Assembly: GCF_965219815.1 (NCBI RefSeq)
Contig: NZ_OZ244791.1
Coordinates: 2,604,491 to 2,668,490, forward strand
Source: Candidatus Poriferisocius sp.
GTDB taxonomy: Bacteria > Actinomycetota > Acidimicrobiia > Acidimicrobiales > Bin134
Length of the DNA stretch: 64,000 nucleotides
Reading direction: 5' to 3'
The notes under the pieces are model-generated. The model saw only the letters and a list, made by a program, of their open reading frames with translations. It searched no databases and was not told where the DNA came from. Of the stretch, positions 1-64,000 are shown piece by piece (positions within the stretch are counted from its first letter, which is position 1; every line of letters starts with the position of its first letter). The translations under genes and the position numbers were made by a program.

Positions 1-39
1 TCGTCCGTGGTCTTACTGCTGAGTGGGAGGCTTGAGGTC

Positions 40-723
40 GTGCAGTCTCATTTCACTCCTGAGTTGTTTGAGTTCCTATCTGAATTGCGGGCGAACAACG
101 ATCGCGACTGGTTCGGCGCGAACAAGGGCCGTTACGAAGAGCATGTCAAGGAGCCGTTGTTGGAGTTCATTGTGGACTTCGAGCCGTACCTTCACTCGAT
201 CAGCGAGCACTTCGTGGCCGACTCGCGCGCGAATGGGGGCTCTATGTTCCGCATCTACCGGGACATCCGATTCTCCAAGGACAAGTCTCCGTACAAGACC
301 CAGGCCGCGGTCCACTTCCGCCACGAAGCGGGCAAGTCAGCTCACGCTCCGGGGTTCTACTTGCATTTGGAGCCCGGTGAAGTCTTCGCCGGAGCCGGCA
401 TTTGGCGACCCGACTCGTCCACCGTGGGGCGGATCCGGAGCCGCATCGTGGAAGACCCCGGCGGCTGGGTGAGCGCTAAGGGTGACTCCAGATTCGCAGA
501 GGTGTTCGACCTGACCGGGGACTCACTGAAGCGGCCGCCCAAGGGTTTCGACCCCGAGCACCAATTCATCGAAGACCTCAAGCGCAAAGACCACGTCGCC
601 ACCTGCCACTTCGATGAAGACGAGGTGACCGCAGCAGGGTTTGTTGACGCATTCGCCGATGCCTGCCGAACCTCATCGCCCTACATGGAATTCCTGACCA
701 AAGCGGTGGGCCTTCCGTACTAA
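40..723 (+). CDS. DUF2461 / TIGR02453-family protein (function unknown)
   Basis: ORF track 7..723. The motifs FTPELFEFLSELRANNDRDWF and FRIYRDIRFSKDKSPYK are typical of this family. GGGAGG (25-30) lies 9 nt upstream of the in-frame GTG at 40, which favours that start over 7. Confidence 0.7.
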   Translation: MQSHFTPELFEFLSELRANNDRDWFGANKGRYEEHVKEPLLEFIVDFEPYLHSISEHFVADSRANGGSMFRIYRDIRFSKDKSPYKTQAAVHFRHEAGKSAHAPGFYLHLEPGEVFAGAGIWRPDSSTVGRIRSRIVEDPGGWVSAKGDSRFAEVFDLTGDSLKRPPKGFDPEHQFIEDLKRKDHVATCHFDEDEVTAAGFVDAFADACRTSSPYMEFLTKAVGLPY

Positions 724-772
724 CCGACAGCAGCGGGGAGTGCTGCATGTGTGGGTGGGTCGGGTTTGATGC

Positions 773-2572
773 TTGAAACTGCTGGCTGGCCTCGTAAGCA
801 TGGGCGCCATGGAACAGGGTGACCTCGCTGATCAGCGTCGGATTCGGTTTGAGCCAGACGATAAGCCGCCGACTGCGCTGACGGCGGGGATGGGGCTTCA
901 GTTCGCGATTCTCACCATTGCGGGCATTGTGCTCACGCCGGCAATCGTCATTCGGGCTGCGGGCGGCAGTGACTCGTATCTGATCTGGGCGGTGTTTGCG
1001 GCGGCAATAGTCAGCGGTGTCAGCACAATTCTCCAAGCGGTTCGGTTTGGGCGCATCGGGGCCGGGTACGTGCTGCTCATGGGGACGTCGGGCGCGTTCA
1101 TCGCCGTATGCGTGGCGGCGTTGGTACAGGGAGGCCCCGACTTGCTGGCCGTGCTCGTGGTGGCATCGTCGCTGTTCCAGTTCTTGCTCGCCGCCAGGCT
1201 CTCGCTGTTCAGACGGCTGGTCACTCCCGTGGTGGCTGGCACCGTGCTGATGCTCATTGCGGTAACCGTGATGCCGCTCATATTCGACATGGTGAGCGCT
1301 TCGCCGGAAGGCAAGTCGGACTGGAGCGCGCCGACGAGCGCCCTGGTCACCATTCTGTTGGTGATCGCCATCGCGCTGAAGTCTTCCGGCAGCCTGCGCC
1401 TGTGGGCGCCAGTCATTGGCGTGGTGGCCGGCTCGATCGTGGCCGCCGCCTCTGGGCTCTACGAATTCGATCAGGTGAGCGATGCCGCCTGGGTGGGTGT
1501 GCCCGACGGCGGATGGCCCGGCTTTGACCTCTCATTCGGCTCGGCGTTCTGGAGTCTCCTGCCCGCCTTCGTGATCGTCACGATCATCGGGGCGGTGGAG
1601 ACCATCGGCGACTCCGTGGCCATCCAGCGGGTGTCGTGGCGCAAGCCGCGAGCGGTGGACTACCGCGTCGTGCAGGGAGCGGTGGCCGCCGACGGAACCG
1701 GCAATCTGCTGTCGGGGGTGGCCGGCACGGTGCCCAACACCACCTACTCGACGAGCGTCTCGATCACCGAGCTGACCGGCGTTGCCGCCCGCCGGGTGGG
1801 TGTCGCCATTGGCGTCATATTCATCATGTTGGCGTTCTTGCCCAAGTTCTTGGCGCTGGTGCTCGCCATCCCTGACGCGGTTGTGGCGGCGTATGTCACC
1901 GTGCTGATGGCGCTGCTGTTCGTGGTCGGCATGAGGATCGTCTCCGAAGAGGCTTCGGACTACCGAAAGGGCCTGATCGCGGGCATCGCCTTCTGGCTCG
2001 GCGTCGGATTCCAGAACAACCTGATCTTCCCGGAATACCTGGACGGCTTCGCCGGCGGGCTGCTGGAGAACGGCATGACTTCAGGCGGCCTCGTGGCCAT
2101 CGTGCTGACATTGTTCACCGAGGCCACCCAATCCCGCCGCCACCGACTGCGCACCAATCTGGCAATGCCGGAGCTCCCCGGCATCCAGGAGTTCCTGAAG
2201 GGCTTTGCAAAGCGCCATGGCTGGGCGACCTCGATGTCGCAGAGGCTCGACGCAGTGGCTGAGGAGACACTGGTCACCCTGCTCGAAGCCGAGCAGGCCG
2301 GAGACGCCCCCGATGACCGAACGCTGCGCGTCACGGCCAGCAAGCAGGACGGGCGGGCCGTGCTCGAGTTTGTGGCCGCGGCCCGGGGAGAGAACATCGA
2401 GGATCGTCTGGCGGTGCTCGACGAGCCGACGGCGGACCGGCCCGTCGAGCGCGACGTGTCACTGCGGCTGTTACAGCACTACGCCACCTCCGTGCTCCAC
2501 CAGCAGTACCACGAACTCGAGATCGTCACCGTGCACGTCAACCCACCAGGCAGTGGTGTATCGCATGAATAG
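773..2572 (+). CDS. NCS2-family (xanthine/uracil/vitamin C type) permease with an extra soluble C-terminal domain
   Basis: ORF track 773..2572. The codon at 773 is TTG, and in-frame ATGs at 800 and 809 are alternative starts. About 460 aa are Gly/Ala/Val-rich polytopic sequence with NCS2-like segments (QFAILTIAGIVLTP, GTGNLLSGVAGTVPNTTYS). A non-membrane tail of about 135 aa begins at nt 2165. Confidence 0.7.
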   Translation: MKLLAGLVSMGAMEQGDLADQRRIRFEPDDKPPTALTAGMGLQFAILTIAGIVLTPAIVIRAAGGSDSYLIWAVFAAAIVSGVSTILQAVRFGRIGAGYVLLMGTSGAFIAVCVAALVQGGPDLLAVLVVASSLFQFLLAARLSLFRRLVTPVVAGTVLMLIAVTVMPLIFDMVSASPEGKSDWSAPTSALVTILLVIAIALKSSGSLRLWAPVIGVVAGSIVAAASGLYEFDQVSDAAWVGVPDGGWPGFDLSFGSAFWSLLPAFVIVTIIGAVETIGDSVAIQRVSWRKPRAVDYRVVQGAVAADGTGNLLSGVAGTVPNTTYSTSVSITELTGVAARRVGVAIGVIFIMLAFLPKFLALVLAIPDAVVAAYVTVLMALLFVVGMRIVSEEASDYRKGLIAGIAFWLGVGFQNNLIFPEYLDGFAGGLLENGMTSGGLVAIVLTLFTEATQSRRHRLRTNLAMPELPGIQEFLKGFAKRHGWATSMSQRLDAVAEETLVTLLEAEQAGDAPDDRTLRVTASKQDGRAVLEFVAAARGENIEDRLAVLDEPTADRPVERDVSLRLLQHYATSVLHQQYHELEIVTVHVNPPGSGVSHE

Positions 2573-4139
2573 ACGCCCGGAATTGGGATCTGTCGTTGAG
2601 ACGACGAATGGGCCTATTCGGGGGACGGTCGTTGACACGCCCTATGGGCCGGTTTGCCAGTACTTGGGGATTCCGTATGGCAAGCCGCCACTGGGGGAGC
2701 GCCGGTTCTGCGCCCCTGAGGCGGCGGAGCCGTGGAATGAGGTGCTCGATGCGAGTGCTTTCGGGCCCGATCCCGTCCAAGCGGTCGATGGCCCCTACAC
2801 CGGGGTGATTCCGGGGGCGGATGCGACTTCGGTTTCGGAGGACTGCTTGACCCTGAATGTGTGGGCGCCGTCCGAGGCGGATGCTGATCTGCCGGTTTTG
2901 GTCTGGATCTACGGGGGTGCGTTCCTCACCGGTGGAGGCTCGTTCCCGCTCTATCACGGGGCGAGGCTGGCGGCTGAGCAGCAGGTGGTGGTGGCCTCGG
3001 TGAACTACCGGGTGGGAGCGCTGGGGTTCATGGACCTGCGCCAGGTGCCGGGCGGGGAAGAGACTACGGCCAACTGCGGTCTCCACGATGTGCGGCTCGG
3101 CCTCGACTGGGTGGCGGCCAATGCGGGAAATTTCGACGGCGATCCGGGCACCCTGACCGCGTTCGGCGAGTCGGCGGGGGCGGGGTCAATACTGCATCTC
3201 CTGGGCAGTCCGGGCATCTCGGCGGTGCTGCGGCGAGCCATCATGCAGAGCCCCGGCGTCGACATGACCCAATCGCCCGACGTTGCGGCCACAGTGGCGC
3301 AAGCCTTCATGAAACATGCCGGGGTGGGCGACGTCGCCGGACTCCGGGAGATGGAGCCAGAGGCAATTTTCGAGGCCCAATTCCCGACGGTCATGGACAT
3401 GTTTGCCACTGCGGGGGCCATGCCGTTCCACCCCGTGATCGACGGATCGCTCATCTCGGCAAAGCCGGCAGAGCTGCTCCAAGCGGGAACAGCGACCGAC
3501 GTCGATGTGCTGATCGGCGCCACAGCCCACGAGCTGCGCCTGTTCCATCAGGAACTGCCCGAGGAGAGCGCCGAGCAGATACTCCATCACACGGTGAGCG
3601 GTCACATAAGCGAGAGGACTGGTACCGAGCCCTCTCCCGGCGACGTGAAGGCTGTAGTGGGGGAGTACCGCCAAGCTGCCGAGGGCACACCCTGGACCTC
3701 CGACTCCGACATTCTGACCGCCATCAACACCGATGTCTCCATGAGGGAGCCGATAGAGCGCATCGCCGACTTTCGGGCCGCAACTGGGGCAAGTACCTAC
3801 CTCTACGACTTCCGGTGGTGCTCCCTGGCCGATCCGGATAAGGGGGCCTTCCATGCCATCGACTTGCCCTTCGCCTTCGACAGCTTTCACGTGGACGGCT
3901 GGCGCGAGTTCATTGGTGCCGACAACGCCGCCGAAGCGCTAGGCCGAGGCATGCGATTGGCATGGGCGGCCTTCGCCCGTACTGGAGACCCTTCAACCGC
4001 CGAGCTCGGCCCCTGGCCCCGCTACGACCTCAACCAGCGCACGACCATGATTCTCGACGACACCCCAACTTTGGCTTCCGACCCGTTCCAAAGAGAGAGG
4101 TCCATGTGGCGGTCAGCCGCCAGAGGGGACTCTCAGTAG
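2565..4139 (+). CDS. Type-B carboxylesterase / lipase family protein
   Basis: Track ORF 2205..4139 trimmed to the ATG at 2565 (MNRRPELGSVVETTNGPIRG). Motifs seen are YLGIPYGKPPLGERRF, EDCLTLNVW, WIYGGAF and the nucleophile elbow FGESAGAGS. The start overlaps the permease stop by 8 nt. Confidence 0.9.
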   Translation: MNRRPELGSVVETTNGPIRGTVVDTPYGPVCQYLGIPYGKPPLGERRFCAPEAAEPWNEVLDASAFGPDPVQAVDGPYTGVIPGADATSVSEDCLTLNVWAPSEADADLPVLVWIYGGAFLTGGGSFPLYHGARLAAEQQVVVASVNYRVGALGFMDLRQVPGGEETTANCGLHDVRLGLDWVAANAGNFDGDPGTLTAFGESAGAGSILHLLGSPGISAVLRRAIMQSPGVDMTQSPDVAATVAQAFMKHAGVGDVAGLREMEPEAIFEAQFPTVMDMFATAGAMPFHPVIDGSLISAKPAELLQAGTATDVDVLIGATAHELRLFHQELPEESAEQILHHTVSGHISERTGTEPSPGDVKAVVGEYRQAAEGTPWTSDSDILTAINTDVSMREPIERIADFRAATGASTYLYDFRWCSLADPDKGAFHAIDLPFAFDSFHVDGWREFIGADNAAEALGRGMRLAWAAFARTGDPSTAELGPWPRYDLNQRTTMILDDTPTLASDPFQRERSMWRSAARGDSQ

Positions 4140-4978
4140 ATCTCGGGCACGAAGGTCTGGTCTGACATGGGAGGGCGCACGTAGCCGGTTCTGTCTTGGC
4201 GCTCGGGGAGCTCGACTTCCTCCCAGGGCACTTCCTCGTAGGGGATCATCGACAACAGGTGTGAGATGCAGTTCAGCCGGGCTGCCTTCTTGGAGTCGGC
4301 GTTGACCACATACCAGGGGGCCTGCTTGATGTCGGTGTGGGCGAACAGGGTGTCCTTGGCCTTGGAGAACTCAACCCACCGGGTTCGGCCTTCGATGTCG
4401 ATCGGTGAGAGCTTCCAGCGCCGCATCGGGTCGTTGATCCGGTTGTGGAACCGGCGCTCTTGCTCCTCGTCGCTCACCGAGAACCAGTACTTGATCAAGA
4501 TGATCCCCGACCGCACCAGCATCCGCTCGAACTCCGGACACGACCGCAGGAACTCCCGGTACTCCTCCTCGGTGCAGAAGCCCATCACCGGCTCCACCAC
4601 CCCCCGGTTGTACCAACTGCGGTCGAACAGGATCATCTCCCCGGCGGCGGGCAGCTCGGCCACATAGCGCTGGAACCACCACTGGGTTTTCTCCCGGTCG
4701 CTGGGCGTGCCTAGCGCCACCACCCGAACCACCCGGGGGTTGGTGCGCTCGGCGATCCGCTTGATCACCCCGCCTTTTCCGGCCGCGTCGCGCCCCTCGA
4801 AGATCACCACCACCTTGAGCCCCTTGTGGCGGATCCAGCGCTGCAACCGCACCAACTCCTCTTGGAGTCGAGACAGCTCCCGCTCGTAGTCCTTCTTCTT
4901 GATCCTCGGACGCGGCTCAGGCCTCGGCGCATCCGCTCCGGCGATTCCCAGAACATCGTGGTCAGGTTCTGGACTCAT
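4133..4978 (-). CDS. ppk2: Polyphosphate kinase 2 (PPK2) family protein
   Basis: ORF track. The Walker-A-like FEGRDAAGKGG, the segment LFDRSWYNRGVVEPVMGF, and the whole-length pattern (KYWFSVSDEEQERRF, RWKLSPIDIEGR) are typical of PPK2. Confidence 0.9.
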   Translation of the reverse strand: MSPEPDHDVLGIAGADAPRPEPRPRIKKKDYERELSRLQEELVRLQRWIRHKGLKVVVIFEGRDAAGKGGVIKRIAERTNPRVVRVVALGTPSDREKTQWWFQRYVAELPAAGEMILFDRSWYNRGVVEPVMGFCTEEEYREFLRSCPEFERMLVRSGIILIKYWFSVSDEEQERRFHNRINDPMRRWKLSPIDIEGRTRWVEFSKAKDTLFAHTDIKQAPWYVVNADSKKAARLNCISHLLSMIPYEEVPWEEVELPERQDRTGYVRPPMSDQTFVPEIY

Positions 4979-5097
4979 GTCTTGAGGGTAGTTCCGGCAC
5001 TATTTTCCGACAATAGGGTCAATTGATCGGGTTCGAGCCGCAGCGGGGAGACCCGACCAGTAATTCATGCCACGGGGTCATATGATCCCAGTCGCGG

Positions 5098-6267
5098 GTG
5101 GGTCCGTCGGGGGCATCAAGAGTCTTCGGAGGATCGCAAACCTTGAATTACTACGTGATAGCCGCCGCCGTTGTGGTCGGAACGGCGACGGGTGCCGCTT
5201 CGGTCTATTGGATAAACCGGGGGGTCGGTACCGGATGGATTGTCCTCGGTGCAGCGAGCGTCGGGCTCGGCTGCACAATGGTTTTGACCGCCGGCGCGCT
5301 GCTTGTCGCCGGACCAGATGCATACCTCGTGGTCCATGCGGTGTACCTGGCCCTTGTCATTGGACTGCCGCTGGCGGGTGCAATCGTTCTGGCGTTTGGC
5401 CGTCCGTGCTCGCCGGCCATCATTGCTCTCTGCGTGCTGTCATTGGCAGCGATTCCCGTCGGCGTATACGCCACTCATATCGAGCCGTTTTGGCTGCGGG
5501 TGGATGCAGTGAAGGTGGCCGTCGACGGGATTGGTGAGGAGGTTCGCATCGGCGTGCTGGCCGATCTTGAGACCACTTCGATCGGCAGCTATGAGAACGG
5601 CGTAGTGGATCGGCTGATTGCCCAAAGACCCGACATAGTTGTGATACCAGGGGATCTCCATTCACTGGACTCTGACCTGATCGATGAGTGGTCTCCGCAA
5701 TTCACGGAACTGATCCAACGGCTCACCGACGCCGTGCCGTTCGTCTATTTGGTGAACGGCCATTCAGACACTGCTTCCGACCTTCGGCGGATCGCATGGG
5801 GAACCGGAGCCCGGGTTCTCGACAATGAGATCGAGACGTTTGAGCTCAAAGGAAACGTCTTCCATATCGCGGGAATATCCCTGCTTGACGATGTGTATGA
5901 GCCTGCCGCTCGAAGGGTGGCCGAGCGCTTCGCCCATGACGAATTCCCCGGTGTGCGTTTGCTGCTGGCCCACGAACCAGACGCGATTCTTCTGCTGCAA
6001 GGCAACTCCGTAGACCTGCTCATCGCGGGCCACACCCACGGCGGACAAGTAGCCATCCCCTTCATTGGACCTCCCGTCACTGCGTCGAGGGTGCCAAGGC
6101 AAGTTGCCGCTGGAGGTCTGCACGAGCTTCACGGCACCCCGACCTATGTGTCCACTGGAGTGGGGCGCGAGCGGGGCAACGCCCCTCAACTTCGATTCGG
6201 CGTCCGCCCGTCGATCGGAATCATCGACCTGGTGGCCGAGGAATGGCCTGAGGCCGGAACTGGCTAA
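5098..6267 (+). CDS. Membrane-anchored metallophosphoesterase (calcineurin-like)
   Basis: ORF track (GTG start; true start uncertain). The N-terminal 140 aa or so are hydrophobic. The phosphoesterase motifs seen are IPGDLHS, LLLAHEPD and AGHTHGGQ. Confidence 0.75.
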   Translation: MGPSGASRVFGGSQTLNYYVIAAAVVVGTATGAASVYWINRGVGTGWIVLGAASVGLGCTMVLTAGALLVAGPDAYLVVHAVYLALVIGLPLAGAIVLAFGRPCSPAIIALCVLSLAAIPVGVYATHIEPFWLRVDAVKVAVDGIGEEVRIGVLADLETTSIGSYENGVVDRLIAQRPDIVVIPGDLHSLDSDLIDEWSPQFTELIQRLTDAVPFVYLVNGHSDTASDLRRIAWGTGARVLDNEIETFELKGNVFHIAGISLLDDVYEPAARRVAERFAHDEFPGVRLLLAHEPDAILLLQGNSVDLLIAGHTHGGQVAIPFIGPPVTASRVPRQVAAGGLHELHGTPTYVSTGVGRERGNAPQLRFGVRPSIGIIDLVAEEWPEAGTG

Positions 6268-7367
6268 CGCAGGCTCTCCAGATCGGCGACGTTCATCACT
6301 CGGAGGGCGGGGGGGATGTCCTCCACTACCTGGTTGTAGCGCAGGCCCATGGTGCCGTGGCGGTGGTGGGCGGTGTCGATCCAGTTGGCGAAGCCGGGGT
6401 CCTCGTCGGCCACGATGATGCGGGCGGTGCCGTCGGGCTCGTACACCGCGCTGTGCTTGTTGACGGTGACCTGGAGCCACTCGTAGTCGAGCGACTCCTC
6501 CCAAATGTTGTTGAGCTGGAAGTTCCAGTAGTACGCCTCGATGGGCGGGACGTCTATCACCAGGGCCTGGCCCGGTTCGAGCGTCCAGTAGCCGTGGCGG
6601 AACAACTGGGTGGGGTCGCCCCAACCGCCCGGCTTGTCGTGAGTGGGTAGGAACTCAAGCGTGTTGGGCCGCTCCTGGAACATGTCCAGCCACTCGACGA
6701 ACCGCCTGGCGATGCCGTGAACCTCCAACGCGGCCCGGGCCAGGCCCATGGTCAGCTTCTGCGCCGACAACGGGGGCACAGGATCGCTGGGGCCGTTGAG
6801 GCACTCGATTTGAAGCTCGGAGGGCCGTTCGGTGGTCCGATCGAGATAGAAGTTGCGAATGGCGATCTGGTTGGTCTCCGGCCCTGTCGGCAGCCACCGC
6901 TGACCGGGCTCCAGTTCGGGCTCGTTGATGCTAGCGATCACGTCCACGTACTCGTTCGGCTGGGGATGGTTGAACGCAAGGGCGCCCTGTCGGCCGGGGG
7001 GTGGCGCCCCTTGCCAGAAGCCGCCGGAGAAAGAGTTCAGGCTCAGGTAGTTGACGGTGCCCCGCGGTCCATGGATGCGGTAGTCGAAGGCGCCTTTGAT
7101 GCCGACGCTCTGGTAGAGGGCATCGGGGTTGTCGCAGCCGATCTTCAGGTTGTGGGCTATCGGCAGGATCTGGGCATAGCCGGGCCCGTGGTTCTCAAGG
7201 CGCCCGAGGCCACCTCGGGTTAGACGGCTCAGATAGCGGAAGCCCTCCAGCCGGTCGAGTTCGTCGGTGCTGTTGTCGAGGATGATCTGGCCGGCTTCCT
7301 TCAGGTTGTCGCAGAAATCGGCCCAGACCTTGCCGTTGACTGCGTTCTCTAGGATCTCATCGCTCAT
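6264..7367 (-). CDS. DUF1214-like protein (paralog of 39097..40218)
   Basis: Track ORF 6264..7877 trimmed to the ATG at 7367 (MSDEILENAVNGKVWADFCDNLKEAG). The trim follows alignment with the paralog's N-terminus (KTLDDVAEQRVVSGKAWEEFCDSLKAAG). Shared C-terminal block: YWNFQLNNIWEESLDY .. ADEDPGFANWIDTAHH. Confidence 0.65.
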   Translation of the reverse strand: MSDEILENAVNGKVWADFCDNLKEAGQIILDNSTDELDRLEGFRYLSRLTRGGLGRLENHGPGYAQILPIAHNLKIGCDNPDALYQSVGIKGAFDYRIHGPRGTVNYLSLNSFSGGFWQGAPPPGRQGALAFNHPQPNEYVDVIASINEPELEPGQRWLPTGPETNQIAIRNFYLDRTTERPSELQIECLNGPSDPVPPLSAQKLTMGLARAALEVHGIARRFVEWLDMFQERPNTLEFLPTHDKPGGWGDPTQLFRHGYWTLEPGQALVIDVPPIEAYYWNFQLNNIWEESLDYEWLQVTVNKHSAVYEPDGTARIIVADEDPGFANWIDTAHHRHGTMGLRYNQVVEDIPPALRVMNVADLESLR

Positions 7368-7475
7368 CGGTGTTCGCCTCCTGCCGTAGCTGTGTGCCAA
7401 AAGGCTAGTGGTGCTCCTGGTTTTGGCTTCTAGCCGAAGCAGGGTGTGGCTGTGGCGGGTAGATAGCATCGGCTC

Positions 7476-7766
7476 GTGACCCAGAGCAGGGCAGAGCGGC
7501 GGTTGGCTGAATTGACCGAACGGCTGAAGCGGCTGCGAGCCGACCTGGAAGTGGCCGAGGAGCAATACCTGCACCTCGAGGACCTGGCTGAAGATGCCCG
7601 ACTTCGGGCACTGGTATCGGAAACCCCAGCCGCAGAGCGCCAGCATCGCGATGCCGCCCGCCAGGCCGAGACCATGGCCCGGCATCGGGCCCGGCTCCGG
7701 GAGGAGATCGGCAGCTTGGAGGAGCAGCAAGACGATCTGCTGGACAGGTTCTATTCCGATGTCTGA
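7476..7766 (+). CDS. Small charged coiled-coil protein, hypothetical
   Basis: ORF track (GTG start). The 96-aa sequence is rich in Arg/Glu/Leu/Ala with a heptad-like character. Its stop overlaps the ATG of the downstream ANTAR regulator (ATGTCTGA junction at 7759-7766), which implies translational coupling. Confidence 0.5.
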   Translation: MTQSRAERRLAELTERLKRLRADLEVAEEQYLHLEDLAEDARLRALVSETPAAERQHRDAARQAETMARHRARLREEIGSLEEQQDDLLDRFYSDV

Positions 7767-8445
7767 CCCGTCGGCCCAGCCCGGCTCCACTTCGGCGGCC
7801 GAACCGTCGGCCCAGCCCGACTCTTCGCAATCTCCCGATCCGGTGCGGATCGTGTTGGCCGAGGACGAGGCCATCATCCGCCTCGACTTGCGGGAGACCC
7901 TGGAGGAGGAGGGCTACGTGGTGGTGGGGGAGACCAGCCGGGGCGACCAGGTGCTCGACTTAGTGCGGGAGAAGCGCCCCGACGTGGCCATACTCGATGT
8001 GAAGATGCCGGGGACCGACGGGATCACCGCCGCCGGTCAGATTCGCGACGAGCAGCTGTGCGCGGTGCTGCTGCTTACCGCCTTCAGCCAGCGGGACCTG
8101 ATTGCCCGAGCCGCCGACGCCGGCGCGCTGGCCTACCTGGTGAAGCCGTTCGAGCGGGCCGAGCTGGTGCCCGCGGTGGAGGTGGCCCTGGTGCGGTTCC
8201 GAGAGCTGGTGGCGCTCAACCACCAGGTGGAGCGGGCCGAGGCCCGATTGGAAGCCCGCAAGGCCATCGACCGGGCCAAGGGGCGGCTCATGGACGCGCT
8301 CGCCATGTCGGAGTCCGATGCCTACAGCCACATTCAGCACCAGGCCATGAGCGAGCGCCGTCCCATGGCCGAGGTGGCCGCCGAGATCGTCGAGATGGGC
8401 GACGACCAGCTGAGAGCCTTGAGCGGGGTCCGCGCCGATGGCTGA
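7759..8445 (+). CDS. pdtaR: ANTAR-domain response regulator (PdtaR-like)
   Basis: Track ORF 7594..8445 trimmed to the ATG at 7759. A receiver domain is present (VRIVLAEDEAIIRLDL, DVAILDVKMPGTDG, LLLTAF, YLVKPF), followed by an ANTAR helix region (RKAIDRAKGRLMDALAMSESDAYSHIQHQAMSERRPMAEVA). It sits upstream of polA, as in mycobacterial synteny. Confidence 0.85.
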   Translation: MSDPSAQPGSTSAAEPSAQPDSSQSPDPVRIVLAEDEAIIRLDLRETLEEEGYVVVGETSRGDQVLDLVREKRPDVAILDVKMPGTDGITAAGQIRDEQLCAVLLLTAFSQRDLIARAADAGALAYLVKPFERAELVPAVEVALVRFRELVALNHQVERAEARLEARKAIDRAKGRLMDALAMSESDAYSHIQHQAMSERRPMAEVAAEIVEMGDDQLRALSGVRADG

Positions 8446-11173
8446 GGGGGGCGCCGCGGGCCAAGACCCGGGCACCGTCATGCTGGTGGACGGGAACTCG
8501 CTGGTCTATCGAGCTTTTTTCGCCGTGCCCGAGGACATGACCACTGCCAGCGGACAGGTGACCAACGCGGTGTACGGCTTCACCAGGATGCTCCTGACCC
8601 TGCTGCGCGACCACCAGCCCGACCGGGTAGGGGTGGCCTTCGACCGGCGCGAGCCCACCTTCCGCCACGAGCGGGTGTCCAGCTATAAGGCCAACCGCGA
8701 GGAGACTCCCGAAGCGCTGCGCCAGCAGATGGGCATTGTCCGCCAGCTGGTGGACACGCTGGGGATCGCCGCGGTGGACCACGTGGGAGTGGAGGCCGAC
8801 GATGTGATCGCCACGCTGGCCACCCAGGCCCGCGACCGGGGTGAGAACGTGATCGTGGTGACCGGCGACCGGGATGCCTACCAACTGGTGGAGGACCCCC
8901 ACGTTCGAGTGCTCTACAACAAGCGGGGGGTGTCCGACTACGCCCTCTACGACGAGGCCGGCATTGAGGAGCGCACTGGGGTGAAGCCGTCGGACTACGT
9001 GGCCTACGCCGCCCTGCGAGGCGACCCCTCCGACAACCTGCCCGGTGTGAACGGGGTGGGGGAGAAGACCGCGGCCAAGCTCATCAACGCCTACGGTTCC
9101 ATCGACGAGCTGTATCAGCACGTGGCCGACCAGACCCCGAAGCTCCAGCAGAACCTGGACGAGGCCCAAGACCGGGTGAAGCTCAATTTGGAGCTGATGG
9201 AGCTGTTGCGAGACGTCCCGCTCGATCTGGGCGTGGACGATCTGGATTTGGCCCCGCCCAAGACCGCCGAGATCGAGGAGCTGTTCGACTTCTTGGAGTT
9301 CAGGAGCCTCCGCGACTTCGTGACCGAGGTGCTGGACGTGGATCTGGGCGGCGACGGCGACGCCGGTGGGGCATTGGAGGCCGCGGTGGAGACCATCTCA
9401 ACCGCAGACGCCGCTGCCGAAGCGCTGAATCGGCTGGCCGATAGCGGCGAGCCGGTGGCCCTGGCCGCCGGCTGGGGCGATCCGTTCGACCGGAGCCAGC
9501 CCCATCGACGCCGGCTGCTGGGCCTGGCCCTGGTTGCCGACCGCGACGCCGGCCAAGCGGTGTGGCTGCCCTCCGAGCTGTTGGAATCCTCGGGCCACGA
9601 CGCCCTGGCCGCATTCTTCAGCGCTGGCACCCCCTTCATGGGCCACGACGTCAAGCCGTTTGTGTTGTGGCTTCTGTCGCAGGGCATCGATGCCGCCGGG
9701 CTGACTCTGGATGCCCAGATCGCCGCCTACCTCCTAGACCCGGCCAGCGGGCGATTCGGGCTCGATGATCTGATGCGTACGCACACGGCGATGGAGTTGC
9801 CGGGGATCGATCAGCCCGACGAGGGCCGGCTGTTCGACGACGATTCCGGCGATTCGGTGGCGCCGGCGATGCAGGCCGGCCTTCAGGCCCTGGCCGTGTC
9901 CCACCTGGCTGCTCCACTCCTGGACGCCTTGGACGCCCAAGGCCTGAGAGGCCTCAACGATGACATGGAGGTGCCCCTGGTTCGGGTGCTGGCCCGCATG
10001 GAGCACATGGGCATCGGGGTGGACGTGGAGGGATTGACCGGCTTGCGCGACCGGCTGGTGGCCGACGCCGAGCGGCTTCGGGCGCTGGTGATCGATGCCG
10101 CGGGCGAGGGGAGCTTCAACGTGAACTCCTCCAAGCAGGTGGGCGAGCTGCTGTTCGACAAGCTGGGCCTTCCCCCTCAGAAGAAGACCAAGACCGGGGC
10201 CTACTCCACCGACGCCGGCACCCTGGAGAAGCTGCGGGGCGAGCATCCGGTGGTGGATGCGCTGCTGGACTACCGGGAAGTGGAGAAGCTGCGCTCCACC
10301 TATGGGGAGGGCCTGGTGGCCGCCGTGGGGCTCGAGCCCGACAACCGCATCCGGGCCACGTTCAACCAGACGGTGGCCCGCACCGGGCGGCTCAGCTCCG
10401 ACGCCCCCAACCTGCACAACATCCCGGTGCGCACCGAGACCGGGCGGGTGTTCCGGGAGGTGTTCGTGGCTGCCGAGGGCTGCGAGCTGCTGGTGGCCGA
10501 CTACAACCAGATCGAGCTGCGCTGCATCGCCCACCTGGCCGAGGATCCCGGGCTGATCCACGCGTTCGAGTCGGGCCAGGACGTCCACACCTCCGTGGCC
10601 GCCCAGGTGTTCGGCATCGAACCCGGCGCGGTGGGCATCGAGGAGCGGTCCACCGCCAAGATGGTGTCCTACGGTCTGGCCTACGGCATGGAGGCTTACG
10701 GCTTGGGATCGCGGCTGAACATCCCCACCGGAGAGGCCGCGGTGATCCTCGACGCCTACTTCGGGGCCTTCCCTGCGCTGCGGGAGTACATGGATCGAGC
10801 GGTGGCCGAGGCCCGAACCCGGGGCTACACCGAGACCCTGTTCGGGCGGCGGCTTCGGATTCCCGAGATCAACTCCTCCAATTTCCGGCTTCGCCAAGCG
10901 GCCGAGCGCCAGGCCATGAACGCCGGCATCCAGGGCTTGGCCGCCGACATCTTCAAGGTGGCCCTGGTGAGGCTCGACCACGCGCTCCAAGACCGGGGGT
11001 TCGCCAGCCGCATCATCCTCCAAGTACACGACGAGGTGATTCTGGAGGTTCCCGAGGGTGAGCACGACGGAGTGGCCGAGCTCACCGTGGCAACCATGGC
11101 CGAGGCCTACGACCTGAGGGTTCCCCTCGAAGTACACCTGTCGTCGGGGCACACCTGGGCCGACGCCAAGTAG
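8438..11173 (+). CDS. polA: DNA polymerase I
   Basis: ORF track, 911 aa. There is a 5'-nuclease N-terminus (LVDGNSLVYRAFFA, GDRDAYQL, SDNLPGVNGVGEKTA). Family-A polymerase motifs follow (DYNQIELRCIAHL, RSTAKMVSYGLAYG, QVHDEVILEV). The ATG overlaps the pdtaR stop (ATGGCTGA). Confidence 0.97.
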   Translation: MAEGGAAGQDPGTVMLVDGNSLVYRAFFAVPEDMTTASGQVTNAVYGFTRMLLTLLRDHQPDRVGVAFDRREPTFRHERVSSYKANREETPEALRQQMGIVRQLVDTLGIAAVDHVGVEADDVIATLATQARDRGENVIVVTGDRDAYQLVEDPHVRVLYNKRGVSDYALYDEAGIEERTGVKPSDYVAYAALRGDPSDNLPGVNGVGEKTAAKLINAYGSIDELYQHVADQTPKLQQNLDEAQDRVKLNLELMELLRDVPLDLGVDDLDLAPPKTAEIEELFDFLEFRSLRDFVTEVLDVDLGGDGDAGGALEAAVETISTADAAAEALNRLADSGEPVALAAGWGDPFDRSQPHRRRLLGLALVADRDAGQAVWLPSELLESSGHDALAAFFSAGTPFMGHDVKPFVLWLLSQGIDAAGLTLDAQIAAYLLDPASGRFGLDDLMRTHTAMELPGIDQPDEGRLFDDDSGDSVAPAMQAGLQALAVSHLAAPLLDALDAQGLRGLNDDMEVPLVRVLARMEHMGIGVDVEGLTGLRDRLVADAERLRALVIDAAGEGSFNVNSSKQVGELLFDKLGLPPQKKTKTGAYSTDAGTLEKLRGEHPVVDALLDYREVEKLRSTYGEGLVAAVGLEPDNRIRATFNQTVARTGRLSSDAPNLHNIPVRTETGRVFREVFVAAEGCELLVADYNQIELRCIAHLAEDPGLIHAFESGQDVHTSVAAQVFGIEPGAVGIEERSTAKMVSYGLAYGMEAYGLGSRLNIPTGEAAVILDAYFGAFPALREYMDRAVAEARTRGYTETLFGRRLRIPEINSSNFRLRQAAERQAMNAGIQGLAADIFKVALVRLDHALQDRGFASRIILQVHDEVILEVPEGEHDGVAELTVATMAEAYDLRVPLEVHLSSGHTWADAK

Positions 11174-11271
11174 CCCAGTTCCAAGCGTGCTGTTAGCATC
11201 ATCGGGCCGGTTCAGGCTGCTGTGCCGCGCCCATTGTCCTATCCACTTCCTCCTGTGAGGCTCAACTCAAC

Positions 11272-12765
11272 GTGTCCGACCTCGATACCGCCCCATCCCC
11301 CCAACCCGCACCGCCAGCCGCCACGGCTGTGATCGACGCCCCCGACGGTGTGGGAACCTTTGACGCTGAGGGGAACTACATCCCCCGCCAGATCACCGAC
11401 CAGGACATCGAAGACCAGTTCTTGGACGACGCATACACCGCCACCATGGTCCAGGTGGAAGACGGCCAGATCGTGTCCGGCAAGGTGGTGAAGGTTGACC
11501 GCGACGAGGTGCTGCTGGACATCGGCTACAAGTCGGAGGGGATCATCCCCACCCGGGAGCTGTCCATCCGCAATGTTGTGGACCCCGGCGAGATCGTCAC
11601 CCTCGGCGAGGAGATCGAGGCCCTGGTGCTCCAGAAGGAGGACAAGGACGGCCACCTGATCCTGTCGAAGAAGCGGGCCCAGTACGAGCGGGCGTGGGGC
11701 AACATCGAAGAGGTCAAGGAGAACGAGGGAACCGTCTCGGGCCCGGTGATCGAGGTGGTCAAGGGCGGTCTGATCGTGGACATCGGTCTGCGGGGCTTCC
11801 TGCCTGCCTCGCTGGTGGAGCTGCGCCGGGTGCGCGACCTCCAGCCCTATATCGGCCAGACTCTGGAGGCCAAGATCATCGAGCTGGACAAGAACCGCAA
11901 CAACGTGGTGCTGTCCCGCCGGGCGTGGCTGGAGGAGACCGAGAAGGAGCAGCGCGAGGCGTTCTTGGACAACCTCAAGCCGGGCGAGCGCCGCAGCGGC
12001 GTGGTGTCGTCGGTGGTGAACTTCGGCGCGTTCGTCGACCTGGGCGGCATGGACGGCCTGGTGCACGTGTCCGAGCTGTCGTGGAAGCACGTCGACCACC
12101 CCAGCGCCGTGGTGCAGGTGGGCGACGAGATCGAAGTGCAGGTGCTGGAAGTGGATCTCGACCGGGAGCGCATCAGCCTGTCGCTGAAGGCCACCCAGCA
12201 GGATCCCTGGCAGGAGTTCGCCACCAGCCACCAAGTGGGCGAGCTGGTGTACGGCCGGGTCACCAAGCTGGTGCCGTTCGGGGCCTTTGTGCAGGTGGGC
12301 GAGAGCATCGAGGGCCTGGTGCACATCTCGGAAATCTCCTCCCACCACATCGACCTGCCCGAGCAGGTGGTGACCCCCGGCGAGGAGCTGTGGGTGAAGA
12401 TCATCGACCTCGACATCAACCGCCGCCGCATCAGCCTGTCGATCAAGCAGGCCGCCGAGGGCGGCGTGGTGGCCGCCGAGTTCCAGGAGCACTTCGGCGA
12501 GCACGCCTACGACGCCGAGGGCAACTACATCGGCGCGATCAACGAGGACGTGGCCGCCGACCAAGACGAGGCCTGGGCCCAGTACTACTCAGAAGTGGGC
12601 GATGGCGCCCCCCCACCTGAGGACGGCAGCCCCGAAGGCGCCCCAGACGGCGAGGCTCCAGTTCTCGAAGAGCCTGTAGGGGGACCTCTAGGAGAACCGG
12701 TAGGAGAACCTCTGGGAGAGCCGGTAGGAGACCCGGTAGTAGAACCGGTAGAAGACCCGGTCTAG
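11272..12765 (+). CDS. rpsA: 30S ribosomal protein S1
   Basis: ORF track (GTG start). It has repeated S1 domains (GKVVKVDRDEVLLDIGYKSEG, GLRGFLPAS, GMDGLVHVSELS, IEGLVHISEIS). An acidic/proline C-terminal extension ends in (E/D)P(V/L)G repeats. Confidence 0.97.
   Translation: MSDLDTAPSPQPAPPAATAVIDAPDGVGTFDAEGNYIPRQITDQDIEDQFLDDAYTATMVQVEDGQIVSGKVVKVDRDEVLLDIGYKSEGIIPTRELSIRNVVDPGEIVTLGEEIEALVLQKEDKDGHLILSKKRAQYERAWGNIEEVKENEGTVSGPVIEVVKGGLIVDIGLRGFLPASLVELRRVRDLQPYIGQTLEAKIIELDKNRNNVVLSRRAWLEETEKEQREAFLDNLKPGERRSGVVSSVVNFGAFVDLGGMDGLVHVSELSWKHVDHPSAVVQVGDEIEVQVLEVDLDRERISLSLKATQQDPWQEFATSHQVGELVYGRVTKLVPFGAFVQVGESIEGLVHISEISSHHIDLPEQVVTPGEELWVKIIDLDINRRRISLSIKQAAEGGVVAAEFQEHFGEHAYDAEGNYIGAINEDVAADQDEAWAQYYSEVGDGAPPPEDGSPEGAPDGEAPVLEEPVGGPLGEPVGEPLGEPVGDPVVEPVEDPV
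12670..12765 (+). repeat. Eight tandem 12-nt units (consensus GAACCGGTAGGA) at the 3' end of rpsA
   Basis: Read directly: gagcctgtaggg ggacctctagga gaaccggtagga gaacctctggga gagccggtagga gacccggtagta gaaccggtagaa gacccggtctag. These encode EPVG GPLG EPVG EPLG EPVG DPVV EPVE DPV-stop. Confidence 0.9.
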
Positions 12766-12784
12766 TTTCAGCTGTCCAAGGACA

Positions 12785-12800
12785 TCCCCTGTCCAGGGGA
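12785..12800 (+). terminator. Weak hairpin downstream of rpsA (candidate terminator)
   Basis: TCCCCT-gtcc-AGGGGA (6-bp stem, 4-nt loop) lies 20 nt after the rpsA stop and is followed by cTTTg. The U-tract is poor. Confidence 0.25.
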
Positions 12801-12864
12801 CTTTGAGCGCCGGCATCCACGCAGCATCCCCAAAGTCTGTGGGGCTGTTGCCTAGCCTGAGCGA

Positions 12865-15387
12865 ATGCCACAAATCGGTCGTATCGCCGTTGCCCTGGTC
12901 GCTACCGCTTCGCTGGTTGCCTCGCTTGGGGCGCTGTCGGCTAGTGCCGAAGAGCATGGCGAAGAACAGAGCTCACAGAGCGACCGCGACACGCTGATTG
13001 CCCTCTACGAGGCCACCGGCGGTGACGGCTGGAACAACTCGAGCGGCTGGCTCGACGACGGGCCGCTGGGCGGCTGGTACGGCGTTACTGTCGACGAAGA
13101 CGATCGGGTCACCGGCCTGTCGTTGGCGTCCAATGGATTGGTGGGGGAGCTTCCGGCTGGGCTCGGCAGCCTCGAGTACCTTGAATCGCTCGACTTGGGG
13201 AACAACGAACTGGTAGGCGAGCTGCCTTCCGAGCTCGGCGGCCTTTCCAACCTCGTCGAACTGGATATTCAGAACAACCGCCTGGAGCGCAACATTCCCG
13301 CTGAGCTCGGCGATCTTTCCGAGCTCACTGTGCTCGACCTCAAGTACAACGGCCTGTGGGGGGCACTCCCCTCCGAACTCGGCCAGCTCAGCGAGCTTCG
13401 CATCCTGGACTTGCGGGGCAACGTGTTGTCGGGCGAGATCCCCGCCGAGTTCGGCGATCTCTCCGAGCTCACCCACCTGATGATGCGGTTCAACGGACTG
13501 TCGGGGGAGATTCCCGGGGAGTTGGGCGGCTTGGGTCGGCTGGAGTGGCTGGATCTCAGCAACAACCGGTTGTCGGGGGAGATTCCCGGGGAGTTGGGTG
13601 GCTTGGGTCGGCTGGAGTGGCTGGATCTCAGCAACAACGAGCTGTCGGGGTCGATCCCGGGTGAGCTTGCCGACCTCTCCCGACTACGGCATCTGAGCTT
13701 GACGGCCAACGGGCTGTCGGGGTCGATTCCGGCTGGGCTCAGTCGCCTCACCGAGCTGAGGCACCTGTCGTTGTCGGCCAACCAATTGTCAGGGGGGATT
13801 TCCTACCGGCTGGGCCGGCTCGAGAACCTTCAAGAGCTGCGGCTCGGCCACAACAATCTCACGGGCCGGATCCCACCCGAACTGGGCAGATTGGGAGGCC
13901 TTCGCCAGCTGTGGCTGGAGGACAACGACCTGTCAGGGGAGATTCCCGCTCGATTGGGCAATCTGGTCGGGTTGAGGCAGCTGGATCTGCAAGGCAATCA
14001 GCTGTCGGGGGGCATTCCTGCTGAATTAGGCAACCTGACAAAGCTGAGGCAGCTGGATCTGCATGGCAATCAGCTGTCGGGGAGCATTCCCGCCGAGCTG
14101 GGCAATCTGGTGGCGTTGGAGGATGTCGACCTCAGCAACAACTGGTTGTCGGGCCCGATTCCTGAGGGCATCGCCACGATGACCGGGCTGGAAAGCCTGT
14201 TGCTGCACGACAACGTGTTGTCGGGGGAGATTCCTTCGGACATCGGCGGTTTGGGCCGGTTGGAGGTGTTGGATCTCTCCAATAATCGATTGTCGGAGGA
14301 TATTCCGGCGGGGATCGGCGGCTCGACCCGGCTCACCGTGTTGGATCTGTCCAACAACCGGCTCACCGGGGAGATTCCGGAAGGTTTGGGAAGGCTGAAT
14401 CGCTTGGAGTACCTGGACCTGCGGAGCAACCGGCTTTCCGGCAATGTGCCGGAAGGCTTCGCCCATCTCTGGTCGCTGACCCACCTGCTGCTTCGGGACA
14501 ACCAGCTGTCAGGGGAGATTCCCCCTTCTCTCGGAGGACTTGAGAAACTCCAGTGGCTCGATCTGAGCATCAACTTCTTGTCGGGGGAGATCCCCGCTGA
14601 ACTGGGACAGCTTGCCGATCTCCAGGCGCTGTATCTGAGCTACAACCGGCTCACCGGCGAGCTGCCCCCTGAGTTGGGCGAGCTGTCGAATCTGAAGCAC
14701 CTGATGATCCGCCGCAACCAGTTGGAGGGGGATATCCCAGCTGAATTCGGCCAGTTGGCCGATCTGGAGCGGCTCAACCTGTGGGCCAATCAGCTCTCGG
14801 GGGAGATTCCCGCCGAGTTGGGCCAGATCGCCAACCTCACAAGACTGGACCTCGACGACAACGAGCTTTCGGGAGAGATTCCCGCCGAACTAGGCAACCT
14901 CGTCAAGCTGCGGGAACTGTGGCTGAACGGCAATCAGCTGACGGGAGAGATTCCCGCTGAATTGGGCAACTTGATCAACTTGAGGCGTCTGTTCCTAGAC
15001 GGCAATCAGTTGACGGGCGAGATTCCCGCCGAGCTGGGCAATCTCAGCAGTCTCACGCGCCTGTGGCTGAACGGCAATCAGTTGACGGGCGAGATTCCCA
15101 GCGAGCTGGGAAATCTCAGCGAGCTGGCGTACTTGTATATCGGCGACAACCAGTTGACGGGTGGGATCCCCGCTGAGCTGGGCAATCTTAGCAATCTGAC
15201 GCATGTGTATATCGGCGACAACCAGCTGACCGGCGAGATACCCGCCGAGCTGGGCGCTCTCAGCAAGCTTGTAAATCTGTTCATCAGCGGCAATCAGCTC
15301 ACCGGCTGCCTACCCGCCGCCTGGGAGTCAGCCGACCTCAAAGGCAACGATCTAGAGCTACTCGACCTTGCGTTCTGCGAGGAGTGA
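12865..15387 (+). CDS. Secreted leucine-rich-repeat protein with plant-specific-type 24-residue LRRs
   Basis: ORF track, 840 aa. The signal-peptide-like N-terminus is MPQIGRIAVALVATASLVASLGALSASA. An LRRNT-like cap follows (LIALYEATGGDGWNNSSGWL..WYGVTVDEDDRVTGLSL). The rest is about 30 consecutive units fitting LxxLxxLxLxxNxLSGxIPxELGx, and the protein ends GCLPAAWESADLKGNDLELLDLAFCEE. Confidence 0.9.
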   Translation: MPQIGRIAVALVATASLVASLGALSASAEEHGEEQSSQSDRDTLIALYEATGGDGWNNSSGWLDDGPLGGWYGVTVDEDDRVTGLSLASNGLVGELPAGLGSLEYLESLDLGNNELVGELPSELGGLSNLVELDIQNNRLERNIPAELGDLSELTVLDLKYNGLWGALPSELGQLSELRILDLRGNVLSGEIPAEFGDLSELTHLMMRFNGLSGEIPGELGGLGRLEWLDLSNNRLSGEIPGELGGLGRLEWLDLSNNELSGSIPGELADLSRLRHLSLTANGLSGSIPAGLSRLTELRHLSLSANQLSGGISYRLGRLENLQELRLGHNNLTGRIPPELGRLGGLRQLWLEDNDLSGEIPARLGNLVGLRQLDLQGNQLSGGIPAELGNLTKLRQLDLHGNQLSGSIPAELGNLVALEDVDLSNNWLSGPIPEGIATMTGLESLLLHDNVLSGEIPSDIGGLGRLEVLDLSNNRLSEDIPAGIGGSTRLTVLDLSNNRLTGEIPEGLGRLNRLEYLDLRSNRLSGNVPEGFAHLWSLTHLLLRDNQLSGEIPPSLGGLEKLQWLDLSINFLSGEIPAELGQLADLQALYLSYNRLTGELPPELGELSNLKHLMIRRNQLEGDIPAEFGQLADLERLNLWANQLSGEIPAELGQIANLTRLDLDDNELSGEIPAELGNLVKLRELWLNGNQLTGEIPAELGNLINLRRLFLDGNQLTGEIPAELGNLSSLTRLWLNGNQLTGEIPSELGNLSELAYLYIGDNQLTGGIPAELGNLSNLTHVYIGDNQLTGEIPAELGALSKLVNLFISGNQLTGCLPAAWESADLKGNDLELLDLAFCEE
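13501..13644 (+). repeat. Near-perfect 72-bp tandem duplication (one LRR unit) inside the LRR gene
   Basis: 13501-13572 and 13573-13644 differ at 4 of 72 positions by my alignment. They encode SGEIPGELGGLGRLEWLDLSNNRL / SGEIPGELGGLGRLEWLDLSNNEL. Confidence 0.9.
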
Positions 15388-15452
15388 TGGTCTGAAGCGC
15401 CTCTTGGCCCGAACCAAGAAGAATTGGGGGAGCGACTGGTAGCATCGATTCG

Positions 15453-17492
15453 GTGAGCAGCTTGGGGGATGCAGCCTTTCGGATGGTGTCGTCGTTCGAG
15501 CCGGCCGGGGATCAGCCCAAGGCCATCGCTGCGCTTTCAGAGGGGTTGGAGCGGGGCGACCGGTTCCAGACGCTGTTGGGCATAACCGGATCGGGCAAGA
15601 GCGCCACCGTGGCCTGGACCATCGAGCAGGTGCAGCGACCCACCCTGGTGCTGGCGCCCAACAAGTCGCTGGCCGCCCAGCTGGCCAACGAGATGCGGGA
15701 GTTCTTCCCCGACAACCGGGTGGAGTACTTCGTGTCGTATTACGACTACTACCAGCCCGAGGCCTACATGCCGGCCTCCGACACCTACATCGAGAAGGAC
15801 TCGTCGGTGAACGACGAGATCGACCGGCTGCGCCACTCCACCACCGAGGCGCTGTTGACCCGGCGGGACGTGATCGTGGTGGCGTCGGTGTCGTGCATCT
15901 ACGGGCTGGGCGGCCCCGACGAGTACAAGAACCTGCTGTGCATCGCCAAAACAGGCCAGAGCTACGACCAGCGCGACCTGCTGCGGCGACTGGTGGACAT
16001 GCAGTACGAGCGCAACGACACCAATCTGGTGCGGGGCCGATTCCGGGTACGGGGCGACGTCATCGAGGTCCACCCGGCCTATGAGGAGTATGTCGTTCGC
16101 ATCCAACTGTTCGGCGACGAGGTGGAGCAGATCACCACAATCGACCCGGTGACCGGCGAGCGGCTCCACACGCTGAGCGAGGTCGTGGTGTTCCCGGCCA
16201 CCCACTATGTGGCCGGCGACGAGCGGATGCGCCAGGCCATCGAGGGCATCGAGGCTGAGCTCCAAGAGCGGCTGGCCTATTTCGACAAGGAGGGGCAGCT
16301 GCTGGAGGCCCAGCGGCTGCGGATGCGCACCACCTACGACCTGGAGATGATGCAGGAGATCGGCTTCTGCAACGGCATCGAGAACTACTCCCGCCACATC
16401 GACGGCCGGGCCCCCGGGGAGCGGCCCTACACCCTGCTGGATTACTTCCCCGACGATTTCATCACCGTGATCGACGAGTCCCACGTGGCCGTGCCCCAGC
16501 TTCACGGGCAATTCGAGGGCGACCGCAGTCGCAAGAACACGCTGGTGGACCACGGCTTCCGGCTTCCCTCGGCAGTGGACAACCGCCCGCTGCGGTTCGA
16601 GGAGGTCATGGAGCGGGTGGGGCAAGTGGTATTTCTGTCGGCCACCCCCAGCGACTATGAGATCAGCGTCTCCGATCAGGTAGTAGAGCAGATCGTGCGT
16701 CCGACCGGGCTGGTCGACCCCGAGGTGCAAGTACGCCCCACCAAGGGCCAGATCGACGACTTGATGAAGCTCATCGAGGATCGCACCGAGGCGAGCCAGC
16801 GGGTGCTGGTGACCACATTGACCAAGAAAATGGCCGAGGACCTGACCGAGTACCTATTGGAGCTGGGGGTGCGGGTTCGCTATCTGCACAGCGAGGTCGA
16901 CACCATCGAACGAATCGAGATCCTGCGCGACCTGCGACTCGGCGAGTTCGACGTGCTGGTGGGCATCAACCTGCTGCGGGAAGGTCTGGATCTGCCCGAG
17001 GTGTCGCTGGTGGCCATTCTCGATGCCGACAAAGAGGGGTTCCTGCGCAGCGAGACCTCGCTTATCCAGACCATCGGCCGCGCGGCCCGCAATGTGGACG
17101 GCCAGGTGGTCATGTACGCCGACATGGTGACCGACTCCATGAGACGGGCTATCTCCGAGACCCACCGGCGGCGGGGATTGCAGCAGGCGTTCAACGAGCA
17201 GCACGGCATCAACCCCCAGACCATCCGCAAGGCAGTCAGCGACATCCTGGCTGAGCTCCGCCCGGCCGAGGATGGCGTGCCCATTCCCGGCGGGGCCCAG
17301 CGCTCCCGTTCGATGGATCAGTCTCGCCGGCGCCCCGAGGTGATCGACTTGGACACCGGCGGCATCGAGCGGCTCATTCACACGCTTACCGAGGAGATGA
17401 ACGACGCCGCCGCCGAGTTGAAGTTCGAGTACGCCGCCCGCCTGCGAGACGAGATCAAAGACTTGCAGCGCGACCTTCGGGCGATGGTCTGA
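15453..17492 (+). CDS. uvrB: Excinuclease ABC subunit B
   Basis: ORF track (GTG start). Motifs seen are [21 protein letters not shown], the [13 protein letters not shown] beta-hairpin region, helicase motifs, and the C-terminal UVR domain ([14 protein letters not shown]). Confidence 0.97.
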
Positions 17493-17503
17493 AGCTGTCT
17501 TCG

Positions 17504-19483
17504 TCAGATCTCCCGGCCTACTCGGGCGCCGGCGTGGATGGCGGCCATGATGCTGTTGGTGCCGTTGACGTCGCCCACCAGGTGCATGTTGAAGCGGGGT
17601 GTGCCGGATCGCTCATCCATTTCGGAGCGCAGGTGATCGGCCAGCTCGTTGTTGCAGTCGTGATAGCTCACGATCACCACGGTGTCGGCGTCAAAGCTCC
17701 GTTCGGTGTAGGTGCCCAGGTCGCGGGCGATCACTGCGTCGGAGGTGATCGCCCGGAGCGCCACTGCGGGGGTGAAGGAGAACGGTCCGCTTAGCAGCCG
17801 TTCGCGGCTGGCCTCAACGGTGGCGGCTGGATACAGGATGGTGGCCCCTAGTTGTTCGTGGCGGCTGAGGAAGGTCACCTCGGCGCCCGCGGCCATCAGG
17901 GCATCGCACACCGATATGGCCTCGAACGTGCCGGTGTCGTCGTACACCACTGCTCGTTTGCCGATGGCGGCTCGGCCGCCGAAGCCCAGCACCTCCCAAC
18001 TGGTGTAAACGTGGGGTAGGTCGGCGCCGGGGACCGATGTTGATGGCGCGGAGATCTGGAAGCCCCGGCGGGGGGTGGTGCCGGTGGCGATGACCAGCTC
18101 GTCGGGCCGCTCCTCGGCCACCACGTCGGGATCGACGGGGGAGCGGAGCTTCACGGTCACGCCGAGGCGGTCGAGCTCGTCGGCCAGGAATGCGGTGATC
18201 GCCCCCAGGTCGGACCGGGGCGGGGCCGAGGCCGCCATGCGGACCTGGCCGCCCAGTTCGCCGGTCATCTCGTAGAGGATCACTTCGTGGCCTCTCAGGG
18301 CCGCGGTGCGGGCTGCCTCCAAGCCGGCTGGGCCGCCGCCAGCCACGAGTACCCGCTTGGGCTCGGGCACCCGGTCGAGCGGCTCGAACGGCACTTTGGT
18401 TTCTTGTCCGGCCGCGGTGTTGACCACGCAGCGCATCTTTCCGGCCACCATGAAGCGGGCCACGCAGCCCACCGAGGTGCCGATGCAGGGGCGGGTCTCG
18501 CTTTCCCGGCCGTCGCGGGCCTTGGCTACCAGCTCGGGGTCGGCGATCATCCCCCGCACGATGGACACCAGATCGGCCATACCGCTCTTGATCAGGTGCT
18601 CGGCGTGGTCGAGGGTGGTGATGCGACCGGTGACGATGGTGGGAACATCCACCGCTTTGGTCACCACCTCGCTGGTGGGCACCTCGTAACCCAGTCCCTC
18701 GTCCAGCGTGGACAGCAGCCGGTGGAAGCGCCAGTACGACGACAGCGACACGTCCAGGAAGTCGATGTCGGGTTCCACCAGCTTGGCGATGGCGGCGGCT
18801 TCTTCCGGCTCTACCCCGCCTTCGATCTGGTCGTCGGCGGAGATGCGGATCCCGACGGGGAAGCCGGGGCTGGTCTCGGTTCGAATGGCGGCCAGGACCT
18901 CCCGCAGGAACCGGGTGCGGTTCTCGATACTGCCGCCATAGCTGTCGTATCGCAGGTTGGTGGCTGGGGAGAGGAATTGGCCGATCAGGTAGCCGTGAGC
19001 GCCGTGGAGCTCCACCCCGTCGAGTCCGCCCTGCTCGCACCGACGGGCCGCGGTGGCGAACGCCTCCACCAGCTCGTCGATCATGGCCTGGGTCAGCTCC
19101 TGAGGGACCACTCCCACCATCGGGCTGGGGATGGCGCTGGGGGCCAAGGGCTGCTGGAAGTTCTGGAGCGACCGCTGCTCGATGGCCGCGCCCCCGTGCC
19201 AAAGCTGCTGGAAAACCTTGCCGCCGGCGGCATGCAGGCGGGTGGCCATCTCCTCGTAGAACGGGATTACCCGGTCGGTGAACACCGGGATGTCGGTGGG
19301 CGATGAGGGATGGACTCCGGCGATCTGGAGAATGGTGAGCGCGGCGCCGCCTTTGGCCCGGGCCTCGTGGTAGGCAATCAGGTCCTCGCCGACCGCGCCG
19401 GTGCTGTGGGCGGCCCGGACGATTCGGTTGGGCAGCGTGCAGCCGCCGATGTCGAGCGGCTGGAACACGTTGGGGTAGGGCAT
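17504..19483 (-). CDS. Two-domain NADH:flavin oxidoreductase (OYE TIM-barrel plus FAD/NAD(P)-binding domain; 2,4-dienoyl-CoA reductase-like)
   Basis: Track ORF 17504..19534 trimmed to the ATG at 19483 (MPYPNVFQPLDIGGCTLPNRIVRAAHST). Also seen are GVELHGAHGYLIGQFLSP, a Cys-rich linker (RPCIGTSVGCVARF..MRCVVN) and a dinucleotide fold (VLVAGGGPAGLEAA). Confidence 0.85.
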   Translation of the reverse strand: MPYPNVFQPLDIGGCTLPNRIVRAAHSTGAVGEDLIAYHEARAKGGAALTILQIAGVHPSSPTDIPVFTDRVIPFYEEMATRLHAAGGKVFQQLWHGGAAIEQRSLQNFQQPLAPSAIPSPMVGVVPQELTQAMIDELVEAFATAARRCEQGGLDGVELHGAHGYLIGQFLSPATNLRYDSYGGSIENRTRFLREVLAAIRTETSPGFPVGIRISADDQIEGGVEPEEAAAIAKLVEPDIDFLDVSLSSYWRFHRLLSTLDEGLGYEVPTSEVVTKAVDVPTIVTGRITTLDHAEHLIKSGMADLVSIVRGMIADPELVAKARDGRESETRPCIGTSVGCVARFMVAGKMRCVVNTAAGQETKVPFEPLDRVPEPKRVLVAGGGPAGLEAARTAALRGHEVILYEMTGELGGQVRMAASAPPRSDLGAITAFLADELDRLGVTVKLRSPVDPDVVAEERPDELVIATGTTPRRGFQISAPSTSVPGADLPHVYTSWEVLGFGGRAAIGKRAVVYDDTGTFEAISVCDALMAAGAEVTFLSRHEQLGATILYPAATVEASRERLLSGPFSFTPAVALRAITSDAVIARDLGTYTERSFDADTVVIVSYHDCNNELADHLRSEMDERSGTPRFNMHLVGDVNGTNSIMAAIHAGARVGREI

Positions 19484-19563
19484 GGGGCTATTCGGGTCCC
19501 TTTTCTCCGACTCTTTCCATCTCTCCTGTCTCAATTGTCAGCGCGGGCCGATAAGTTCACTGC

Positions 19564-22422
19564 GTGGCCGACGAGATCGTCATCCATGGTGCGCGTGAGC
19601 ACAACCTGCGCGACGTCCATCTGACGATACCCCGCGACAAGCTCATCGTATTCACCGGCATCTCCGGGTCGGGCAAGTCGTCGTTGGCCTTCGACACCAT
19701 CTACGCCGAGGGGCAGCGCCGCTATGTGGAGTCGCTGTCGGCCTACGCCCGGCAGTTCCTGGGCCAGATGGACAAGCCCGATGTGGACTTCATCGACGGT
19801 CTGTCGCCGGCCATCTCCATCGATCAGAAGAGCGCCTCCCGCAATCCCCGCTCCACGGTGGGGACCATCACCGAGGTGTACGACTACCTGCGGCTGCTGT
19901 TCGCCCGCATCGGCATCCCCCACGATCCCGAGACCGGGGAGCGCCTAGTGCGCCAGACCCCCCAGCAGATCGTCGACCGGGTGATGGAGATGGACGAGGG
20001 GGTTCGGTTCCAGGTGCTGGCCCCGGTGGTGCGGGGCCGCAAGGGCACCTACGACACGATGCTGGCCGAGTTGGCCTCCGACGGGTTTGCCCGGGCCATC
20101 GTGGACGGCGACCTGATCGAGCTGGACAACGGCATCGACGACCTGGACCTGGCCCGATACGAGATGCACAGCATCTCGGTGGTGGTCGACCGGCTGGTGA
20201 TGCGGGAGGGCATCGAGCGGCGGCTCACCGAGTCGATGGAAACCGCCCTGGGTCTGGCCGAGGGCGTGGCCGAGCTGATGGTCATGCCCCAGGATGCCGA
20301 CTCCGACGAGGAGCCCCAGACCATCACGTTCTCCCAGCACCTGTCCCGGCCCTCCGACGGCAAGTCGTTCGAGGAGCTGGCCCCCCGCAACTTCTCCTTC
20401 AACTCGCCCTACGGGGCGTGCACATCGTGCGATGGACTGGGGTCGGTGTTCGAGGTGGATCCCCAGCTGGTGATTCCCGACCCCGACCTGAGCCTGGAGG
20501 ACGGCGCCATCGCCCCGTGGGCCAAGGGCCACAACCAGTACTTCAAGCGCCTGGTGGAATCGGTGGCCGAGGATCGGGACATCCCCATGGACCAGCCGTG
20601 GGGAAGCCTCGATCGCCAGCACCACGACCTGCTGCTCTACGGCAAGGGCATCGCCAACCAGCGCACCGAGGTCCGGTTCCGCAACCGCTATGGCCGGGTC
20701 CGCCGCTACAACGCCCGTTACGAAGGCGTGATCCCCTATCTCCAGCGCCGCCACAGCGAGTCGGACTCCGACGCCGTGCGGACCCAGATCGAGGGGTACA
20801 TGCGGGAGGTTGCCTGCTCAACGTGCCAGGGTGCCCGGCTGAATCCGCTGTCGCTGGCCGTGACCGTGGACGGCCGCACCATCGACGAGGTGTGCGGGTT
20901 GTCGATCCGGGATTCGGCCGCCGCCCTGGCCTCGCTGGAGTTGTCGGAGCGCGACCAGGCCATCGCCGGACAGGTGCTCAAGGAGATCAATGCCCGACTC
21001 AAGTTCCTGCTCGACGTGGGGCTGGAATATCTGACTCTGGGGCGGTCGGCTGGCACTCTCAGCGGGGGAGAGGCCCAGCGCATCCGGCTGGCGTCGCAGA
21101 TCGGCAGCGGCCTCGTCGGCGTGCTCTACGTGCTGGACGAGCCCTCCATCGGCCTGCACCAGCGGGACAACCGCCGCCTCATCGACACCCTGGAGCGGAT
21201 GCGCGATCTGGGCAACACCGTGCTGGTGGTGGAGCACGACGAGGAGACCGTGCGGGTGGCCGACCACGTGGTGGACATCGGCCCCGGCGCCGGCGAGCAC
21301 GGCGGCACTGTGGTCCACTCCGGGACGGTGGCCGGCCTGATGAAGAACAAGGGGTCGCTCACCGGCCAGTACCTGTCGGGAAAGAAGTCGATCCCGATTC
21401 CTGAGCACCGGCGGAATCCCGGCGACGACTGGCTCACCATCCGGGGCGCCCGAGAGCACAACCTGGCCGACATCGACATCGACATCCCCCTGGGCTGCTT
21501 CGTGACCGTGACCGGGGTGTCGGGCTCGGGCAAGTCCACCCTGGTCAACGACATCTTGTACCGGTCTCTGATGCAGCGCATCTACAAGTCCAAGATCCCG
21601 CCTGGTCTGCACAAGGGCATCGATGGCACCGAGGCCCTCGACAAGGTGATCAACATCGACCAGCAGCCCATCGGCCGCACCCCCCGGTCGAACCCGGCCA
21701 CCTACACCAGCGTGTTCGACCACATCCGCAAGCTGTTCGCCCAGACCCCCGAGTCGCGGGTGAGGGGCTACATGCCGGGCCGGTTCTCCTTCAACGTGAA
21801 GGGCGGCCGCTGCGAGGCCTGCTCGGGCGACGGCACCATCAAGATCGAGATGCACTTTCTGCCCGACGTGTACGTGCCCTGCGAGGTGTGCAAGGGGGCC
21901 CGCTACAACCGAGACACCCTCGATATCGAGTTCAAGGGCAAGACCATCTCCGAGGTGCTCGACATGTCGTGCGCAGATGCCCTGGAGTTCTTCGGCAACC
22001 AGCCGGCCATCACCCGCCACATGCAGACCCTGGTGGACGTCGGCCTGGGCTACATCCGCCTCGGCCAGCCCGCCCCCACGCTGTCGGGGGGTGAGGCCCA
22101 GCGGGTGAAGCTGGCCTCCGAGCTGGCCAAGCGCCCCACCGGCCACACCATCTACATCCTCGATGAGCCCACCACCGGCCTGCACTTCGACGACGTCCGC
22201 AAGCTGCTGGCCGTGCTCAGCCGCCTGGTGGACCAGGGCAACACCGTGCTGGTGATCGAGCACAACCTCGACGTGGTCAAGACCGCGGACTGGATCGTGG
22301 ACCTCGGCCCCGAGGGCGGCGACAACGGCGGCACCGTCGTGGCCGAAGGCGCTCCTGAGCTAGTAGCCCGCTCCGACCACAGCTACACCGGCAAATTCCT
22401 CCGCCCGGTGCTGGGCATCTGA
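19564..22422 (+). CDS. uvrA: Excinuclease ABC subunit A
   Basis: ORF track (GTG start), 952 aa. It has two ABC ATPase modules ([61 protein letters not shown]) and zinc-finger Cys pairs. Confidence 0.97.
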
Positions 22423-22490
22423 TTGCCCCACCGCAACGCGGGTCACCAAGCCCACGGGCGGACTGCTAGCCGAGTCATTAGGCTCCGCCT

Positions 22491-24023
22491 ATGGATCGGC
22501 GCGACTTTTTGCGGGCCGCCGTTGTCGCCACCGGGGGCGCCGTCACCGTTCCCCTGGTTGGCAGTGCAGTGGGCGCCCAACCCGGCTCCGGGCCCTATGG
22601 GGCTCTCGACGGCATAGAGCCTGACGAGAACGGCATCCTCTTGCCCCCCGGGTTCACGTCTCGAATAGTGGCGATGGCCGGTGAGCCGGTGGGGAATTCC
22701 GACTACCGGTGGCTTGTCTACCCCGACGGGGCCGCCGTGTTCGACGACGGCGAGGGTGGCTGGTACCACACGGTCAACAGCGAGGTGTTCCGACCAGGTT
22801 TCGCGGGAGTTTCGGCCATTCACTACGGCCCCGACGGCGAAATCCTCGATGCTTACCGGTTGCTAGGGGACAGCAACGCCAATTGCGGCGGCGGGCCGAC
22901 CCCATGGGGAACCTTCTTGTCCGGTGAGGAGGACTTCACCGGCTACGGGGTGATCTGGGAGTGCGATCCATCCGGCGCCAAGCCGTCGGTGTCCCATCCG
23001 GCGATGGGGATCTTCACCCACGAAGCGGCCGCGGTCGATCCCGATCGCCAACAGGTGTATATGACCGAGGACCAGTACGACGGGCTGTTCTACCGGTTCA
23101 CCCCCACCAACTACCCGGATTTGAGCGAGGGATTGCTTGAGGCTGCCCGCGTGGAGGAAGACGGGAGTGTCACTTGGATTGAAGTTCCCGACCCGTCGGC
23201 CGCCGAGACGCTTACTCGCCAGCAGCTGCCCGGAGAGGCGACGGCGTTCTTGGGTGGCGAGGGCATCTGGTATCACAACGATGTCGTGTTCTGGGCGACC
23301 AAATTCGACAACATCATCCATGCGATCAATACCGCCGACCAGACCTACAGCCGGATCTACGAGGCCGACCCGGCCATGGTGTCGGAGGGAACCGCGATCC
23401 TCTCAGGGGTGGACAACCTCACCGTGGACGGAGGCAGCGGCGACGTGTATGTGGCTGAAGACGGCGGCAACATGGAGATCGTCATCATCACGCCCGAGGG
23501 CGAGGTCGCCCCGTTCTTGCGCGTTCTGGACCAGGACGGGTCGGAGATCACCGGGCCGGTCTTCAATCCCCGGCGCGATCGCCTCTACTTCTCCAGCCAG
23601 CGCGGTCAGGCCCCCAACAATGCCGAAGATGTCCTTCCCGAATCTGAGATCACGGGGAACTTCACCGGCATCACCTACGAGGTAACCGGACCCTTCCGCG
23701 GCATTGTGCCCGAAGAGCCGGAGCCAACACCGACTGCCGCTCCGACCGTCGTCACAACCCCAACCCCCACGGCCACATCAACTACCGCTCCCACAGCCGC
23801 CCCCACAGCCGCGCTCACACCGGCACCAACCCCGGCCCCCACGGCCGCATCAACCAGGGCAGCCACCCCCGCACCAACCGAAACCATCGCCGCCGCAGCC
23901 GACACCGGTGGCAACGGAGGAGGAGGCGGAAACACCGGAGTCTTCGTCGGCATAGGCGTAGCCGCCGCAGCCGTAGTAGCCGGAGCCCTAGTGGCGACCC
24001 GAAGAAGGCGCCCCGCCGAATAA
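22491..24023 (+). CDS. Tat-exported DUF839 (PhoX-like beta-propeller) protein with Pro/Thr/Ala linker and C-terminal membrane anchor
   Basis: ORF track. The twin-arginine signal is MDRRDFLRAAVVATGG. The DUF839-type motif is NCGGGPTPWGTFLSGEED. A PT/A-rich linker spans about nt 23710-23895. The tail is AADTGGNGGGGGNTG-VFVGIGVAAAAVVAGALVA-TRRRRPAE. Confidence 0.7.
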   Translation: MDRRDFLRAAVVATGGAVTVPLVGSAVGAQPGSGPYGALDGIEPDENGILLPPGFTSRIVAMAGEPVGNSDYRWLVYPDGAAVFDDGEGGWYHTVNSEVFRPGFAGVSAIHYGPDGEILDAYRLLGDSNANCGGGPTPWGTFLSGEEDFTGYGVIWECDPSGAKPSVSHPAMGIFTHEAAAVDPDRQQVYMTEDQYDGLFYRFTPTNYPDLSEGLLEAARVEEDGSVTWIEVPDPSAAETLTRQQLPGEATAFLGGEGIWYHNDVVFWATKFDNIIHAINTADQTYSRIYEADPAMVSEGTAILSGVDNLTVDGGSGDVYVAEDGGNMEIVIITPEGEVAPFLRVLDQDGSEITGPVFNPRRDRLYFSSQRGQAPNNAEDVLPESEITGNFTGITYEVTGPFRGIVPEEPEPTPTAAPTVVTTPTPTATSTTAPTAAPTAALTPAPTPAPTAASTRAATPAPTETIAAAADTGGNGGGGGNTGVFVGIGVAAAAVVAGALVATRRRRPAE

Positions 24024-24052
24024 CCAGCCCCGACGGCGAGGTCCGTCCTCTG

Positions 24053-24508
24053 CTACTGGAACAAAGCCGAGGGCTCTCCGAAGATCACGTTCTCGGGGTC
24101 GAAATCAGGATTGGCCACCAGCACCTCGCACTCCATCCGGTCTGGATCCCGGAAGAACATGCTGAGCTTGCGCCCGAACACCGTCACGACGCCATCGGTC
24201 GCCCCAGACGCCATCAGCCGTTCTCTGATCTCTGAGAACTCCTCCAAGCTGGCCGCCAGCAGCCCGATGTGGTCGATCCGCCCCCTGCCGTACATCGGGA
24301 TCTGGTTGTCAGCCTCGGTATTCCCCTCAATCTCAAACACGTTCAGCTCGCAGTCCGGCCCAATGTTGATGATGGACATACGCGGCCCACCCGGAAACTC
24401 CGGCCCGTCAAACTCAATCAAAGCCCCAAAGTTCTCCACATAAAACCGCTGAAGCCGATCCGAGTCCTTCGTAATAGTCGCCACATGGTCAATCCCCGCC
24501 GTCAGCAT
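24053..24508 (-). CDS. VOC (glyoxalase/bleomycin-resistance/dioxygenase) family protein
   Basis: ORF track, 151 aa. The N-terminal GIDHVATITKD, the internal RIDHIGLLAASLEEF, and LSMFFRDPDRMECEV fit the paired beta-alpha-beta-beta-beta VOC pattern. Confidence 0.7.
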   Translation of the reverse strand: MLTAGIDHVATITKDSDRLQRFYVENFGALIEFDGPEFPGGPRMSIINIGPDCELNVFEIEGNTEADNQIPMYGRGRIDHIGLLAASLEEFSEIRERLMASGATDGVVTVFGRKLSMFFRDPDRMECEVLVANPDFDPENVIFGEPSALFQ

Positions 24509-24519
24509 GCCTGCCCTTC

Positions 24520-24549
24520 CTCGTAGGGTTCATAGCCAAACCCTACGAG
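24520..24549. repeat. Perfect 11-bp inverted repeat with 8-nt loop
   Basis: CTCGTAGGGTT-catagcca-AACCCTACGAG, read directly. It lies between the HNH gene stop (24601) and the VOC gene start (24508), both on the minus strand. Confidence 0.85.
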
Positions 24550-24600
24550 CTTGGATCTCTGGTTCATTGATTCGGTTGCCGCTGCCTTCTTGAGAAGACC

Positions 24601-25839
24601 TCAGTTCAGAAGGACGGAATTTCGTTGGGCTGGACGATATGTATCCACCCCGGAGTCGGGGAAGGGGTCGGGAGGCGGATTGACGCTGCGACGTCCAGTG
24701 TCAGATTCGCAAGTGACTTCCCAGCCGTCGTCATGGATGCTGTGATGGCACTTGTTGCACACCAGCACGAGGTTGGCGAAGTCGGTGGGCCCTCCGTTCC
24801 TCCAGAATTGGACGTGGTGGGCGAAGCACCGGTGTGCACTGGCCCCGCAACCGATGCACTCCTTGTCCCGATAAATCAAGGCGGCCCGTTGAGCGTCAGA
24901 AGCGGTGCGCCTCTTGCGACCCAGGTTCATCTCCTGGGTGGCAGTACGGAACACACCCGGCAGCAGGTCGGCGTCGCAGGCCAGTCGGATCAGCTCGCTA
25001 GTTGGGATCGGGCTGCCGTCGGCCAGGCGGGCGTTGACCAGTTCTTGGTTGACAACGTCGTAGTCGGCCACCACCATCAGCGCGATGCCCTTGGCCTTGC
25101 CCTTTCCCGGTTCAAGTATCAGCTCAGCCAGTGCGTCGGCCATCCGCTGCTGGGGAGTTCGCCGGCTCTTCGGATCCTCCGCATTCCACAACTCCCGCTC
25201 TTTGGCAGCTAGCACCGTGTCAATGTGAGCGCCGGTTGTGGGATCAAACTCCCCTGACAGCACGAACATCCCGGTCTCGCGGCTTACAAACGCCCTCGCG
25301 GTGCGGTTCTCACGTTGACGGTCGAAAATCGACTGCCCATCGTCGTCCGACATCTCCTGTTGGTGGCTTCGCAGCGTCTTGGCGAACTTGTCGTAGTTCT
25401 CCCGCTGCGCGGCCTCGGCCAGCACCGACTCGTCGATTGGACCCTCAGAAGCCGCCCGAGCAATCAATCGAGCATGACCCGCCGGGATCTCTCCAGCCTC
25501 CAACCCCGCCGAAGTAACCGGCAGTTCGGCCAATTGGGCTGAAGACTTCACGTCCCGGGTGGCCTCTCTGCGGGACGATTGCAGCTCTTCGCGCAAAACC
25601 CGCTCGACTGCTTCCACGCCGTGCTGATCCCGCTCGGCATTGACAAGGCGTGTCTTCCATCCGGCCAAACAAGCCTCAGCCCGCCCCACCGAAACCAAAG
25701 CAGCCCGCCGCTCAGCCCCCGACATCTCTGCCGGGTCTGTCACGGGCACCTCCAAAGTGACCTCAAACTCCCTGGTCACAGCCTCATTAGCCATGCCAGC
25801 GACTATACCCACCACCTGTGACAGTTGGTCTCCCACCAC
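24601..25839 (-). CDS. DUF222-type HNH endonuclease (REP13E12-like family)
   Basis: ORF track (GTG at 25839; ATG at 25794 is an alternative start). The long helical N-terminal region is typical of actinobacterial DUF222 proteins. The C-terminal HNH motif is CIGCGASAHRCFAHHVQFWRNGGPTDFANLVLVCNKCHHSIHDDGW. Confidence 0.85.
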   Translation of the reverse strand: MVGDQLSQVVGIVAGMANEAVTREFEVTLEVPVTDPAEMSGAERRAALVSVGRAEACLAGWKTRLVNAERDQHGVEAVERVLREELQSSRREATRDVKSSAQLAELPVTSAGLEAGEIPAGHARLIARAASEGPIDESVLAEAAQRENYDKFAKTLRSHQQEMSDDDGQSIFDRQRENRTARAFVSRETGMFVLSGEFDPTTGAHIDTVLAAKERELWNAEDPKSRRTPQQRMADALAELILEPGKGKAKGIALMVVADYDVVNQELVNARLADGSPIPTSELIRLACDADLLPGVFRTATQEMNLGRKRRTASDAQRAALIYRDKECIGCGASAHRCFAHHVQFWRNGGPTDFANLVLVCNKCHHSIHDDGWEVTCESDTGRRSVNPPPDPFPDSGVDTYRPAQRNSVLLN

Positions 25840-25950
25840 CTACCCCCTGCGGGATGACACGCAGCGAGATATGAGCTTGTCGCTCCCTAGGAGTAGTCTG
25901 AATCCCTCTGTATAGCCTGTGGATAACTCCGCAGCGGAAAGGGAGCGGTC

Positions 25951-26706
25951 ATGGCTGACCGAACCGGCATTGAGTGGACCGAGACAACCTGGAATCCAAC
26001 CACCGGCTGCGATCGGGTCTCCATTGGCTGTGACAACTGCTACGCGCTCACTTTGGCCAAGCGGCTCAAGGCAATGGGCAATCCCAAGTACCAGAACGAC
26101 GGAGACCCCAAAACCAGTGGTCCAGGATTCGGCTTGACGCTCCACGAGTACCAGTTGGAACTTCCTTACCGGTGGAGGGCACCCAGGTTGGTGTTCGTGA
26201 ACTCGATGAGCGACCTCTTCCACCCTGAGGTACCGCTGGAGTTCATCCAGAAGGTGTTCGCCGTAATGGCCGACACGCCACAACACACCTACCAGATACT
26301 GACGAAGCGCTCGCAGCGCCTCGCTGCACTCGCTGAAGAGCTGGACTGGCAAGAGAACATCTGGATGGGTGTGACTGTAGAAACGGAGCGATATGCCTTC
26401 CGGATCGACCATCTACGCTCAGTCAACGCCGCAGTGAGGTTCATCAGCGCTGAGCCCCTACTGGGCCCTCTTCCTGATCTCAACCTGTCGGGGATCAATT
26501 GGCTGATTGCCGGCGGCGAGAGCGGACACGGTGCCCGCCCTGTCGAGGAATCATGGGTTCGGGATCTTCGTGACCAGTGCATTGCCGCGGGCACTGCCTT
26601 CTTCTTCAAGCAGTGGGGTGGTCGCACTCCCAAAGCAAATGGACGCGAGTTGGACGGCATCCACCATGACGACATGCCAGACGGCTTAGTTTGCGCTGGC
26701 TCCTAG
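25951..26706 (+). CDS. DUF5131 / phage Gp37-Gp68 family protein (three-Cys motif)
   Basis: ORF track, 251 aa. Motifs seen: TGIEWTETTWNPTTGC-x6-C-x2-C (C20, C27, C30; nt 26008-26040), FVNSMSDLFH, FISAEPLLGPL, WLIAGGESG and FFFKQWGG. AAGGGAG lies upstream of the ATG. Confidence 0.85.
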   Translation: MADRTGIEWTETTWNPTTGCDRVSIGCDNCYALTLAKRLKAMGNPKYQNDGDPKTSGPGFGLTLHEYQLELPYRWRAPRLVFVNSMSDLFHPEVPLEFIQKVFAVMADTPQHTYQILTKRSQRLAALAEELDWQENIWMGVTVETERYAFRIDHLRSVNAAVRFISAEPLLGPLPDLNLSGINWLIAGGESGHGARPVEESWVRDLRDQCIAAGTAFFFKQWGGRTPKANGRELDGIHHDDMPDGLVCAGS

Positions 26707-26724
26707 CCCCGAAAGAAGGAACCA

Positions 26725-27678
26725 ATGAACAATCTCTTTAGCGATGAAGTTCTGGACGCCCTCGTAGTGGAGATCAATTCGGGACGATCCATTTCCAGGC
26801 CCAAGGATGCACTTTCCGAAGCGCGGGAATTCCATGGGTGGACATTGAATAAGCTAGAAGTATTTGACTTATATCTGAAGCTTTACCGGATAGTTGCGGG
26901 GAACGGTACCTGCATTGACGCATTTGCTGGCACAGGGAGAGGATTGTCCACAGGAAATGGAGAGACAGTACATGTTGATGGCTCGTCCCTCATCGCAGCA
27001 AAGAGCGGCGCATTCTCCAATTTACATCTGATAGAAAGAGATAATGCTAGTTTTCAGCTTTTGAACATCGAAATTATGTCGCTGAAGCCAAGTCAGCAGT
27101 CAAAAATACAGACGTACAATGATGACTGCAATTTGAAAATTCCAGATTTACTACAGGGAGGTAAGCTTGATCCTTCGAAGCCATGCTTCGCATTCTTAGA
27201 TCAAGAATCGACTCAGCTAGATTGGGCGACTATTGAAGCGCTTGCGGGATGGAAGACGTATGAACCCCCGCCGACTGAAAGAGGTAGGCCAAAGGCTTGC
27301 AAAACTGAGTTGTGGATTCTTTTCAACACATATCAAGCAATCACTCGGTTATGGCCCACCGATCGACAGAAATACCCTGAGGCGTTCAGCCCCCAAACAT
27401 TGGATAGAATCTTTGGAGGTCGGGAAGTCTGGTGGGATCTTTGGCAGGACGAACGGTCCTTTAGTGCTCTAGTGGAGCGGTATTGCGACCGGTTGTACGA
27501 GATCGGGTACCAGTATGTCCTACCTCAATTGATAAGGGATCCTGGTACTGGCCGCCCTCAATACCACATGATTCACGCGACAGACCACCCTAGTGCCATC
27601 TCATTCATGAGATGGGCGAAACGAAGCAGCGATGGCTATGAAAACCAGCAGCTTCTCGGCATGGAGACCTCCACGTAG
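26725..27678 (+). CDS. TcmP-like (three-Cys-motif partner) protein with a class-I methyltransferase-like fold
   Basis: ORF track, 317 aa, starting 18 nt after the DUF5131 stop with AAGGA upstream. Motif I is CIDAFAGTGRG (nt 26917-26937). It is followed by HLIERD and, at the motif-IV position, AFLDQES. G+C is markedly low: my count is 70/180 for 27001-27180. Confidence 0.65.
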   Translation: MNNLFSDEVLDALVVEINSGRSISRPKDALSEAREFHGWTLNKLEVFDLYLKLYRIVAGNGTCIDAFAGTGRGLSTGNGETVHVDGSSLIAAKSGAFSNLHLIERDNASFQLLNIEIMSLKPSQQSKIQTYNDDCNLKIPDLLQGGKLDPSKPCFAFLDQESTQLDWATIEALAGWKTYEPPPTERGRPKACKTELWILFNTYQAITRLWPTDRQKYPEAFSPQTLDRIFGGREVWWDLWQDERSFSALVERYCDRLYEIGYQYVLPQLIRDPGTGRPQYHMIHATDHPSAISFMRWAKRSSDGYENQQLLGMETST

Positions 27679-27682
27679 TCCG

Positions 27683-27919
27683 TCACATGAACGGGTCAAT
27701 GATCTGGTCCATGTCGCGGCGCATCTTGTCGGGGTCGACGTGAGGCAGATGCCGCCAGCGGTTGAGCAGAGTAGCGGGATCAGCGTTTCTTCGGCGCAGG
27801 GGTCGGAGTTCAGCCACGGGCTGTCCCGATTGGGTCACGATGACGTGCTCGCCATCATGCATCTGGTTGATGGCGCTAGAGCAGTGGTTGCACAGCTCAA
27901 ACGCGGTTGAGGGGGCCAC
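27683..27919 (-). CDS. Phd/YefM-type type II antitoxin (VapB-like), no cognate toxin present
   Basis: ORF track (GTG start). FELCNHCSSAINQMHDGEHVIVTQSGQPVAELRPL matches the Phd/YefM N-terminal fold pattern. The C-terminal LLNRWRHLPHVDPDKMRRDMDQIIDP resembles the toxin-wrapping tails of mycobacterial VapB. The stop lies 4 nt from the convergent TcmP stop. Confidence 0.65.
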   Translation of the reverse strand: MAPSTAFELCNHCSSAINQMHDGEHVIVTQSGQPVAELRPLRRRNADPATLLNRWRHLPHVDPDKMRRDMDQIIDPFM

Positions 27920-28067
27920 GTCTCAAATCTAATCCGGGGAGCCCTTCAAACCCTGACGAAATTCCGGCAGCGCAGTAATGGCTCACGTTTTGCCGCGCCC
28001 AGGCCTTGGCCAATGCGTTGTATGGTTTCAGCTAGGCGGAGTTGGTGGGCCCAGGAGGACGATCGGG

Positions 28068-28295
28068 ATGCAGAGGTTTACGTTCACCCTGGTTGTTGAG
28101 GATCGCGATCTCAAGACGGATGAAGTTGTCGACGCGTTGTTCGAGGCAGGCTGTGATGATGCGCTAGTCGGGTCGTCCGAGGGGGTTCAATTCTTGGACT
28201 TCGATCGTGAGGCAGGTTCCGTTGAGGAGGCAGTTCGGTCGGCGGTGGCCGATGTGGAGTCAGTTGAAGGACTTAAGTTCGCTCGTCTGGGCTGA
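28068..28295 (+). CDS. Small acidic hypothetical protein
   Basis: Track ORF 27978..28295 trimmed to the ATG at 28068, which is preceded by AGGAGG at about 9 nt. The sequence is MQRFTFTLVVEDRDLKTDEVVDALFEAGCDDALVGSSEGVQFLDFDREAGSVEEAV... I recall seeing similar small proteins in actinobacteria but cannot name a family. Confidence 0.45.
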   Translation: MQRFTFTLVVEDRDLKTDEVVDALFEAGCDDALVGSSEGVQFLDFDREAGSVEEAVRSAVADVESVEGLKFARLG

Positions 28296-28325
28296 CTGTG
28301 CCCCAGTCAGTGATCCCCAATCGGT

Positions 28326-28556
28326 CTAGGGGCGACGTGCCGCCACCTGAGGAGGCCACTTCACCCCAGGCTCCGGCAGCGGCCTTCCTTCGGCCAATAG
28401 GTGCTCGATGGCCTCGGCGACCACTGCCCGGATGCCGGACTCTGCCGCTTCTCGGTCTGGCTCCAACCAGCTGATCAAGGGAAACCCGTCGCACAAGCCG
28501 ACCCACTCGCCGTCCTCTTCGGACCACTCAGTCCAGAAACGGTATTGATCAATCAT
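28326..28556 (-). CDS. HicB-like (UPF0150-type) antitoxin-fold protein
   Basis: Track ORF 28326..28580 trimmed to the ATG at 28556. YRFWTEWSEEDGEWVGLCDGFPLISWLEPDREAAESGIRAVVAEAIEHLLAEGRPLPEP matches the HicB N-terminal domain pattern. No C-terminal DNA-binding domain is visible. Confidence 0.6.
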   Translation of the reverse strand: MIDQYRFWTEWSEEDGEWVGLCDGFPLISWLEPDREAAESGIRAVVAEAIEHLLAEGRPLPEPGVKWPPQVAARRP

Positions 28557-28686
28557 CTTCGAACTCCTCCATCGCCTCAAGCACCCTCAGCACCTGGCGC
28601 ACCTGGTAGGGCTTCGCCTTGCCCTTGCGGGGCTGGAGAACCAGCAATCTAGGTGGTGCGAGGCACTGTACGACCGCGGGTTCCAT
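28549..28686 (-). CDS. Unannotated 45-aa ORF translationally coupled to the HicB-like gene
   Basis: Hand translation of the minus strand gives MEPAVVQCLAPPRLLVLQPRKGKAKPYQVRQVLRVLEAMEEFEDD-stop. It is below the ORF-track size cut-off. Its TGA (28549-28551) overlaps the HicB-like ATG region (GATGATTGA). The C-terminal VRQVLRVLEA.. weakly resembles the first helix of HicA toxins. Confidence 0.3.
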   Translation of the reverse strand: MEPAVVQCLAPPRLLVLQPRKGKAKPYQVRQVLRVLEAMEEFEDD

Positions 28687-28689
28687 GCC

Positions 28690-28814
28690 GCCGCCTTTTT
28701 GCCAAGATCGTCACTTGCATTAGCATATATAGAAATATATTGTAATAGCTAGAAAATATCGCACCCGAAGATCAGGGCGCCCAGGCAATTTGCACAAGCG
28801 AGGAGAAACACGGG
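28690..28814. promoter_or_regulatory. AT-rich divergent intergenic region (candidate promoters)
   Basis: The core 28711-28760 has 12/50 G+C by my count (tcacttgcattagcatatatagaaatatattgtaatagctagaaaatatc). It contains TTGCAT..TATATT and TTGTAA..AAATAT hexamer pairs. AGGAG lies 9 nt before the ATG at 28815. Confidence 0.4.
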
Positions 28815-29186
28815 ATGGGCGTGTTCCTGACGGCGGTGACGATCAGTTCGTTCGGGTTGATGATGTTAAATCTGGGGTTGCTGTACCCCTACTTGAGGAA
28901 CAAGTGGCATCGGCGGCGGTTGAAGAAGGTGCGGGCTGTCGGGCCCGATGGGACGGTGGTCACCAAGGACGACATTCGGCGTGAGCTCATGCGGGATCCC
29001 GTGGCTGCTGATTTATTCACCAGCGATGACACACCTGATGACGTGGCCCGGTACCTGTTCTTGGAGGCTGAGCGGCGGGCGATGCTGCGGAAGTGCAGTC
29101 GGCTCGACGACGATGAGAACGACTTCTTCGCCCCACCCCGCCGCTCCGGCCCCGATCCCGGCTTCCGGGGCTGCAATGAGTTGTGA
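28815..29186 (+). CDS. Hypothetical protein with a single N-terminal TM helix
   Basis: ORF track, 123 aa. MGVFLTAVTISSFGLMMLNLGLLYPYL is followed by a basic stretch (RNKWHRRRLKK) and an acidic soluble tail. There is a good SD. Confidence 0.5.
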   Translation: MGVFLTAVTISSFGLMMLNLGLLYPYLRNKWHRRRLKKVRAVGPDGTVVTKDDIRRELMRDPVAADLFTSDDTPDDVARYLFLEAERRAMLRKCSRLDDDENDFFAPPRRSGPDPGFRGCNEL

Positions 29187-29251
29187 TGTCTCCGAAGCAC
29201 GGACTGGAGTACCGAGAGGGCCTGCCGTGGAATTGCTGAGGACCAGCACCG

Positions 29252-29563
29252 ATGGCGCTTGAGCAAGACCCCAACCAGCAGCCGGATGACTTCGATATCC
29301 GGATCTTGCCGGAGATGGCGGGAGGTGTTTGGGCGAACTTCGCCAGAGTCAGCCACTCACCCTACGAATTCACCTTGGATTTCGTGCGGCTGGATTTCAC
29401 GACTGCGGACCCCATTCAGGGGGTTCTTGTGCAACGGGTCAACATGTCGCCTCAATTTGTCGAGCAGCTCATCAAGGTGCTTGACGCTAACCTCACTTTG
29501 TGGGCTTCGATTGTTGTGCCCACGGAGATGCGATGGTTGGAGGAGGAGCAAGACGATGAGTAG
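29252..29563 (+). CDS. DUF3467-family protein
   Basis: ORF track, 103 aa. GGVWANFARVSHSPYEFTLDFVRLD matches the conserved DUF3467 core as I recall it. GAGGA lies about 9 nt upstream. Confidence 0.6.
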   Translation: MALEQDPNQQPDDFDIRILPEMAGGVWANFARVSHSPYEFTLDFVRLDFTTADPIQGVLVQRVNMSPQFVEQLIKVLDANLTLWASIVVPTEMRWLEEEQDDE

Positions 29564-29792
29564 CGAACACGACGAGAGTTGGGTGCTGAGCGAAGAGGAG
29601 GTTGAGGTATCCCTCTACCCTGGTCAGCCGCCACGCCGGTATCGACTGCGAATGATCGCGGACCCGTACCCCAAGCCGCGCCACATAACTGGCGTCTTGC
29701 CGGAAGGATACTTGGACTACGGGCGCTTGGCGGTGGTCCCACACCGCTGCCGTCGGCCCGGTCCCGGCTCCCCGGACTCCGAAGAGCAGTGA
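29556..29792 (+). CDS. Hypothetical 78-aa protein, translationally coupled to the DUF3467 gene
   Basis: This is the internal ATG at 29556 of track ORF 29259..29792 (MSSEHDESWVLSEEEVEVSLYPGQPPRRYRLRMIADPY...). It overlaps the upstream stop (ATGAGTAG). I recognise no family. Confidence 0.35.
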   Translation: MSSEHDESWVLSEEEVEVSLYPGQPPRRYRLRMIADPYPKPRHITGVLPEGYLDYGRLAVVPHRCRRPGPGSPDSEEQ

Positions 29793-29859
29793 TCTGCCCC
29801 CTTCGTTGACAGGCCGCTACTCTCCCTCTGGCAGTTGACCGAAGGGGAGCTATCTACGC

Positions 29860-31404
29860 ATGTATCCGGGACAGCACGCTCGTACTACGCCGGACAAGGC
29901 GGCGCAGATCATGGCTGGTACGGGGGAGGTCACCACTTACCGGGAGCTGAATGAGGCGGCTAACCGGCTGGCACAGCTGCTGCATGACCGGGGGTTGCGG
30001 GAGGGCGACCACATCTGCATCTTGGCGGAGAACAATCGCCGGTATTACGAGGTGTTCTGGGCGGCGATGACGTCGGGGCTGTACTTCACCACCATCAACC
30101 GCTATCTGTCGCCGGAGGAGGCGGCTTATGTGGTGAACGACAGCGGGTCGAGCGCGCTGATAACCACCCTGGCGATGGCCAATACTGCTTCGCAGATGCT
30201 CGACCTCATTCCCGACTGTCGGCACAGGCTGATGATGGACGGTGCCGTGGACGGCTTTGAGTCGTACGAGGATGCCGCCGCGGCCATGTCGTCTGAGCCG
30301 CTGTCCCGGCTGCCCAAGGGCGAGGTGATGCTGTACTCGTCGGGCACCACCGGTCGGCCCAAGGGAATCAAGCGCCCTCTGACCGGCGTGGAGGTACACG
30401 ATGCCAGCCTGTCGGGCATCGGCATGCTTGAGCAGCACCTGCTGGGCATGGACGAGAACTCGGTGTACCTGAGCCCGGCGCCGCTCTATCACTCCGCCCC
30501 GCTGATGTACAGCGCCGGAGTTCACGAGCTAGGCGGCACGCTCGTGATCATGGACCGCTTCGACCCCGAGCGCTTCTTGGCCTATGTCGAGCAGTATTCG
30601 GTGACCGACACCCAGATGGTGCCCACCATGTTCATCCGCCTGCTCAAGCTGCCCGAGGAGGTTCGCAACCGCTACGACCTGTCGTCGTTGAAGATGGCGG
30701 TCCACGCCGCCGCGCCCTGCCCGGTGCCGGTCAAGGAGCAGATGATCGAGTGGTGGGGTCCGATCATCCAGGAGTACTACGCCGCCACCGAGGGCAACGG
30801 GCTGTGCTTCATCGGTGCCGAAGACTGGCTCGAGCACAAGGGGTCGGTGGGCAAGGCGATGATGGGAGTCCCCCACATCTGCGACGACGACGGCCGCGAG
30901 CTCGGCACCGGGGAGCCGGGGGTGGTCTATTTCGAGCAGGAAACCCCAACCTTCGAATATCACGACGACCCGGAGAAGACAAGAGAATCCCGCCATCCCC
31001 AGCACGACAACTGGTCCACGGTGGGCGACGTCGGATACCTCGATGCCGACGGCTACCTATACCTCACCGACCGGGCGACATTCATGATCATCAGTGGCGG
31101 GGTCAACATCTACCCCCAGGAGATCGAGGCCTGTTTCGCTCTGCACCCCCAGGTGGCCGACGTAGCGGTGTTCGGCCTGCCCGACGACGAGATGGGGGAG
31201 TACGTCCACGCGGTGGTGCAGCTCGAAGACGGCGTAGAGCCGTCCGACGAGCTGGCCGAGGAGTTGCGGGCCTTCGCCCGCCAGAATTTGGCCGGCTTCA
31301 AGGTGCCCCGGGTGGTGGACTTCCGGGCCGAGTTCCCCCGGCTGCCCACCGGCAAGCTGTACAAGAAGCCGCTGCGCGAGGAATACCTGGCCCGGCAGTC
31401 CTAG
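29860..31404 (+). CDS. Acyl-CoA synthetase (AMP-forming, ANL superfamily)
   Basis: ORF track, 514 aa. Motifs seen are MLYSSGTTGRPKGI, EYYAATEG, GDVGYLDADGYLYLTDR and PTGKLYKKPLRE. Confidence 0.9.
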   Translation: MYPGQHARTTPDKAAQIMAGTGEVTTYRELNEAANRLAQLLHDRGLREGDHICILAENNRRYYEVFWAAMTSGLYFTTINRYLSPEEAAYVVNDSGSSALITTLAMANTASQMLDLIPDCRHRLMMDGAVDGFESYEDAAAAMSSEPLSRLPKGEVMLYSSGTTGRPKGIKRPLTGVEVHDASLSGIGMLEQHLLGMDENSVYLSPAPLYHSAPLMYSAGVHELGGTLVIMDRFDPERFLAYVEQYSVTDTQMVPTMFIRLLKLPEEVRNRYDLSSLKMAVHAAAPCPVPVKEQMIEWWGPIIQEYYAATEGNGLCFIGAEDWLEHKGSVGKAMMGVPHICDDDGRELGTGEPGVVYFEQETPTFEYHDDPEKTRESRHPQHDNWSTVGDVGYLDADGYLYLTDRATFMIISGGVNIYPQEIEACFALHPQVADVAVFGLPDDEMGEYVHAVVQLEDGVEPSDELAEELRAFARQNLAGFKVPRVVDFRAEFPRLPTGKLYKKPLREEYLARQS

Positions 31405-31473
31405 CCGCCCGGCCTCTTTGGCCACCACACTCCCGGTTCCAGCCGGAATTACCCCGAAAGTTAGAGTAGGCAG

Positions 31474-32643
31474 ATGGCCTACACCGACGACGCGATCCGG
31501 GACCTGACCCGCCGGGTCTTCGGTCTGTGGCAGGACAACACCACCGATCTGGCCCCTGATGTGATGCGCCAGTCGGTAGACGCCTACCTCGACCAGGAGC
31601 GCTTCGAGTACGAGGTGGAGCGCATCTTCAAGCATCTGCCCTTGGCGCTGGCCCTCAGCTCGGAGCTTCCCGCCCCCGATACCTACAAGGCCATGGACGT
31701 CATGGGCGTGCCGGTGCTGCTCACCCGGGGCGCCGACGGTGCGGCCCGGGCGTTCCTCAACGTGTGCCGCCACCGGGGGTCGCCGCTGTGCGAGGCCGGG
31801 TCGGCAGGGTCGGCTCAACGGCTGAGCTGCCCCTACCACGCCTGGTCGTACGACACCGCCGGCGACCTGGTGGGCATGTTCGGCGCCCACACCTTCGGCG
31901 ACGTCGACCGCGACCACCTCTCCCTCACTCCACTGGCCTGTGCCGAGAAAGCCGGTTTCGTGTTCGCCAGCCTCACCCCCGGCATCACCTTCGACATCGA
32001 CGCCTTTCTGGGCGACTTCGGTCCCTATGTCGCCGCCCTCGACCTCGATCAGTGGCACATCTTCGAGCAGCGCACCCTCGACGGCCCCGGCTGGAAGGTG
32101 GCATGGGACGGCTACTTGGAGGGCTACCACCAGGAGCGGCTCCACCCCAAGACCGTGGGGCTGAACACCATCGGCAACCTCATGGCCCACGACACCTGGG
32201 GGCCGCACCAGCGCATCGTGTTCGGTCGAAAGTCGCTGCCCAAGCTGGTGAACCAGCCCGAAGATGAATGGGACCTCGACGAGCACATCCGCCTGATCCA
32301 CTCCATCTTCCCCAACGTGTCGATCTCCGGGATTCTGGGCGACTACTGCCTGCTGAGCCAGCTGTTCCCCGGTCCAACGGTAGACACCAGCCTCACCATC
32401 CAGACCGTGCTCTGCCGCCACGAACCGTCCACCGATGATGAGCGCGAGACAGCCGAGCAGTTCAGCGCCCTAGTGCTTCAAGCGGTGCGAGATGAGGACT
32501 ACTGGGTGGGCTTCCAGATCCAAAACGCCCTCAAGAGCGGCGCCACCGCCGAGGTGCTCTTCGGTCGCAACGAGCCCAGCTTGCAGCACTACCACCACGC
32601 GGTGGAGCGCTACGCCGAGCTGAGCGTGGACCGAGACAGCTAA
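31474..32643 (+). CDS. Rieske [2Fe-2S] ring-hydroxylating oxygenase, alpha subunit-like
   Basis: ORF track, 389 aa. The Rieske motif is CRHRGSPLC..x..CPYHAWSY, followed by a catalytic-domain-like C-terminus. No beta subunit or electron-transfer partners are adjacent. Confidence 0.85.
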   Translation: MAYTDDAIRDLTRRVFGLWQDNTTDLAPDVMRQSVDAYLDQERFEYEVERIFKHLPLALALSSELPAPDTYKAMDVMGVPVLLTRGADGAARAFLNVCRHRGSPLCEAGSAGSAQRLSCPYHAWSYDTAGDLVGMFGAHTFGDVDRDHLSLTPLACAEKAGFVFASLTPGITFDIDAFLGDFGPYVAALDLDQWHIFEQRTLDGPGWKVAWDGYLEGYHQERLHPKTVGLNTIGNLMAHDTWGPHQRIVFGRKSLPKLVNQPEDEWDLDEHIRLIHSIFPNVSISGILGDYCLLSQLFPGPTVDTSLTIQTVLCRHEPSTDDERETAEQFSALVLQAVRDEDYWVGFQIQNALKSGATAEVLFGRNEPSLQHYHHAVERYAELSVDRDS

Positions 32644-32683
32644 GAGTGCCGGGCAGCTAGCCTCCGCTGCCCAAAAACACCAG

Positions 32684-33778
32684 CTAGGTAATACTCAGCA
32701 TCCGGTCGAGGGCGATGCGGGCGTCGGCCGCAATATCCGGCTCCACGGTGATGCGGTTGCGGACCCTGTCCTCAACCAGGCCCTCCAGCGTCCAGGCCAG
32801 ATGGGCGGCATCGATGCGGAACATCGTCGAGCACGGGCAGATCAGCGGGTCAAGCGACACCACCGTTTTGTCCGGAGTCTCATCGTTCAGACGGTTCACC
32901 AGGTGGATCTCAGTGCCCACCCCGATCACCGAACCGGCTGGAGCGGCAGCCACCGCCTTGATGATGTAGTCGGTCGATCCCACCTGGTCGGCCACCGCGC
33001 ACACCTCCCGGCTGCACTCGGGGTGGACCACCACGATCCCATCGGGATGCTCGGCCCGAAACGCAGAAACGTGGTCGGGCTGGAACCGCTGGTGTACCGA
33101 GCAGTGCCCCCGCCACAGCAAAAGCACCGATTCCTTGCACTCGGCCTCGGTCAGCCCGCCCAGCTCGAAGCGGGGATTCCACACCGCCATGTCGGTCTCG
33201 TCGTATCCCATGTCGAACCCGGTGTTGCGCCCCAGGTGCTGGTCGGGGAAGAACAGCACCTGATCGCCCCGCTCCAGCGCCCACGTCAAAACCGCCCGGG
33301 CATTAGACGAAGTGCAAACCGCCCCGCCGTGGCGGGCCACGAACGCCTTCAGGTTTGCGGCCGAGTTCATGTAGGTGATGGGCACCACCCGGTCGATGTC
33401 GGTCACCCGGGCCAGCTCCTCCCAGGCCTCTTCCACCTGATCGATGTCAGCCATGTCGGCCATTGAGCAGCCCGCGTTCAGGTCGGGGAGCACCACCTGC
33501 TGATGGTCGCCGGTCAAGATGTCGGCCGACTCGGCCATGAAGTGGACCCCGCAGAACACGATGTACTCGGCCTCGGGGCGCTGTTGGGCCAGCACCGACA
33601 GCCGGAAGGAGTCGCCGCGGGCATCGGCCCAGGCCATCACCTCGTCGCGTTGGTAGTGATGCCCGAGAATGAACAGCCGGTCGCCCAGGGTTCTCTTGGC
33701 GTCGCCAATCCACTCCGCCAACTGCGGGGGCGATGCCGTTGTGTACCGCTCGGGGAGCGGTCGCTGAACGCGCAACAT
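32684..33778 (-). CDS. nadA: Quinolinate synthase
   Basis: Track ORF 32684..33940 trimmed to the ATG at 33778 (MLRVQRPLPERY), with GGAGG upstream. Motifs seen are ILGHHYQRDEV, FCGVHFMAESADIL, LNAGCSMADMA, CSVHQRF and ICPCSTM. Confidence 0.92.
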   Translation of the reverse strand: MLRVQRPLPERYTTASPPQLAEWIGDAKRTLGDRLFILGHHYQRDEVMAWADARGDSFRLSVLAQQRPEAEYIVFCGVHFMAESADILTGDHQQVVLPDLNAGCSMADMADIDQVEEAWEELARVTDIDRVVPITYMNSAANLKAFVARHGGAVCTSSNARAVLTWALERGDQVLFFPDQHLGRNTGFDMGYDETDMAVWNPRFELGGLTEAECKESVLLLWRGHCSVHQRFQPDHVSAFRAEHPDGIVVVHPECSREVCAVADQVGSTDYIIKAVAAAPAGSVIGVGTEIHLVNRLNDETPDKTVVSLDPLICPCSTMFRIDAAHLAWTLEGLVEDRVRNRITVEPDIAADARIALDRMLSIT

Positions 33779-33933
33779 GTTTTGGGAACCTCCGTGAGGT
33801 ACGGGAACTCCAATTAACGGCCGGTGGGGACAGCCAGGTCGCCTCGCCACGGGGATGTCGGCCTCAGAATTCGATATGTCGCCGGATACCTGGCCGGCGT
33901 TAAAAATATTACCTGTCGCTAATACAGAATCAA
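33779..33933 (-). promoter_or_regulatory. nadA promoter candidate plus a structured leader of about 120 nt containing ACAUCCCC
   Basis: On the minus strand there is TTGATT (33933-33928), a 16-nt spacer and TAATAT (33911-33906). The leader starts with the hairpin CGCCGG-ccagguau-CCGGCG. It contains ACAUCCCC (33858-33851) and UGUCCCCA (33832-33825), flanked by GGCCG...CGGCC. GGAGG lies just before the ATG. Confidence 0.35.
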
Positions 33934-33999
33934 ATGGCAAGAGTCGGGGTCTGAAGCGAGGGCAACCGCCCGCCGCCTGGCTCGTAGGATGGGAGGAGC

Positions 34000-35868
34000 A
34001 TGTTGAACCGCCCGCCCCCCGGCACCATTCCCGACGCCGCGGGCTCGTACCAGTTCAAAGACCGCCACGGGCGGCTCATCTACGTGGGCAAGGCGAAGAG
34101 TCTGCGGTCCCGGCTGGGCAGCTACTTCCAGAACCCGGCCTACCTGCCACCCCGCACCGCTCAGATGGTGGCTGAGGCCGAATCGGTGGAGTGGATTCAG
34201 GTGGACACCGAGGTGGAGGCGCTGATGCTGGAGTACAGCCTCATCCAGCAGCATCAGCCCCGGTTCAACGTCCGCTACCGCGACGACAAGAGCTACCCGT
34301 TCTTGTGCGTGACCATGGTGGACGAGTGGCCCCGGGCCATGGTCATCCGGGGCCGCAAGAAGAAGGGCAACCGCTATTTCGGCCCCTACGGCCACGCCTA
34401 CGCCATTCGAGAGACCCTCGACCAGCTATTGCGCACCTTCCCCATCCGCACATGCAGCGACAACAAGTTCAATCACCACGCCCGCCTCGGCCGCCCGTGC
34501 CTGCTGTACCACATCGAGAAGTGCGCCGGACCGTGCGTAGGCGAGGTGGAGCGGGAGCGCTACGACGAGATGGTGGACGACCTGTTGGCCTTTCTGGGCG
34601 GCGACACCGACGAGGTGGTGAAGCGGCTGGAAGACGACATGGCCCAGGCTTCGGCCGCCCTGGAGTTTGAGCAGGCCGCCCGGTGCCGGGATCGGCTGGC
34701 CACCGTGCGCAAGGCCATTGAGGGCCAAGAAATGGTGGGGGGCCGCTCAGAGGACTACGACGTGGTCGGCCTGGTGGACGACGAGCTGGAGGCGGCCTGC
34801 CAGGTATTCTACGTCCGCAAGGGCCGGGTGATGGGCCGCCGGGGCTTCATCGTGGACAAAGCCGGTGATCTGGGCCGCGATGAGTTGGTGAGCCGGGTGC
34901 TGGAGCGACTTTATTTCGAGGAGAACCCGTTGGGCAGCCCCAAACAGGTGCTGGTTCCCGACCTGCCCCACAACCAGGAACTGTACGAGGAGTGGCTGCG
35001 GGAGCAGCGGGGGTCCAAGGTGGCCATCGCCGTGCCCCAGCGGGGGACCAAGCGCAAGCTCCAGGAGACGGTGGCCCGCAACGCGGCCGACGCCTTCGCC
35101 CGCCACCGGCTCAAGCGCAGCACCGACCACAACAGCCGGGCCCGGGCCCTCAACGACCTCCAGGAATGCCTGAGCCTGCCCGAGGCCCCTCTGCGGATCG
35201 AGTGCTACGACATGAGCCATCTTCAGGGGTCCGATTACGTGGGCTCGATGGTGGTGATGGAAGACGGGCTGCCCCGCAAGTCGGAATACCGCCGGTTCAA
35301 GGTGCGAACCGTGGGGGGCAACGACGACTACGCCGCCATGGAAGAGGTGCTCACCCGGCGGCTCACCAACTACCTGGACGAGCGCGATCGCCCGGTGGAG
35401 GAGAAGGGCAAGTTCGCCTACCCGCCGCAACTCCTGGTGGTGGACGGCGGCAAGGGGCAGCTCGGCGTGGCCGAGCGGGTGCTGGCCGAACTGGGCCTGG
35501 ACGGGGAGATCTTCCCCGCGGGGCTGGCCAAGGAGTTCGAGCAGGTGTTCGTGCCGGGCCGGGCCGCTCCGGTGGAGATCCCGAGGCCTTCGGAGAGCCT
35601 GTACCTGCTCCAGCGCATCCGGGACGAGAGCCACCGCTTCGCCAACGACTACCACCGCCAGCTCCGGGGCAAGCGGATGACCCGATCCTCGCTGGACGGC
35701 ATCGCCGGCCTCGGCCCCACCCGCCGAGCCCGGCTGGTCAAGGAGATGGGCGGGGTGCGGGCGGTGGAGCGGGCCTCGCTCGACGACCTGCTGGCCCTGA
35801 GCTGGCTCCCTGATGCGGTGGCCCATTCGATCTACGAGAAGCTCCACGGCCCACGAGCGGATCGGTAG
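34000..35868 (+). CDS. uvrC: Excinuclease ABC subunit C
   Basis: ORF track, 622 aa. It has a GIY-YIG N-terminus (GSYQFKDRHGRLIYVGKAKSLRSR, YEN-like region), a UVR domain (LEFEQAARCRDRL), an RNase-H-like endonuclease domain and a C-terminal (HhH)2 domain. Confidence 0.96.
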   Translation: MLNRPPPGTIPDAAGSYQFKDRHGRLIYVGKAKSLRSRLGSYFQNPAYLPPRTAQMVAEAESVEWIQVDTEVEALMLEYSLIQQHQPRFNVRYRDDKSYPFLCVTMVDEWPRAMVIRGRKKKGNRYFGPYGHAYAIRETLDQLLRTFPIRTCSDNKFNHHARLGRPCLLYHIEKCAGPCVGEVERERYDEMVDDLLAFLGGDTDEVVKRLEDDMAQASAALEFEQAARCRDRLATVRKAIEGQEMVGGRSEDYDVVGLVDDELEAACQVFYVRKGRVMGRRGFIVDKAGDLGRDELVSRVLERLYFEENPLGSPKQVLVPDLPHNQELYEEWLREQRGSKVAIAVPQRGTKRKLQETVARNAADAFARHRLKRSTDHNSRARALNDLQECLSLPEAPLRIECYDMSHLQGSDYVGSMVVMEDGLPRKSEYRRFKVRTVGGNDDYAAMEEVLTRRLTNYLDERDRPVEEKGKFAYPPQLLVVDGGKGQLGVAERVLAELGLDGEIFPAGLAKEFEQVFVPGRAAPVEIPRPSESLYLLQRIRDESHRFANDYHRQLRGKRMTRSSLDGIAGLGPTRRARLVKEMGGVRAVERASLDDLLALSWLPDAVAHSIYEKLHGPRADR

Positions 35869-35877
35869 CCTGAGGTC

Positions 35878-36750
35878 GTGGCCGAGTTCGTGGTGATCAC
35901 CGGGATGTCGGGAGCGGGCCGGTCGCAGGCCGCCAACCATTTTGAAGACCTGGGCTGGTACGTGGTCGACAACCTGCCCCCCGCACTGGTGCCCAAGGTC
36001 CAGGAGTTTGCCGATGCCCCCGACAGCGGCATCTCCCGAGTGGGCCTGGTGCTGGGGCTGAACCTCTACTACGAGGATGTTGCCCCCGCACTGGTCGAGC
36101 TCAAGGAATCAGCTCAAGGGTCGGTGCGCATACTCTTCCTCGACGCCTCCACCCCGGAGCTGGTGAAGAGATTTGAGAGCACCAAGCGCCGGCATCCGTT
36201 CTCCAGCGTCCCGCCGATGGGTGTGTCCGACGCCATCGAGGCCGAGCGGGAGTCTCTGGTCAACTTGCGCAGCCAGGCCGACGTGGTGGTGGACACCTCC
36301 GAATACAGCATCTACCAGCTCAACCACTTCATCGACGAGGTGTTCGAGCTGGACGCCGGACCGGAATCGATGACCACCCGGATTATGTCTTTCGGCTTCA
36401 AGCACGGCATCCCGCTCGACGCCGACCTGGTGTTGGACTGCCGTTTCCTGCCCAATCCCCACTGGGTGGAGGAGCTTCGCCCGCTCACCGGTCAAGACGA
36501 GGCGGTGAGAGACTTCCTGCTCAACGGCCAGCCCATGGCTGAGACCTTCCTGCAAAAGACCGAGGACCTGTTGACAATGTTGGTACCCGCCTATGTGCGG
36601 GAGGGCAAGTCGTATCTCACAATCGCCTTCGGCTGCACCGGGGGCCACCACCGCTCAGTATTTGTGGCCGAAGACATCAGCCGCCGACTCATCGAGAGCA
36701 CAGATCTCGGCGTCCGCCCCCTCGTCGTCCACCGAGACATCGACAAATAG
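35878..36750 (+). CDS. rapZ: RNase adapter protein RapZ (YvcJ-type P-loop NTPase)
   Basis: ORF track (GTG start), 290 aa. Motifs seen are VVITGMSGAGRS, VDNLPP, FGFKHGIPLDADLVLDCRFLPNPHW and AFGCTGGHHRSV. Confidence 0.93.
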   Translation: MAEFVVITGMSGAGRSQAANHFEDLGWYVVDNLPPALVPKVQEFADAPDSGISRVGLVLGLNLYYEDVAPALVELKESAQGSVRILFLDASTPELVKRFESTKRRHPFSSVPPMGVSDAIEAERESLVNLRSQADVVVDTSEYSIYQLNHFIDEVFELDAGPESMTTRIMSFGFKHGIPLDADLVLDCRFLPNPHWVEELRPLTGQDEAVRDFLLNGQPMAETFLQKTEDLLTMLVPAYVREGKSYLTIAFGCTGGHHRSVFVAEDISRRLIESTDLGVRPLVVHRDIDK

Positions 36751-36774
36751 CCCGGAGAGGCAGCAGCACCGGGT

Positions 36775-37785
36775 TCAGGTGGCGTCCCCGTTCCCATATT
36801 TCGCCACCATTGCTTCACTGGCGTCCCACAGCCTGGCCCCGTTGTCGGGGTCGGCGGCGCTGTCTGAAACCGCCTTGCGATTCATCAGGTGGAGGTACAT
36901 CCCGGTGGATGCTCCTGCTTCTGGTGCACAGCAGAGATAGACGATGGGTGCCATGGCCTTCTCGGGGGACCGGAAGAACAGCCGCAGCGCCGGGTTGACG
37001 ATCGGCTTCAGCAGCGCGGGCGCGTCTCGGGCGATCTTGGTGGACACGCCTCCAGGGCACAGCGCGTGCACGGCCACCTCAGGGTTCTCGTGCGGGTTCA
37101 GGCGGCGCGACAGCTCGGTGGCATAGGTGCTCAACACCAGCTTGCTGAGCCCGTAGTGCCGCATGCTCTCCTTGATCCCGTATTCGGCGTATTCGCCTAA
37201 GTCTTCGAATTCGATTGCCTCATAAGACCGGTGCGATTCCGACGAGACGAACACGATTCTCGGTAGCTCTTCGCCAGGGCCCGCGGGGCGGATGACGCCG
37301 TCCTTCAGCCACCGGTCGATCATCACCCGCTTGGACAGGAAGTGAACGGCGAACATGGTGTCGTACCCCTGTGGGGTCTCCCTCGCAGTGGGAGTCATCA
37401 AGCCGGCGTTCATGAGAGCGATGTCGATCCGGGCGCCCCTCCGTTGGAGCTCATCGCAACAGTGATGCACCGAGCGGACATCGGCCAGGTCCACCTCCAC
37501 CATCTCCACGGTCTCCGAACCCGACGCCTCTTTGATCTCATCGCAGGTCTCGTTGTGGCCGGGGCGGCAGGCCAAGATCATGTTTCCGCCCCGCCGAGCC
37601 AGCTCGATGGCCGCCGCCCGCCCCAACCCGCTGTTCGCCCCGGTCACCAAACACGTCTTGCCATCGATCCGCACGTCGTCGGGAACCGGTTCGACATCGG
37701 GGGTTCTCAGATTGCGGAAGTCGCGAACCGCCCCGGTGATCGCGTTGACCACGGTGCGCTTCTTTGGTGCTTGGCTCATGGCCAA
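36775..37785 (-). CDS. Short-chain dehydrogenase/reductase (retinol-dehydrogenase-like SDR)
   Basis: ORF track, 336 aa. Motifs seen are KTCLVTGANSGLGRAAA, NAGLM and a YGLSKL catalytic Tyr-x3-Lys. Confidence 0.85.
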   Translation of the reverse strand: MAMSQAPKKRTVVNAITGAVRDFRNLRTPDVEPVPDDVRIDGKTCLVTGANSGLGRAAAIELARRGGNMILACRPGHNETCDEIKEASGSETVEMVEVDLADVRSVHHCCDELQRRGARIDIALMNAGLMTPTARETPQGYDTMFAVHFLSKRVMIDRWLKDGVIRPAGPGEELPRIVFVSSESHRSYEAIEFEDLGEYAEYGIKESMRHYGLSKLVLSTYATELSRRLNPHENPEVAVHALCPGGVSTKIARDAPALLKPIVNPALRLFFRSPEKAMAPIVYLCCAPEAGASTGMYLHLMNRKAVSDSAADPDNGARLWDASEAMVAKYGNGDAT

Positions 37786-37835
37786 CGGTACATCGTTGCT
37801 CGATGGCCGCTTCGCGCTGGTTGAGCCTGGCTTGG

Positions 37836-37863
37836 CCTATTCGAATGGACCTATTCGAATGGA
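37836..37863. repeat. Perfect 14-nt tandem duplication (CCTATTCGAATGGA x2), each copy containing the 8-bp palindrome ATTCGAAT
   Basis: Read directly at 37836-37849 and 37850-37863. The second copy contains the sulfotransferase stop codon (complement of 37851-37853) and its last codons. The first copy lies in the 65-nt gap before the SDR gene. Confidence 0.9.
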
Positions 37864-39092
37864 ATCGCATACGCCTCTCGGTACGCTGCGAAAGTCTCGT
37901 CCATGACCGGCTCGCTCAGTCCGAAGTGCTCAAGTTGGTAGTGGTGCTTTCCGAAGCGGTTCTGGGGGTTCGCGGCCACGTACTGCTCGGCCAGCGCCCT
38001 GGCTTCGTCGTTGAAGTCGATTCCCGCCACCTCGTAGATCCGTTGGAGCTGGGCAATTGGGTCGCGCACTAAGTCGTAGTAGGAGACATCCACGAATCGC
38101 TCGCTTGGCGCCTCGGCTCGGGTTGTCATGGCCCACTCAACCATCCGGTGCGTCTTATGGCACCAGTGCCGCCCGATTTCGATGGGGTCCACCTCATCGC
38201 TGAACATGCCCCGGCCGTGGGCCACCATGCTGCAAAAGGAGGTGACTGCGATGCGGGGATCGCGGTGGGTCTGCACCACGGTGGCACCGTCGAACACCTT
38301 GAGGAAGACGTCCAGGTACTCCAGGTGGTGCGGGGTCTTGAGCACCCAGGCGCGGGCCGGTCGCGGCCAGGTAAGCACCTTCAGGACCCGGCGGAAGTAC
38401 TGGTAGGTCGCCGTATGGTCTTGTTCTGCCAGCCAGTGGGAATAGCTCGGCACGTGCAAGATGGCCTCGGCCGACTGGCTCATGAAATTGAGATCGAGGA
38501 GCAGCACGTCTTCTTCGGGCTGCTCGCGGTCGATGGGATGGACCGCCATGAAGTCAGGGGCTAGGTAGGAAATGGTCCGCTCGGCCAGCACCGCCCTCCT
38601 CTTGCGAGACCGCTCGGCGCGTTCGGCGGTCTCAGCCGCCGTCACTGGCAACAGCGCTTCATTGCCGGAGATGCCGCGGATTTCCAGGTTGGAATACAGC
38701 AGGCGGTGCAGCAACGTTGTGCCGGTGCGCTGCAACCCGGTGATCATGACGACGGTGCCGAGGTCGGTGTCGTCTATCTCAGGGTGCCGCTTGAGCAGGT
38801 CCTGGATACGCAAGCGCTGAACCAGTGCGCTGGCCAGCCTCGATTTCTGAACAATCAGACCGGTTGGAGTAAGTCGAGCTTCGTCGTTGATCGAATCCAC
38901 GAGCACTTGCAACGCCTCCAAGTGCCCATCGTCGCCGAAGTCGGAGAGCCCGGTTTTGCGCCTTGCGTGCTTGATGAGCTTGTTGACCTCTAGGCGGTCT
39001 GGGAGTCCAAGGCGCTGGCCGGCGCGGCCGAGCCGGTTGACGGCTCGGATCGGGATCGGCCGATAGGGGTTCTGGTAGTCCGTGGAAGTCAA
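37851..39092 (-). CDS. Sulfotransferase family protein
   Basis: ORF track, 413 aa. The PAPS 5'-phosphosulfate-binding loop is like ITGLQRTGTTLLHRLL, and a later RDPRIAVTSFCSM region resembles the 3'-phosphate-binding motif. Confidence 0.75.
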   Translation of the reverse strand: MTSTDYQNPYRPIPIRAVNRLGRAGQRLGLPDRLEVNKLIKHARRKTGLSDFGDDGHLEALQVLVDSINDEARLTPTGLIVQKSRLASALVQRLRIQDLLKRHPEIDDTDLGTVVMITGLQRTGTTLLHRLLYSNLEIRGISGNEALLPVTAAETAERAERSRKRRAVLAERTISYLAPDFMAVHPIDREQPEEDVLLLDLNFMSQSAEAILHVPSYSHWLAEQDHTATYQYFRRVLKVLTWPRPARAWVLKTPHHLEYLDVFLKVFDGATVVQTHRDPRIAVTSFCSMVAHGRGMFSDEVDPIEIGRHWCHKTHRMVEWAMTTRAEAPSERFVDVSYYDLVRDPIAQLQRIYEVAGIDFNDEARALAEQYVAANPQNRFGKHHYQLEHFGLSEPVMDETFAAYREAYAIPFE

Positions 39093-39096
39093 GCCG

Positions 39097-40218
39097 CTAG
39101 TCCCGCAGGCTGCTCAACGGCACCACCCGGCACTGCGGCTGGGGAGTCTCGGCGGCCCGCACCCATCGGAACGACATGGTACCGAGCGAGTGGCCTGCGG
39201 TTTCGATCCAATTGGGCAGGCCGGGATCCTCATGGGCCACGATCAGGCGCACCGACCCATCGGCTTCGTAGTGGGCCAGATGGCTGTTGGTGTGGATCGT
39301 GAAGTGGCGATAGTCCAGCGATTCCATCCAGTAGTTGCTGAGCTGGAAGTTCCAATACTCGCACTCCGGGGGAGTGGCCTCAATCACTAGGGCCTCGTCG
39401 GGCCCCAGCGCCCAGTGGCTGTGGTAGTAGGTGATGTTGGGATCGCCGCCGGCGTTCAGCGACACGTCCGGGTCGAACTGGGGAAGCTGGTTGCTGTGCT
39501 TAGAGAAATCACGGGCCCACTTGGTGAAAAGCAGCGGCGCGCCCATCACCAGCGCCCCCACATTCTTCAACCCGTCATCCAAAGCCTTTGGCGTGAGGTG
39601 AGAGGGTTGGCGCTCTTCGGGGGCGCAGTTGATGCGCTCGATGGCCAGCTCGGCGGGGATCTCCGTATTGCGGTCGGCAAAGGTCTGGCGCACCACCAGC
39701 GTGCCGGTCTCGGGCGTCATCGGCAGCCAGTTCCCCTGCTGTGGGGTGCTGCTCAGGATCAGCTCGAAGCGCCCGTCGGCGTCCATCTCGATCTGATCGG
39801 CTTCGATGTGCCCTGTTGGGGGCAGGCCGCCGCCCTGGCCGTAGTTGCCCGATTGGGTTCCGATGCTCAGGTAGGCGATGTTGTTGCGCCGCCCGGTGAT
39901 CTTGTAGTCGTAACTGCCGTCCAACGCCGCGGTGTAGTAGTAGTTGTCGGGGTTGTCGGCGCCCAGCTTGGTGGTCTCGTTGGCCACGCGGTGCATCACG
40001 GGGGCTTTGGGGTCGGCGTGCTCGATGAACGCCATCAGCCCGGCCCGGGCGAGCCGGCTCAGGTGCCGGTAGCCCTCCGCCTGGCTGAACGGATCACGCG
40101 GCGCGCCGGGGAAGTTCATCGCCGCCCCCGCTGCCTTCAAGGAATCGCAGAACTCCTCCCACGCCTTGCCGCTCACCACCCGTTGTTCGGCCACATCGTC
40201 GAGCGTCTTGCCCCGCAT
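39097..40218 (-). CDS. DUF1214-like protein (paralog of 6264..7367)
   Basis: Track ORF 39097..40281. The start is placed at the ATG at 40218 (MRGKTLDDVAEQ) by alignment to the paralog. Shared blocks are EGYRHLSRLARAGL / EGFRYLSRLTRGGL, YWNFQLSNYWMESLDY and AHEDPGLPNWIETAGH. It ends 4 nt before the sulfotransferase start. Confidence 0.65.
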   Translation of the reverse strand: MRGKTLDDVAEQRVVSGKAWEEFCDSLKAAGAAMNFPGAPRDPFSQAEGYRHLSRLARAGLMAFIEHADPKAPVMHRVANETTKLGADNPDNYYYTAALDGSYDYKITGRRNNIAYLSIGTQSGNYGQGGGLPPTGHIEADQIEMDADGRFELILSSTPQQGNWLPMTPETGTLVVRQTFADRNTEIPAELAIERINCAPEERQPSHLTPKALDDGLKNVGALVMGAPLLFTKWARDFSKHSNQLPQFDPDVSLNAGGDPNITYYHSHWALGPDEALVIEATPPECEYWNFQLSNYWMESLDYRHFTIHTNSHLAHYEADGSVRLIVAHEDPGLPNWIETAGHSLGTMSFRWVRAAETPQPQCRVVPLSSLRD

Positions 40219-40286
40219 CTTCCGAATGAGAAGGGAGACCCGTCGAAACGCACCGAGCAGTCGAATGGCAAGCCGTCGCATGGCGA

Positions 40287-41351
40287 TTGTCTAGCGACGG
40301 ACATGGCCCAGCGGCAACATGGGTCCGGCACACCGCGGTGTCGTTGAACCATGATGGTCCGGTGAGATTCGGCCTGCTCCTGACCTCGGTTCATGGCCGG
40401 TCGGTGCCCGCGCCTCAGCAGATTGCCGAGCACCACGAGTTGATATCAGTGGCCGTGGATCATGGGTTCGACCTGGTGGTGGCGGGACAGCACTTCGCGG
40501 CCCCGACGCTGCGCTACCTCCAGCCCATCCCGTATCTGACCTCGGTGGCCATGCAATTCCCGACGGTCAGCGTCGCCACCGGCATCCTGCTGCTGCCCCT
40601 GCACCATCCCCTCACCATCGCCGAGGAGATGGCCACCATGGACGCGGTCACCGGCGGGCGGGCGATCATGGGCGTGGGCATCGGCTACAGCCAGGAAGAG
40701 TTCGACGCCTTCGGCATCGACCGCACTACCCGAACCAAGCGGTTCGAGGAGGCGGTGGAGATCATCCGAGCCCTATGGACCGGCCAGCCTGTGACCGACC
40801 AGGGCCGGTTCTTCCGGCTCGACAGCGTGGAGGTGTCCACGCTGCCGGTCCAGCAGCCTCATCCCCCGATCTGGGTCGGGGCCCAGGTGGAGGCATCGGT
40901 TCGGCGGGCCGCCCGGGTGGGCGACGCCTGGTACGCCGCGCCGTTCCCCACCCACCGAGAGCTCATCGACCTCTACCAGGCCTATCTGGATGAGCGAACG
41001 GCTCACGGCAACCGGGCGCGGGCCGCCATCCCCGTGCGTCGGGAGGTCTACATCGCCGACAGCCCTGCTGAGGCCGAAGCGGCGGTGGCCGCGGGGGCGT
41101 CGTCGCGCTATGGCACGTATCGCTCTTGGGGGCTTGACGTGGACGACGGCATCGGCAAAAGCGATTGGCTGGAGAACCGCTTCGTGCTCGGCAGCCCATC
41201 CGATGTGGCAGAGGGGCTCTCTCAGCTCATGGACCAGGTGGAGCACTCCCACTTCGTCTACAAGCCGCAATGGCCCGGATACGACCATGCCCACGCCCTC
41301 GCCCAGCTCGAGCGGTTCGGCTCCGAGGTGATCCCGCTATTGTCCGGCTGA
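40287..41351 (+). CDS. Luciferase-like monooxygenase (LLM-class flavin-dependent oxidoreductase)
   Basis: ORF track. The in-frame GTG at 40362 (VRFGLLLTS) is a likely alternative start. It has a typical LLM TIM-barrel pattern (GFDLVVAGQHF, LPLHHPLTIAEEMATMDAVTGGRAIMGVGIGYSQEEFDAFG). Confidence 0.85.
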   Translation: MSSDGHGPAATWVRHTAVSLNHDGPVRFGLLLTSVHGRSVPAPQQIAEHHELISVAVDHGFDLVVAGQHFAAPTLRYLQPIPYLTSVAMQFPTVSVATGILLLPLHHPLTIAEEMATMDAVTGGRAIMGVGIGYSQEEFDAFGIDRTTRTKRFEEAVEIIRALWTGQPVTDQGRFFRLDSVEVSTLPVQQPHPPIWVGAQVEASVRRAARVGDAWYAAPFPTHRELIDLYQAYLDERTAHGNRARAAIPVRREVYIADSPAEAEAAVAAGASSRYGTYRSWGLDVDDGIGKSDWLENRFVLGSPSDVAEGLSQLMDQVEHSHFVYKPQWPGYDHAHALAQLERFGSEVIPLLSG

Positions 41352-41400
41352 CATCGAGAGCCCCTACCACCGAAAGCCCCAACTACCGAAAGCAGAGCCC

Positions 41401-42336
41401 ATGGGATCGGACAACACTCCCTACCGCGGTCCAAAGATCGGTCTCTGCTTGCCCTACGAGGGCCCAGCCACAGCCCAGGACATCGTCGATGTGGCGCAAG
41501 CGGCGGAGTCGGCCGGTTTGGACTCGGTGTGGGTGGGCGACCACATCGCCTTTCCGGTGGAGTTCGCCTCGCAGAACCCGACGATGGCCGACGGGAAGTA
41601 CCCCTATCCCACCGACAACCCCCGCCTTGAGGCTCTGACCACCTTGGCCTTTGTGGCCGGGGCGACGTCCTCCATCAGGCTGGCGGTGAATGCCTGCGTG
41701 CTTCCCCAGCGCAATCCAGTGGTCGTCGGCAAGGCCGTGGCCACGCTCGACTACCTGTCGGGGGGAAGGGTGATCTTCGGGGTGACCCTCGGGTGGCTCC
41801 GCGAGGAGTTCGACGCTCTCGGTGCTGACTATGGCCGTCGTCGGCAGTTGCTGGAGGACGGGATCGAGATCCTGCGGGCGCTGTGGGAGCAGGACCAGCC
41901 CTCCTATGACGGGGAGACCCACTCGTTTTTACCCCTGAACATGAAGCCCAAGCCGGTGCAGTCGCCGGTGCCGATTCTTGTGGGCGGCCACTCCCGGCCG
42001 GCGCTCCGCCGGGCCGCCGCGGTAGGGGACGGTTGGCTGGCGGCGCGGATGACCCCGGACGACTTGCGGGAACACGTGGGCTTTCTACGAGAGGAGCGAA
42101 AGCGGTCGCCGCGGGCCGATCAGCCCTTCACCGTGGCCACCAACTGCCCGGCCGCAGTGGGAAGCGGCCCGGCCGGAGTGCTCGATCTTGCCGATAGCGA
42201 CGCCACCCAAAGCATGCTGGCAGCGCTGGGGGAGGCCGGGGCCGATGTGGTCAACATGGTCGTGGTCTCCTATGACCCCGCCGAGACCCGAGATGCGGCC
42301 CACGCCCTGGGCCAGCACTCCCACTCAGCCCAATAG
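41401..42336 (+). CDS. LLM-class oxidoreductase (possibly F420-dependent)
   Basis: ORF track, 311 aa. Motifs seen are AESAGLDSVWVGDHIAF, LPQRNPVVVGKAVATLDYLSGGRVIFGVTLGWLREEFDALG and ILVGGHS. The cofactor cannot be decided from sequence by eye. Confidence 0.75.
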   Translation: MGSDNTPYRGPKIGLCLPYEGPATAQDIVDVAQAAESAGLDSVWVGDHIAFPVEFASQNPTMADGKYPYPTDNPRLEALTTLAFVAGATSSIRLAVNACVLPQRNPVVVGKAVATLDYLSGGRVIFGVTLGWLREEFDALGADYGRRRQLLEDGIEILRALWEQDQPSYDGETHSFLPLNMKPKPVQSPVPILVGGHSRPALRRAAAVGDGWLAARMTPDDLREHVGFLREERKRSPRADQPFTVATNCPAAVGSGPAGVLDLADSDATQSMLAALGEAGADVVNMVVVSYDPAETRDAAHALGQHSHSAQ

Positions 42337-42342
42337 GGGCAC

Positions 42343-43542
42343 TCAGGCCGTGCCCGCCACCCCGGCCTGGATCATGGCGGCGATCTCCTCGGGGCTGTAG
42401 CCCGCTTCGGCCAGGATCTCCTCGCTGTGCTGGCCCAGCACCGGGGGAGGCCCGGCAATCCCGCCGGGGGTGTCGTGGAGCCCGATCACCGGACCCAGCT
42501 GGGGGATCTCCCCCAATGTGGCGTGCTCCACCGATTGCACCAGTCCGGCCTGCTTCACCTGGGGGTGGTTGAGGATCTGCGAGAAGGTGTGGACCGGCCC
42601 GAACAGCGCCCGGTGCTGGTTGAACGACTCCTCCCACTCCGCACTGGTCCGGGTGATGAAGATGCTTTGCAGGTATTCAGTGAGGTCGGCGCGGGCGTCC
42701 ACCCGCTGCTGGTTGGTCAGATAGCGCTCGTCGGCGGCCAACTCCGGCTCTCCGATGGCCCGGCAGAAGCGCTCCCACCCGTCGGCGCCGCCCCACACGC
42801 CGGTCACCACGTGGCCGTCGGCGGTCTGGAACGCCTCATAGGGCACCACCACGCTGTGGGCGCTGCCGTGGCGCTCGGGATCCTCACCGTCCACCCAGTG
42901 CGAGGCCAGCCGGGTGGTGAGCGACGACATCAGGGCGAAGAGCATCGACACGTCGATGAGCTGGCCCTTGCCGGTTTGCTGTCGGGCAAACAGGCCGAGC
43001 ATGGCGGCCTGGGCGGTGACCAATGCACCGGTGAAATCGGCCATCGGTACCCCCACCAGGTTCGGGCCCCGATCAGGCTCCCCGGTCACCGACATGACCC
43101 CCGAAACGGCCTGGACCACCGGGTCGGTTCCCGGATAGGGGGCCAGCGGACCCTCTGGTCCGAAGGCGGTGAGGGAGATGTACACGATCTGGTCGTTGAT
43201 GGCCGACAGGGCGTCGTAGCCGATGCCGATCTCGTCGGCCACGCCGGGCCGGTAGCTGGTGACCACCACGTCGACGGTGGCCACCAGGCGATGGACCGCC
43301 TCGAGCCCCTCGGGATTGCGCATGTCCAGCGCAAGGCTGCGCTTGCCTCGATTCCAGATGAGGAACAGCGCGCTCTCTCCGTCGATGAATGCGGTGCCCA
43401 CACCGCGGGCGCCGTCGCCGTGGGGAAGGCTCTCCACCTTAATGACGTCGGCCCCGTAGTCGCCCAGAATCATGGTGCCGTAGGGGCCGGCCATGTGGCG
43501 GGTGAAGTCCAGCACCCGGATGCCGTCGAGGGGCTTGGTCAT
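42343..43542 (-). CDS. Family III CoA-transferase (CaiB/BaiF)
   Basis: ORF track, 399 aa. Motifs seen are LDGIRVLDFTRHMAGPYGTMILGDYGADVIKVE, and GPEGPLAPYPGTDPVVQAVSGVMSVTG containing the catalytic-Asp region. Confidence 0.9.
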   Translation of the reverse strand: MTKPLDGIRVLDFTRHMAGPYGTMILGDYGADVIKVESLPHGDGARGVGTAFIDGESALFLIWNRGKRSLALDMRNPEGLEAVHRLVATVDVVVTSYRPGVADEIGIGYDALSAINDQIVYISLTAFGPEGPLAPYPGTDPVVQAVSGVMSVTGEPDRGPNLVGVPMADFTGALVTAQAAMLGLFARQQTGKGQLIDVSMLFALMSSLTTRLASHWVDGEDPERHGSAHSVVVPYEAFQTADGHVVTGVWGGADGWERFCRAIGEPELAADERYLTNQQRVDARADLTEYLQSIFITRTSAEWEESFNQHRALFGPVHTFSQILNHPQVKQAGLVQSVEHATLGEIPQLGPVIGLHDTPGGIAGPPPVLGQHSEEILAEAGYSPEEIAAMIQAGVAGTA

Positions 43543-44726
43543 GCCTGGCCTCCCGACAGGTCTTCTCCGACGAGCTTGTCCAACCCGATTTCGGCCAGGA
43601 CCTCGGCGGTGTCGGCACCCAGTTCAGGAGGGGGCGGCAGATCGGACAGATCGGGCTGGGCCGCCTCGTTCGGGTTCGAGGAGAGCTGCACCGGTGAGGC
43701 GGCCATTTGAACTCGCCCTCCGGGAAGCTCGGTTCCCCGGAGCACCCGGTTGACGGCGGCGTGGTCGCTGCTGACCGCCTCGTCGAGGGTGAGTATGGGG
43801 GCGAACGGTATCTCGGCTTCGTCGAGAAGGCGGTTCCAGTCGTCGAAGGTGCGCTGACTGATGGCCTCGGCGATCAGCGGGAACTCGTCGTCGTATCCGA
43901 AGTCCATGCTGTGGGTCCACTCTCCCCGCGCCCGGAGTTGGTGTAGGTCGGTGAGGTCGCAGAACCGCTCCCAGGCCACCTTCTCCAGCGGGCAGATGAG
44001 CAGGGCGCGGTGGTCGGAGGTGGCGTACATGGCATAGCGCGATCCCAACGAGCGGTACTCGTGCCAGGGCTCGTCGTTGTTCACCCAGGTATTCACATCG
44101 CGCCAGTTCCACCACAGTGCGGTGTTCCAAATGGAGGTGTGTACGAACTGGGGTCCGCCACCCCGGTCTCGCTTGACGATGGCGGCCAGCACCCCCATGG
44201 CGCCGAAGACCCCGGCCAAAAGCACGCCGGCCGAGCGCCACCCGACTCTGGTTTGGGGCTGGCCGTCGTTCCACTCCACCTCGACCCGCCCGGCCAGAGC
44301 GTCCATGTTCTGACCGTGGGCCTTGTACTCGGCCCACGGTCCGGCCAGCCCGTAGCCCGAGATCACGCAGTACACCAGTTGCGGGTTGGCCTCGAGCAGG
44401 GTGTGGAAGTCGAGCCCTCGGCGAACCGCGTCCTTGGGACGGGCGCCGACGATCACCGCGTCGGCCCAGGCGGTGATCCCGGCCACCACGTCGGGCCAGT
44501 GGGGCGAGCGGGTGCTGATTGCGATGCTGCGGGTGCCGGGGTTGAGGGCGAGGTGCAGATCGCTGACCCCGGCGATCTTGGGATCGTTGCCCCGGTTGCC
44601 GTCGCCCTGAACCGGGTGTTCGACCTTGATGACGTCGGCACCCATCTCCACCAGCAGGTGCGAGGCCAGCGGCCCCGACATGTGGGTGGAGAAGTCGACG
44701 ATGCGCAGCGGCTCCGGCTGGGTCAT
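43539..44726 (-). CDS. Family III CoA-transferase (CaiB/BaiF), second copy
   Basis: ORF track, 395 aa. Motifs seen are LRIVDFSTHMSGPLASHLLVEMGADVIKVEHP and SGYGLAGPWAEYKAHGQNMDALAG. There is a 4-nt overlap with the downstream transferase. Confidence 0.88.
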   Translation of the reverse strand: MTQPEPLRIVDFSTHMSGPLASHLLVEMGADVIKVEHPVQGDGNRGNDPKIAGVSDLHLALNPGTRSIAISTRSPHWPDVVAGITAWADAVIVGARPKDAVRRGLDFHTLLEANPQLVYCVISGYGLAGPWAEYKAHGQNMDALAGRVEVEWNDGQPQTRVGWRSAGVLLAGVFGAMGVLAAIVKRDRGGGPQFVHTSIWNTALWWNWRDVNTWVNNDEPWHEYRSLGSRYAMYATSDHRALLICPLEKVAWERFCDLTDLHQLRARGEWTHSMDFGYDDEFPLIAEAISQRTFDDWNRLLDEAEIPFAPILTLDEAVSSDHAAVNRVLRGTELPGGRVQMAASPVQLSSNPNEAAQPDLSDLPPPPELGADTAEVLAEIGLDKLVGEDLSGGQA

Positions 44727-44733
44727 TGTGCGG

Positions 44734-45540
44734 TCATCCGAGGATGGCCAGGATCTGGCGAGACTGGCACAGCAGGGTGCCGTCTGGCGCCCAGATGTCG
44801 AGGTCCCAATCCAGGTAGCCGCCGCGCACCAGCCCGGTGCGCGACCGCAGCAGCACCATGTCGTCGGCCTCTGCCTGAGACAGGTCGGCCCGGAAATAGG
44901 TGGTGTGGTCCAAGGTGGCGGTGGTGTACATGCGGTCGAGGCGCACCCACCAGCCCATCATCCCGATATCTCCGATCATCAGCAGACCGGGGGCGTCGAT
45001 GGGGCGGGCCTGGGCGAAGCCGGCCCATCCCACCCGCTCCATGGGGCCGTCGGGCGCGGTGAATGGTTTCGGTCCGAGGCGGTCCTGCATGACCACGTTG
45101 TCGCCGTACGGATAGGCGAATTCGGGCACATAACCGTCGGTCTCTCTTCCCGGTGTGGGCGGGGCCACCTCGGGCATGGGCAGCTCGTCGAACTCGGGGC
45201 TGGGCCGGTCGGTGGCGAAGCTGGCCAACGCGGTGGCGATCAGTTTGTTGCCCTGCACCACCCGGGCCGCAGTGCTGATGAGCGTGCGGCCCGTGCGGAG
45301 CACGTCGGTCTGCACCTCGTAGTCGCCCTCGCCCGGCGCTCGCAGCAGATGGGCGGTGAACGACAGCGGGCGGTACTGGGCGTCGGTGACCATGGCCGCC
45401 AGTCCGGCCATCAACTGCGCCTCCACCAGCCCGGCAGGCACACGGCCTGAGGCCATCCACGACGGGGGCGTGGAGGTGAGAAAGCGCCCGTCGCCCAGTG
45501 GCGTGTGGGCGATGGCCTCATCGAATGATGCTGCGGTCAC
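44734..45540 (-). CDS. Acyl-CoA thioesterase-like double hot-dog protein
   Basis: ORF track (GTG start), 268 aa. The overall pattern resembles TesB-like thioesterases (N-terminal F.EA...TPLGDGRF.. and a C-terminal LDHTTYFR..DW region). The assignment is by resemblance only. Confidence 0.55.
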   Translation of the reverse strand: MTAASFDEAIAHTPLGDGRFLTSTPPSWMASGRVPAGLVEAQLMAGLAAMVTDAQYRPLSFTAHLLRAPGEGDYEVQTDVLRTGRTLISTAARVVQGNKLIATALASFATDRPSPEFDELPMPEVAPPTPGRETDGYVPEFAYPYGDNVVMQDRLGPKPFTAPDGPMERVGWAGFAQARPIDAPGLLMIGDIGMMGWWVRLDRMYTTATLDHTTYFRADLSQAEADDMVLLRSRTGLVRGGYLDWDLDIWAPDGTLLCQSRQILAILG

Positions 45541-46616
45541 ATGGCCCCCAGTGCCTCGGCCACCTCGTCGGCCACGGGGGCCAACGAGGCAGGGATGTCC
45601 TCGACGGGCATGGGCGGGACTTCAGCCAGCGCCGGTATGACCTCGCGTCCCATGGTGTCGAGATAGTCGATCACCTCGTCGATGGCCATTTGGGGCCATT
45701 GGGGCTTCACCACGAACGGATCTATAGGCAGCTCTCGAGCCACCTCGGTGAAGTGGTCGATCACCTGTTGGGCCGTGCCCACCGCCACCGAGTGCTTCAC
45801 CTCCTCGAAGAAGTTCGTCATAAGCGCTTCCTCGTCCAATATGTCGAGTTCCTTGCGGGCGTAGGCGAGATATCGCTCCTTGCTGACATCCACGAACCTG
45901 GCTCTTGCCTCCTCGTTGGTGGCGCCCACGAAAGCGTTGCGCCGCAAGGGCTGATGGCCCATCGGCTTGCCCCGATCTGCAAATCCCGCGGCCATGATGC
46001 CCAAGCGGACCCGCATCTCATGGATGTCGTACTCCGGCGGGATGATGAACCGGTCGCCCACTCGACCCGCCCGCCGGGCGCCCTTGCGGGAGTGCGCTCC
46101 CATCCAAATGGGGGGATGGGGCTGCTGCACGCACTGGATGTGGGGCGTGGCTCCCTGAATCTGCCAATGCTGGCCGTGGTAGTCGAAGTCCTCCATGGCC
46201 CAGCACAGCTTCATGATGTCGAGGCACTCGTCGAACAGGCTTACCCGCTTGTTGAAAGGGACGTTCATCAAGTCGAATTCTTCAGTCCGATATCCGAGCC
46301 CTAATCCGATATCGAGGCGACCTCGGGTGACGATGTCGAGGGTGGCCAGCTCCTCGGCCAGGATCACCGGGTGGTATTTGGGGACCAGCAGCACGGTGGT
46401 GGCCAGCCGCACGTGGTCGTCGATTTCTGCTGCCAAGCGGGCCAGGAGGGGAACCGGCTGGAGCCAGCGCAGGTCGCCGTACAAGAAGTGCTGCCCGATC
46501 ACGAAATGGCTGAGGCCGTTGCGCTGGCCGGCCTCCACTTGGCGCAGGATGCCGTCGAACTGCTCGATGGGGTCTACCTCGCGCGGCACGTCGCTGATGA
46601 TCATGCCGAACTGCAT
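45537..46616 (-). CDS. Luciferase-like monooxygenase (LLM class)
   Basis: Track ORF 45537..46742 trimmed to the ATG at 46616 (MQFGMIISDVPRE). Motifs seen are GLSHFVIGQHF and LVPKYHPVILAEELATLDIVTRGRLDIGLGLGYRTEEFD. The stop overlaps the thioesterase GTG (GTGA). Confidence 0.85.
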   Translation of the reverse strand: MQFGMIISDVPREVDPIEQFDGILRQVEAGQRNGLSHFVIGQHFLYGDLRWLQPVPLLARLAAEIDDHVRLATTVLLVPKYHPVILAEELATLDIVTRGRLDIGLGLGYRTEEFDLMNVPFNKRVSLFDECLDIMKLCWAMEDFDYHGQHWQIQGATPHIQCVQQPHPPIWMGAHSRKGARRAGRVGDRFIIPPEYDIHEMRVRLGIMAAGFADRGKPMGHQPLRRNAFVGATNEEARARFVDVSKERYLAYARKELDILDEEALMTNFFEEVKHSVAVGTAQQVIDHFTEVARELPIDPFVVKPQWPQMAIDEVIDYLDTMGREVIPALAEVPPMPVEDIPASLAPVADEVAEALGAM

Positions 46617-46624
46617 GGGATCCC

Positions 46625-47881
46625 TTAGACGTCGATGCCGTAGAGCTCGGCGGCGTTGTCCTGGAGCACGCGGCGGCGGACATGGGGATCGACGCCGGCC
46701 AGAACCCGGGTAAAGTGCTCTCGGGCGCCCGGGAACAGGCACGTCGGATGGGGGACGTCGGTCTCCACCAGCACGTTGTTGACCCCGACGTCTTCAATGA
46801 GCTTGGCCGGGGCCGACCGCTCGAACCAGAACATGACCCAGATGTGGTCGTTGAAATACTCCCGGGGGCGGCGGGTGTTCAGGGCCAGCTCGTGGGCTTC
46901 GGTGACCATCTCGTCGTACTGGTACTCGAGGGCTTCGAGGATGAAGGGAACCCAGCCGATGCCGCTCTCGGCCGAGACGACCTTGAGGTTGGGGTAGCGG
47001 TCGAACAGGTCGCTCATGCAGAGGTTGACGATGATGCGCACGTTGCTCATGTACATCTGGGTGGCGTGGATGGCGAGGCGACGCTGGTGGTCGAATTGCC
47101 CCCACCAGGTGTTGGGGGCCACGGGAATGGGCCGGGGCAGGTCGTCGGGGCCAGCCTCGCCGCCCACCCGGGCCTGCTGGAAGCGGGCGCCTCGGATGCT
47201 CTCCATCTCGGCCCGGCTCATGCCGGCGCCGATGTGGAAGTTGGCCACCGCTCCCGACTGGTTGAACAGGTCCCACATGGGGGCGAAATAGGGTTCCCAC
47301 AGCTCGGGGAGGCCCACCATCTCGGGCTTGTCGGAGAGGGTGAACCCGGTGATGCCCTTGTCCAACAGCCGGGTCATCTCCGCCACGGTGAACTCCATAT
47401 CCCAGATCGGGAGCATGGCCTGGGGGAACAGTCGGCCGTTCGACTCGTGCTGGATGTCGACGAAGAAGTCGTTGTAGATCTCCAAGACCATCCGTCGCTG
47501 CGCCAGATCCTCGATGGCGAAGACGTGGTTGGAGGAGAAGCCGACGCCGTTGGGGTAGAGGATCTGGGCATGCACCCCGATCTCGTCGCAGAGTTCGAGC
47601 CGCTCCTTCACTGCCCAGGCGCTGGTGTCGATGACGTCGAAGGGCTGGACCACGTGGCTGCCCAGGATCTTCTCCTGGCCGGTTTGGATGGTGTTCCCGC
47701 CGGTACTGGCCCACAGCTCGCCGTCCAGATACCAGGCGGTGACGCCGTCGACCGTCTTCTGCACCGGCACTCGGTGGTGCATGGCGGCGGGGGCCCGGGC
47801 CGTCCACAGCTCGGGCGGCTCGGTGAAATGGGAATCGCAGTCGATAATCTTCAGGCCGTCTAGCGGGTCATGTGCGTTCAT
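46625..47881 (-). CDS. Amidohydrolase-2 family protein (ACMSD-like metal-dependent hydrolase/decarboxylase)
   Basis: ORF track, 418 aa. The N-terminal KIIDCDSHFTEPPELW, the later NFHIGAG, and VETDVPHP (metal ligands) are typical of PF04909-type enzymes. Confidence 0.8.
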   Translation of the reverse strand: MNAHDPLDGLKIIDCDSHFTEPPELWTARAPAAMHHRVPVQKTVDGVTAWYLDGELWASTGGNTIQTGQEKILGSHVVQPFDVIDTSAWAVKERLELCDEIGVHAQILYPNGVGFSSNHVFAIEDLAQRRMVLEIYNDFFVDIQHESNGRLFPQAMLPIWDMEFTVAEMTRLLDKGITGFTLSDKPEMVGLPELWEPYFAPMWDLFNQSGAVANFHIGAGMSRAEMESIRGARFQQARVGGEAGPDDLPRPIPVAPNTWWGQFDHQRRLAIHATQMYMSNVRIIVNLCMSDLFDRYPNLKVVSAESGIGWVPFILEALEYQYDEMVTEAHELALNTRRPREYFNDHIWVMFWFERSAPAKLIEDVGVNNVLVETDVPHPTCLFPGAREHFTRVLAGVDPHVRRRVLQDNAAELYGIDV

Positions 47882-47953
47882 GGCGTTCTTTCCTTGCTGC
47901 GACGGCTAAATCGATCATCGTAAATGGAAGAGTTCTTGCTCACGGGGGTTTCA

Positions 47954-48721
47954 ATGGGAGTGCTCGATGGAAGAGTAGCGGTCATAACCGCTTCCGGTTC
48001 AGGCATGGGCCGGGCCGCGGCCAGGCGCATGGCCTCCGAGGGCGCTCATGTGGTGGTGGCCGATCTTCGCGCCGAAGCCGCCGCTGAGACTGTGGCTTTG
48101 ATCGCCGATGCGGGGGGCGCGGCGAGCGCCTTCACCGTTGATGTCAGCGATGTGGCTCAGATTGAAGAGCTGATGGCCGAGGTCGGCTCGACTCACGGCA
48201 AGATCGACGTTCTCTACGCCCACGCCGGCATACCCGGTCCGGCCGGGCTCAACATGAGCGAGGCCGACTACGAAGAGACCGCGGCCATCAACATGAAATC
48301 GGCCTTCTTCACCGTTGCCCGGGCGGTGCCCTTGTTGGAGGCGTCGGGCAACGCGTCAATCATCCTCACCGCTTCCACATCCGGGGTGGTGGGCTCACCG
48401 TTCTCGCCGCTGTACTCGATGACCAAGGGGGCAATCGTGACGTTCGGCAAGTCGCTGGCTCTGGCCCTAGCCCCCAAGGTTCGGGCCAACGTCATCTGCC
48501 CCGGCCCAGTGGACACACCCATGCTTCCGCTGTTCTTCGGACGGGATCCCGGCACCGACGTCAAACCCCTGATGAAGGAGTCTCTGGAGACTTCGGTGCC
48601 CTTGCAGCGCCCATCGCAGCCCGAGGAGATCGCCGAAGTCGCGCTGTTCTTGGCCAGCGATGCCAGCAGTTTCGTGACCGGGGTCGCACTCCCGGTTGAC
48701 GGCGGCTACCTGGCCCGATGA
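47954..48721 (+). CDS. Short-chain dehydrogenase/reductase
   Basis: Track ORF 47924..48721 trimmed to the ATG at 47954 (MGVLDGRVAVITASGSGMGRAAA). Motifs seen are NMKSAFF, YSMTKGA (Tyr-x3-Lys) and PGPVDTPM. Confidence 0.88.
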   Translation: MGVLDGRVAVITASGSGMGRAAARRMASEGAHVVVADLRAEAAAETVALIADAGGAASAFTVDVSDVAQIEELMAEVGSTHGKIDVLYAHAGIPGPAGLNMSEADYEETAAINMKSAFFTVARAVPLLEASGNASIILTASTSGVVGSPFSPLYSMTKGAIVTFGKSLALALAPKVRANVICPGPVDTPMLPLFFGRDPGTDVKPLMKESLETSVPLQRPSQPEEIAEVALFLASDASSFVTGVALPVDGGYLAR

Positions 48722-48725
48722 CCCA

Positions 48726-51044
48726 GTGAGTGCCGGAAGGTTTATCGGACAGCGGGTTCTTCGCAAGGAGGACCGGCGGCTCACCGCCGGTAGGGGTACC
48801 TACATCGCCAACATGGAGGTGCCGGGCATGCTGCATGCCCGGTTCGTGCGCAGCAGCGTGGCCCGGGGGCTGGTTCGAGGCATAGGCACCGAAGCGGCCA
48901 AGGCCCACCCTGGGGTAGTGGATGTACTGACCGCGGCGGAGTTGAATCCGCGGGCCGGCCCGATGTTCGCGGCCCTGATCGGCGACCAGGTGCCCTACCC
49001 GCCCCTGCGGGCCCTGGCTGAAGGTGACGTCCGCTATGTGGGCGAGCCTGTCGCCATGGTTGTGGCCGACACCCCTTATGCCGCTTGGGATGCCGCTGAA
49101 CTGGTTGAGGTGGACATAGAGACGCAGACGCCAGTGATCGGAGCTCAGGTCGCCTTGGAGAACAACGTTGATTTGGTCCACCCCGAACGCGATTCCAACG
49201 AGGCCCAGTCGATGCCGCCTACCGACCCGCCGGAGCTCGATGGGGTGTTCGAATCGGCCGCCCATGTGGTGACCCGCAGGTTCACCCAGTCGCGCGCCAC
49301 CAACGCGCCGATGGAACCCCGCGGCATCATCGCCAGCTGGACGCCGTTTGCCGACACCCTCGAAGCCTGGGTGTCGTCGCAAAATCCCCATGAGTACCAC
49401 GTTCACTTTGCCAACCTGCTCGGGGTGGCCCATCACCAGGTTCAGGTGCGTATGGGCGATATCGGAGGCGGGTTCGGCCAGAAGATGATGGTCACTCGGG
49501 ACGAGGATTGCATCGTGCTGGCCAGCCGGCATCTGTGCCGGCCGATCAAGTGGATCGAGGACCGCAGCGAGAACCTGATCGCGGCCAACCAGGCTCGAGC
49601 CGAGGTGCTAGACGTGTCGATGGCGCTGGACGCCGATGCCCGGATCCTGGGGTGCCGGGTGCGCCATGTAGAGGATGTCGGTGCCTATGCGGTGGGCGGG
49701 CACAGCAGCGCATCGGGCAACCTGGCCCGGTTCTTCCCCGGCCCGTACCGCGTTCCGCTCTACGGGTTTGCCAGCCGGTCGGCCTACACCAACACCGTAG
49801 GGCGGGCGGCCTATCGAGGGCCGTGGCTGAGCGAGACCACCGCCCGAGAGCAGATGATCGACCATGTGGCCCGCGAGCTGGGTATCGACCCATTGGAGCT
49901 GCGGCGCCGCAACACGGTTACCGCCGACGAGCTTCCCTACACCACCGCCACCGGCATGGTGTATGAGAACGTGTCGTTGCAGGAGTGCCTGGACCAGGCC
50001 GCCCAGATGGTGGACTACGACGGGTTCCGCCAGCGCCAGCAGGAAGCCCGGGCCCAGGGCCGTTACCTCGGTTTGGGCATCAGCTCTTATGTGGAGCCCT
50101 CGGGCATGGCGTGGGCATCGTTGGCCACCGAGCAGGTGACCATCCGGATCGACCCCAGCGGCATCGTGCGAGTCTTCATGGGCAGCGGCGACCACGGGCA
50201 GAGCCTGGCCACCACCATGGCCCAACTGGTGGCCGAGCATCTGGGTTGCGCGCTGGACGACATCGAGTTCGTGCAGGGCGATACCGCCGCCACCCCTTTT
50301 GGGGCCGGCACCGGCGGCAGCCGATCGGCGGTCATCGGGGGCGGGGCGGCCATCGGCGCGGCCCGCGAACTGCACGACAAGGTGGCGGAGATTGCCGCCC
50401 ACCTCCTGGAGGCCGCCGCAGCCGACATCGAGGTGAGCGATGGGGTGGCCTCGGTGGCCGGCACCCCTGCCCGAAACATCACGCTGGGCGAGATTGCCGG
50501 GATCGCCTACCGCAGCACCGACCAACTCCCTCCGGGCATGGAACCGGGGCTCGAAGCCAGCAACCGGTATCAGCCGCCCAATGTGTTCACGTTTTCCAAT
50601 GCCACCCACATCTGCATCTGCGAGGTGGACATCGAGACCGGCCTGGTGTCCCTGGAGCGCTTCGTGGTCAGCGAGGACTGCGGCCGCATGATCAACCCCA
50701 TGGTGGTGGACGGCCAGATAGCCGGCGGCGTAGTGCAGGGCATCGGCGGCGTACTGTGGGAGAACATGGCCTACGACGACCAGGGCACCCCGCTGGCATC
50801 CACCTTCATGGACTACCTCATACCCAGCGCCCCCGAGCTGCCGCCCATCGAGTGCGGCCACATCGAGACTCTGTCGAACACCGAGGGCGGATTCAAGGGA
50901 ATGGGGGAGGGGGGCACCATCGGCGCCCCCGCGGCGGTGGCCAATGCCGTGGCCGACGCTCTGGCCCCGCTCGGCGTGCAGGTGGACACATTCCCCCTTG
51001 GGCCACGCGAAGTGTTCGAGCTCATCCAAAGAGCTCAGCAATGA
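48726..51044 (+). CDS. Molybdopterin-binding large subunit of the xanthine dehydrogenase / CO dehydrogenase family
   Basis: Track ORF 48696..51044. GTG at 48726 (VSAGRFIGQRVLRKEDRRLTAGRGTYIANM), 5 nt after the SDR stop, is the likely start. Motifs seen are the a/b-hammerhead N-terminus, GGGFGQK, GTGGSRS and KGMGEGGTIGAPAAVANAV. Confidence 0.88.
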   Translation: MSAGRFIGQRVLRKEDRRLTAGRGTYIANMEVPGMLHARFVRSSVARGLVRGIGTEAAKAHPGVVDVLTAAELNPRAGPMFAALIGDQVPYPPLRALAEGDVRYVGEPVAMVVADTPYAAWDAAELVEVDIETQTPVIGAQVALENNVDLVHPERDSNEAQSMPPTDPPELDGVFESAAHVVTRRFTQSRATNAPMEPRGIIASWTPFADTLEAWVSSQNPHEYHVHFANLLGVAHHQVQVRMGDIGGGFGQKMMVTRDEDCIVLASRHLCRPIKWIEDRSENLIAANQARAEVLDVSMALDADARILGCRVRHVEDVGAYAVGGHSSASGNLARFFPGPYRVPLYGFASRSAYTNTVGRAAYRGPWLSETTAREQMIDHVARELGIDPLELRRRNTVTADELPYTTATGMVYENVSLQECLDQAAQMVDYDGFRQRQQEARAQGRYLGLGISSYVEPSGMAWASLATEQVTIRIDPSGIVRVFMGSGDHGQSLATTMAQLVAEHLGCALDDIEFVQGDTAATPFGAGTGGSRSAVIGGGAAIGAARELHDKVAEIAAHLLEAAAADIEVSDGVASVAGTPARNITLGEIAGIAYRSTDQLPPGMEPGLEASNRYQPPNVFTFSNATHICICEVDIETGLVSLERFVVSEDCGRMINPMVVDGQIAGGVVQGIGGVLWENMAYDDQGTPLASTFMDYLIPSAPELPPIECGHIETLSNTEGGFKGMGEGGTIGAPAAVANAVADALAPLGVQVDTFPLGPREVFELIQRAQQ

Positions 51045-52369
51045 GCAGGAGCATCTCCATCGGCAGCGGGTCGGCCTATTCCACCGATCGGCTGGACTGG
51101 GCTCAGGAGCTGGCCGACAGCGGCCTGGTGGATTACATGGGCTTCGACTGCCTGGCCGAGCGGACCATGGCGCTGGCCCAAGTGCGCCGCCTTGATGACG
51201 AGACCGCGGGCCACGATCAGCGAATCCCCGAGCTCATGCGCCGCTTCACCGGCTTTCTGCGTCGCGGCGGAAAGATGGTGGGCAACTTCGGCGCGGCCAA
51301 TCCTGCCGCCGCGGCCGACGACGTGCTTCGGGGGCTGAAGCTCAACGGCGTCACCGGCGTGAGGGTCGGGGTGATCCACGGCGACGATGTGCTCGACCAT
51401 GTGCTCGACCAAGATCTAGAGCTGCCCGAAATGGGGGTGACCGCCCAGGCCATCGCCGCCCAAGTGGTATCGGCCAACGCCTACATCGGCGCCGATCCCA
51501 TAGTGGAGCTCCTAGACGAGGGCGCACAGTTCATCCTCGGCGGCCGTATCGCTGATCCGTCGCTCTACGTGGGGCCGATCGCCTATGAAATGGGCTGGGC
51601 GCTGTACGACTGGGAGAAGATGGGCACCGCAACCCTGGTGGCCCATCTTCTGGAGTGCGGCACCCACGCCACCGGCGGGAATTACGTGGATCCGCCCTAC
51701 CGGGTGCTGGACGACATCGTCCACCTCGGCTTTCCCCTGGCCCAGGTGAGCGAGGACGAGCTGATCATCACCAAGCTGGAGGGCACCGGTGGGGCGGTGG
51801 ACATCGGCACCATGAAGACGCAGTTGGCCTACGAAATCCACGACCCGGCGGCCTATCTCACGCCCGACAGCACCGCGGACTTCTCCCATGTGTGGGTGGA
51901 GGAAGTGGGTCCAAACCGGGTGCGGGTCGGCGGTGCCTCGGGCCGCCCCCGCCCTGACACTCTCAAGGTGCTGGTGGGGGTGGACCAGGGGTGGAAGGTG
52001 GTGACCGAGATCTCCTACGGCGGCGCGGGCTGCGTGGAGCGGGCCCAGCTGGCCGCGGAGGTGGTGGCCAAGCGCCTGGAGCCCTACCAGCCGGGCATCG
52101 ACGAGCTCCGCTACGACCTCCACGGTATGAGCGCCCTGTTCGACGGCCAGCTTCCCGGTGGCGACCCGGCTGAGGTGCGGCTTCGCATCGCAGCCCGCTG
52201 CGATGATCGGGAGACGGCAGACGCGGTGGCTTTCGAGGGGCAATTCCTGTGGATGGGACCGGCCGGGGGTGGCGGGGTCACCACCCAGATGGCGCCGGCC
52301 ATCGGGGTCACCCCGGCGCTGTTGCCCCGTGAGGATGTGAAGCTGATCACCGAGGTCATCGAGGCATGA
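51041..52369 (+). CDS. AtuA-like (DUF1446, acyclic terpene utilisation family) protein
   Basis: Track ORF 49985..52369 trimmed to the ATG at 51041 (MSRSISIGSGSAYSTDRLDWA), which overlaps the upstream TGA (ATGA). Motifs seen are YMGFDCLAERTMAL, ANAYIGADPIVELL, ILGGRIADPSL and ECGTHATGGNY. Confidence 0.75.
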   Translation: MSRSISIGSGSAYSTDRLDWAQELADSGLVDYMGFDCLAERTMALAQVRRLDDETAGHDQRIPELMRRFTGFLRRGGKMVGNFGAANPAAAADDVLRGLKLNGVTGVRVGVIHGDDVLDHVLDQDLELPEMGVTAQAIAAQVVSANAYIGADPIVELLDEGAQFILGGRIADPSLYVGPIAYEMGWALYDWEKMGTATLVAHLLECGTHATGGNYVDPPYRVLDDIVHLGFPLAQVSEDELIITKLEGTGGAVDIGTMKTQLAYEIHDPAAYLTPDSTADFSHVWVEEVGPNRVRVGGASGRPRPDTLKVLVGVDQGWKVVTEISYGGAGCVERAQLAAEVVAKRLEPYQPGIDELRYDLHGMSALFDGQLPGGDPAEVRLRIAARCDDRETADAVAFEGQFLWMGPAGGGGVTTQMAPAIGVTPALLPREDVKLITEVIEA

Positions 52370-52698
52370 AGCTGCGGGAATTCGCCTACAGCCGCTCCGG
52401 CGACAAGGGCGACATCGTGAACCTGTGCGTGTTCGTGTACAACGACGACAACTGGGACGTGCTGCGGCGCGAGCTGACCGTGGAGAAAGTGCGGGACATA
52501 TTCGGCAGCCTGGTCAATGGCGAGATCACCCGCTACGAACTGCCCGGCACCAAGGGCCTGAACTTCGTGATGACCGAGGCGCTCGGCGGGGGAGTGTCCA
52601 TGAGCCTCCGAACCGACCCCCACGGCAAGTCCTATCAATCCCTAATCCTAGAAATCGACATCGACGCTGACGAAGAGATCAAACCCCGCCTCGGGTAG
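52366..52698 (+). CDS. Small AtuA-associated protein (DUF4387-like)
   Basis: ORF track, 110 aa (MKLREFAYSRSGDKGDIVNLCVFVY...). It has an ATGA overlap with the AtuA-like gene. The family name is from memory of DUF1446/DUF4387 co-occurrence. Confidence 0.5.
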   Translation: MKLREFAYSRSGDKGDIVNLCVFVYNDDNWDVLRRELTVEKVRDIFGSLVNGEITRYELPGTKGLNFVMTEALGGGVSMSLRTDPHGKSYQSLILEIDIDADEEIKPRLG

Positions 52699-52724
52699 AA
52701 GCCCCGGCTGGCCGGCTTGTCCGG

Positions 52725-54227
52725 TCAGTCGGCGGCGAGGTGCTCTCGGAGTTCTACTTTGCGGATTTTGCCGGTGACGGTGCGGGGGAAGCTGTCGACG
52801 GCGATGAATTCGTCGGGGACCTTGATCTTGGCCAGGCGCTGGCGGCACCAATCCGCTAGTCCGTCGAGCGACTCTTCGGGTCGGAGCTCGACGAAGGCCA
52901 CCGGGCGCTCGCCCCACTCGGGGTCGGGGCGCCCGACCACCGCTGCCTCGGCAACTGCTGGGTGGTCGTAGAGCACGGCCTCGATCTCGCTGGGGTAGAT
53001 GTTGACACCGCCACTGATGAGCATGTCCTTGGAGCGGCCGACGATGTAGAGGTAGCCGTCGCCATCCATGCGCCCCAGGTCGCCGGTGCGGAACCATCCG
53101 CCTACAAGGGCCTCGGCAGTTAGGTCGGGATTGCGCCAGTAGCCGGCCATCACCTTTTCGGTCTTCACCCAGATCTCGCCCACCTCTCCGGGAGCAACCG
53201 GGGCACCGTTGTCGTCGTGGATCTCGATTCGGACCCCGGGCACGACGCGGCCGCACGAGTCGAGCAGCTCGGGGCGTCCGGCCATGGCAAGGTCGTGGTC
53301 TTCGGGGAGCAGCCCGGTGAGGTTGGTGACGCACTCGGAGATGCCGTAGCCCTGGTAAAGCCCGCACCCAAAGCGCTCATAGGCCTGTTTGATGAGCGGC
53401 CCGGCGGTGGGGGCGGCGCCGTAGACGATGAGGCGAAGGCTGGATAGGTCGGCCTCGTCAAAGCCCGGGTGGTCGAGGAGGCGGCGCAGCTGCGCGGGGA
53501 CCAAAATCGAGATGGTCACCCGGTGCTCAGCCACCGCAGCAAAGAACGACTCGGGCGAGAAGGAGCGCAGCACTACGTGGGTCTGGCCGTCGGCCAGCAT
53601 GGAGCACACCCGGGTGCCGGTGGCCGCGTGGTACAGCGGCGTGGTCGACAGGAACACATCATCGGGCCGGAACCGCTGCACCAGAGCCATGGTCAGGCCG
53701 TTGAAGGCCAAGCCCCGTTGGGTGAGGCACACCCCCTTCGGCTGTCCAGTGGTCCCGCTGGTGTAGATGATCAGCGCGGTGTCGTGTTCGGTAGAGCGGT
53801 CCAAATCGGCGAAGGGCTCCGAAGCCAGCAGGCTTGCGTAAGAATCGCCGTCGGCGTCGATCACTGGGTCATTGGCGCCGATGGCCTTCAATCGTTCGAC
53901 GTACTGGCTGGTTGCCACGGTGAGGATGGGCTCGGCGTTAGACAGGATGAAGGACAATTCGGGATCGGTGAGCTGGGTGTTGAGCGGCACTGCCGCCGCT
54001 CCCAGGTAGGCCACCGCCAGATAGACGTCGAAAAAGACCAGCCCGTTGTCGGCCATGAGCGCCACCCGGTCGCCAGTCCCCACCCCCGCGGCCTCCAGAC
54101 CGCCAGCCAGCCGGCGAACTCGGTCGTGCAGCTCCTTGAAGGAAGCAGATGGCCCTCCGGCAACCGCTACCGCAGTGCGCTCGGGGTAGAGCGCCGCATC
54201 CCTCTCCAGCAGGTCAACGATCCGCAT
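52725..54227 (-). CDS. Acyl-CoA synthetase / AMP-dependent ligase
   Basis: ORF track, 500 aa. Motifs seen are LIIYTSGTTGQPKGV, QGYGISE, GDLGRMDGDGYLYIVGR and VTGKIRKVELRE. Confidence 0.9.
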   Translation of the reverse strand: MRIVDLLERDAALYPERTAVAVAGGPSASFKELHDRVRRLAGGLEAAGVGTGDRVALMADNGLVFFDVYLAVAYLGAAAVPLNTQLTDPELSFILSNAEPILTVATSQYVERLKAIGANDPVIDADGDSYASLLASEPFADLDRSTEHDTALIIYTSGTTGQPKGVCLTQRGLAFNGLTMALVQRFRPDDVFLSTTPLYHAATGTRVCSMLADGQTHVVLRSFSPESFFAAVAEHRVTISILVPAQLRRLLDHPGFDEADLSSLRLIVYGAAPTAGPLIKQAYERFGCGLYQGYGISECVTNLTGLLPEDHDLAMAGRPELLDSCGRVVPGVRIEIHDDNGAPVAPGEVGEIWVKTEKVMAGYWRNPDLTAEALVGGWFRTGDLGRMDGDGYLYIVGRSKDMLISGGVNIYPSEIEAVLYDHPAVAEAAVVGRPDPEWGERPVAFVELRPEESLDGLADWCRQRLAKIKVPDEFIAVDSFPRTVTGKIRKVELREHLAAD

Positions 54228-54248
54228 TATGCAAGATTCAGGTTGCCA

Positions 54249-54626
54249 TCAGACGGGCACGATGTCGACAATCTCATTCAAGCCTGCAAAGTCATTGGGG
54301 TTGCGAGTGTAGAGGGGCAAGTTGGCGGCGAGGGCGGTCGCGGCGATCATCAGATCGACTGCCCTTGCCCCGCGGGGTTTCCGCTCAGCGCTGAGGACAG
54401 CGGGTTGGTCTGGGCGTCTCAGGCACGAGGAGATGGATTTTGGTGGGCAACGGCGTCGAGGTCGGCCCGGAGATCCCAGTAGTCAACACTGGGGGCAGTC
54501 CAGAAAAGCTCAACAGCAACTTCAGCGGAAATGAAACTGATCTCACCCCCCACATCTCCACCGTAGCACCCCGCGCGACACCCTCAACCTCCTGGCCTGG
54601 ATGAACTCATACGTACCCGGATTTTG
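54249..54626 (-). pseudogene. Decayed VapC (PIN-domain) toxin gene with frameshifts and an in-frame stop
   Basis: Hand translation of the minus strand gives three frame segments. Frame A (54482->54249) ends ..AERKPRGARAVDLMIAATALAANLPLYTRNPNDFAGLNEIVDIVPV-stop, a classic VapC C-terminus. Frame B (about 54585->54419) contains GGEISFISAEVAVEL. Frame C (54626->54546) contains TYEFIQARRLRVSRGVLRW. No intact ORF, start codon or upstream antitoxin is present. Confidence 0.6.
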
Positions 54627-54657
54627 CTATGCAATTGGATCGGGAAGGAGTCAGAGC

Positions 54658-55434
54658 GTGGAATTGCATGGCAAGAGGATCATTGTCACGGGGTGTGCGA
54701 GTGGGATGGGGGCGGCGACGGTGCGGGCTTATGTGAAGGCGGGGGCTCGGGTAGTGGGGATGGACCTTGCCGATGACGCGGGGCGGGCGGTTTGCGCCGA
54801 GGCGGGGGCAGATGGGCCTGGCGAAGTCGTGTACGTGTCGGTTGACGTTGCCGATGAAGAGCGGGTGGATGCGGCGTTTGCCGAGGCAGACAGCCTTTTA
54901 GGAGGGCTAGATGCGCTGGCGCACCCGGCTGCCATTCATGCAGCTTCCGCCGCGGAAGACGTGACTATCGGTGAGTGGGACCGGATGTTCACAGTGAATG
55001 TGCGGGGCACGGTGCTGACTAATCAGGCGGCGTACCAGCGGCTCAAGGTTGGCGGGGGAGGTGCCATCGTCAATTTCGGGTCGATTTCCGGCCAGCGGGC
55101 TGAGCCGGGAGCGGCGGCCTACTCGGCTTCCAAGGGAGCAGTACATGCCTGGACGCGCACTGCGGCCGGAGCCTGGGGGGCCGACGGCGTTCGGGTCAAC
55201 GCCGTTCTACCGGCCATCAGAACTCCTATGTTCCAAGCATCCTGGGATCGGGCAACCGATGAGGAGCGCACCGAGAAGTTCTGGCGGAACATCCACAGCA
55301 TCGCGCTGGGCCAAGACTACGGCGACCCGGATCGGGATCTCGGGCCGGTGATGGTGTTTCTGGCCTCGGATGGGTCCCGGTTCATCACCGGCCAGCTCAT
55401 CCCCGTCGATGGCGGACAGGGGAACGTGCGCTGA
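54658..55434 (+). CDS. Short-chain dehydrogenase/reductase
   Basis: Track ORF 54601..55434 trimmed to the GTG at 54658, preceded by GGAAGGAG. Motifs seen are GKRIIVTGCASGMGAAT, NFGSISG and YSASKGA. Confidence 0.85.
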   Translation: MELHGKRIIVTGCASGMGAATVRAYVKAGARVVGMDLADDAGRAVCAEAGADGPGEVVYVSVDVADEERVDAAFAEADSLLGGLDALAHPAAIHAASAAEDVTIGEWDRMFTVNVRGTVLTNQAAYQRLKVGGGGAIVNFGSISGQRAEPGAAAYSASKGAVHAWTRTAAGAWGADGVRVNAVLPAIRTPMFQASWDRATDEERTEKFWRNIHSIALGQDYGDPDRDLGPVMVFLASDGSRFITGQLIPVDGGQGNVR

Positions 55435-55535
55435 AATCACGCGTTTGAGCGACAGGCCTGGGCTGAGGGAAATATGGCTGATTTCGTTCGTCCCCATCAT
55501 CAGAATTCGGCGGGTGGGCCGTTAGTCTCAGCCGC

Positions 55536-56546
55536 ATGAGCATTCGCGTGGGAATCAACGGGTTCGGCCGCATCGGGCGGAACTTCTTCAGAGCAGCCCG
55601 GCAGGCTGGCGCCGACCTGGAATTCGTGGCCGTAAACGACTTGGGCAGCCTGGAGACCATGGCCCATCTGTTGCAGTACGACTCGGTGATGGGCCGGTTC
55701 TCCGACCCGGTGGCTGTGGTGGACGGCGCACTCGAGATCGGCGGGAGCACCCTGCAAGTGCTGTCGGAGCGCAATCCGGCCGATCTGCCCTGGGGCGACT
55801 TGGGCGTGGACGTAGTGGTGGAGTCCACCGGGTTCTTCACCGCTCGGGACAAGGCGGCGGCCCACCTTGAAGCTGGGGCTCCGAGGGTCATCGTGTCGGC
55901 GCCGGCGTCGGGGGCCGACGCCACTTTCGTGGTGGGGGTGAACGACGGCGACTTCGACCCCGACAACCACTTGGTTGTGTCCAACGCCTCCTGCACCACC
56001 AACTGCTTCGTGCCCATGGTCAAGGTGCTCGACGATGCCTTCGGGGTGGAGCGGGGCCTGATGACCACCGTCCACGCCTACACCGGCGACCAGGCCTTGG
56101 TGGACGGCCCCCATTCCGACCTGCGTCGGGCCCGAGCCGCCGCGGTGAACATCGTGCCCACATCCACCGGAGCTGCCCGGGCCACTGGGCTGGTGCTCCA
56201 AGCCATGAACGGCCTGCTCGACGGCATCGCGCTGCGGGTGCCGATCCCCAACGGCTCCCTCACCGATTTCACCGCCGTGGTGCAGGGTGAGCCCTCGGCC
56301 GACGACGTCAACGCCGCCTTCGCCGCCGCGGCGGCTGAAGGGCCGCTGGCGGGGGTGCTGGACTACAGCGAAGCCCCGCTGGTGTCGGCCGACATCGTCG
56401 GCTCGCCCGCCTCCTGCACGCTTGACTCCGGTCTGACCATGGCCCTGGGAAATCTGGTCAAGGTGTCCGGCTGGTATGACAACGAGTGGGGCTACTCCAA
56501 CCGGTTGGTGGACATCGTCTCCATCGTGGGCGCGGCGGGCCGCTGA
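55536..56546 (+). CDS. gap: Glyceraldehyde-3-phosphate dehydrogenase (type I)
   Basis: ORF track, 336 aa. Motifs seen are VGINGFGRIGRNF, SNASCTTNC (catalytic Cys) and WYDNEWGYSNR. Confidence 0.97.
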   Translation: MSIRVGINGFGRIGRNFFRAARQAGADLEFVAVNDLGSLETMAHLLQYDSVMGRFSDPVAVVDGALEIGGSTLQVLSERNPADLPWGDLGVDVVVESTGFFTARDKAAAHLEAGAPRVIVSAPASGADATFVVGVNDGDFDPDNHLVVSNASCTTNCFVPMVKVLDDAFGVERGLMTTVHAYTGDQALVDGPHSDLRRARAAAVNIVPTSTGAARATGLVLQAMNGLLDGIALRVPIPNGSLTDFTAVVQGEPSADDVNAAFAAAAAEGPLAGVLDYSEAPLVSADIVGSPASCTLDSGLTMALGNLVKVSGWYDNEWGYSNRLVDIVSIVGAAGR

Positions 56547-56554
56547 GCGCCGGA

Positions 56555-57677
56555 GTGCTTCCCACACTCGAAACGCTGGGCGAGACCCTCGGCGGCCTGG
56601 ACGGCCGCCGGATACTGCTGCGGGCCGACTTCAATGTGCCGCTTGACGCTGATGGCCACATTGCCGATGACTTCCGCATCAAGGCCGCGCTGCCCACCAT
56701 CCGCTGGCTAACCGGCCAGGGGGCCGCGGTGGTGGCGTGCAGCCACTTGGGCCGACCCGACGGCAGCCCCGATCCCCGATATTCCCTGACCCCGGTAAGG
56801 GCCCGGCTGGGGGAGCTGGCCCCCGGAGTCGAACTGCTGGAGAACCTGCGCTTCGACCCGGGCGAGACCGGCGATGACGATGATTTCGTGCAGCGGTTGG
56901 TGGAGGGCTGCCACGGCTACGTGAACGACGCCTTCGGGGCTTCCCATAGAGCACACGCGTCGATCGTGGGGCCGCCCCGCCATGTGCCCAGCGCAGCGGG
57001 CCGCCTGCTGGCCAAAGAAGCCGAGGTGCTATTGGGGCTGCGGGCCAAGCCCAAGCGGCCATTTCTCGCCGTGTTGGGCGGGGCCAAGGTGAGCGACAAG
57101 CTGGGGGTGATCGACGCCCTGTTGGAGACCGCCGACGAGGTGGTGATCGGCGGCGGCATGTGTTTCACGTTCCTGGCCGCCCTGGGCCACAGCGTGGGCG
57201 ACTCGCTGCTTCAGCCCGACCAGATTGAGGCCTGTGGCCGTCTGCTGGGTTCGGGCGCACCGATCCGGCTCCCCTCCGATATCACTGCGCTGGCGCCAGG
57301 GGAGCGGGTGGTGCAGGCCGGAGTGGATTTGCACCCAGAATGGAAGGGACTGGACATCGGCCCCGGCACCGCGGCTGAGTTCAGCGACCTCATCGCCGAG
57401 GCCGGCACCGTACTGTGGAACGGCCCCATGGGGCTGTTCGAAGACCCGAGGTTCGCAGCGGGCACGAAAGTGGTGGCCCAAGCGCTGGCCGAGAGCCGGG
57501 CGTTCACCGTGGTGGGCGGGGGGGACAGCGCGGCCGCGGTCCGCCAATTCGGCTTGGATCGAGAGATGGACCACGTGTCCACCGGGGGCGGGGCGTCGTT
57601 GGAATTGATCGAGCAGGGCGACCTGCCCGGCTTGAGAGCACTGAGAGAATCAGTTGGGACTCCCGAGGAGGGACACG

Positions 57678-57685
<8 letters not shown>
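56555..57685 (+). CDS. pgk: Phosphoglycerate kinase
   Basis: Track ORF 56486..57685 trimmed to the GTG at 56555, 9 nt after the gap stop. Motifs seen are RILLRADFNVPLD, SHLGRP, YVNDAFGASHRAHAS, GGAKVSDK and VSTGGGASLE. Confidence 0.95.
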
Positions 57686-58454
<769 letters not shown>

Positions 58455-58513
58455 GCAGAAGCGGGATCCTCGCCAGTCGAGGCTAGGCCCAGCGGGCCGA
58501 GTCTTTGGGGTGG

Positions 58514-60418
58514 TCAGGTGATCTCTAGATCGTCCCACTCCACCTCGGTGCAGAGGCGGTGGTACTCGGGGCCGTACCAGGGGGCGCTCATCTGAAGCCG
58601 GTTGTGTTCCGAGTTGACGTAGTAATTGTTGTCCGGTGACCCAATGTCGTGCATCAACAGGAGCTCGGAGGCCTCCTTGTCCAGGGCCTCGTTGTAGCGC
58701 TCGTAGGCGTCCATGGTGACCTCCACGCTGGACTTGCCCTCTTCGAGCATCCGCACGATCAATTGGCCGGCGTAGCCCGACCACACCTGATACCAGATAG
58801 GAAGGCCCGTGCCGCCCGACAGGGGTTGGGAGTTGGGGCCGTAGAGCATGAACATGTTGGGGAATTTCGGCACCATCATGCTTATGTAGGCCCGGGGGCC
58901 GTCCTTGGACCAGAAGTCGTGCACGTTGAGCCCGTCACGGCCTATGTAGTCGGCCGGGTACAGGAACTGGACGATCTCGAAGCCGATGGCGGTGATGACG
59001 GTGTCCACCTCGTGGACGGTCCCATCCTCGGTCTCGATGCCCTCAGGGGTGAACCGGACGATCGGATCGGTGATCAGCTCCACGTTGTCGCGAGTGAGGG
59101 CCCGATACCAGCCGTTGTCCACCACTGGGCGCCGGGAGAAGGGCGCGTAGTCGGGGATCAGCCGGTCGACGAGGTCGGGGTCGTTGTCGGTCTGCTCGTG
59201 GATGTAGTTGGTGAGGAAGGAGCGAAGCTGGTCGTTCACCTCGTTCCAATAGCCTCCTTGGGCCTGCCACTCCTCGTCGGGAACGAGCTGGTCGTGGGTC
59301 TTGAACAGCGCGGCGATGGCCATATAGCGCCACCAGTTCCAGTAGCCCGGGAAATTGTCGAGCAGCCAGCGCACTTCCGGCTCGATGGGCTCGCCGTACT
59401 TGGGCCGAGGGCTGATCCACTGCTTGGAGCGCTGGAAGACGTACACCTGCTCGGCCTCTTCGGCGATGGGGGAAAGCAGTTGCACCCCGGTCGAGCCGTT
59501 GCCGACCACAGCGATCCGCTCGCCGCGGTAGTCGTAGTCCTCAGGCCATTGCGATGGGTGGATGGTCCGACCGGGGAAGTCCTCGAAGCCCTCGAAATTG
59601 GGGGTTCTCTGGTTGGCGAAGGCGCCGACCGCGTTGATCACCACGTTGGCCTCGATGGTCTCGATGCCGTCGGGAGTGCCGGCCTCGAGCACCCAGACAT
59701 CGCGGCTCTCGTCGTAGGTGGCCCGTTTCAGATCGTGGTCGAATCGGGTGTTGTCGTACATGCCGTACTTGCGCGAGATGTGGAGCAAGTACTCCCGCAC
59801 GAATTGACCCTTTCCGAAGTACTCGGGCCACGGGTAGTTCTTCTCGAAGGCGAACTCGTAGGTGATCGAGATGGTGTCCACCCGGATGTCGGGATAGCGG
59901 TGCCGGCTCCACGTGCCGCCGGGCTCAGAGCGGCGCTCCAGGATCACATAGGGGATTCCCAGCAGCTCCATCTGGATGCCCGCGGCCAGCCCGCTGAACC
60001 CGCTGCCGATGATCGCCACCTGGAATCCTTCGGGCAGCTCGGGCTTGCCGTCGGTCCAGTCCACCGTCCAGGGGAAGGGCTTGAAGGCCATCAGCTCGCG
60101 CCGAGACTCGAACTCCAGGTCGCCCATCTCCTCCTTGGTGGCGAAATCCATCAGCTGGCGCAGGCGGGGCATCGGCGGTTCCTCGGGCATTCCCGGGCCG
60201 GCGTTCTCCATGAGCCAGGCGGTGGTCTTGGTGATGAGCAGCTCGCGTTGATTGTCGTCCAGCTCCAGCATCCGCGGCAGTGCCTTGATCTCCGGATCGT
60301 CGGTGTGGTGGAACAGCGCCACCCGCACGGCGTCCAAATCGGCCAACTCTACGGCGCGGCGGATGAACTCCGGGCTCACCGAGTCCGCGGTCGTCTCAGG
60401 GGAAGATTCCACAGTCAC
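58514..60418 (-). CDS. Type I Baeyer-Villiger (flavin-containing) monooxygenase with a long N-terminal extension
   Basis: ORF track, 634 aa. The FAD fold is VAIIGSGFSGLAAG, the BVMO fingerprint is FPGRTIHPSQWP (FxGxxxHxxxW[P/D]), and the second dinucleotide fold is IAVVGNGSTG. About 130 aa precede the first Rossmann motif. Confidence 0.88.
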   Translation of the reverse strand: MTVESSPETTADSVSPEFIRRAVELADLDAVRVALFHHTDDPEIKALPRMLELDDNQRELLITKTTAWLMENAGPGMPEEPPMPRLRQLMDFATKEEMGDLEFESRRELMAFKPFPWTVDWTDGKPELPEGFQVAIIGSGFSGLAAGIQMELLGIPYVILERRSEPGGTWSRHRYPDIRVDTISITYEFAFEKNYPWPEYFGKGQFVREYLLHISRKYGMYDNTRFDHDLKRATYDESRDVWVLEAGTPDGIETIEANVVINAVGAFANQRTPNFEGFEDFPGRTIHPSQWPEDYDYRGERIAVVGNGSTGVQLLSPIAEEAEQVYVFQRSKQWISPRPKYGEPIEPEVRWLLDNFPGYWNWWRYMAIAALFKTHDQLVPDEEWQAQGGYWNEVNDQLRSFLTNYIHEQTDNDPDLVDRLIPDYAPFSRRPVVDNGWYRALTRDNVELITDPIVRFTPEGIETEDGTVHEVDTVITAIGFEIVQFLYPADYIGRDGLNVHDFWSKDGPRAYISMMVPKFPNMFMLYGPNSQPLSGGTGLPIWYQVWSGYAGQLIVRMLEEGKSSVEVTMDAYERYNEALDKEASELLLMHDIGSPDNNYYVNSEHNRLQMSAPWYGPEYHRLCTEVEWDDLEIT

Positions 60419-60492
60419 GCCCTAAAGGTTCTCAGAATCGGCGGGGGAGTGCTGAGTCCTAGCGGTACCTCGCCGAAACGAGCCTGCCTGGC

Positions 60493-61707
60493 TCAGGCAG
60501 CGGGATCGACGGAGAGGGGAACCGACTTGTAGCCCCGAACGGTGGAGGTGTGGATCCACTCCAGGTGGTCGTCGTCGACCTCCCAGTCGCGGTAGCGCCG
60601 GAGCATCTGCTCGAGGCCGATGCGGCCTTCCAGGCGGGCCAGCGCGGCGCCGATGCAGAAGTGGGCGCCGTAGCCGAACGACAGGTGACGGTCGATGTTG
60701 CGGTGGATGTCGAAACGGTCGGCATCGGGGAAGTGGCGCTCGTCTCGGTTGCCGCTGCCGTTGACCAGCAGCAGGTTGGCCCCAGCCGGAACTACTTGGC
60801 CGTGCAACTCCACGTCTTGCATGACCCGCCGTCCTTGCACCGGGGAAGGGGCCTCGTAGCGAAGGATCTCCTCCAGGGCATCGGGGACCAGCGAGAGGTC
60901 ATCGCGGAGCTCGGCATGCTGATCGGGATGCTCAGCCAGCAGTACCACCGCCCAGGCCAGGAAGCGTGCCACCGTCTCCGCCCCGGCCCCGCCGATCAAG
61001 GCAACGTAGGAGGTGATCTCCTCCAGGGTGAGGGGGCGGGAGGATCCGTCCAGCAGCTCTCGCTCGTGAGTGGCCAAGATGGTCAGCAGATCGTCGGCCG
61101 GCTCCTTCCGCTTCTGCTCGCACAGCTCGGGAACCAGGGCGTACACCTCGTGGGAGAGGTTTCCGGTCTGGTCGACCAGCTCCCGGCTGCTGCCCGCGGT
61201 GGCTGTTCCTTCGATGTGCAGCCCTTTGTCCATCGATTGCCGCAAGTCCTGTTCGAGCCCTTCGGGAAATCCCAGCAGGGCCAAGATCACGGTGGGAGGC
61301 ATGAGCGCGGAGAATCGGTCGACGAAGTCGAAAACAGTCAGACCCTCAAGAGGGTCCAGCAAGTTGTCGCAGATGGACTCGATCCGGCTTTCCAAGCCGT
61401 TGATGGCCTTGGGGGTGAAGGCCCGGCTCACCAGTTTGCGCAACAGCGTCTGCTCCGGTGGGTCTCGGAAGATGAACAGCGGCCCAGTCCATTCCTCATC
61501 GCCCATGAGGTCGAGCGATGTGGCGTAGCGAGAAGAGTAGGTCTCGGTATCGAGCAGTCCGGCGAGCACATCGTCGTAGCGGGTCAGCGCCCAGAAGTTG
61601 TGCTCGTCGTTGTGGTAGAGCGGGGCCTCGTCGCGCATCCGCCGCCAAACACCATGGGCTCTAATATCGATGTCGTAGTCGAACGGGTTGTAGTCGATCG
61701 AACTCAT
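60493..61707 (-). CDS. Cytochrome P450
   Basis: ORF track, 404 aa. Motifs seen are the I-helix GGAGAETV, the EILRY (ExxR) motif and the heme loop FGYGAHFCIGAALARLE. Confidence 0.95.
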   Translation of the reverse strand: MSSIDYNPFDYDIDIRAHGVWRRMRDEAPLYHNDEHNFWALTRYDDVLAGLLDTETYSSRYATSLDLMGDEEWTGPLFIFRDPPEQTLLRKLVSRAFTPKAINGLESRIESICDNLLDPLEGLTVFDFVDRFSALMPPTVILALLGFPEGLEQDLRQSMDKGLHIEGTATAGSSRELVDQTGNLSHEVYALVPELCEQKRKEPADDLLTILATHERELLDGSSRPLTLEEITSYVALIGGAGAETVARFLAWAVVLLAEHPDQHAELRDDLSLVPDALEEILRYEAPSPVQGRRVMQDVELHGQVVPAGANLLLVNGSGNRDERHFPDADRFDIHRNIDRHLSFGYGAHFCIGAALARLEGRIGLEQMLRRYRDWEVDDDHLEWIHTSTVRGYKSVPLSVDPAA

Positions 61708-61740
61708 GCGACGTTTCTAGCCGGGATTGCCTGCGGACCG

Positions 61741-62769
61741 CTAGGAAGTCTCGGCGAACAGGGTGGTGTAGACGTAACGCGTCTCTGCTGCTGATAGGCC
61801 AGCGCCCAGATACTGGTTGTCGATGTGCAACTCCCAATGCAGATGGGGGTCGGTGTAGAAGTCGCCGTTAGCGGCCGCGTGGGTTCCTCGATTTCCGATT
61901 TCTCCCACCCTCTGTCCGGCTTGAACTGCTTCACCGACTCGGATGTCGGGGTCGACACTTTCCAGGTGGGCGTAGACGGTGACCACATGGCCGACATCGG
62001 GGATGACGCCGTGGTCGATGACCACGTAGTTCCCGTACAGCGTCAACAGGGTGTAGGGGGGCGTGGCGTCGAGTTGCGCGGCGACATCCAACAAGAGATC
62101 CCGCTTGTCGGAATCCGGGTCCTCGTAGTTGCCCACCACCAGCACTGCCCGCCCGTCCAGCGCGGCTACTGCGGGATGGCCTCGGGCAAAGCACCGGAAG
62201 TCAACCCCCTGGTGTGTTCCCGAGCGATAGGTCCGGGGCGCATTGGGAAGCAGGTCGGGGTGGGGGAGGGGCGACATGCAGGCGCTGGGCCAGACAATGT
62301 CAAGCGACAAGCGGGCGGCATCTTCCAGCGCTTCTTGATACGTCTGCGGCTCTTGGTCCAGCACCACGAAAACCGGGGTGGGGGTGGGTGCGGGGTTGGC
62401 ATCGGTGTTGTCGGGGGGGTTGCTGGGCGATGATCCGTCGCTCGGGTCTGAAGCGGGTGTTGCTTCCGGGGTGGTGGGCGGATCGGTGGATAACGATTCG
62501 TCATCGGATTCTGAAGGGGAGGAAGTCGGCTCGGAGTCAGCCTCGGATAGGCCAGCAGATGACGCCGGGGTGTCGTCGGACCCGTCCGATGACCATGCCT
62601 GGGAAACCACGATTCCGATCACGAAGGCCACCGCCAAGGCTGCAATCGAAAGCAGGACTCGGCCCGACTTGAGGTTTCCTAGGATCTTGACGACCCACTT
62701 CTTCAACCAGCGGAATGACACGGCCAAGCCGCGCCTGATTGCTCTCAGTCCGTGACGAATCTTCTTCAT
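61741..62769 (-). CDS. Membrane-anchored M23 (LytM-type) metallopeptidase
   Basis: ORF track, 342 aa. It has a basic N-terminus plus a TM helix (VLLSIAALAVAFVIGIVV) and a Ser/Asp/Pro-rich linker. The catalytic motifs are HQGVDF and HLHWELH. Confidence 0.88.
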   Translation of the reverse strand: MKKIRHGLRAIRRGLAVSFRWLKKWVVKILGNLKSGRVLLSIAALAVAFVIGIVVSQAWSSDGSDDTPASSAGLSEADSEPTSSPSESDDESLSTDPPTTPEATPASDPSDGSSPSNPPDNTDANPAPTPTPVFVVLDQEPQTYQEALEDAARLSLDIVWPSACMSPLPHPDLLPNAPRTYRSGTHQGVDFRCFARGHPAVAALDGRAVLVVGNYEDPDSDKRDLLLDVAAQLDATPPYTLLTLYGNYVVIDHGVIPDVGHVVTVYAHLESVDPDIRVGEAVQAGQRVGEIGNRGTHAAANGDFYTDPHLHWELHIDNQYLGAGLSAAETRYVYTTLFAETS

Positions 62770-62791
62770 TGCAGATCAGCACACTACACGG

Positions 62792-63064
62792 GTGTTCGGT
62801 GGGCTAGTGGAGCGGGTAGAATTAGCCGCTGTGACTATTGCGCTTGTGGTGATCGACGTGTTTTCCGCGTTGGCACTGCTGTTCCTAGTGCTACTCCACA
62901 GCGGCCGAGGCGGCGGCCTCTCCGACATGTTCGGCGGTGGCCTCGGCACTCAGGCCGCCGGGTCGACCGTCATCGAGAAGAATCTCGACCGGCTCACCAT
63001 CGTGGCCGCGTTGATCTTCTCCTTCTCCACTCTGGCGCTGGCCCTGCTGCTGGATTCCAGCTAG
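62792..63064 (+). CDS. secG: Preprotein translocase subunit SecG
   Basis: ORF track. The true start is possibly GTG at 62807 or 62831. LLFLVLLHSGRGGGLSDMFGGG...GSTVIEKNLDRLTIVAALIFSFS matches the SecG signature. It is the expected downstream neighbour of tpiA in actinobacteria. Confidence 0.88.
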   Translation: MFGGLVERVELAAVTIALVVIDVFSALALLFLVLLHSGRGGGLSDMFGGGLGTQAAGSTVIEKNLDRLTIVAALIFSFSTLALALLLDSS

Positions 63065-63084
63065 CAGCTGACCACATTCCGTCG

Positions 63085-64000
63085 GTTGGACTTCGCGCTC
63101 AGCCCCGAGTTGCTGGAACTGCGCGACCGGGCGCGGATCGTGGCCTCGGAGGGGGTGGCCAAATTCGGGCGTCACAACGACTCGTGGATCAACGGCTACT
63201 CCAAGGAGTTCGCCCGGGTTATGGCCGACGAAGGCTGGATCGGCATGGGATGGCCGAAAGAGTACGGGGGGCGGGCCCGACCGCCCATCGAGCGGTTGAT
63301 CGTGGCCGAGGAGATGATCAGTGCTGGCGCGCCGGTGGCGGCTATGTGGTTCGCCGACCGCCAAATGGGGCCGTCGCTCATTGCCTACGGCTCTAAGCAG
63401 CAGAAGGCCGAGTTTCTGCCTCAGATGCTGGCGGGGGAGAGCACTTGGTGCATCGGGATGAGCGAGCCCGACGCCGGCTCCGATCTGGCCTCCATCGGCA
63501 CTCGGGCGGTCCGCGACGGCGACTACTTCGTGATCGACGGCCAGAAGATCTGGACCAGCTTCGGCAACTTGGCCGACTACTGCTATCTGATCTGCCGCAC
63601 CAGCGACGATGGTCCGCCCCACCGGGGGGTCAGCGAGATCATCGTAGCGATGGACACCCCCGGCATCGAGGTGCGCCCCATCACCGACATGATCGCCAAC
63701 CGGCACTTCTGCGAGATCTACTTCACCGGCGTGCGGGTGCCGGCCGAAAACCTGGTTGGTGCCGAGGGCGACGCTTTCAAGCAGACCATGGTGCAACTGG
63801 CCCACGAGCGAGGAGGGATCGACCGCCTGGTGTCCAACCGGGCGCTGTTCCTGCACGCTAGGTCGAAGGCCGACCACGACGACCCCCGGGTCCGCCAGGA
63901 GATCGCCCGGCTGGAAAGCGAGTACCGGGTGGGCCGCCTGCTGGTGTATCGGGAGGCGCTGGGTCAGGCCCCCGCAGGATTCAGCGCGGCCACCAAGGCA
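63085..64000 (+). CDS. Acyl-CoA dehydrogenase (3'-partial, runs off the window)
   Basis: This ORF is not in the track because it stays open to the window end. Hand translation from the TTG at 63085 gives DFALSPELLELRDRARIVASE.. WIGMGWPKEYGG.. WCIGMSEPDAGSDLASI.. DGQKIWTSFG... with no stop through 64000. Confidence 0.85.

Follow-up and report, generated by a model that had tools for sequence, protein, structure and literature searches.

An intact DUF5131-TcmP gene pair, a catalogued defence candidate, persisting without type I restriction-modification genes in Candidatus Poriferisocius

Identification of the gene pair

The two genes at positions 25,951 to 27,678 of the window (the whole 64,000-nucleotide stretch of Candidatus Poriferisocius DNA that was analysed) are an intact copy of a mobile DUF5131-TcmP cassette, which corresponds to the PADLOC candidates PDC-M41/M30. 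Its ancestral place in this Acidimicrobiia lineage is at the end of a type I restriction-modification locus, as the last two genes of hsdR-hsdS-hsdM-DUF5131-tcmP. The hsd genes are gone here, as judged by tblastn over the 64-kb window, and purifying selection maintains the pair on its own. The candidate function that we infer, a two-subunit, SAM-dependent, DNA-directed accessory defence module, has about an even chance of being correct.

The pair is not unrecognised. Both proteins are already named by NCBI and the cassette is listed by PADLOC as a candidate defence system; for this reason, it does not represent a new kind of system. PDC-M41/M30 are guilt-by-embedding candidates, discovered via embedding in type I restriction-modification (R-M), BREX, or DISARM systems (Payne et al., bioRxiv 10.1101/2024.01.29.577857). 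The PADLOC models M41B (8.1e-110) and M30B (6e-105) matched gene 1, and M41A matched gene 2 (1.3e-16 and 2.5e-13), so that the two components required by PDC-M41 lie in adjacent genes. PDC-M30 and PDC-M41 share one family, and only the partner differs. The window holds this same two-gene cassette, with one shared family and a variable partner, although its copy lies neither inside nor beside any R-M, BREX, or DISARM system. Embedding in R-M was a discovery criterion but is no requirement of the PADLOC models; it is absent from the 64-kb window and present in 21 of 40 relatives. In the literature searched, we found no functional study of DUF5131/PF07505, TcmP/TIGR04474, Gp37/Gp68, or PDC-M41/M30, and no routine characterised pathway that claims the pair; the same held for radical-SAM defence, and Ophion, a radical-SAM system, is unrelated to the pair.

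ORF finding returned proteins of 251 aa (gene 1) and 317 aa (gene 2), both starting with ATG (Table 1), and reproduced the layout given by the first-pass annotation, namely two co-directional genes separated by 18 nt, each with its own SD. The SD-like GGGAG lies 7 nt 5' of the gene 1 ATG, and GAAGGA lies 5 nt 5' of the gene 2 ATG. In most relatives, the DUF5131 and tcmP ORFs overlap by 4 nt, whereas the window has the 18-nt gap. In the blastn comparison with the related genome L007, the match begins at window position 25877, which corresponds to L007 position 7142 and thus lies shortly after the end of hsdM at L007 position 7126. A sigma-70 scan around the pair found no promoter-like site (the host may use other signals), and the intrinsic terminator scan gave one terminator-like match, inside gene 2 on the opposite strand and at chance level. 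To look for an integration site or an RNA partner, the window was scanned for tRNA, tmRNA, and Rfam families, and none was detected.

Table 1. Features of the DUF5131-TcmP locus, in window positions
Feature	Positions	Strand	Remarks
DUF222-HNH endonuclease gene	24601..25839	-	At the place of the relatives' hsdM; context, outside the module
Conserved cassette leader	25877..25950	+	Contains SD-like GGGAG; DNA homology to relatives begins here
Gene 1, DUF5131 / phage Gp37-Gp68 family (PADLOC PDC-M41B/M30B)	25951..26706	+	PF07505, PDC-M41B, phrog_2045
Cys-triad codons C20-x6-C27-x2-C30, presumed [4Fe-4S] ligands	26008..26040	+	No exception among 59 sequences (identity as low as 38%)
Approximate allelic-replacement tract (3' two-thirds of gene 1 and whole gene 2)	26250..27650	+	Sliding identity against L007
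Intergenic spacer, 18 nt	26707..26724	+	Holds SD-like GAAGGA
Gene 2, TcmP (TIGR04474; PADLOC PDC-M41A)	26725..27678	+	Class I SAM-methyltransferase-fold partner, variable subunit
TcmP motif I CIDAFAGTGRG, residues 63-73, SAM-binding glycine loop	26911..26943	+	Family conservation
TcmP motif IV position AFLDQES, residues 156-162	27190..27210	+	D159 invariant

Both family assignments of the first-pass annotation held. PF07505 matched gene 1 with an E-value of 3.9e-99 and 331.5 bits (gathering score 28.9), aligning residues 5-243 to profile positions 2-243 of 243, and gene 1 also matched phrog_2045. TIGR04474 matched gene 2 with an E-value of 1.9e-36 and 126.3 bits (NCBIfam cutoff 53), and NCBI has an entry of 100% identity to the gene 2 product, named 'TcmP [Candidatus Poriferisocius sp.]'. 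The window is an exact member of both families of the NCBIfam/TIGRFAMs 'three-Cys-motif' pair (TIGR04474/PF07505), with no structural difference, and its 18-nt spacing displays the adjacency behind the name of TcmP. All motifs quoted earlier were recovered in place: in gene 1, TGC-x6-C-x2-C from residue 18, SMSDLFH at 85, ISAEPLLGPL at 165, WLIAGGESG at 184, and FFFKQWGG at 217; gene 2 carries CIDAFAGTGRG at 63, HLIERD at 101, and AFLDQES at 156.

The cysteine-triad protein DUF5131

C20/C27/C30 are invariant in 59 DUF5131 sequences, down to 38% identity, together with LTKR, S-x-EPLLG, GGESG, and F-x-F-KQWG. The spacing C-x6-C-x2-C differs from the canonical radical-SAM C-x3-C-x2-C; the radical SAM superfamily includes variant Cys spacings. 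DUF5131 is a curated subgroup of this superfamily in SFLD/RadicalSAM.org, where it neighbours the spore photoproduct lyase (SPL) subgroup in Megacluster-5. The Pfam scan of gene 1 gave only PF07505 and a weak PF17338, with no Radical_SAM (PF04055) match. The one further curated family that matched gene 1, TIGR04471, 'radical SAM mobile pair protein A', which by its name is also one of a two-gene set on mobile elements, reached 75 bits over residues 77-221, outside the Cys region; gene 1 is therefore a distant relative of that family and no member, since 75 bits is far under the cutoff of 355.

The AF2 model of gene 1 had a pLDDT of 82.8, with a lower value of 63-72 in the Cys region, and placed a strand at 12-14, the Cys loop, a helix at 31-42, and six parallel strands after it. 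SPL structures accounted for the first five PDB fold matches, which were weak (E 2.4e-3, TM 0.49/0.38). Below them came ordinary TIM barrels such as KDO8PS, with LIAS also among the matches. As modelled, gene 1 would be an SPL-like radical-SAM barrel, SPL being its closest solved fold. The likeness to SPL, a radical SAM DNA repair enzyme (PDB 4fhg/4fhc), would consist of the partial barrel and an N-terminal Cys triad, which has the spacing C-x3-C-x2-C in SPL and C-x6-C-x2-C in gene 1. Unlike SPL, which acts by itself, DUF5131 would here depend on an obligate partner with a methyltransferase fold.

The first-pass annotation had left the Cys triad as Fe-S or Zn; the curated subgroup and the nearest solved fold sharpen this toward radical SAM. 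The contrary reading does without radical chemistry: the triad would hold structural Zn, DUF5131 would serve as a scaffold or as a barrel enzyme without redox activity, and the real, non-canonical methyltransferase would be TcmP. In our estimate, this reading is very unlikely. It would explain the non-canonical spacing, the low pLDDT of the Cys region, the missing Pfam Radical_SAM match, the TIM barrels that follow SPL, and a TIGR04471 match that excludes the Cys region. However, it conflicts with the expert curation of DUF5131 within the radical SAM superfamily, with an invariant three-Cys loop after the first strand combined with an invariant GGE motif, which is a radical-SAM pattern, and with the presence of both SPL and LIAS among the fold matches.

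The methyltransferase-fold partner TcmP

The AF2 model of gene 2 had a pLDDT of 83.3. Of the 72 PDB structures that Foldseek matched at E <= 1e-3, essentially all are SAM methyltransferases. The structure models give a class I Rossmann SAM-methyltransferase fold in which the SAM pocket appears intact and DPP[YF] is absent, in agreement with the class I layout and the non-canonical motif IV described in the first-pass annotation.

Residue conservation was counted over 127 divergent family representatives. In motif I, D65 is present in 123 and G69 in 119 of them; the beta-2 acid E/D104 is found in 125, and D134, which forms a conserved motif III-like D-x-N with N136, in 118. In motif IV, D159 occurs in all 127, followed by P in 80 and by Q in 46. 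Across the family, motif IV reads D-[P/Q]-x-[G/S/T] without a conserved aromatic (D159-Q-E-S in the window), so TcmP does not carry the (D/N/S)PP(Y/F/W) of N6/N4 amino-methyltransferases. A conserved Y-x-M-x-[HF]-A-x-D-H motif at the C-terminus is not linked to any known methyltransferase motif. In PantheRoc gp41, motif I is degenerate (DLMSGQ), and for this reason SAM binding may not be family-wide in TcmP.

RlmJ, which methylates 23S rRNA (m6A), was the best PDB fold match of TcmP, with Hen1 and Trm1 next, at TM scores of only 0.44-0.50. This top match, together with a likeness of N-terminal motifs, had suggested a kinship to RlmJ; hhalign against the E. coli protein (from NC_000913) gave a probability of 1.1%, and the kinship was rejected at the sequence level, so that the general class I fold alone stands. 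TcmP has in common with RlmJ/DUF519 and other class I N-methyltransferases the Rossmann fold, motif I, the beta-2 acid, and the motif III-like D-x-N; it differs in its motif IV and in lacking profile homology to RlmJ/DUF519. Searches of the PDB with both protein sequences and both family profiles returned no usable sequence-level match.

These fold matches bear on an RNA-directed reading, according to which TcmP would be a binder resembling rRNA/tRNA methyltransferases and DUF5131 an RlmN/Cfr-like radical-SAM modifier, the pair altering or disabling tRNA or rRNA, for instance as an abortive-infection effector with PrrC-like logic. Besides RlmJ, Hen1, and Trm1, the viral structure library points this way, as tRNA and cap methyltransferases rank first for TcmP, and PrrC is an established case of RNA targeting from within a type I R-M locus. 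We consider the reading highly improbable, given the low TM scores, the negative hhalign result, a DNA enzyme as the fold neighbour of DUF5131, and genomic associations that are all with DNA-directed systems.

Pairing, selection, and allele exchange

In 36 of 40 related genomic loci, the gene directly before tcmP, on the same strand, is DUF5131. The families are also adjacent in 4 of 5 viral (IMG/VR) contigs, in all 3 annotated plasmids, and in the Gordonia phages PantheRoc and Fairfaxidum, which bears out the expected co-occurrence as neighbours. In the plasmids and the two Gordonia phages examined, DUF5131 and tcmP are convergent, whereas in the window DUF5131 is followed by a co-directional tcmP. 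One of the 40 loci, L027, encodes an in-frame DUF5131-TcmP fusion of 595 aa; L027 is a MAG, and an assembly error or a frameshift might account for the fusion. No further fusions occurred among 147 TcmP cluster representatives, which included only tandem TcmP-TcmP proteins. TcmP comprises 3,391 representative clusters at 50% identity, and the DUF5131 homologue search gave at least 8,000 candidates.

The omega of both genes was 0.05-0.10, which indicates strong purifying selection and suggests that both are still functional. A decaying prophage remnant was ruled out, since both ORFs retain all invariant residues at these omega values. DUF5131 was always more conserved than TcmP (88 vs 66%, 76 vs 47%, and 37 vs 27%). 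TcmP falls into allele classes (dN 0.10 vs 0.25), whereas DUF5131 is steady at a dN of about 0.085.

Of all 954-nt stretches in the 64 kb, gene 2 has the lowest GC, 0.484, with a GC3 of 0.51; the window averages 0.646 (sd 0.032). Gene 1 is intermediate (GC 0.587, GC3 0.71), and the GC3 of uvrA is 0.93. The first-pass annotation had read the AT shift of gene 2 from counts that proved exact (G+C of 70/180 for 27001-27180 and 40/60 for 20041-20100 in uvrA) and had seen gene 1 as intermediate. The recent horizontal acquisition deduced from this was upheld only in part. A simple recently acquired island in this genome was ruled out, as at least 8 related genomes carry the cassette at the same chromosomal site and the low-GC tcmP is clade-wide; with that reading dropped, allelic replacement was put in its place. 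The closest genome, L007, served as the reference for this comparison. Sliding nucleotide identity to L007 was 0.90-0.93 at 25950-26249 and then 0.71-0.79; it was 0.56-0.71 in gene 2 and 0.82-0.93 from 27750, with flanks at 0.88-1.00. The dS of the pair was far above that of the flanks, and the replacement tract is a mosaic. By these sequence comparisons, tcmP and the 3' part of DUF5131 are a swapped allele relative to L007, and it is this replacement that is recent.

Genomic context

In 21 of the 40 loci, the pair forms the end of a type I R-M locus: hsdM precedes it in the same orientation, and hsdS and hsdR are located farther upstream. The order in these relatives is hsdR-hsdS-hsdM-DUF5131-tcmP, with L026 as a compact five-gene operon. 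By tblastn, hsdM, hsdS, and hsdR were found nowhere in the 64-kb window, where the DUF222-HNH gene (DUF222 5.5e-23, HNH 9e-7) occupies the expected place of hsdM. The HNH neighbour of the first-pass annotation was confirmed by these matches, whereas its toxin-antitoxin debris was weakly supported, by a single Phd/YefM match whose 18.7 bits do not reach the gathering score of 29.8. The defence setting proposed there was supported; what tells of it is the lost type I R-M operon instead of the HNH and toxin-antitoxin neighbours.

Other neighbours in the related loci include PD-T7-1/5-like, ResIII helicase, TIR, PLD, AbiEii-type AAA, and PIN proteins. On plasmids, the pair lies in defence islands with an N6-methyltransferase/McrBC-like system, with DUF1837 and a helicase with CHAT, or with a large DNA methyltransferase. 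In Gordonia prophages, tcmP is transcribed directly behind the immunity repressor. The earlier reading as a modification or defence module is supported by the PADLOC listing and by the type I R-M and defence-island contexts; the two families match and co-occur, a SAM fold is modelled for gene 2, and the literature searched assigns the pair to no characterised pathway.

Two further alternatives are DNA-directed. The first is protective DNA hypermodification, an anti-restriction or epigenetic mark, in which the pair would place a covalent modification on bases in the DNA of its own carrier element and shield it from restriction with no attack on foreign DNA. DUF5131 is present in 180 sequenced phage genomes, in phage Bakery it is translationally coupled to a C5-cytosine methylase, both subunits look SAM-dependent, and it is the modification gene hsdM, not hsdR, that the pair follows. 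However, no nuclease able to read such a mark is consistently linked on chromosomes and plasmids, the temperate Gordonia phages express tcmP from the lysogeny module and not with replication genes, and TcmP lacks a canonical methyl-transfer motif IV; we regard this alternative as quite unlikely.

The second alternative, which we consider unlikely, is DNA repair or damage tolerance, with DUF5131 as an SPL-like radical-SAM repair enzyme and TcmP as the subunit that recognises lesions; the pair would undo damage to bases, such as aberrant alkylation by neighbouring DNA methyltransferases or damage from infection. Seven of nine sampled phage DUF5131 proteins are longer, without TcmP, and encoded among replication genes; for these, DNA metabolism or repair fits equally well as defence. 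Phage copies among replication and recombination genes, the SPL fold and the RadicalSAM.org neighbourhood, and the recurrent position of DUF5131 beside varied DNA methyltransferases (HsdM, the C5-methyltransferase of phage Bakery, and large N6-methyltransferases on plasmids) all agree with repair. In M. tuberculosis, the tcmP homologue Rv2735c, next after recX, is co-transcribed with recA-recX, and Rv2734-Rv2735c-recX-recA is one mitomycin-C-responsive cluster, in which Rv2734 is a putative DUF5131 partner; BCG_2748c also carries a TcmP domain. The recA linkage may nevertheless reflect read-through into an inserted mobile cassette, as it is lacking in M. smegmatis, and neither a rapidly diversifying, allele-swapping partner nor enrichment in defence islands and prophage immunity regions is expected of a repair enzyme.

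Discussion

In the defence reading, DUF5131 and TcmP would form one SAM-dependent enzyme acting on DNA. DUF5131, presumably the conserved catalytic subunit, would contribute a radical-SAM-superfamily barrel with a C-x6-C-x2-C cluster site and SPL nearest in fold; spore photoproduct lyase acts on flipped-out DNA bases. TcmP would be the fast-evolving, recombinationally swapped subunit, which may still bind SAM but has no DPP[YF] site for amino-methyl transfer; its task would be to dock on DNA, choose a base or sequence as the target, and offer this target to DUF5131. The role may be accessory or back-up immunity, marking or damaging DNA in self/non-self discrimination; the module would complement R-M systems, help prophages to exclude other phages, and contribute to defence islands.

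Several observations run against the defence reading. The pair has no recognisable nuclease or other effector, and in the window it lacks an R-M partner. The resemblance to SPL is weak, the Pfam Radical_SAM match is missing, and the Cys spacing is non-canonical. Additionally, the M. tuberculosis tcmP homologue is co-transcribed with recA-recX and mitomycin C-responsive.

PrrC-type modules are an earlier example of type I R-M being backed by a second line of defence, as they are likewise accessory genes in or on an hsd locus that are able to outlive hsd. The proteins are unrelated, however: PrrC is an ABC-ATPase anticodon nuclease that sits between hsd genes, whereas DUF5131-TcmP has no nuclease domain and is appended after hsdM. 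A bolder and tentative proposal, which we think is fairly unlikely, is that the pair represents a new enzymatic class of DNA-directed immunity. A specificity-like methyltransferase-fold subunit would flip a base, and a radical-SAM subunit would perform radical chemistry on it, leading to a novel DNA base modification or to direct radical damage of non-self DNA. Functionally, such a module would be tied to type I R-M, for example as a back-up when a phage inhibits or evades R-M, and would be able to act alone as here.

The discovery is modest, because both families and their pairing were already catalogued. The locus set is useful for design, as it includes the five-gene operon of L026, the orphaned but selected copy of the window, and the natural fusion of L027, and the evidence points to tcmP as the exchangeable, specificity-like part. 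The cassette is widespread, reaching prophage immunity regions, defence islands, and the M. tuberculosis recA operon (where the DUF5131 partner is putative), and a radical-SAM enzyme with a methyltransferase-fold partner on R-M operons could reveal a new mode of DNA modification or attack.

Identity of the two genes

The first-pass annotation described two co-directional ORFs 18 nt apart, each with its own Shine-Dalgarno sequence, and assigned them to DUF5131 (gene 1) and TcmP (gene 2). The coordinates proved exact, SD-like GGGAG (gene 1) and GAAGGA (gene 2) precede the ATGs, and every peptide motif named for the two proteins was found at its position. Gene 1 matched PF07505 with an E-value of 3.9e-99 (331.5 bits; gathering score 28.9), and gene 2 matched TIGR04474 with 126.3 bits (cutoff 53), which establishes the identity of both genes. 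The PADLOC models matched the two as the candidate defence system PDC-M41 (M41B, 8e-110; M41A, 1e-16), and gene 1 additionally matched PDC-M30B. Such PDC systems are candidates only, picked out by guilt-by-embedding within type I R-M, BREX or DISARM; PDC-M30 and PDC-M41 have one family in common and differ in the partner family alone (Payne et al., bioRxiv 10.1101/2024.01.29.577857, and its supplement). Our literature search found no paper testing PDC-M41 or PDC-M30 or giving DUF5131 or TcmP a function. Therefore, the families, their pairing and the suspected defence role were already on record. The source is, judged by name, a sponge-associated Acidimicrobiia organism, and the related loci come from Acidimicrobiales MAGs.

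In DUF5131, C20/C27/C30, LTKR, S-x-EPLLG, GGESG and F-x-F-KQWG were invariant across 59 sequences, down to 38% identity. SFLD and RadicalSAM.org curate the family as a radical SAM subgroup, Megacluster-5-2, beside spore photoproduct lyase (SPL, 5-3), and gene 1 partially matches the NCBIfam entry 'radical SAM mobile pair protein A'. However, its cysteine spacing is non-canonical compared with the radical SAM motif, and no Pfam Radical_SAM match to gene 1 was obtained. The AF2 model (pLDDT 82.8, pTM 0.83) runs from a short strand through the Cys loop and a helix to six parallel strands. Its best five PDB fold matches were SPL, all weak (E 2.4e-3, TM 0.49/0.38), followed by ordinary TIM barrels and lipoyl synthase. 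That DUF5131 is a non-radical Zn protein is very unlikely.

TcmP comprises 3,391 representative clusters, and the gene 2 model (pLDDT 83.3, pTM 0.82) matched essentially class I SAM methyltransferases only, in both PDB and BFVD. RlmJ was the first fold match (TM 0.44-0.49); kinship with RlmJ by sequence profile was rejected by hhalign. Among 127 divergent representatives, the nearly invariant residues were D65 (123) and G69 (119) of motif I, the acid at 104 ending beta-2 (125), D134 (118), N136 (126), D159 of motif IV (127), K43 (119) and E195 (125); D159 is followed by P or Q, with no aromatic after it. This pattern bears out the earlier reading that the SAM pocket is kept and the canonical amino-methyltransferase site absent, and TcmP is a methyltransferase fold with a conserved predicted SAM pocket. 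In gp41 of Gordonia phage PantheRoc, motif I is degenerate (YIDLMSGQP instead of D-x-F-A-G-x-G), so some members may, judging from sequence, have lost SAM binding. One 552-aa representative protein, P0395, carries TcmP domains in tandem.

Pairing of DUF5131 and TcmP

We scanned one genome per species with the TcmP profile and obtained 40 loci. DUF5131 lay directly upstream of tcmP on the same strand in 36, usually with a 4-nt overlap; the remaining four had TcmP at a contig edge (L015) or truncated TcmP matches (L016, L025, L034). In a Burkholderiales MAG, the two form a single in-frame 595-aa ORF; this may be a true Rosetta-stone fusion or, given the MAG origin, an artefact of assembly. The families also adjoin in 4/5 IMG/VR contigs, in all three annotated plasmids, and in Gordonia phages PantheRoc and Fairfaxidum, whose gp41 and gp43 (the latter annotated 'methyltransferase') matched the TcmP profile at 1e-35 and 3e-11, respectively. 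The short DUF5131 subtype is thus obligately paired with TcmP. Seven of nine sampled phage loci encode a longer stand-alone DUF5131 (310-361 aa) among early/replication genes and lack TcmP within 3 kb of it. In one of these, Gordonia phage Bakery (gp63-gp64), the long form shows translational coupling to a C5-cytosine methylase, again without TcmP. DUF5131 does not always have TcmP as its partner, and the Bakery arrangement hints that more than one DNA methyltransferase can serve as its partner. One related locus (L011) holds two DUF5131 genes, and the A. tumefaciens pAt plasmid has one DUF5131 beside two tcmP genes.

Genomic context

A type I hsdM orthologue lay upstream on the same strand in 21/40 loci, with hsdS and hsdR farther up. 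Locus L026 is compact, in the order hsdR-hsdS-hsdM-DUF5131-tcmP with the hsd genes overlapping each other, and offers the cleanest natural construct for probing whether the pair is coupled to type I R-M. The 132 nearest neighbour ORFs, surveyed with Pfam and PADLOC, included 16 HsdM proteins, PD-T7-1/5-like proteins, ResIII helicases, TIR, PLD, AbiEii-type AAA and PIN proteins, as well as transposases and T4SS coupling proteins. Plasmid copies adjoin an N6-MTase with McrC and a McrB-like AAA ATPase, or a DUF1837 protein and a helicase with a CHAT protein, or lie close to a large DNA MTase. A tcmP gene adjoins hna in S. meliloti, and in Gordonia prophages an immunity repressor is followed by tcmP inside the lysogeny module. 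The pair is therefore attached to type I R-M as well as to defence islands, in support of the suspected modification or defence module, a cassette already catalogued. Protective hypermodification by the pair is quite unlikely, and RNA as its target highly improbable.

Features of the cassette, its flanks and the related loci
Feature	Position	Strand	Remark
Window, 510-aa protein	22491-24023	+	Between uvrA and variable region
Window, DUF222-HNH (13E12-type) endonuclease gene	24601-25839	-	At hsdM position of relatives
Window, gene 1, DUF5131	25951-26706	+	251 aa, PF07505
Window, gene 2, tcmP	26725-27678	+	317 aa, TIGR04474
Window, 105-aa ORF	27978-28295	+	PDC-M06B (3e-17); phrog_2620 'excisionase and transcriptional regulator'
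Window, DUF3467 ORF	29252-29563	+	In ~700-bp segment
L011, DUF5131 genes	3933-4661; 7216-7962
L026, hsdR	1518-4352
L026, hsdS	4349-5677
L026, hsdM	5674-7164
L026, DUF5131	7225-7971		Then tcmP
L026, five-gene arrangement	1518-8918
L027, DUF5131-TcmP ORF	7164-8951		Burkholderiales MAG
L041, PantheRoc gp41	3998-4984
L043, Bakery gp63-gp64	1921-4475

The whole 64-kb window contains no hsd genes, and its DNA homology to the closest genome, L007, starts at 25877, just beyond the hsdM end in L007. The downstream genes, a 123-aa ORF and those for an acyl-CoA synthetase and a Rieske protein, keep synteny across L001-L009. Therefore, the window pair is an orphan of a cassette that in this lineage typically closes a type I R-M operon at its 3' end. 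The HNH neighbour named by the first-pass annotation is present as the upstream DUF222-HNH protein, whose HNH part has a weak IscB-like match; its gene may be a trace of how the type I R-M genes were lost. Of the toxin-antitoxin debris, a single Phd/YefM match was found, but it was sub-threshold. The 105-aa ORF is kept downstream of tcmP in several relatives, and its immediate neighbours yielded no M06A partner. The ~700-bp DUF3467 segment, which L007 and L002 either lack or carry in unalignable form, is an indel within the same low-GC variable region. The 510-aa protein opens with a twin-arginine-like N-terminus (RRDFLR), continues in a long linker rich in Pro/Thr/Ala and carries a hydrophobic anchor at its C-terminus.

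Composition, selection and allelic exchange

The G+C counts reported earlier, 70/180 in gene 2 and 40/60 in uvrA, were reproduced to the base. Gene 2 is AT-shifted as described (GC 0.484, GC3 0.51) and forms the GC minimum among gene-sized stretches of the 64 kb, ~5 sd under the mean; gene 1 is intermediate (GC 0.587, GC3 0.71), with uvrA as core-gene reference (GC3 0.93). The low GC thus stands, but the recent acquisition read from it does not: tcmP GC is 0.46-0.53 in all close relatives, a clade feature that does not indicate entry into this genome.

Both genes are under strong purifying selection (omega 0.05-0.10 against L001-L007), so the orphan pair is not decaying. Synonymous divergence of the pair (0.85-1.6, gene 2 saturated) far exceeds that of flanking core genes (0.23-0.75). 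Against all relatives, DUF5131 dN is ~0.085 throughout, whereas TcmP splits into classes of 0.10 and 0.25. The sliding nucleotide identity to L007 is a mosaic: 0.90-0.93 in the first 300 nt of gene 1, 0.71-0.79 in its remainder, 0.56-0.71 in gene 2, 0.82-0.93 directly 3' of it and 0.88-1.00 in the flanking core gene. This mosaic shows that tcmP and the 3' part of DUF5131 were exchanged by recombination, that is, partner swapping. DUF5131 was more conserved than TcmP in all loci (88/66, 76/47 and 37/27% identity), and the gene 1 protein is 69% identical to DUF5131 of phage Fairfaxidum. A conserved enzyme with an exchangeable partner resembles the pattern of catalytic and specificity subunits.

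Proposed function

We give even chances to a single SAM-dependent, DNA-directed enzyme, in which TcmP would select and present the target, DUF5131 would perform radical chemistry on it, and the module would serve accessory immunity. The main rival, an SPL-like repair or damage-response role, is unlikely; in its favour, M. tuberculosis Rv2735c, the gene after recX, shares a transcript with recA-recX, and both it and the adjacent Rv2734, which may be its DUF5131 partner, belong to a mitomycin-C-responsive cluster. In the literature on this recA locus in M. tuberculosis/BCG, BCG_2748c carries a TcmP domain.

The window pair is a new, orphaned copy of a known cassette of candidate function. The role of this very common radical-SAM/methyltransferase-fold pair is open to testing, and the compact operon, orphan, fusion and allele classes found here are good test material.
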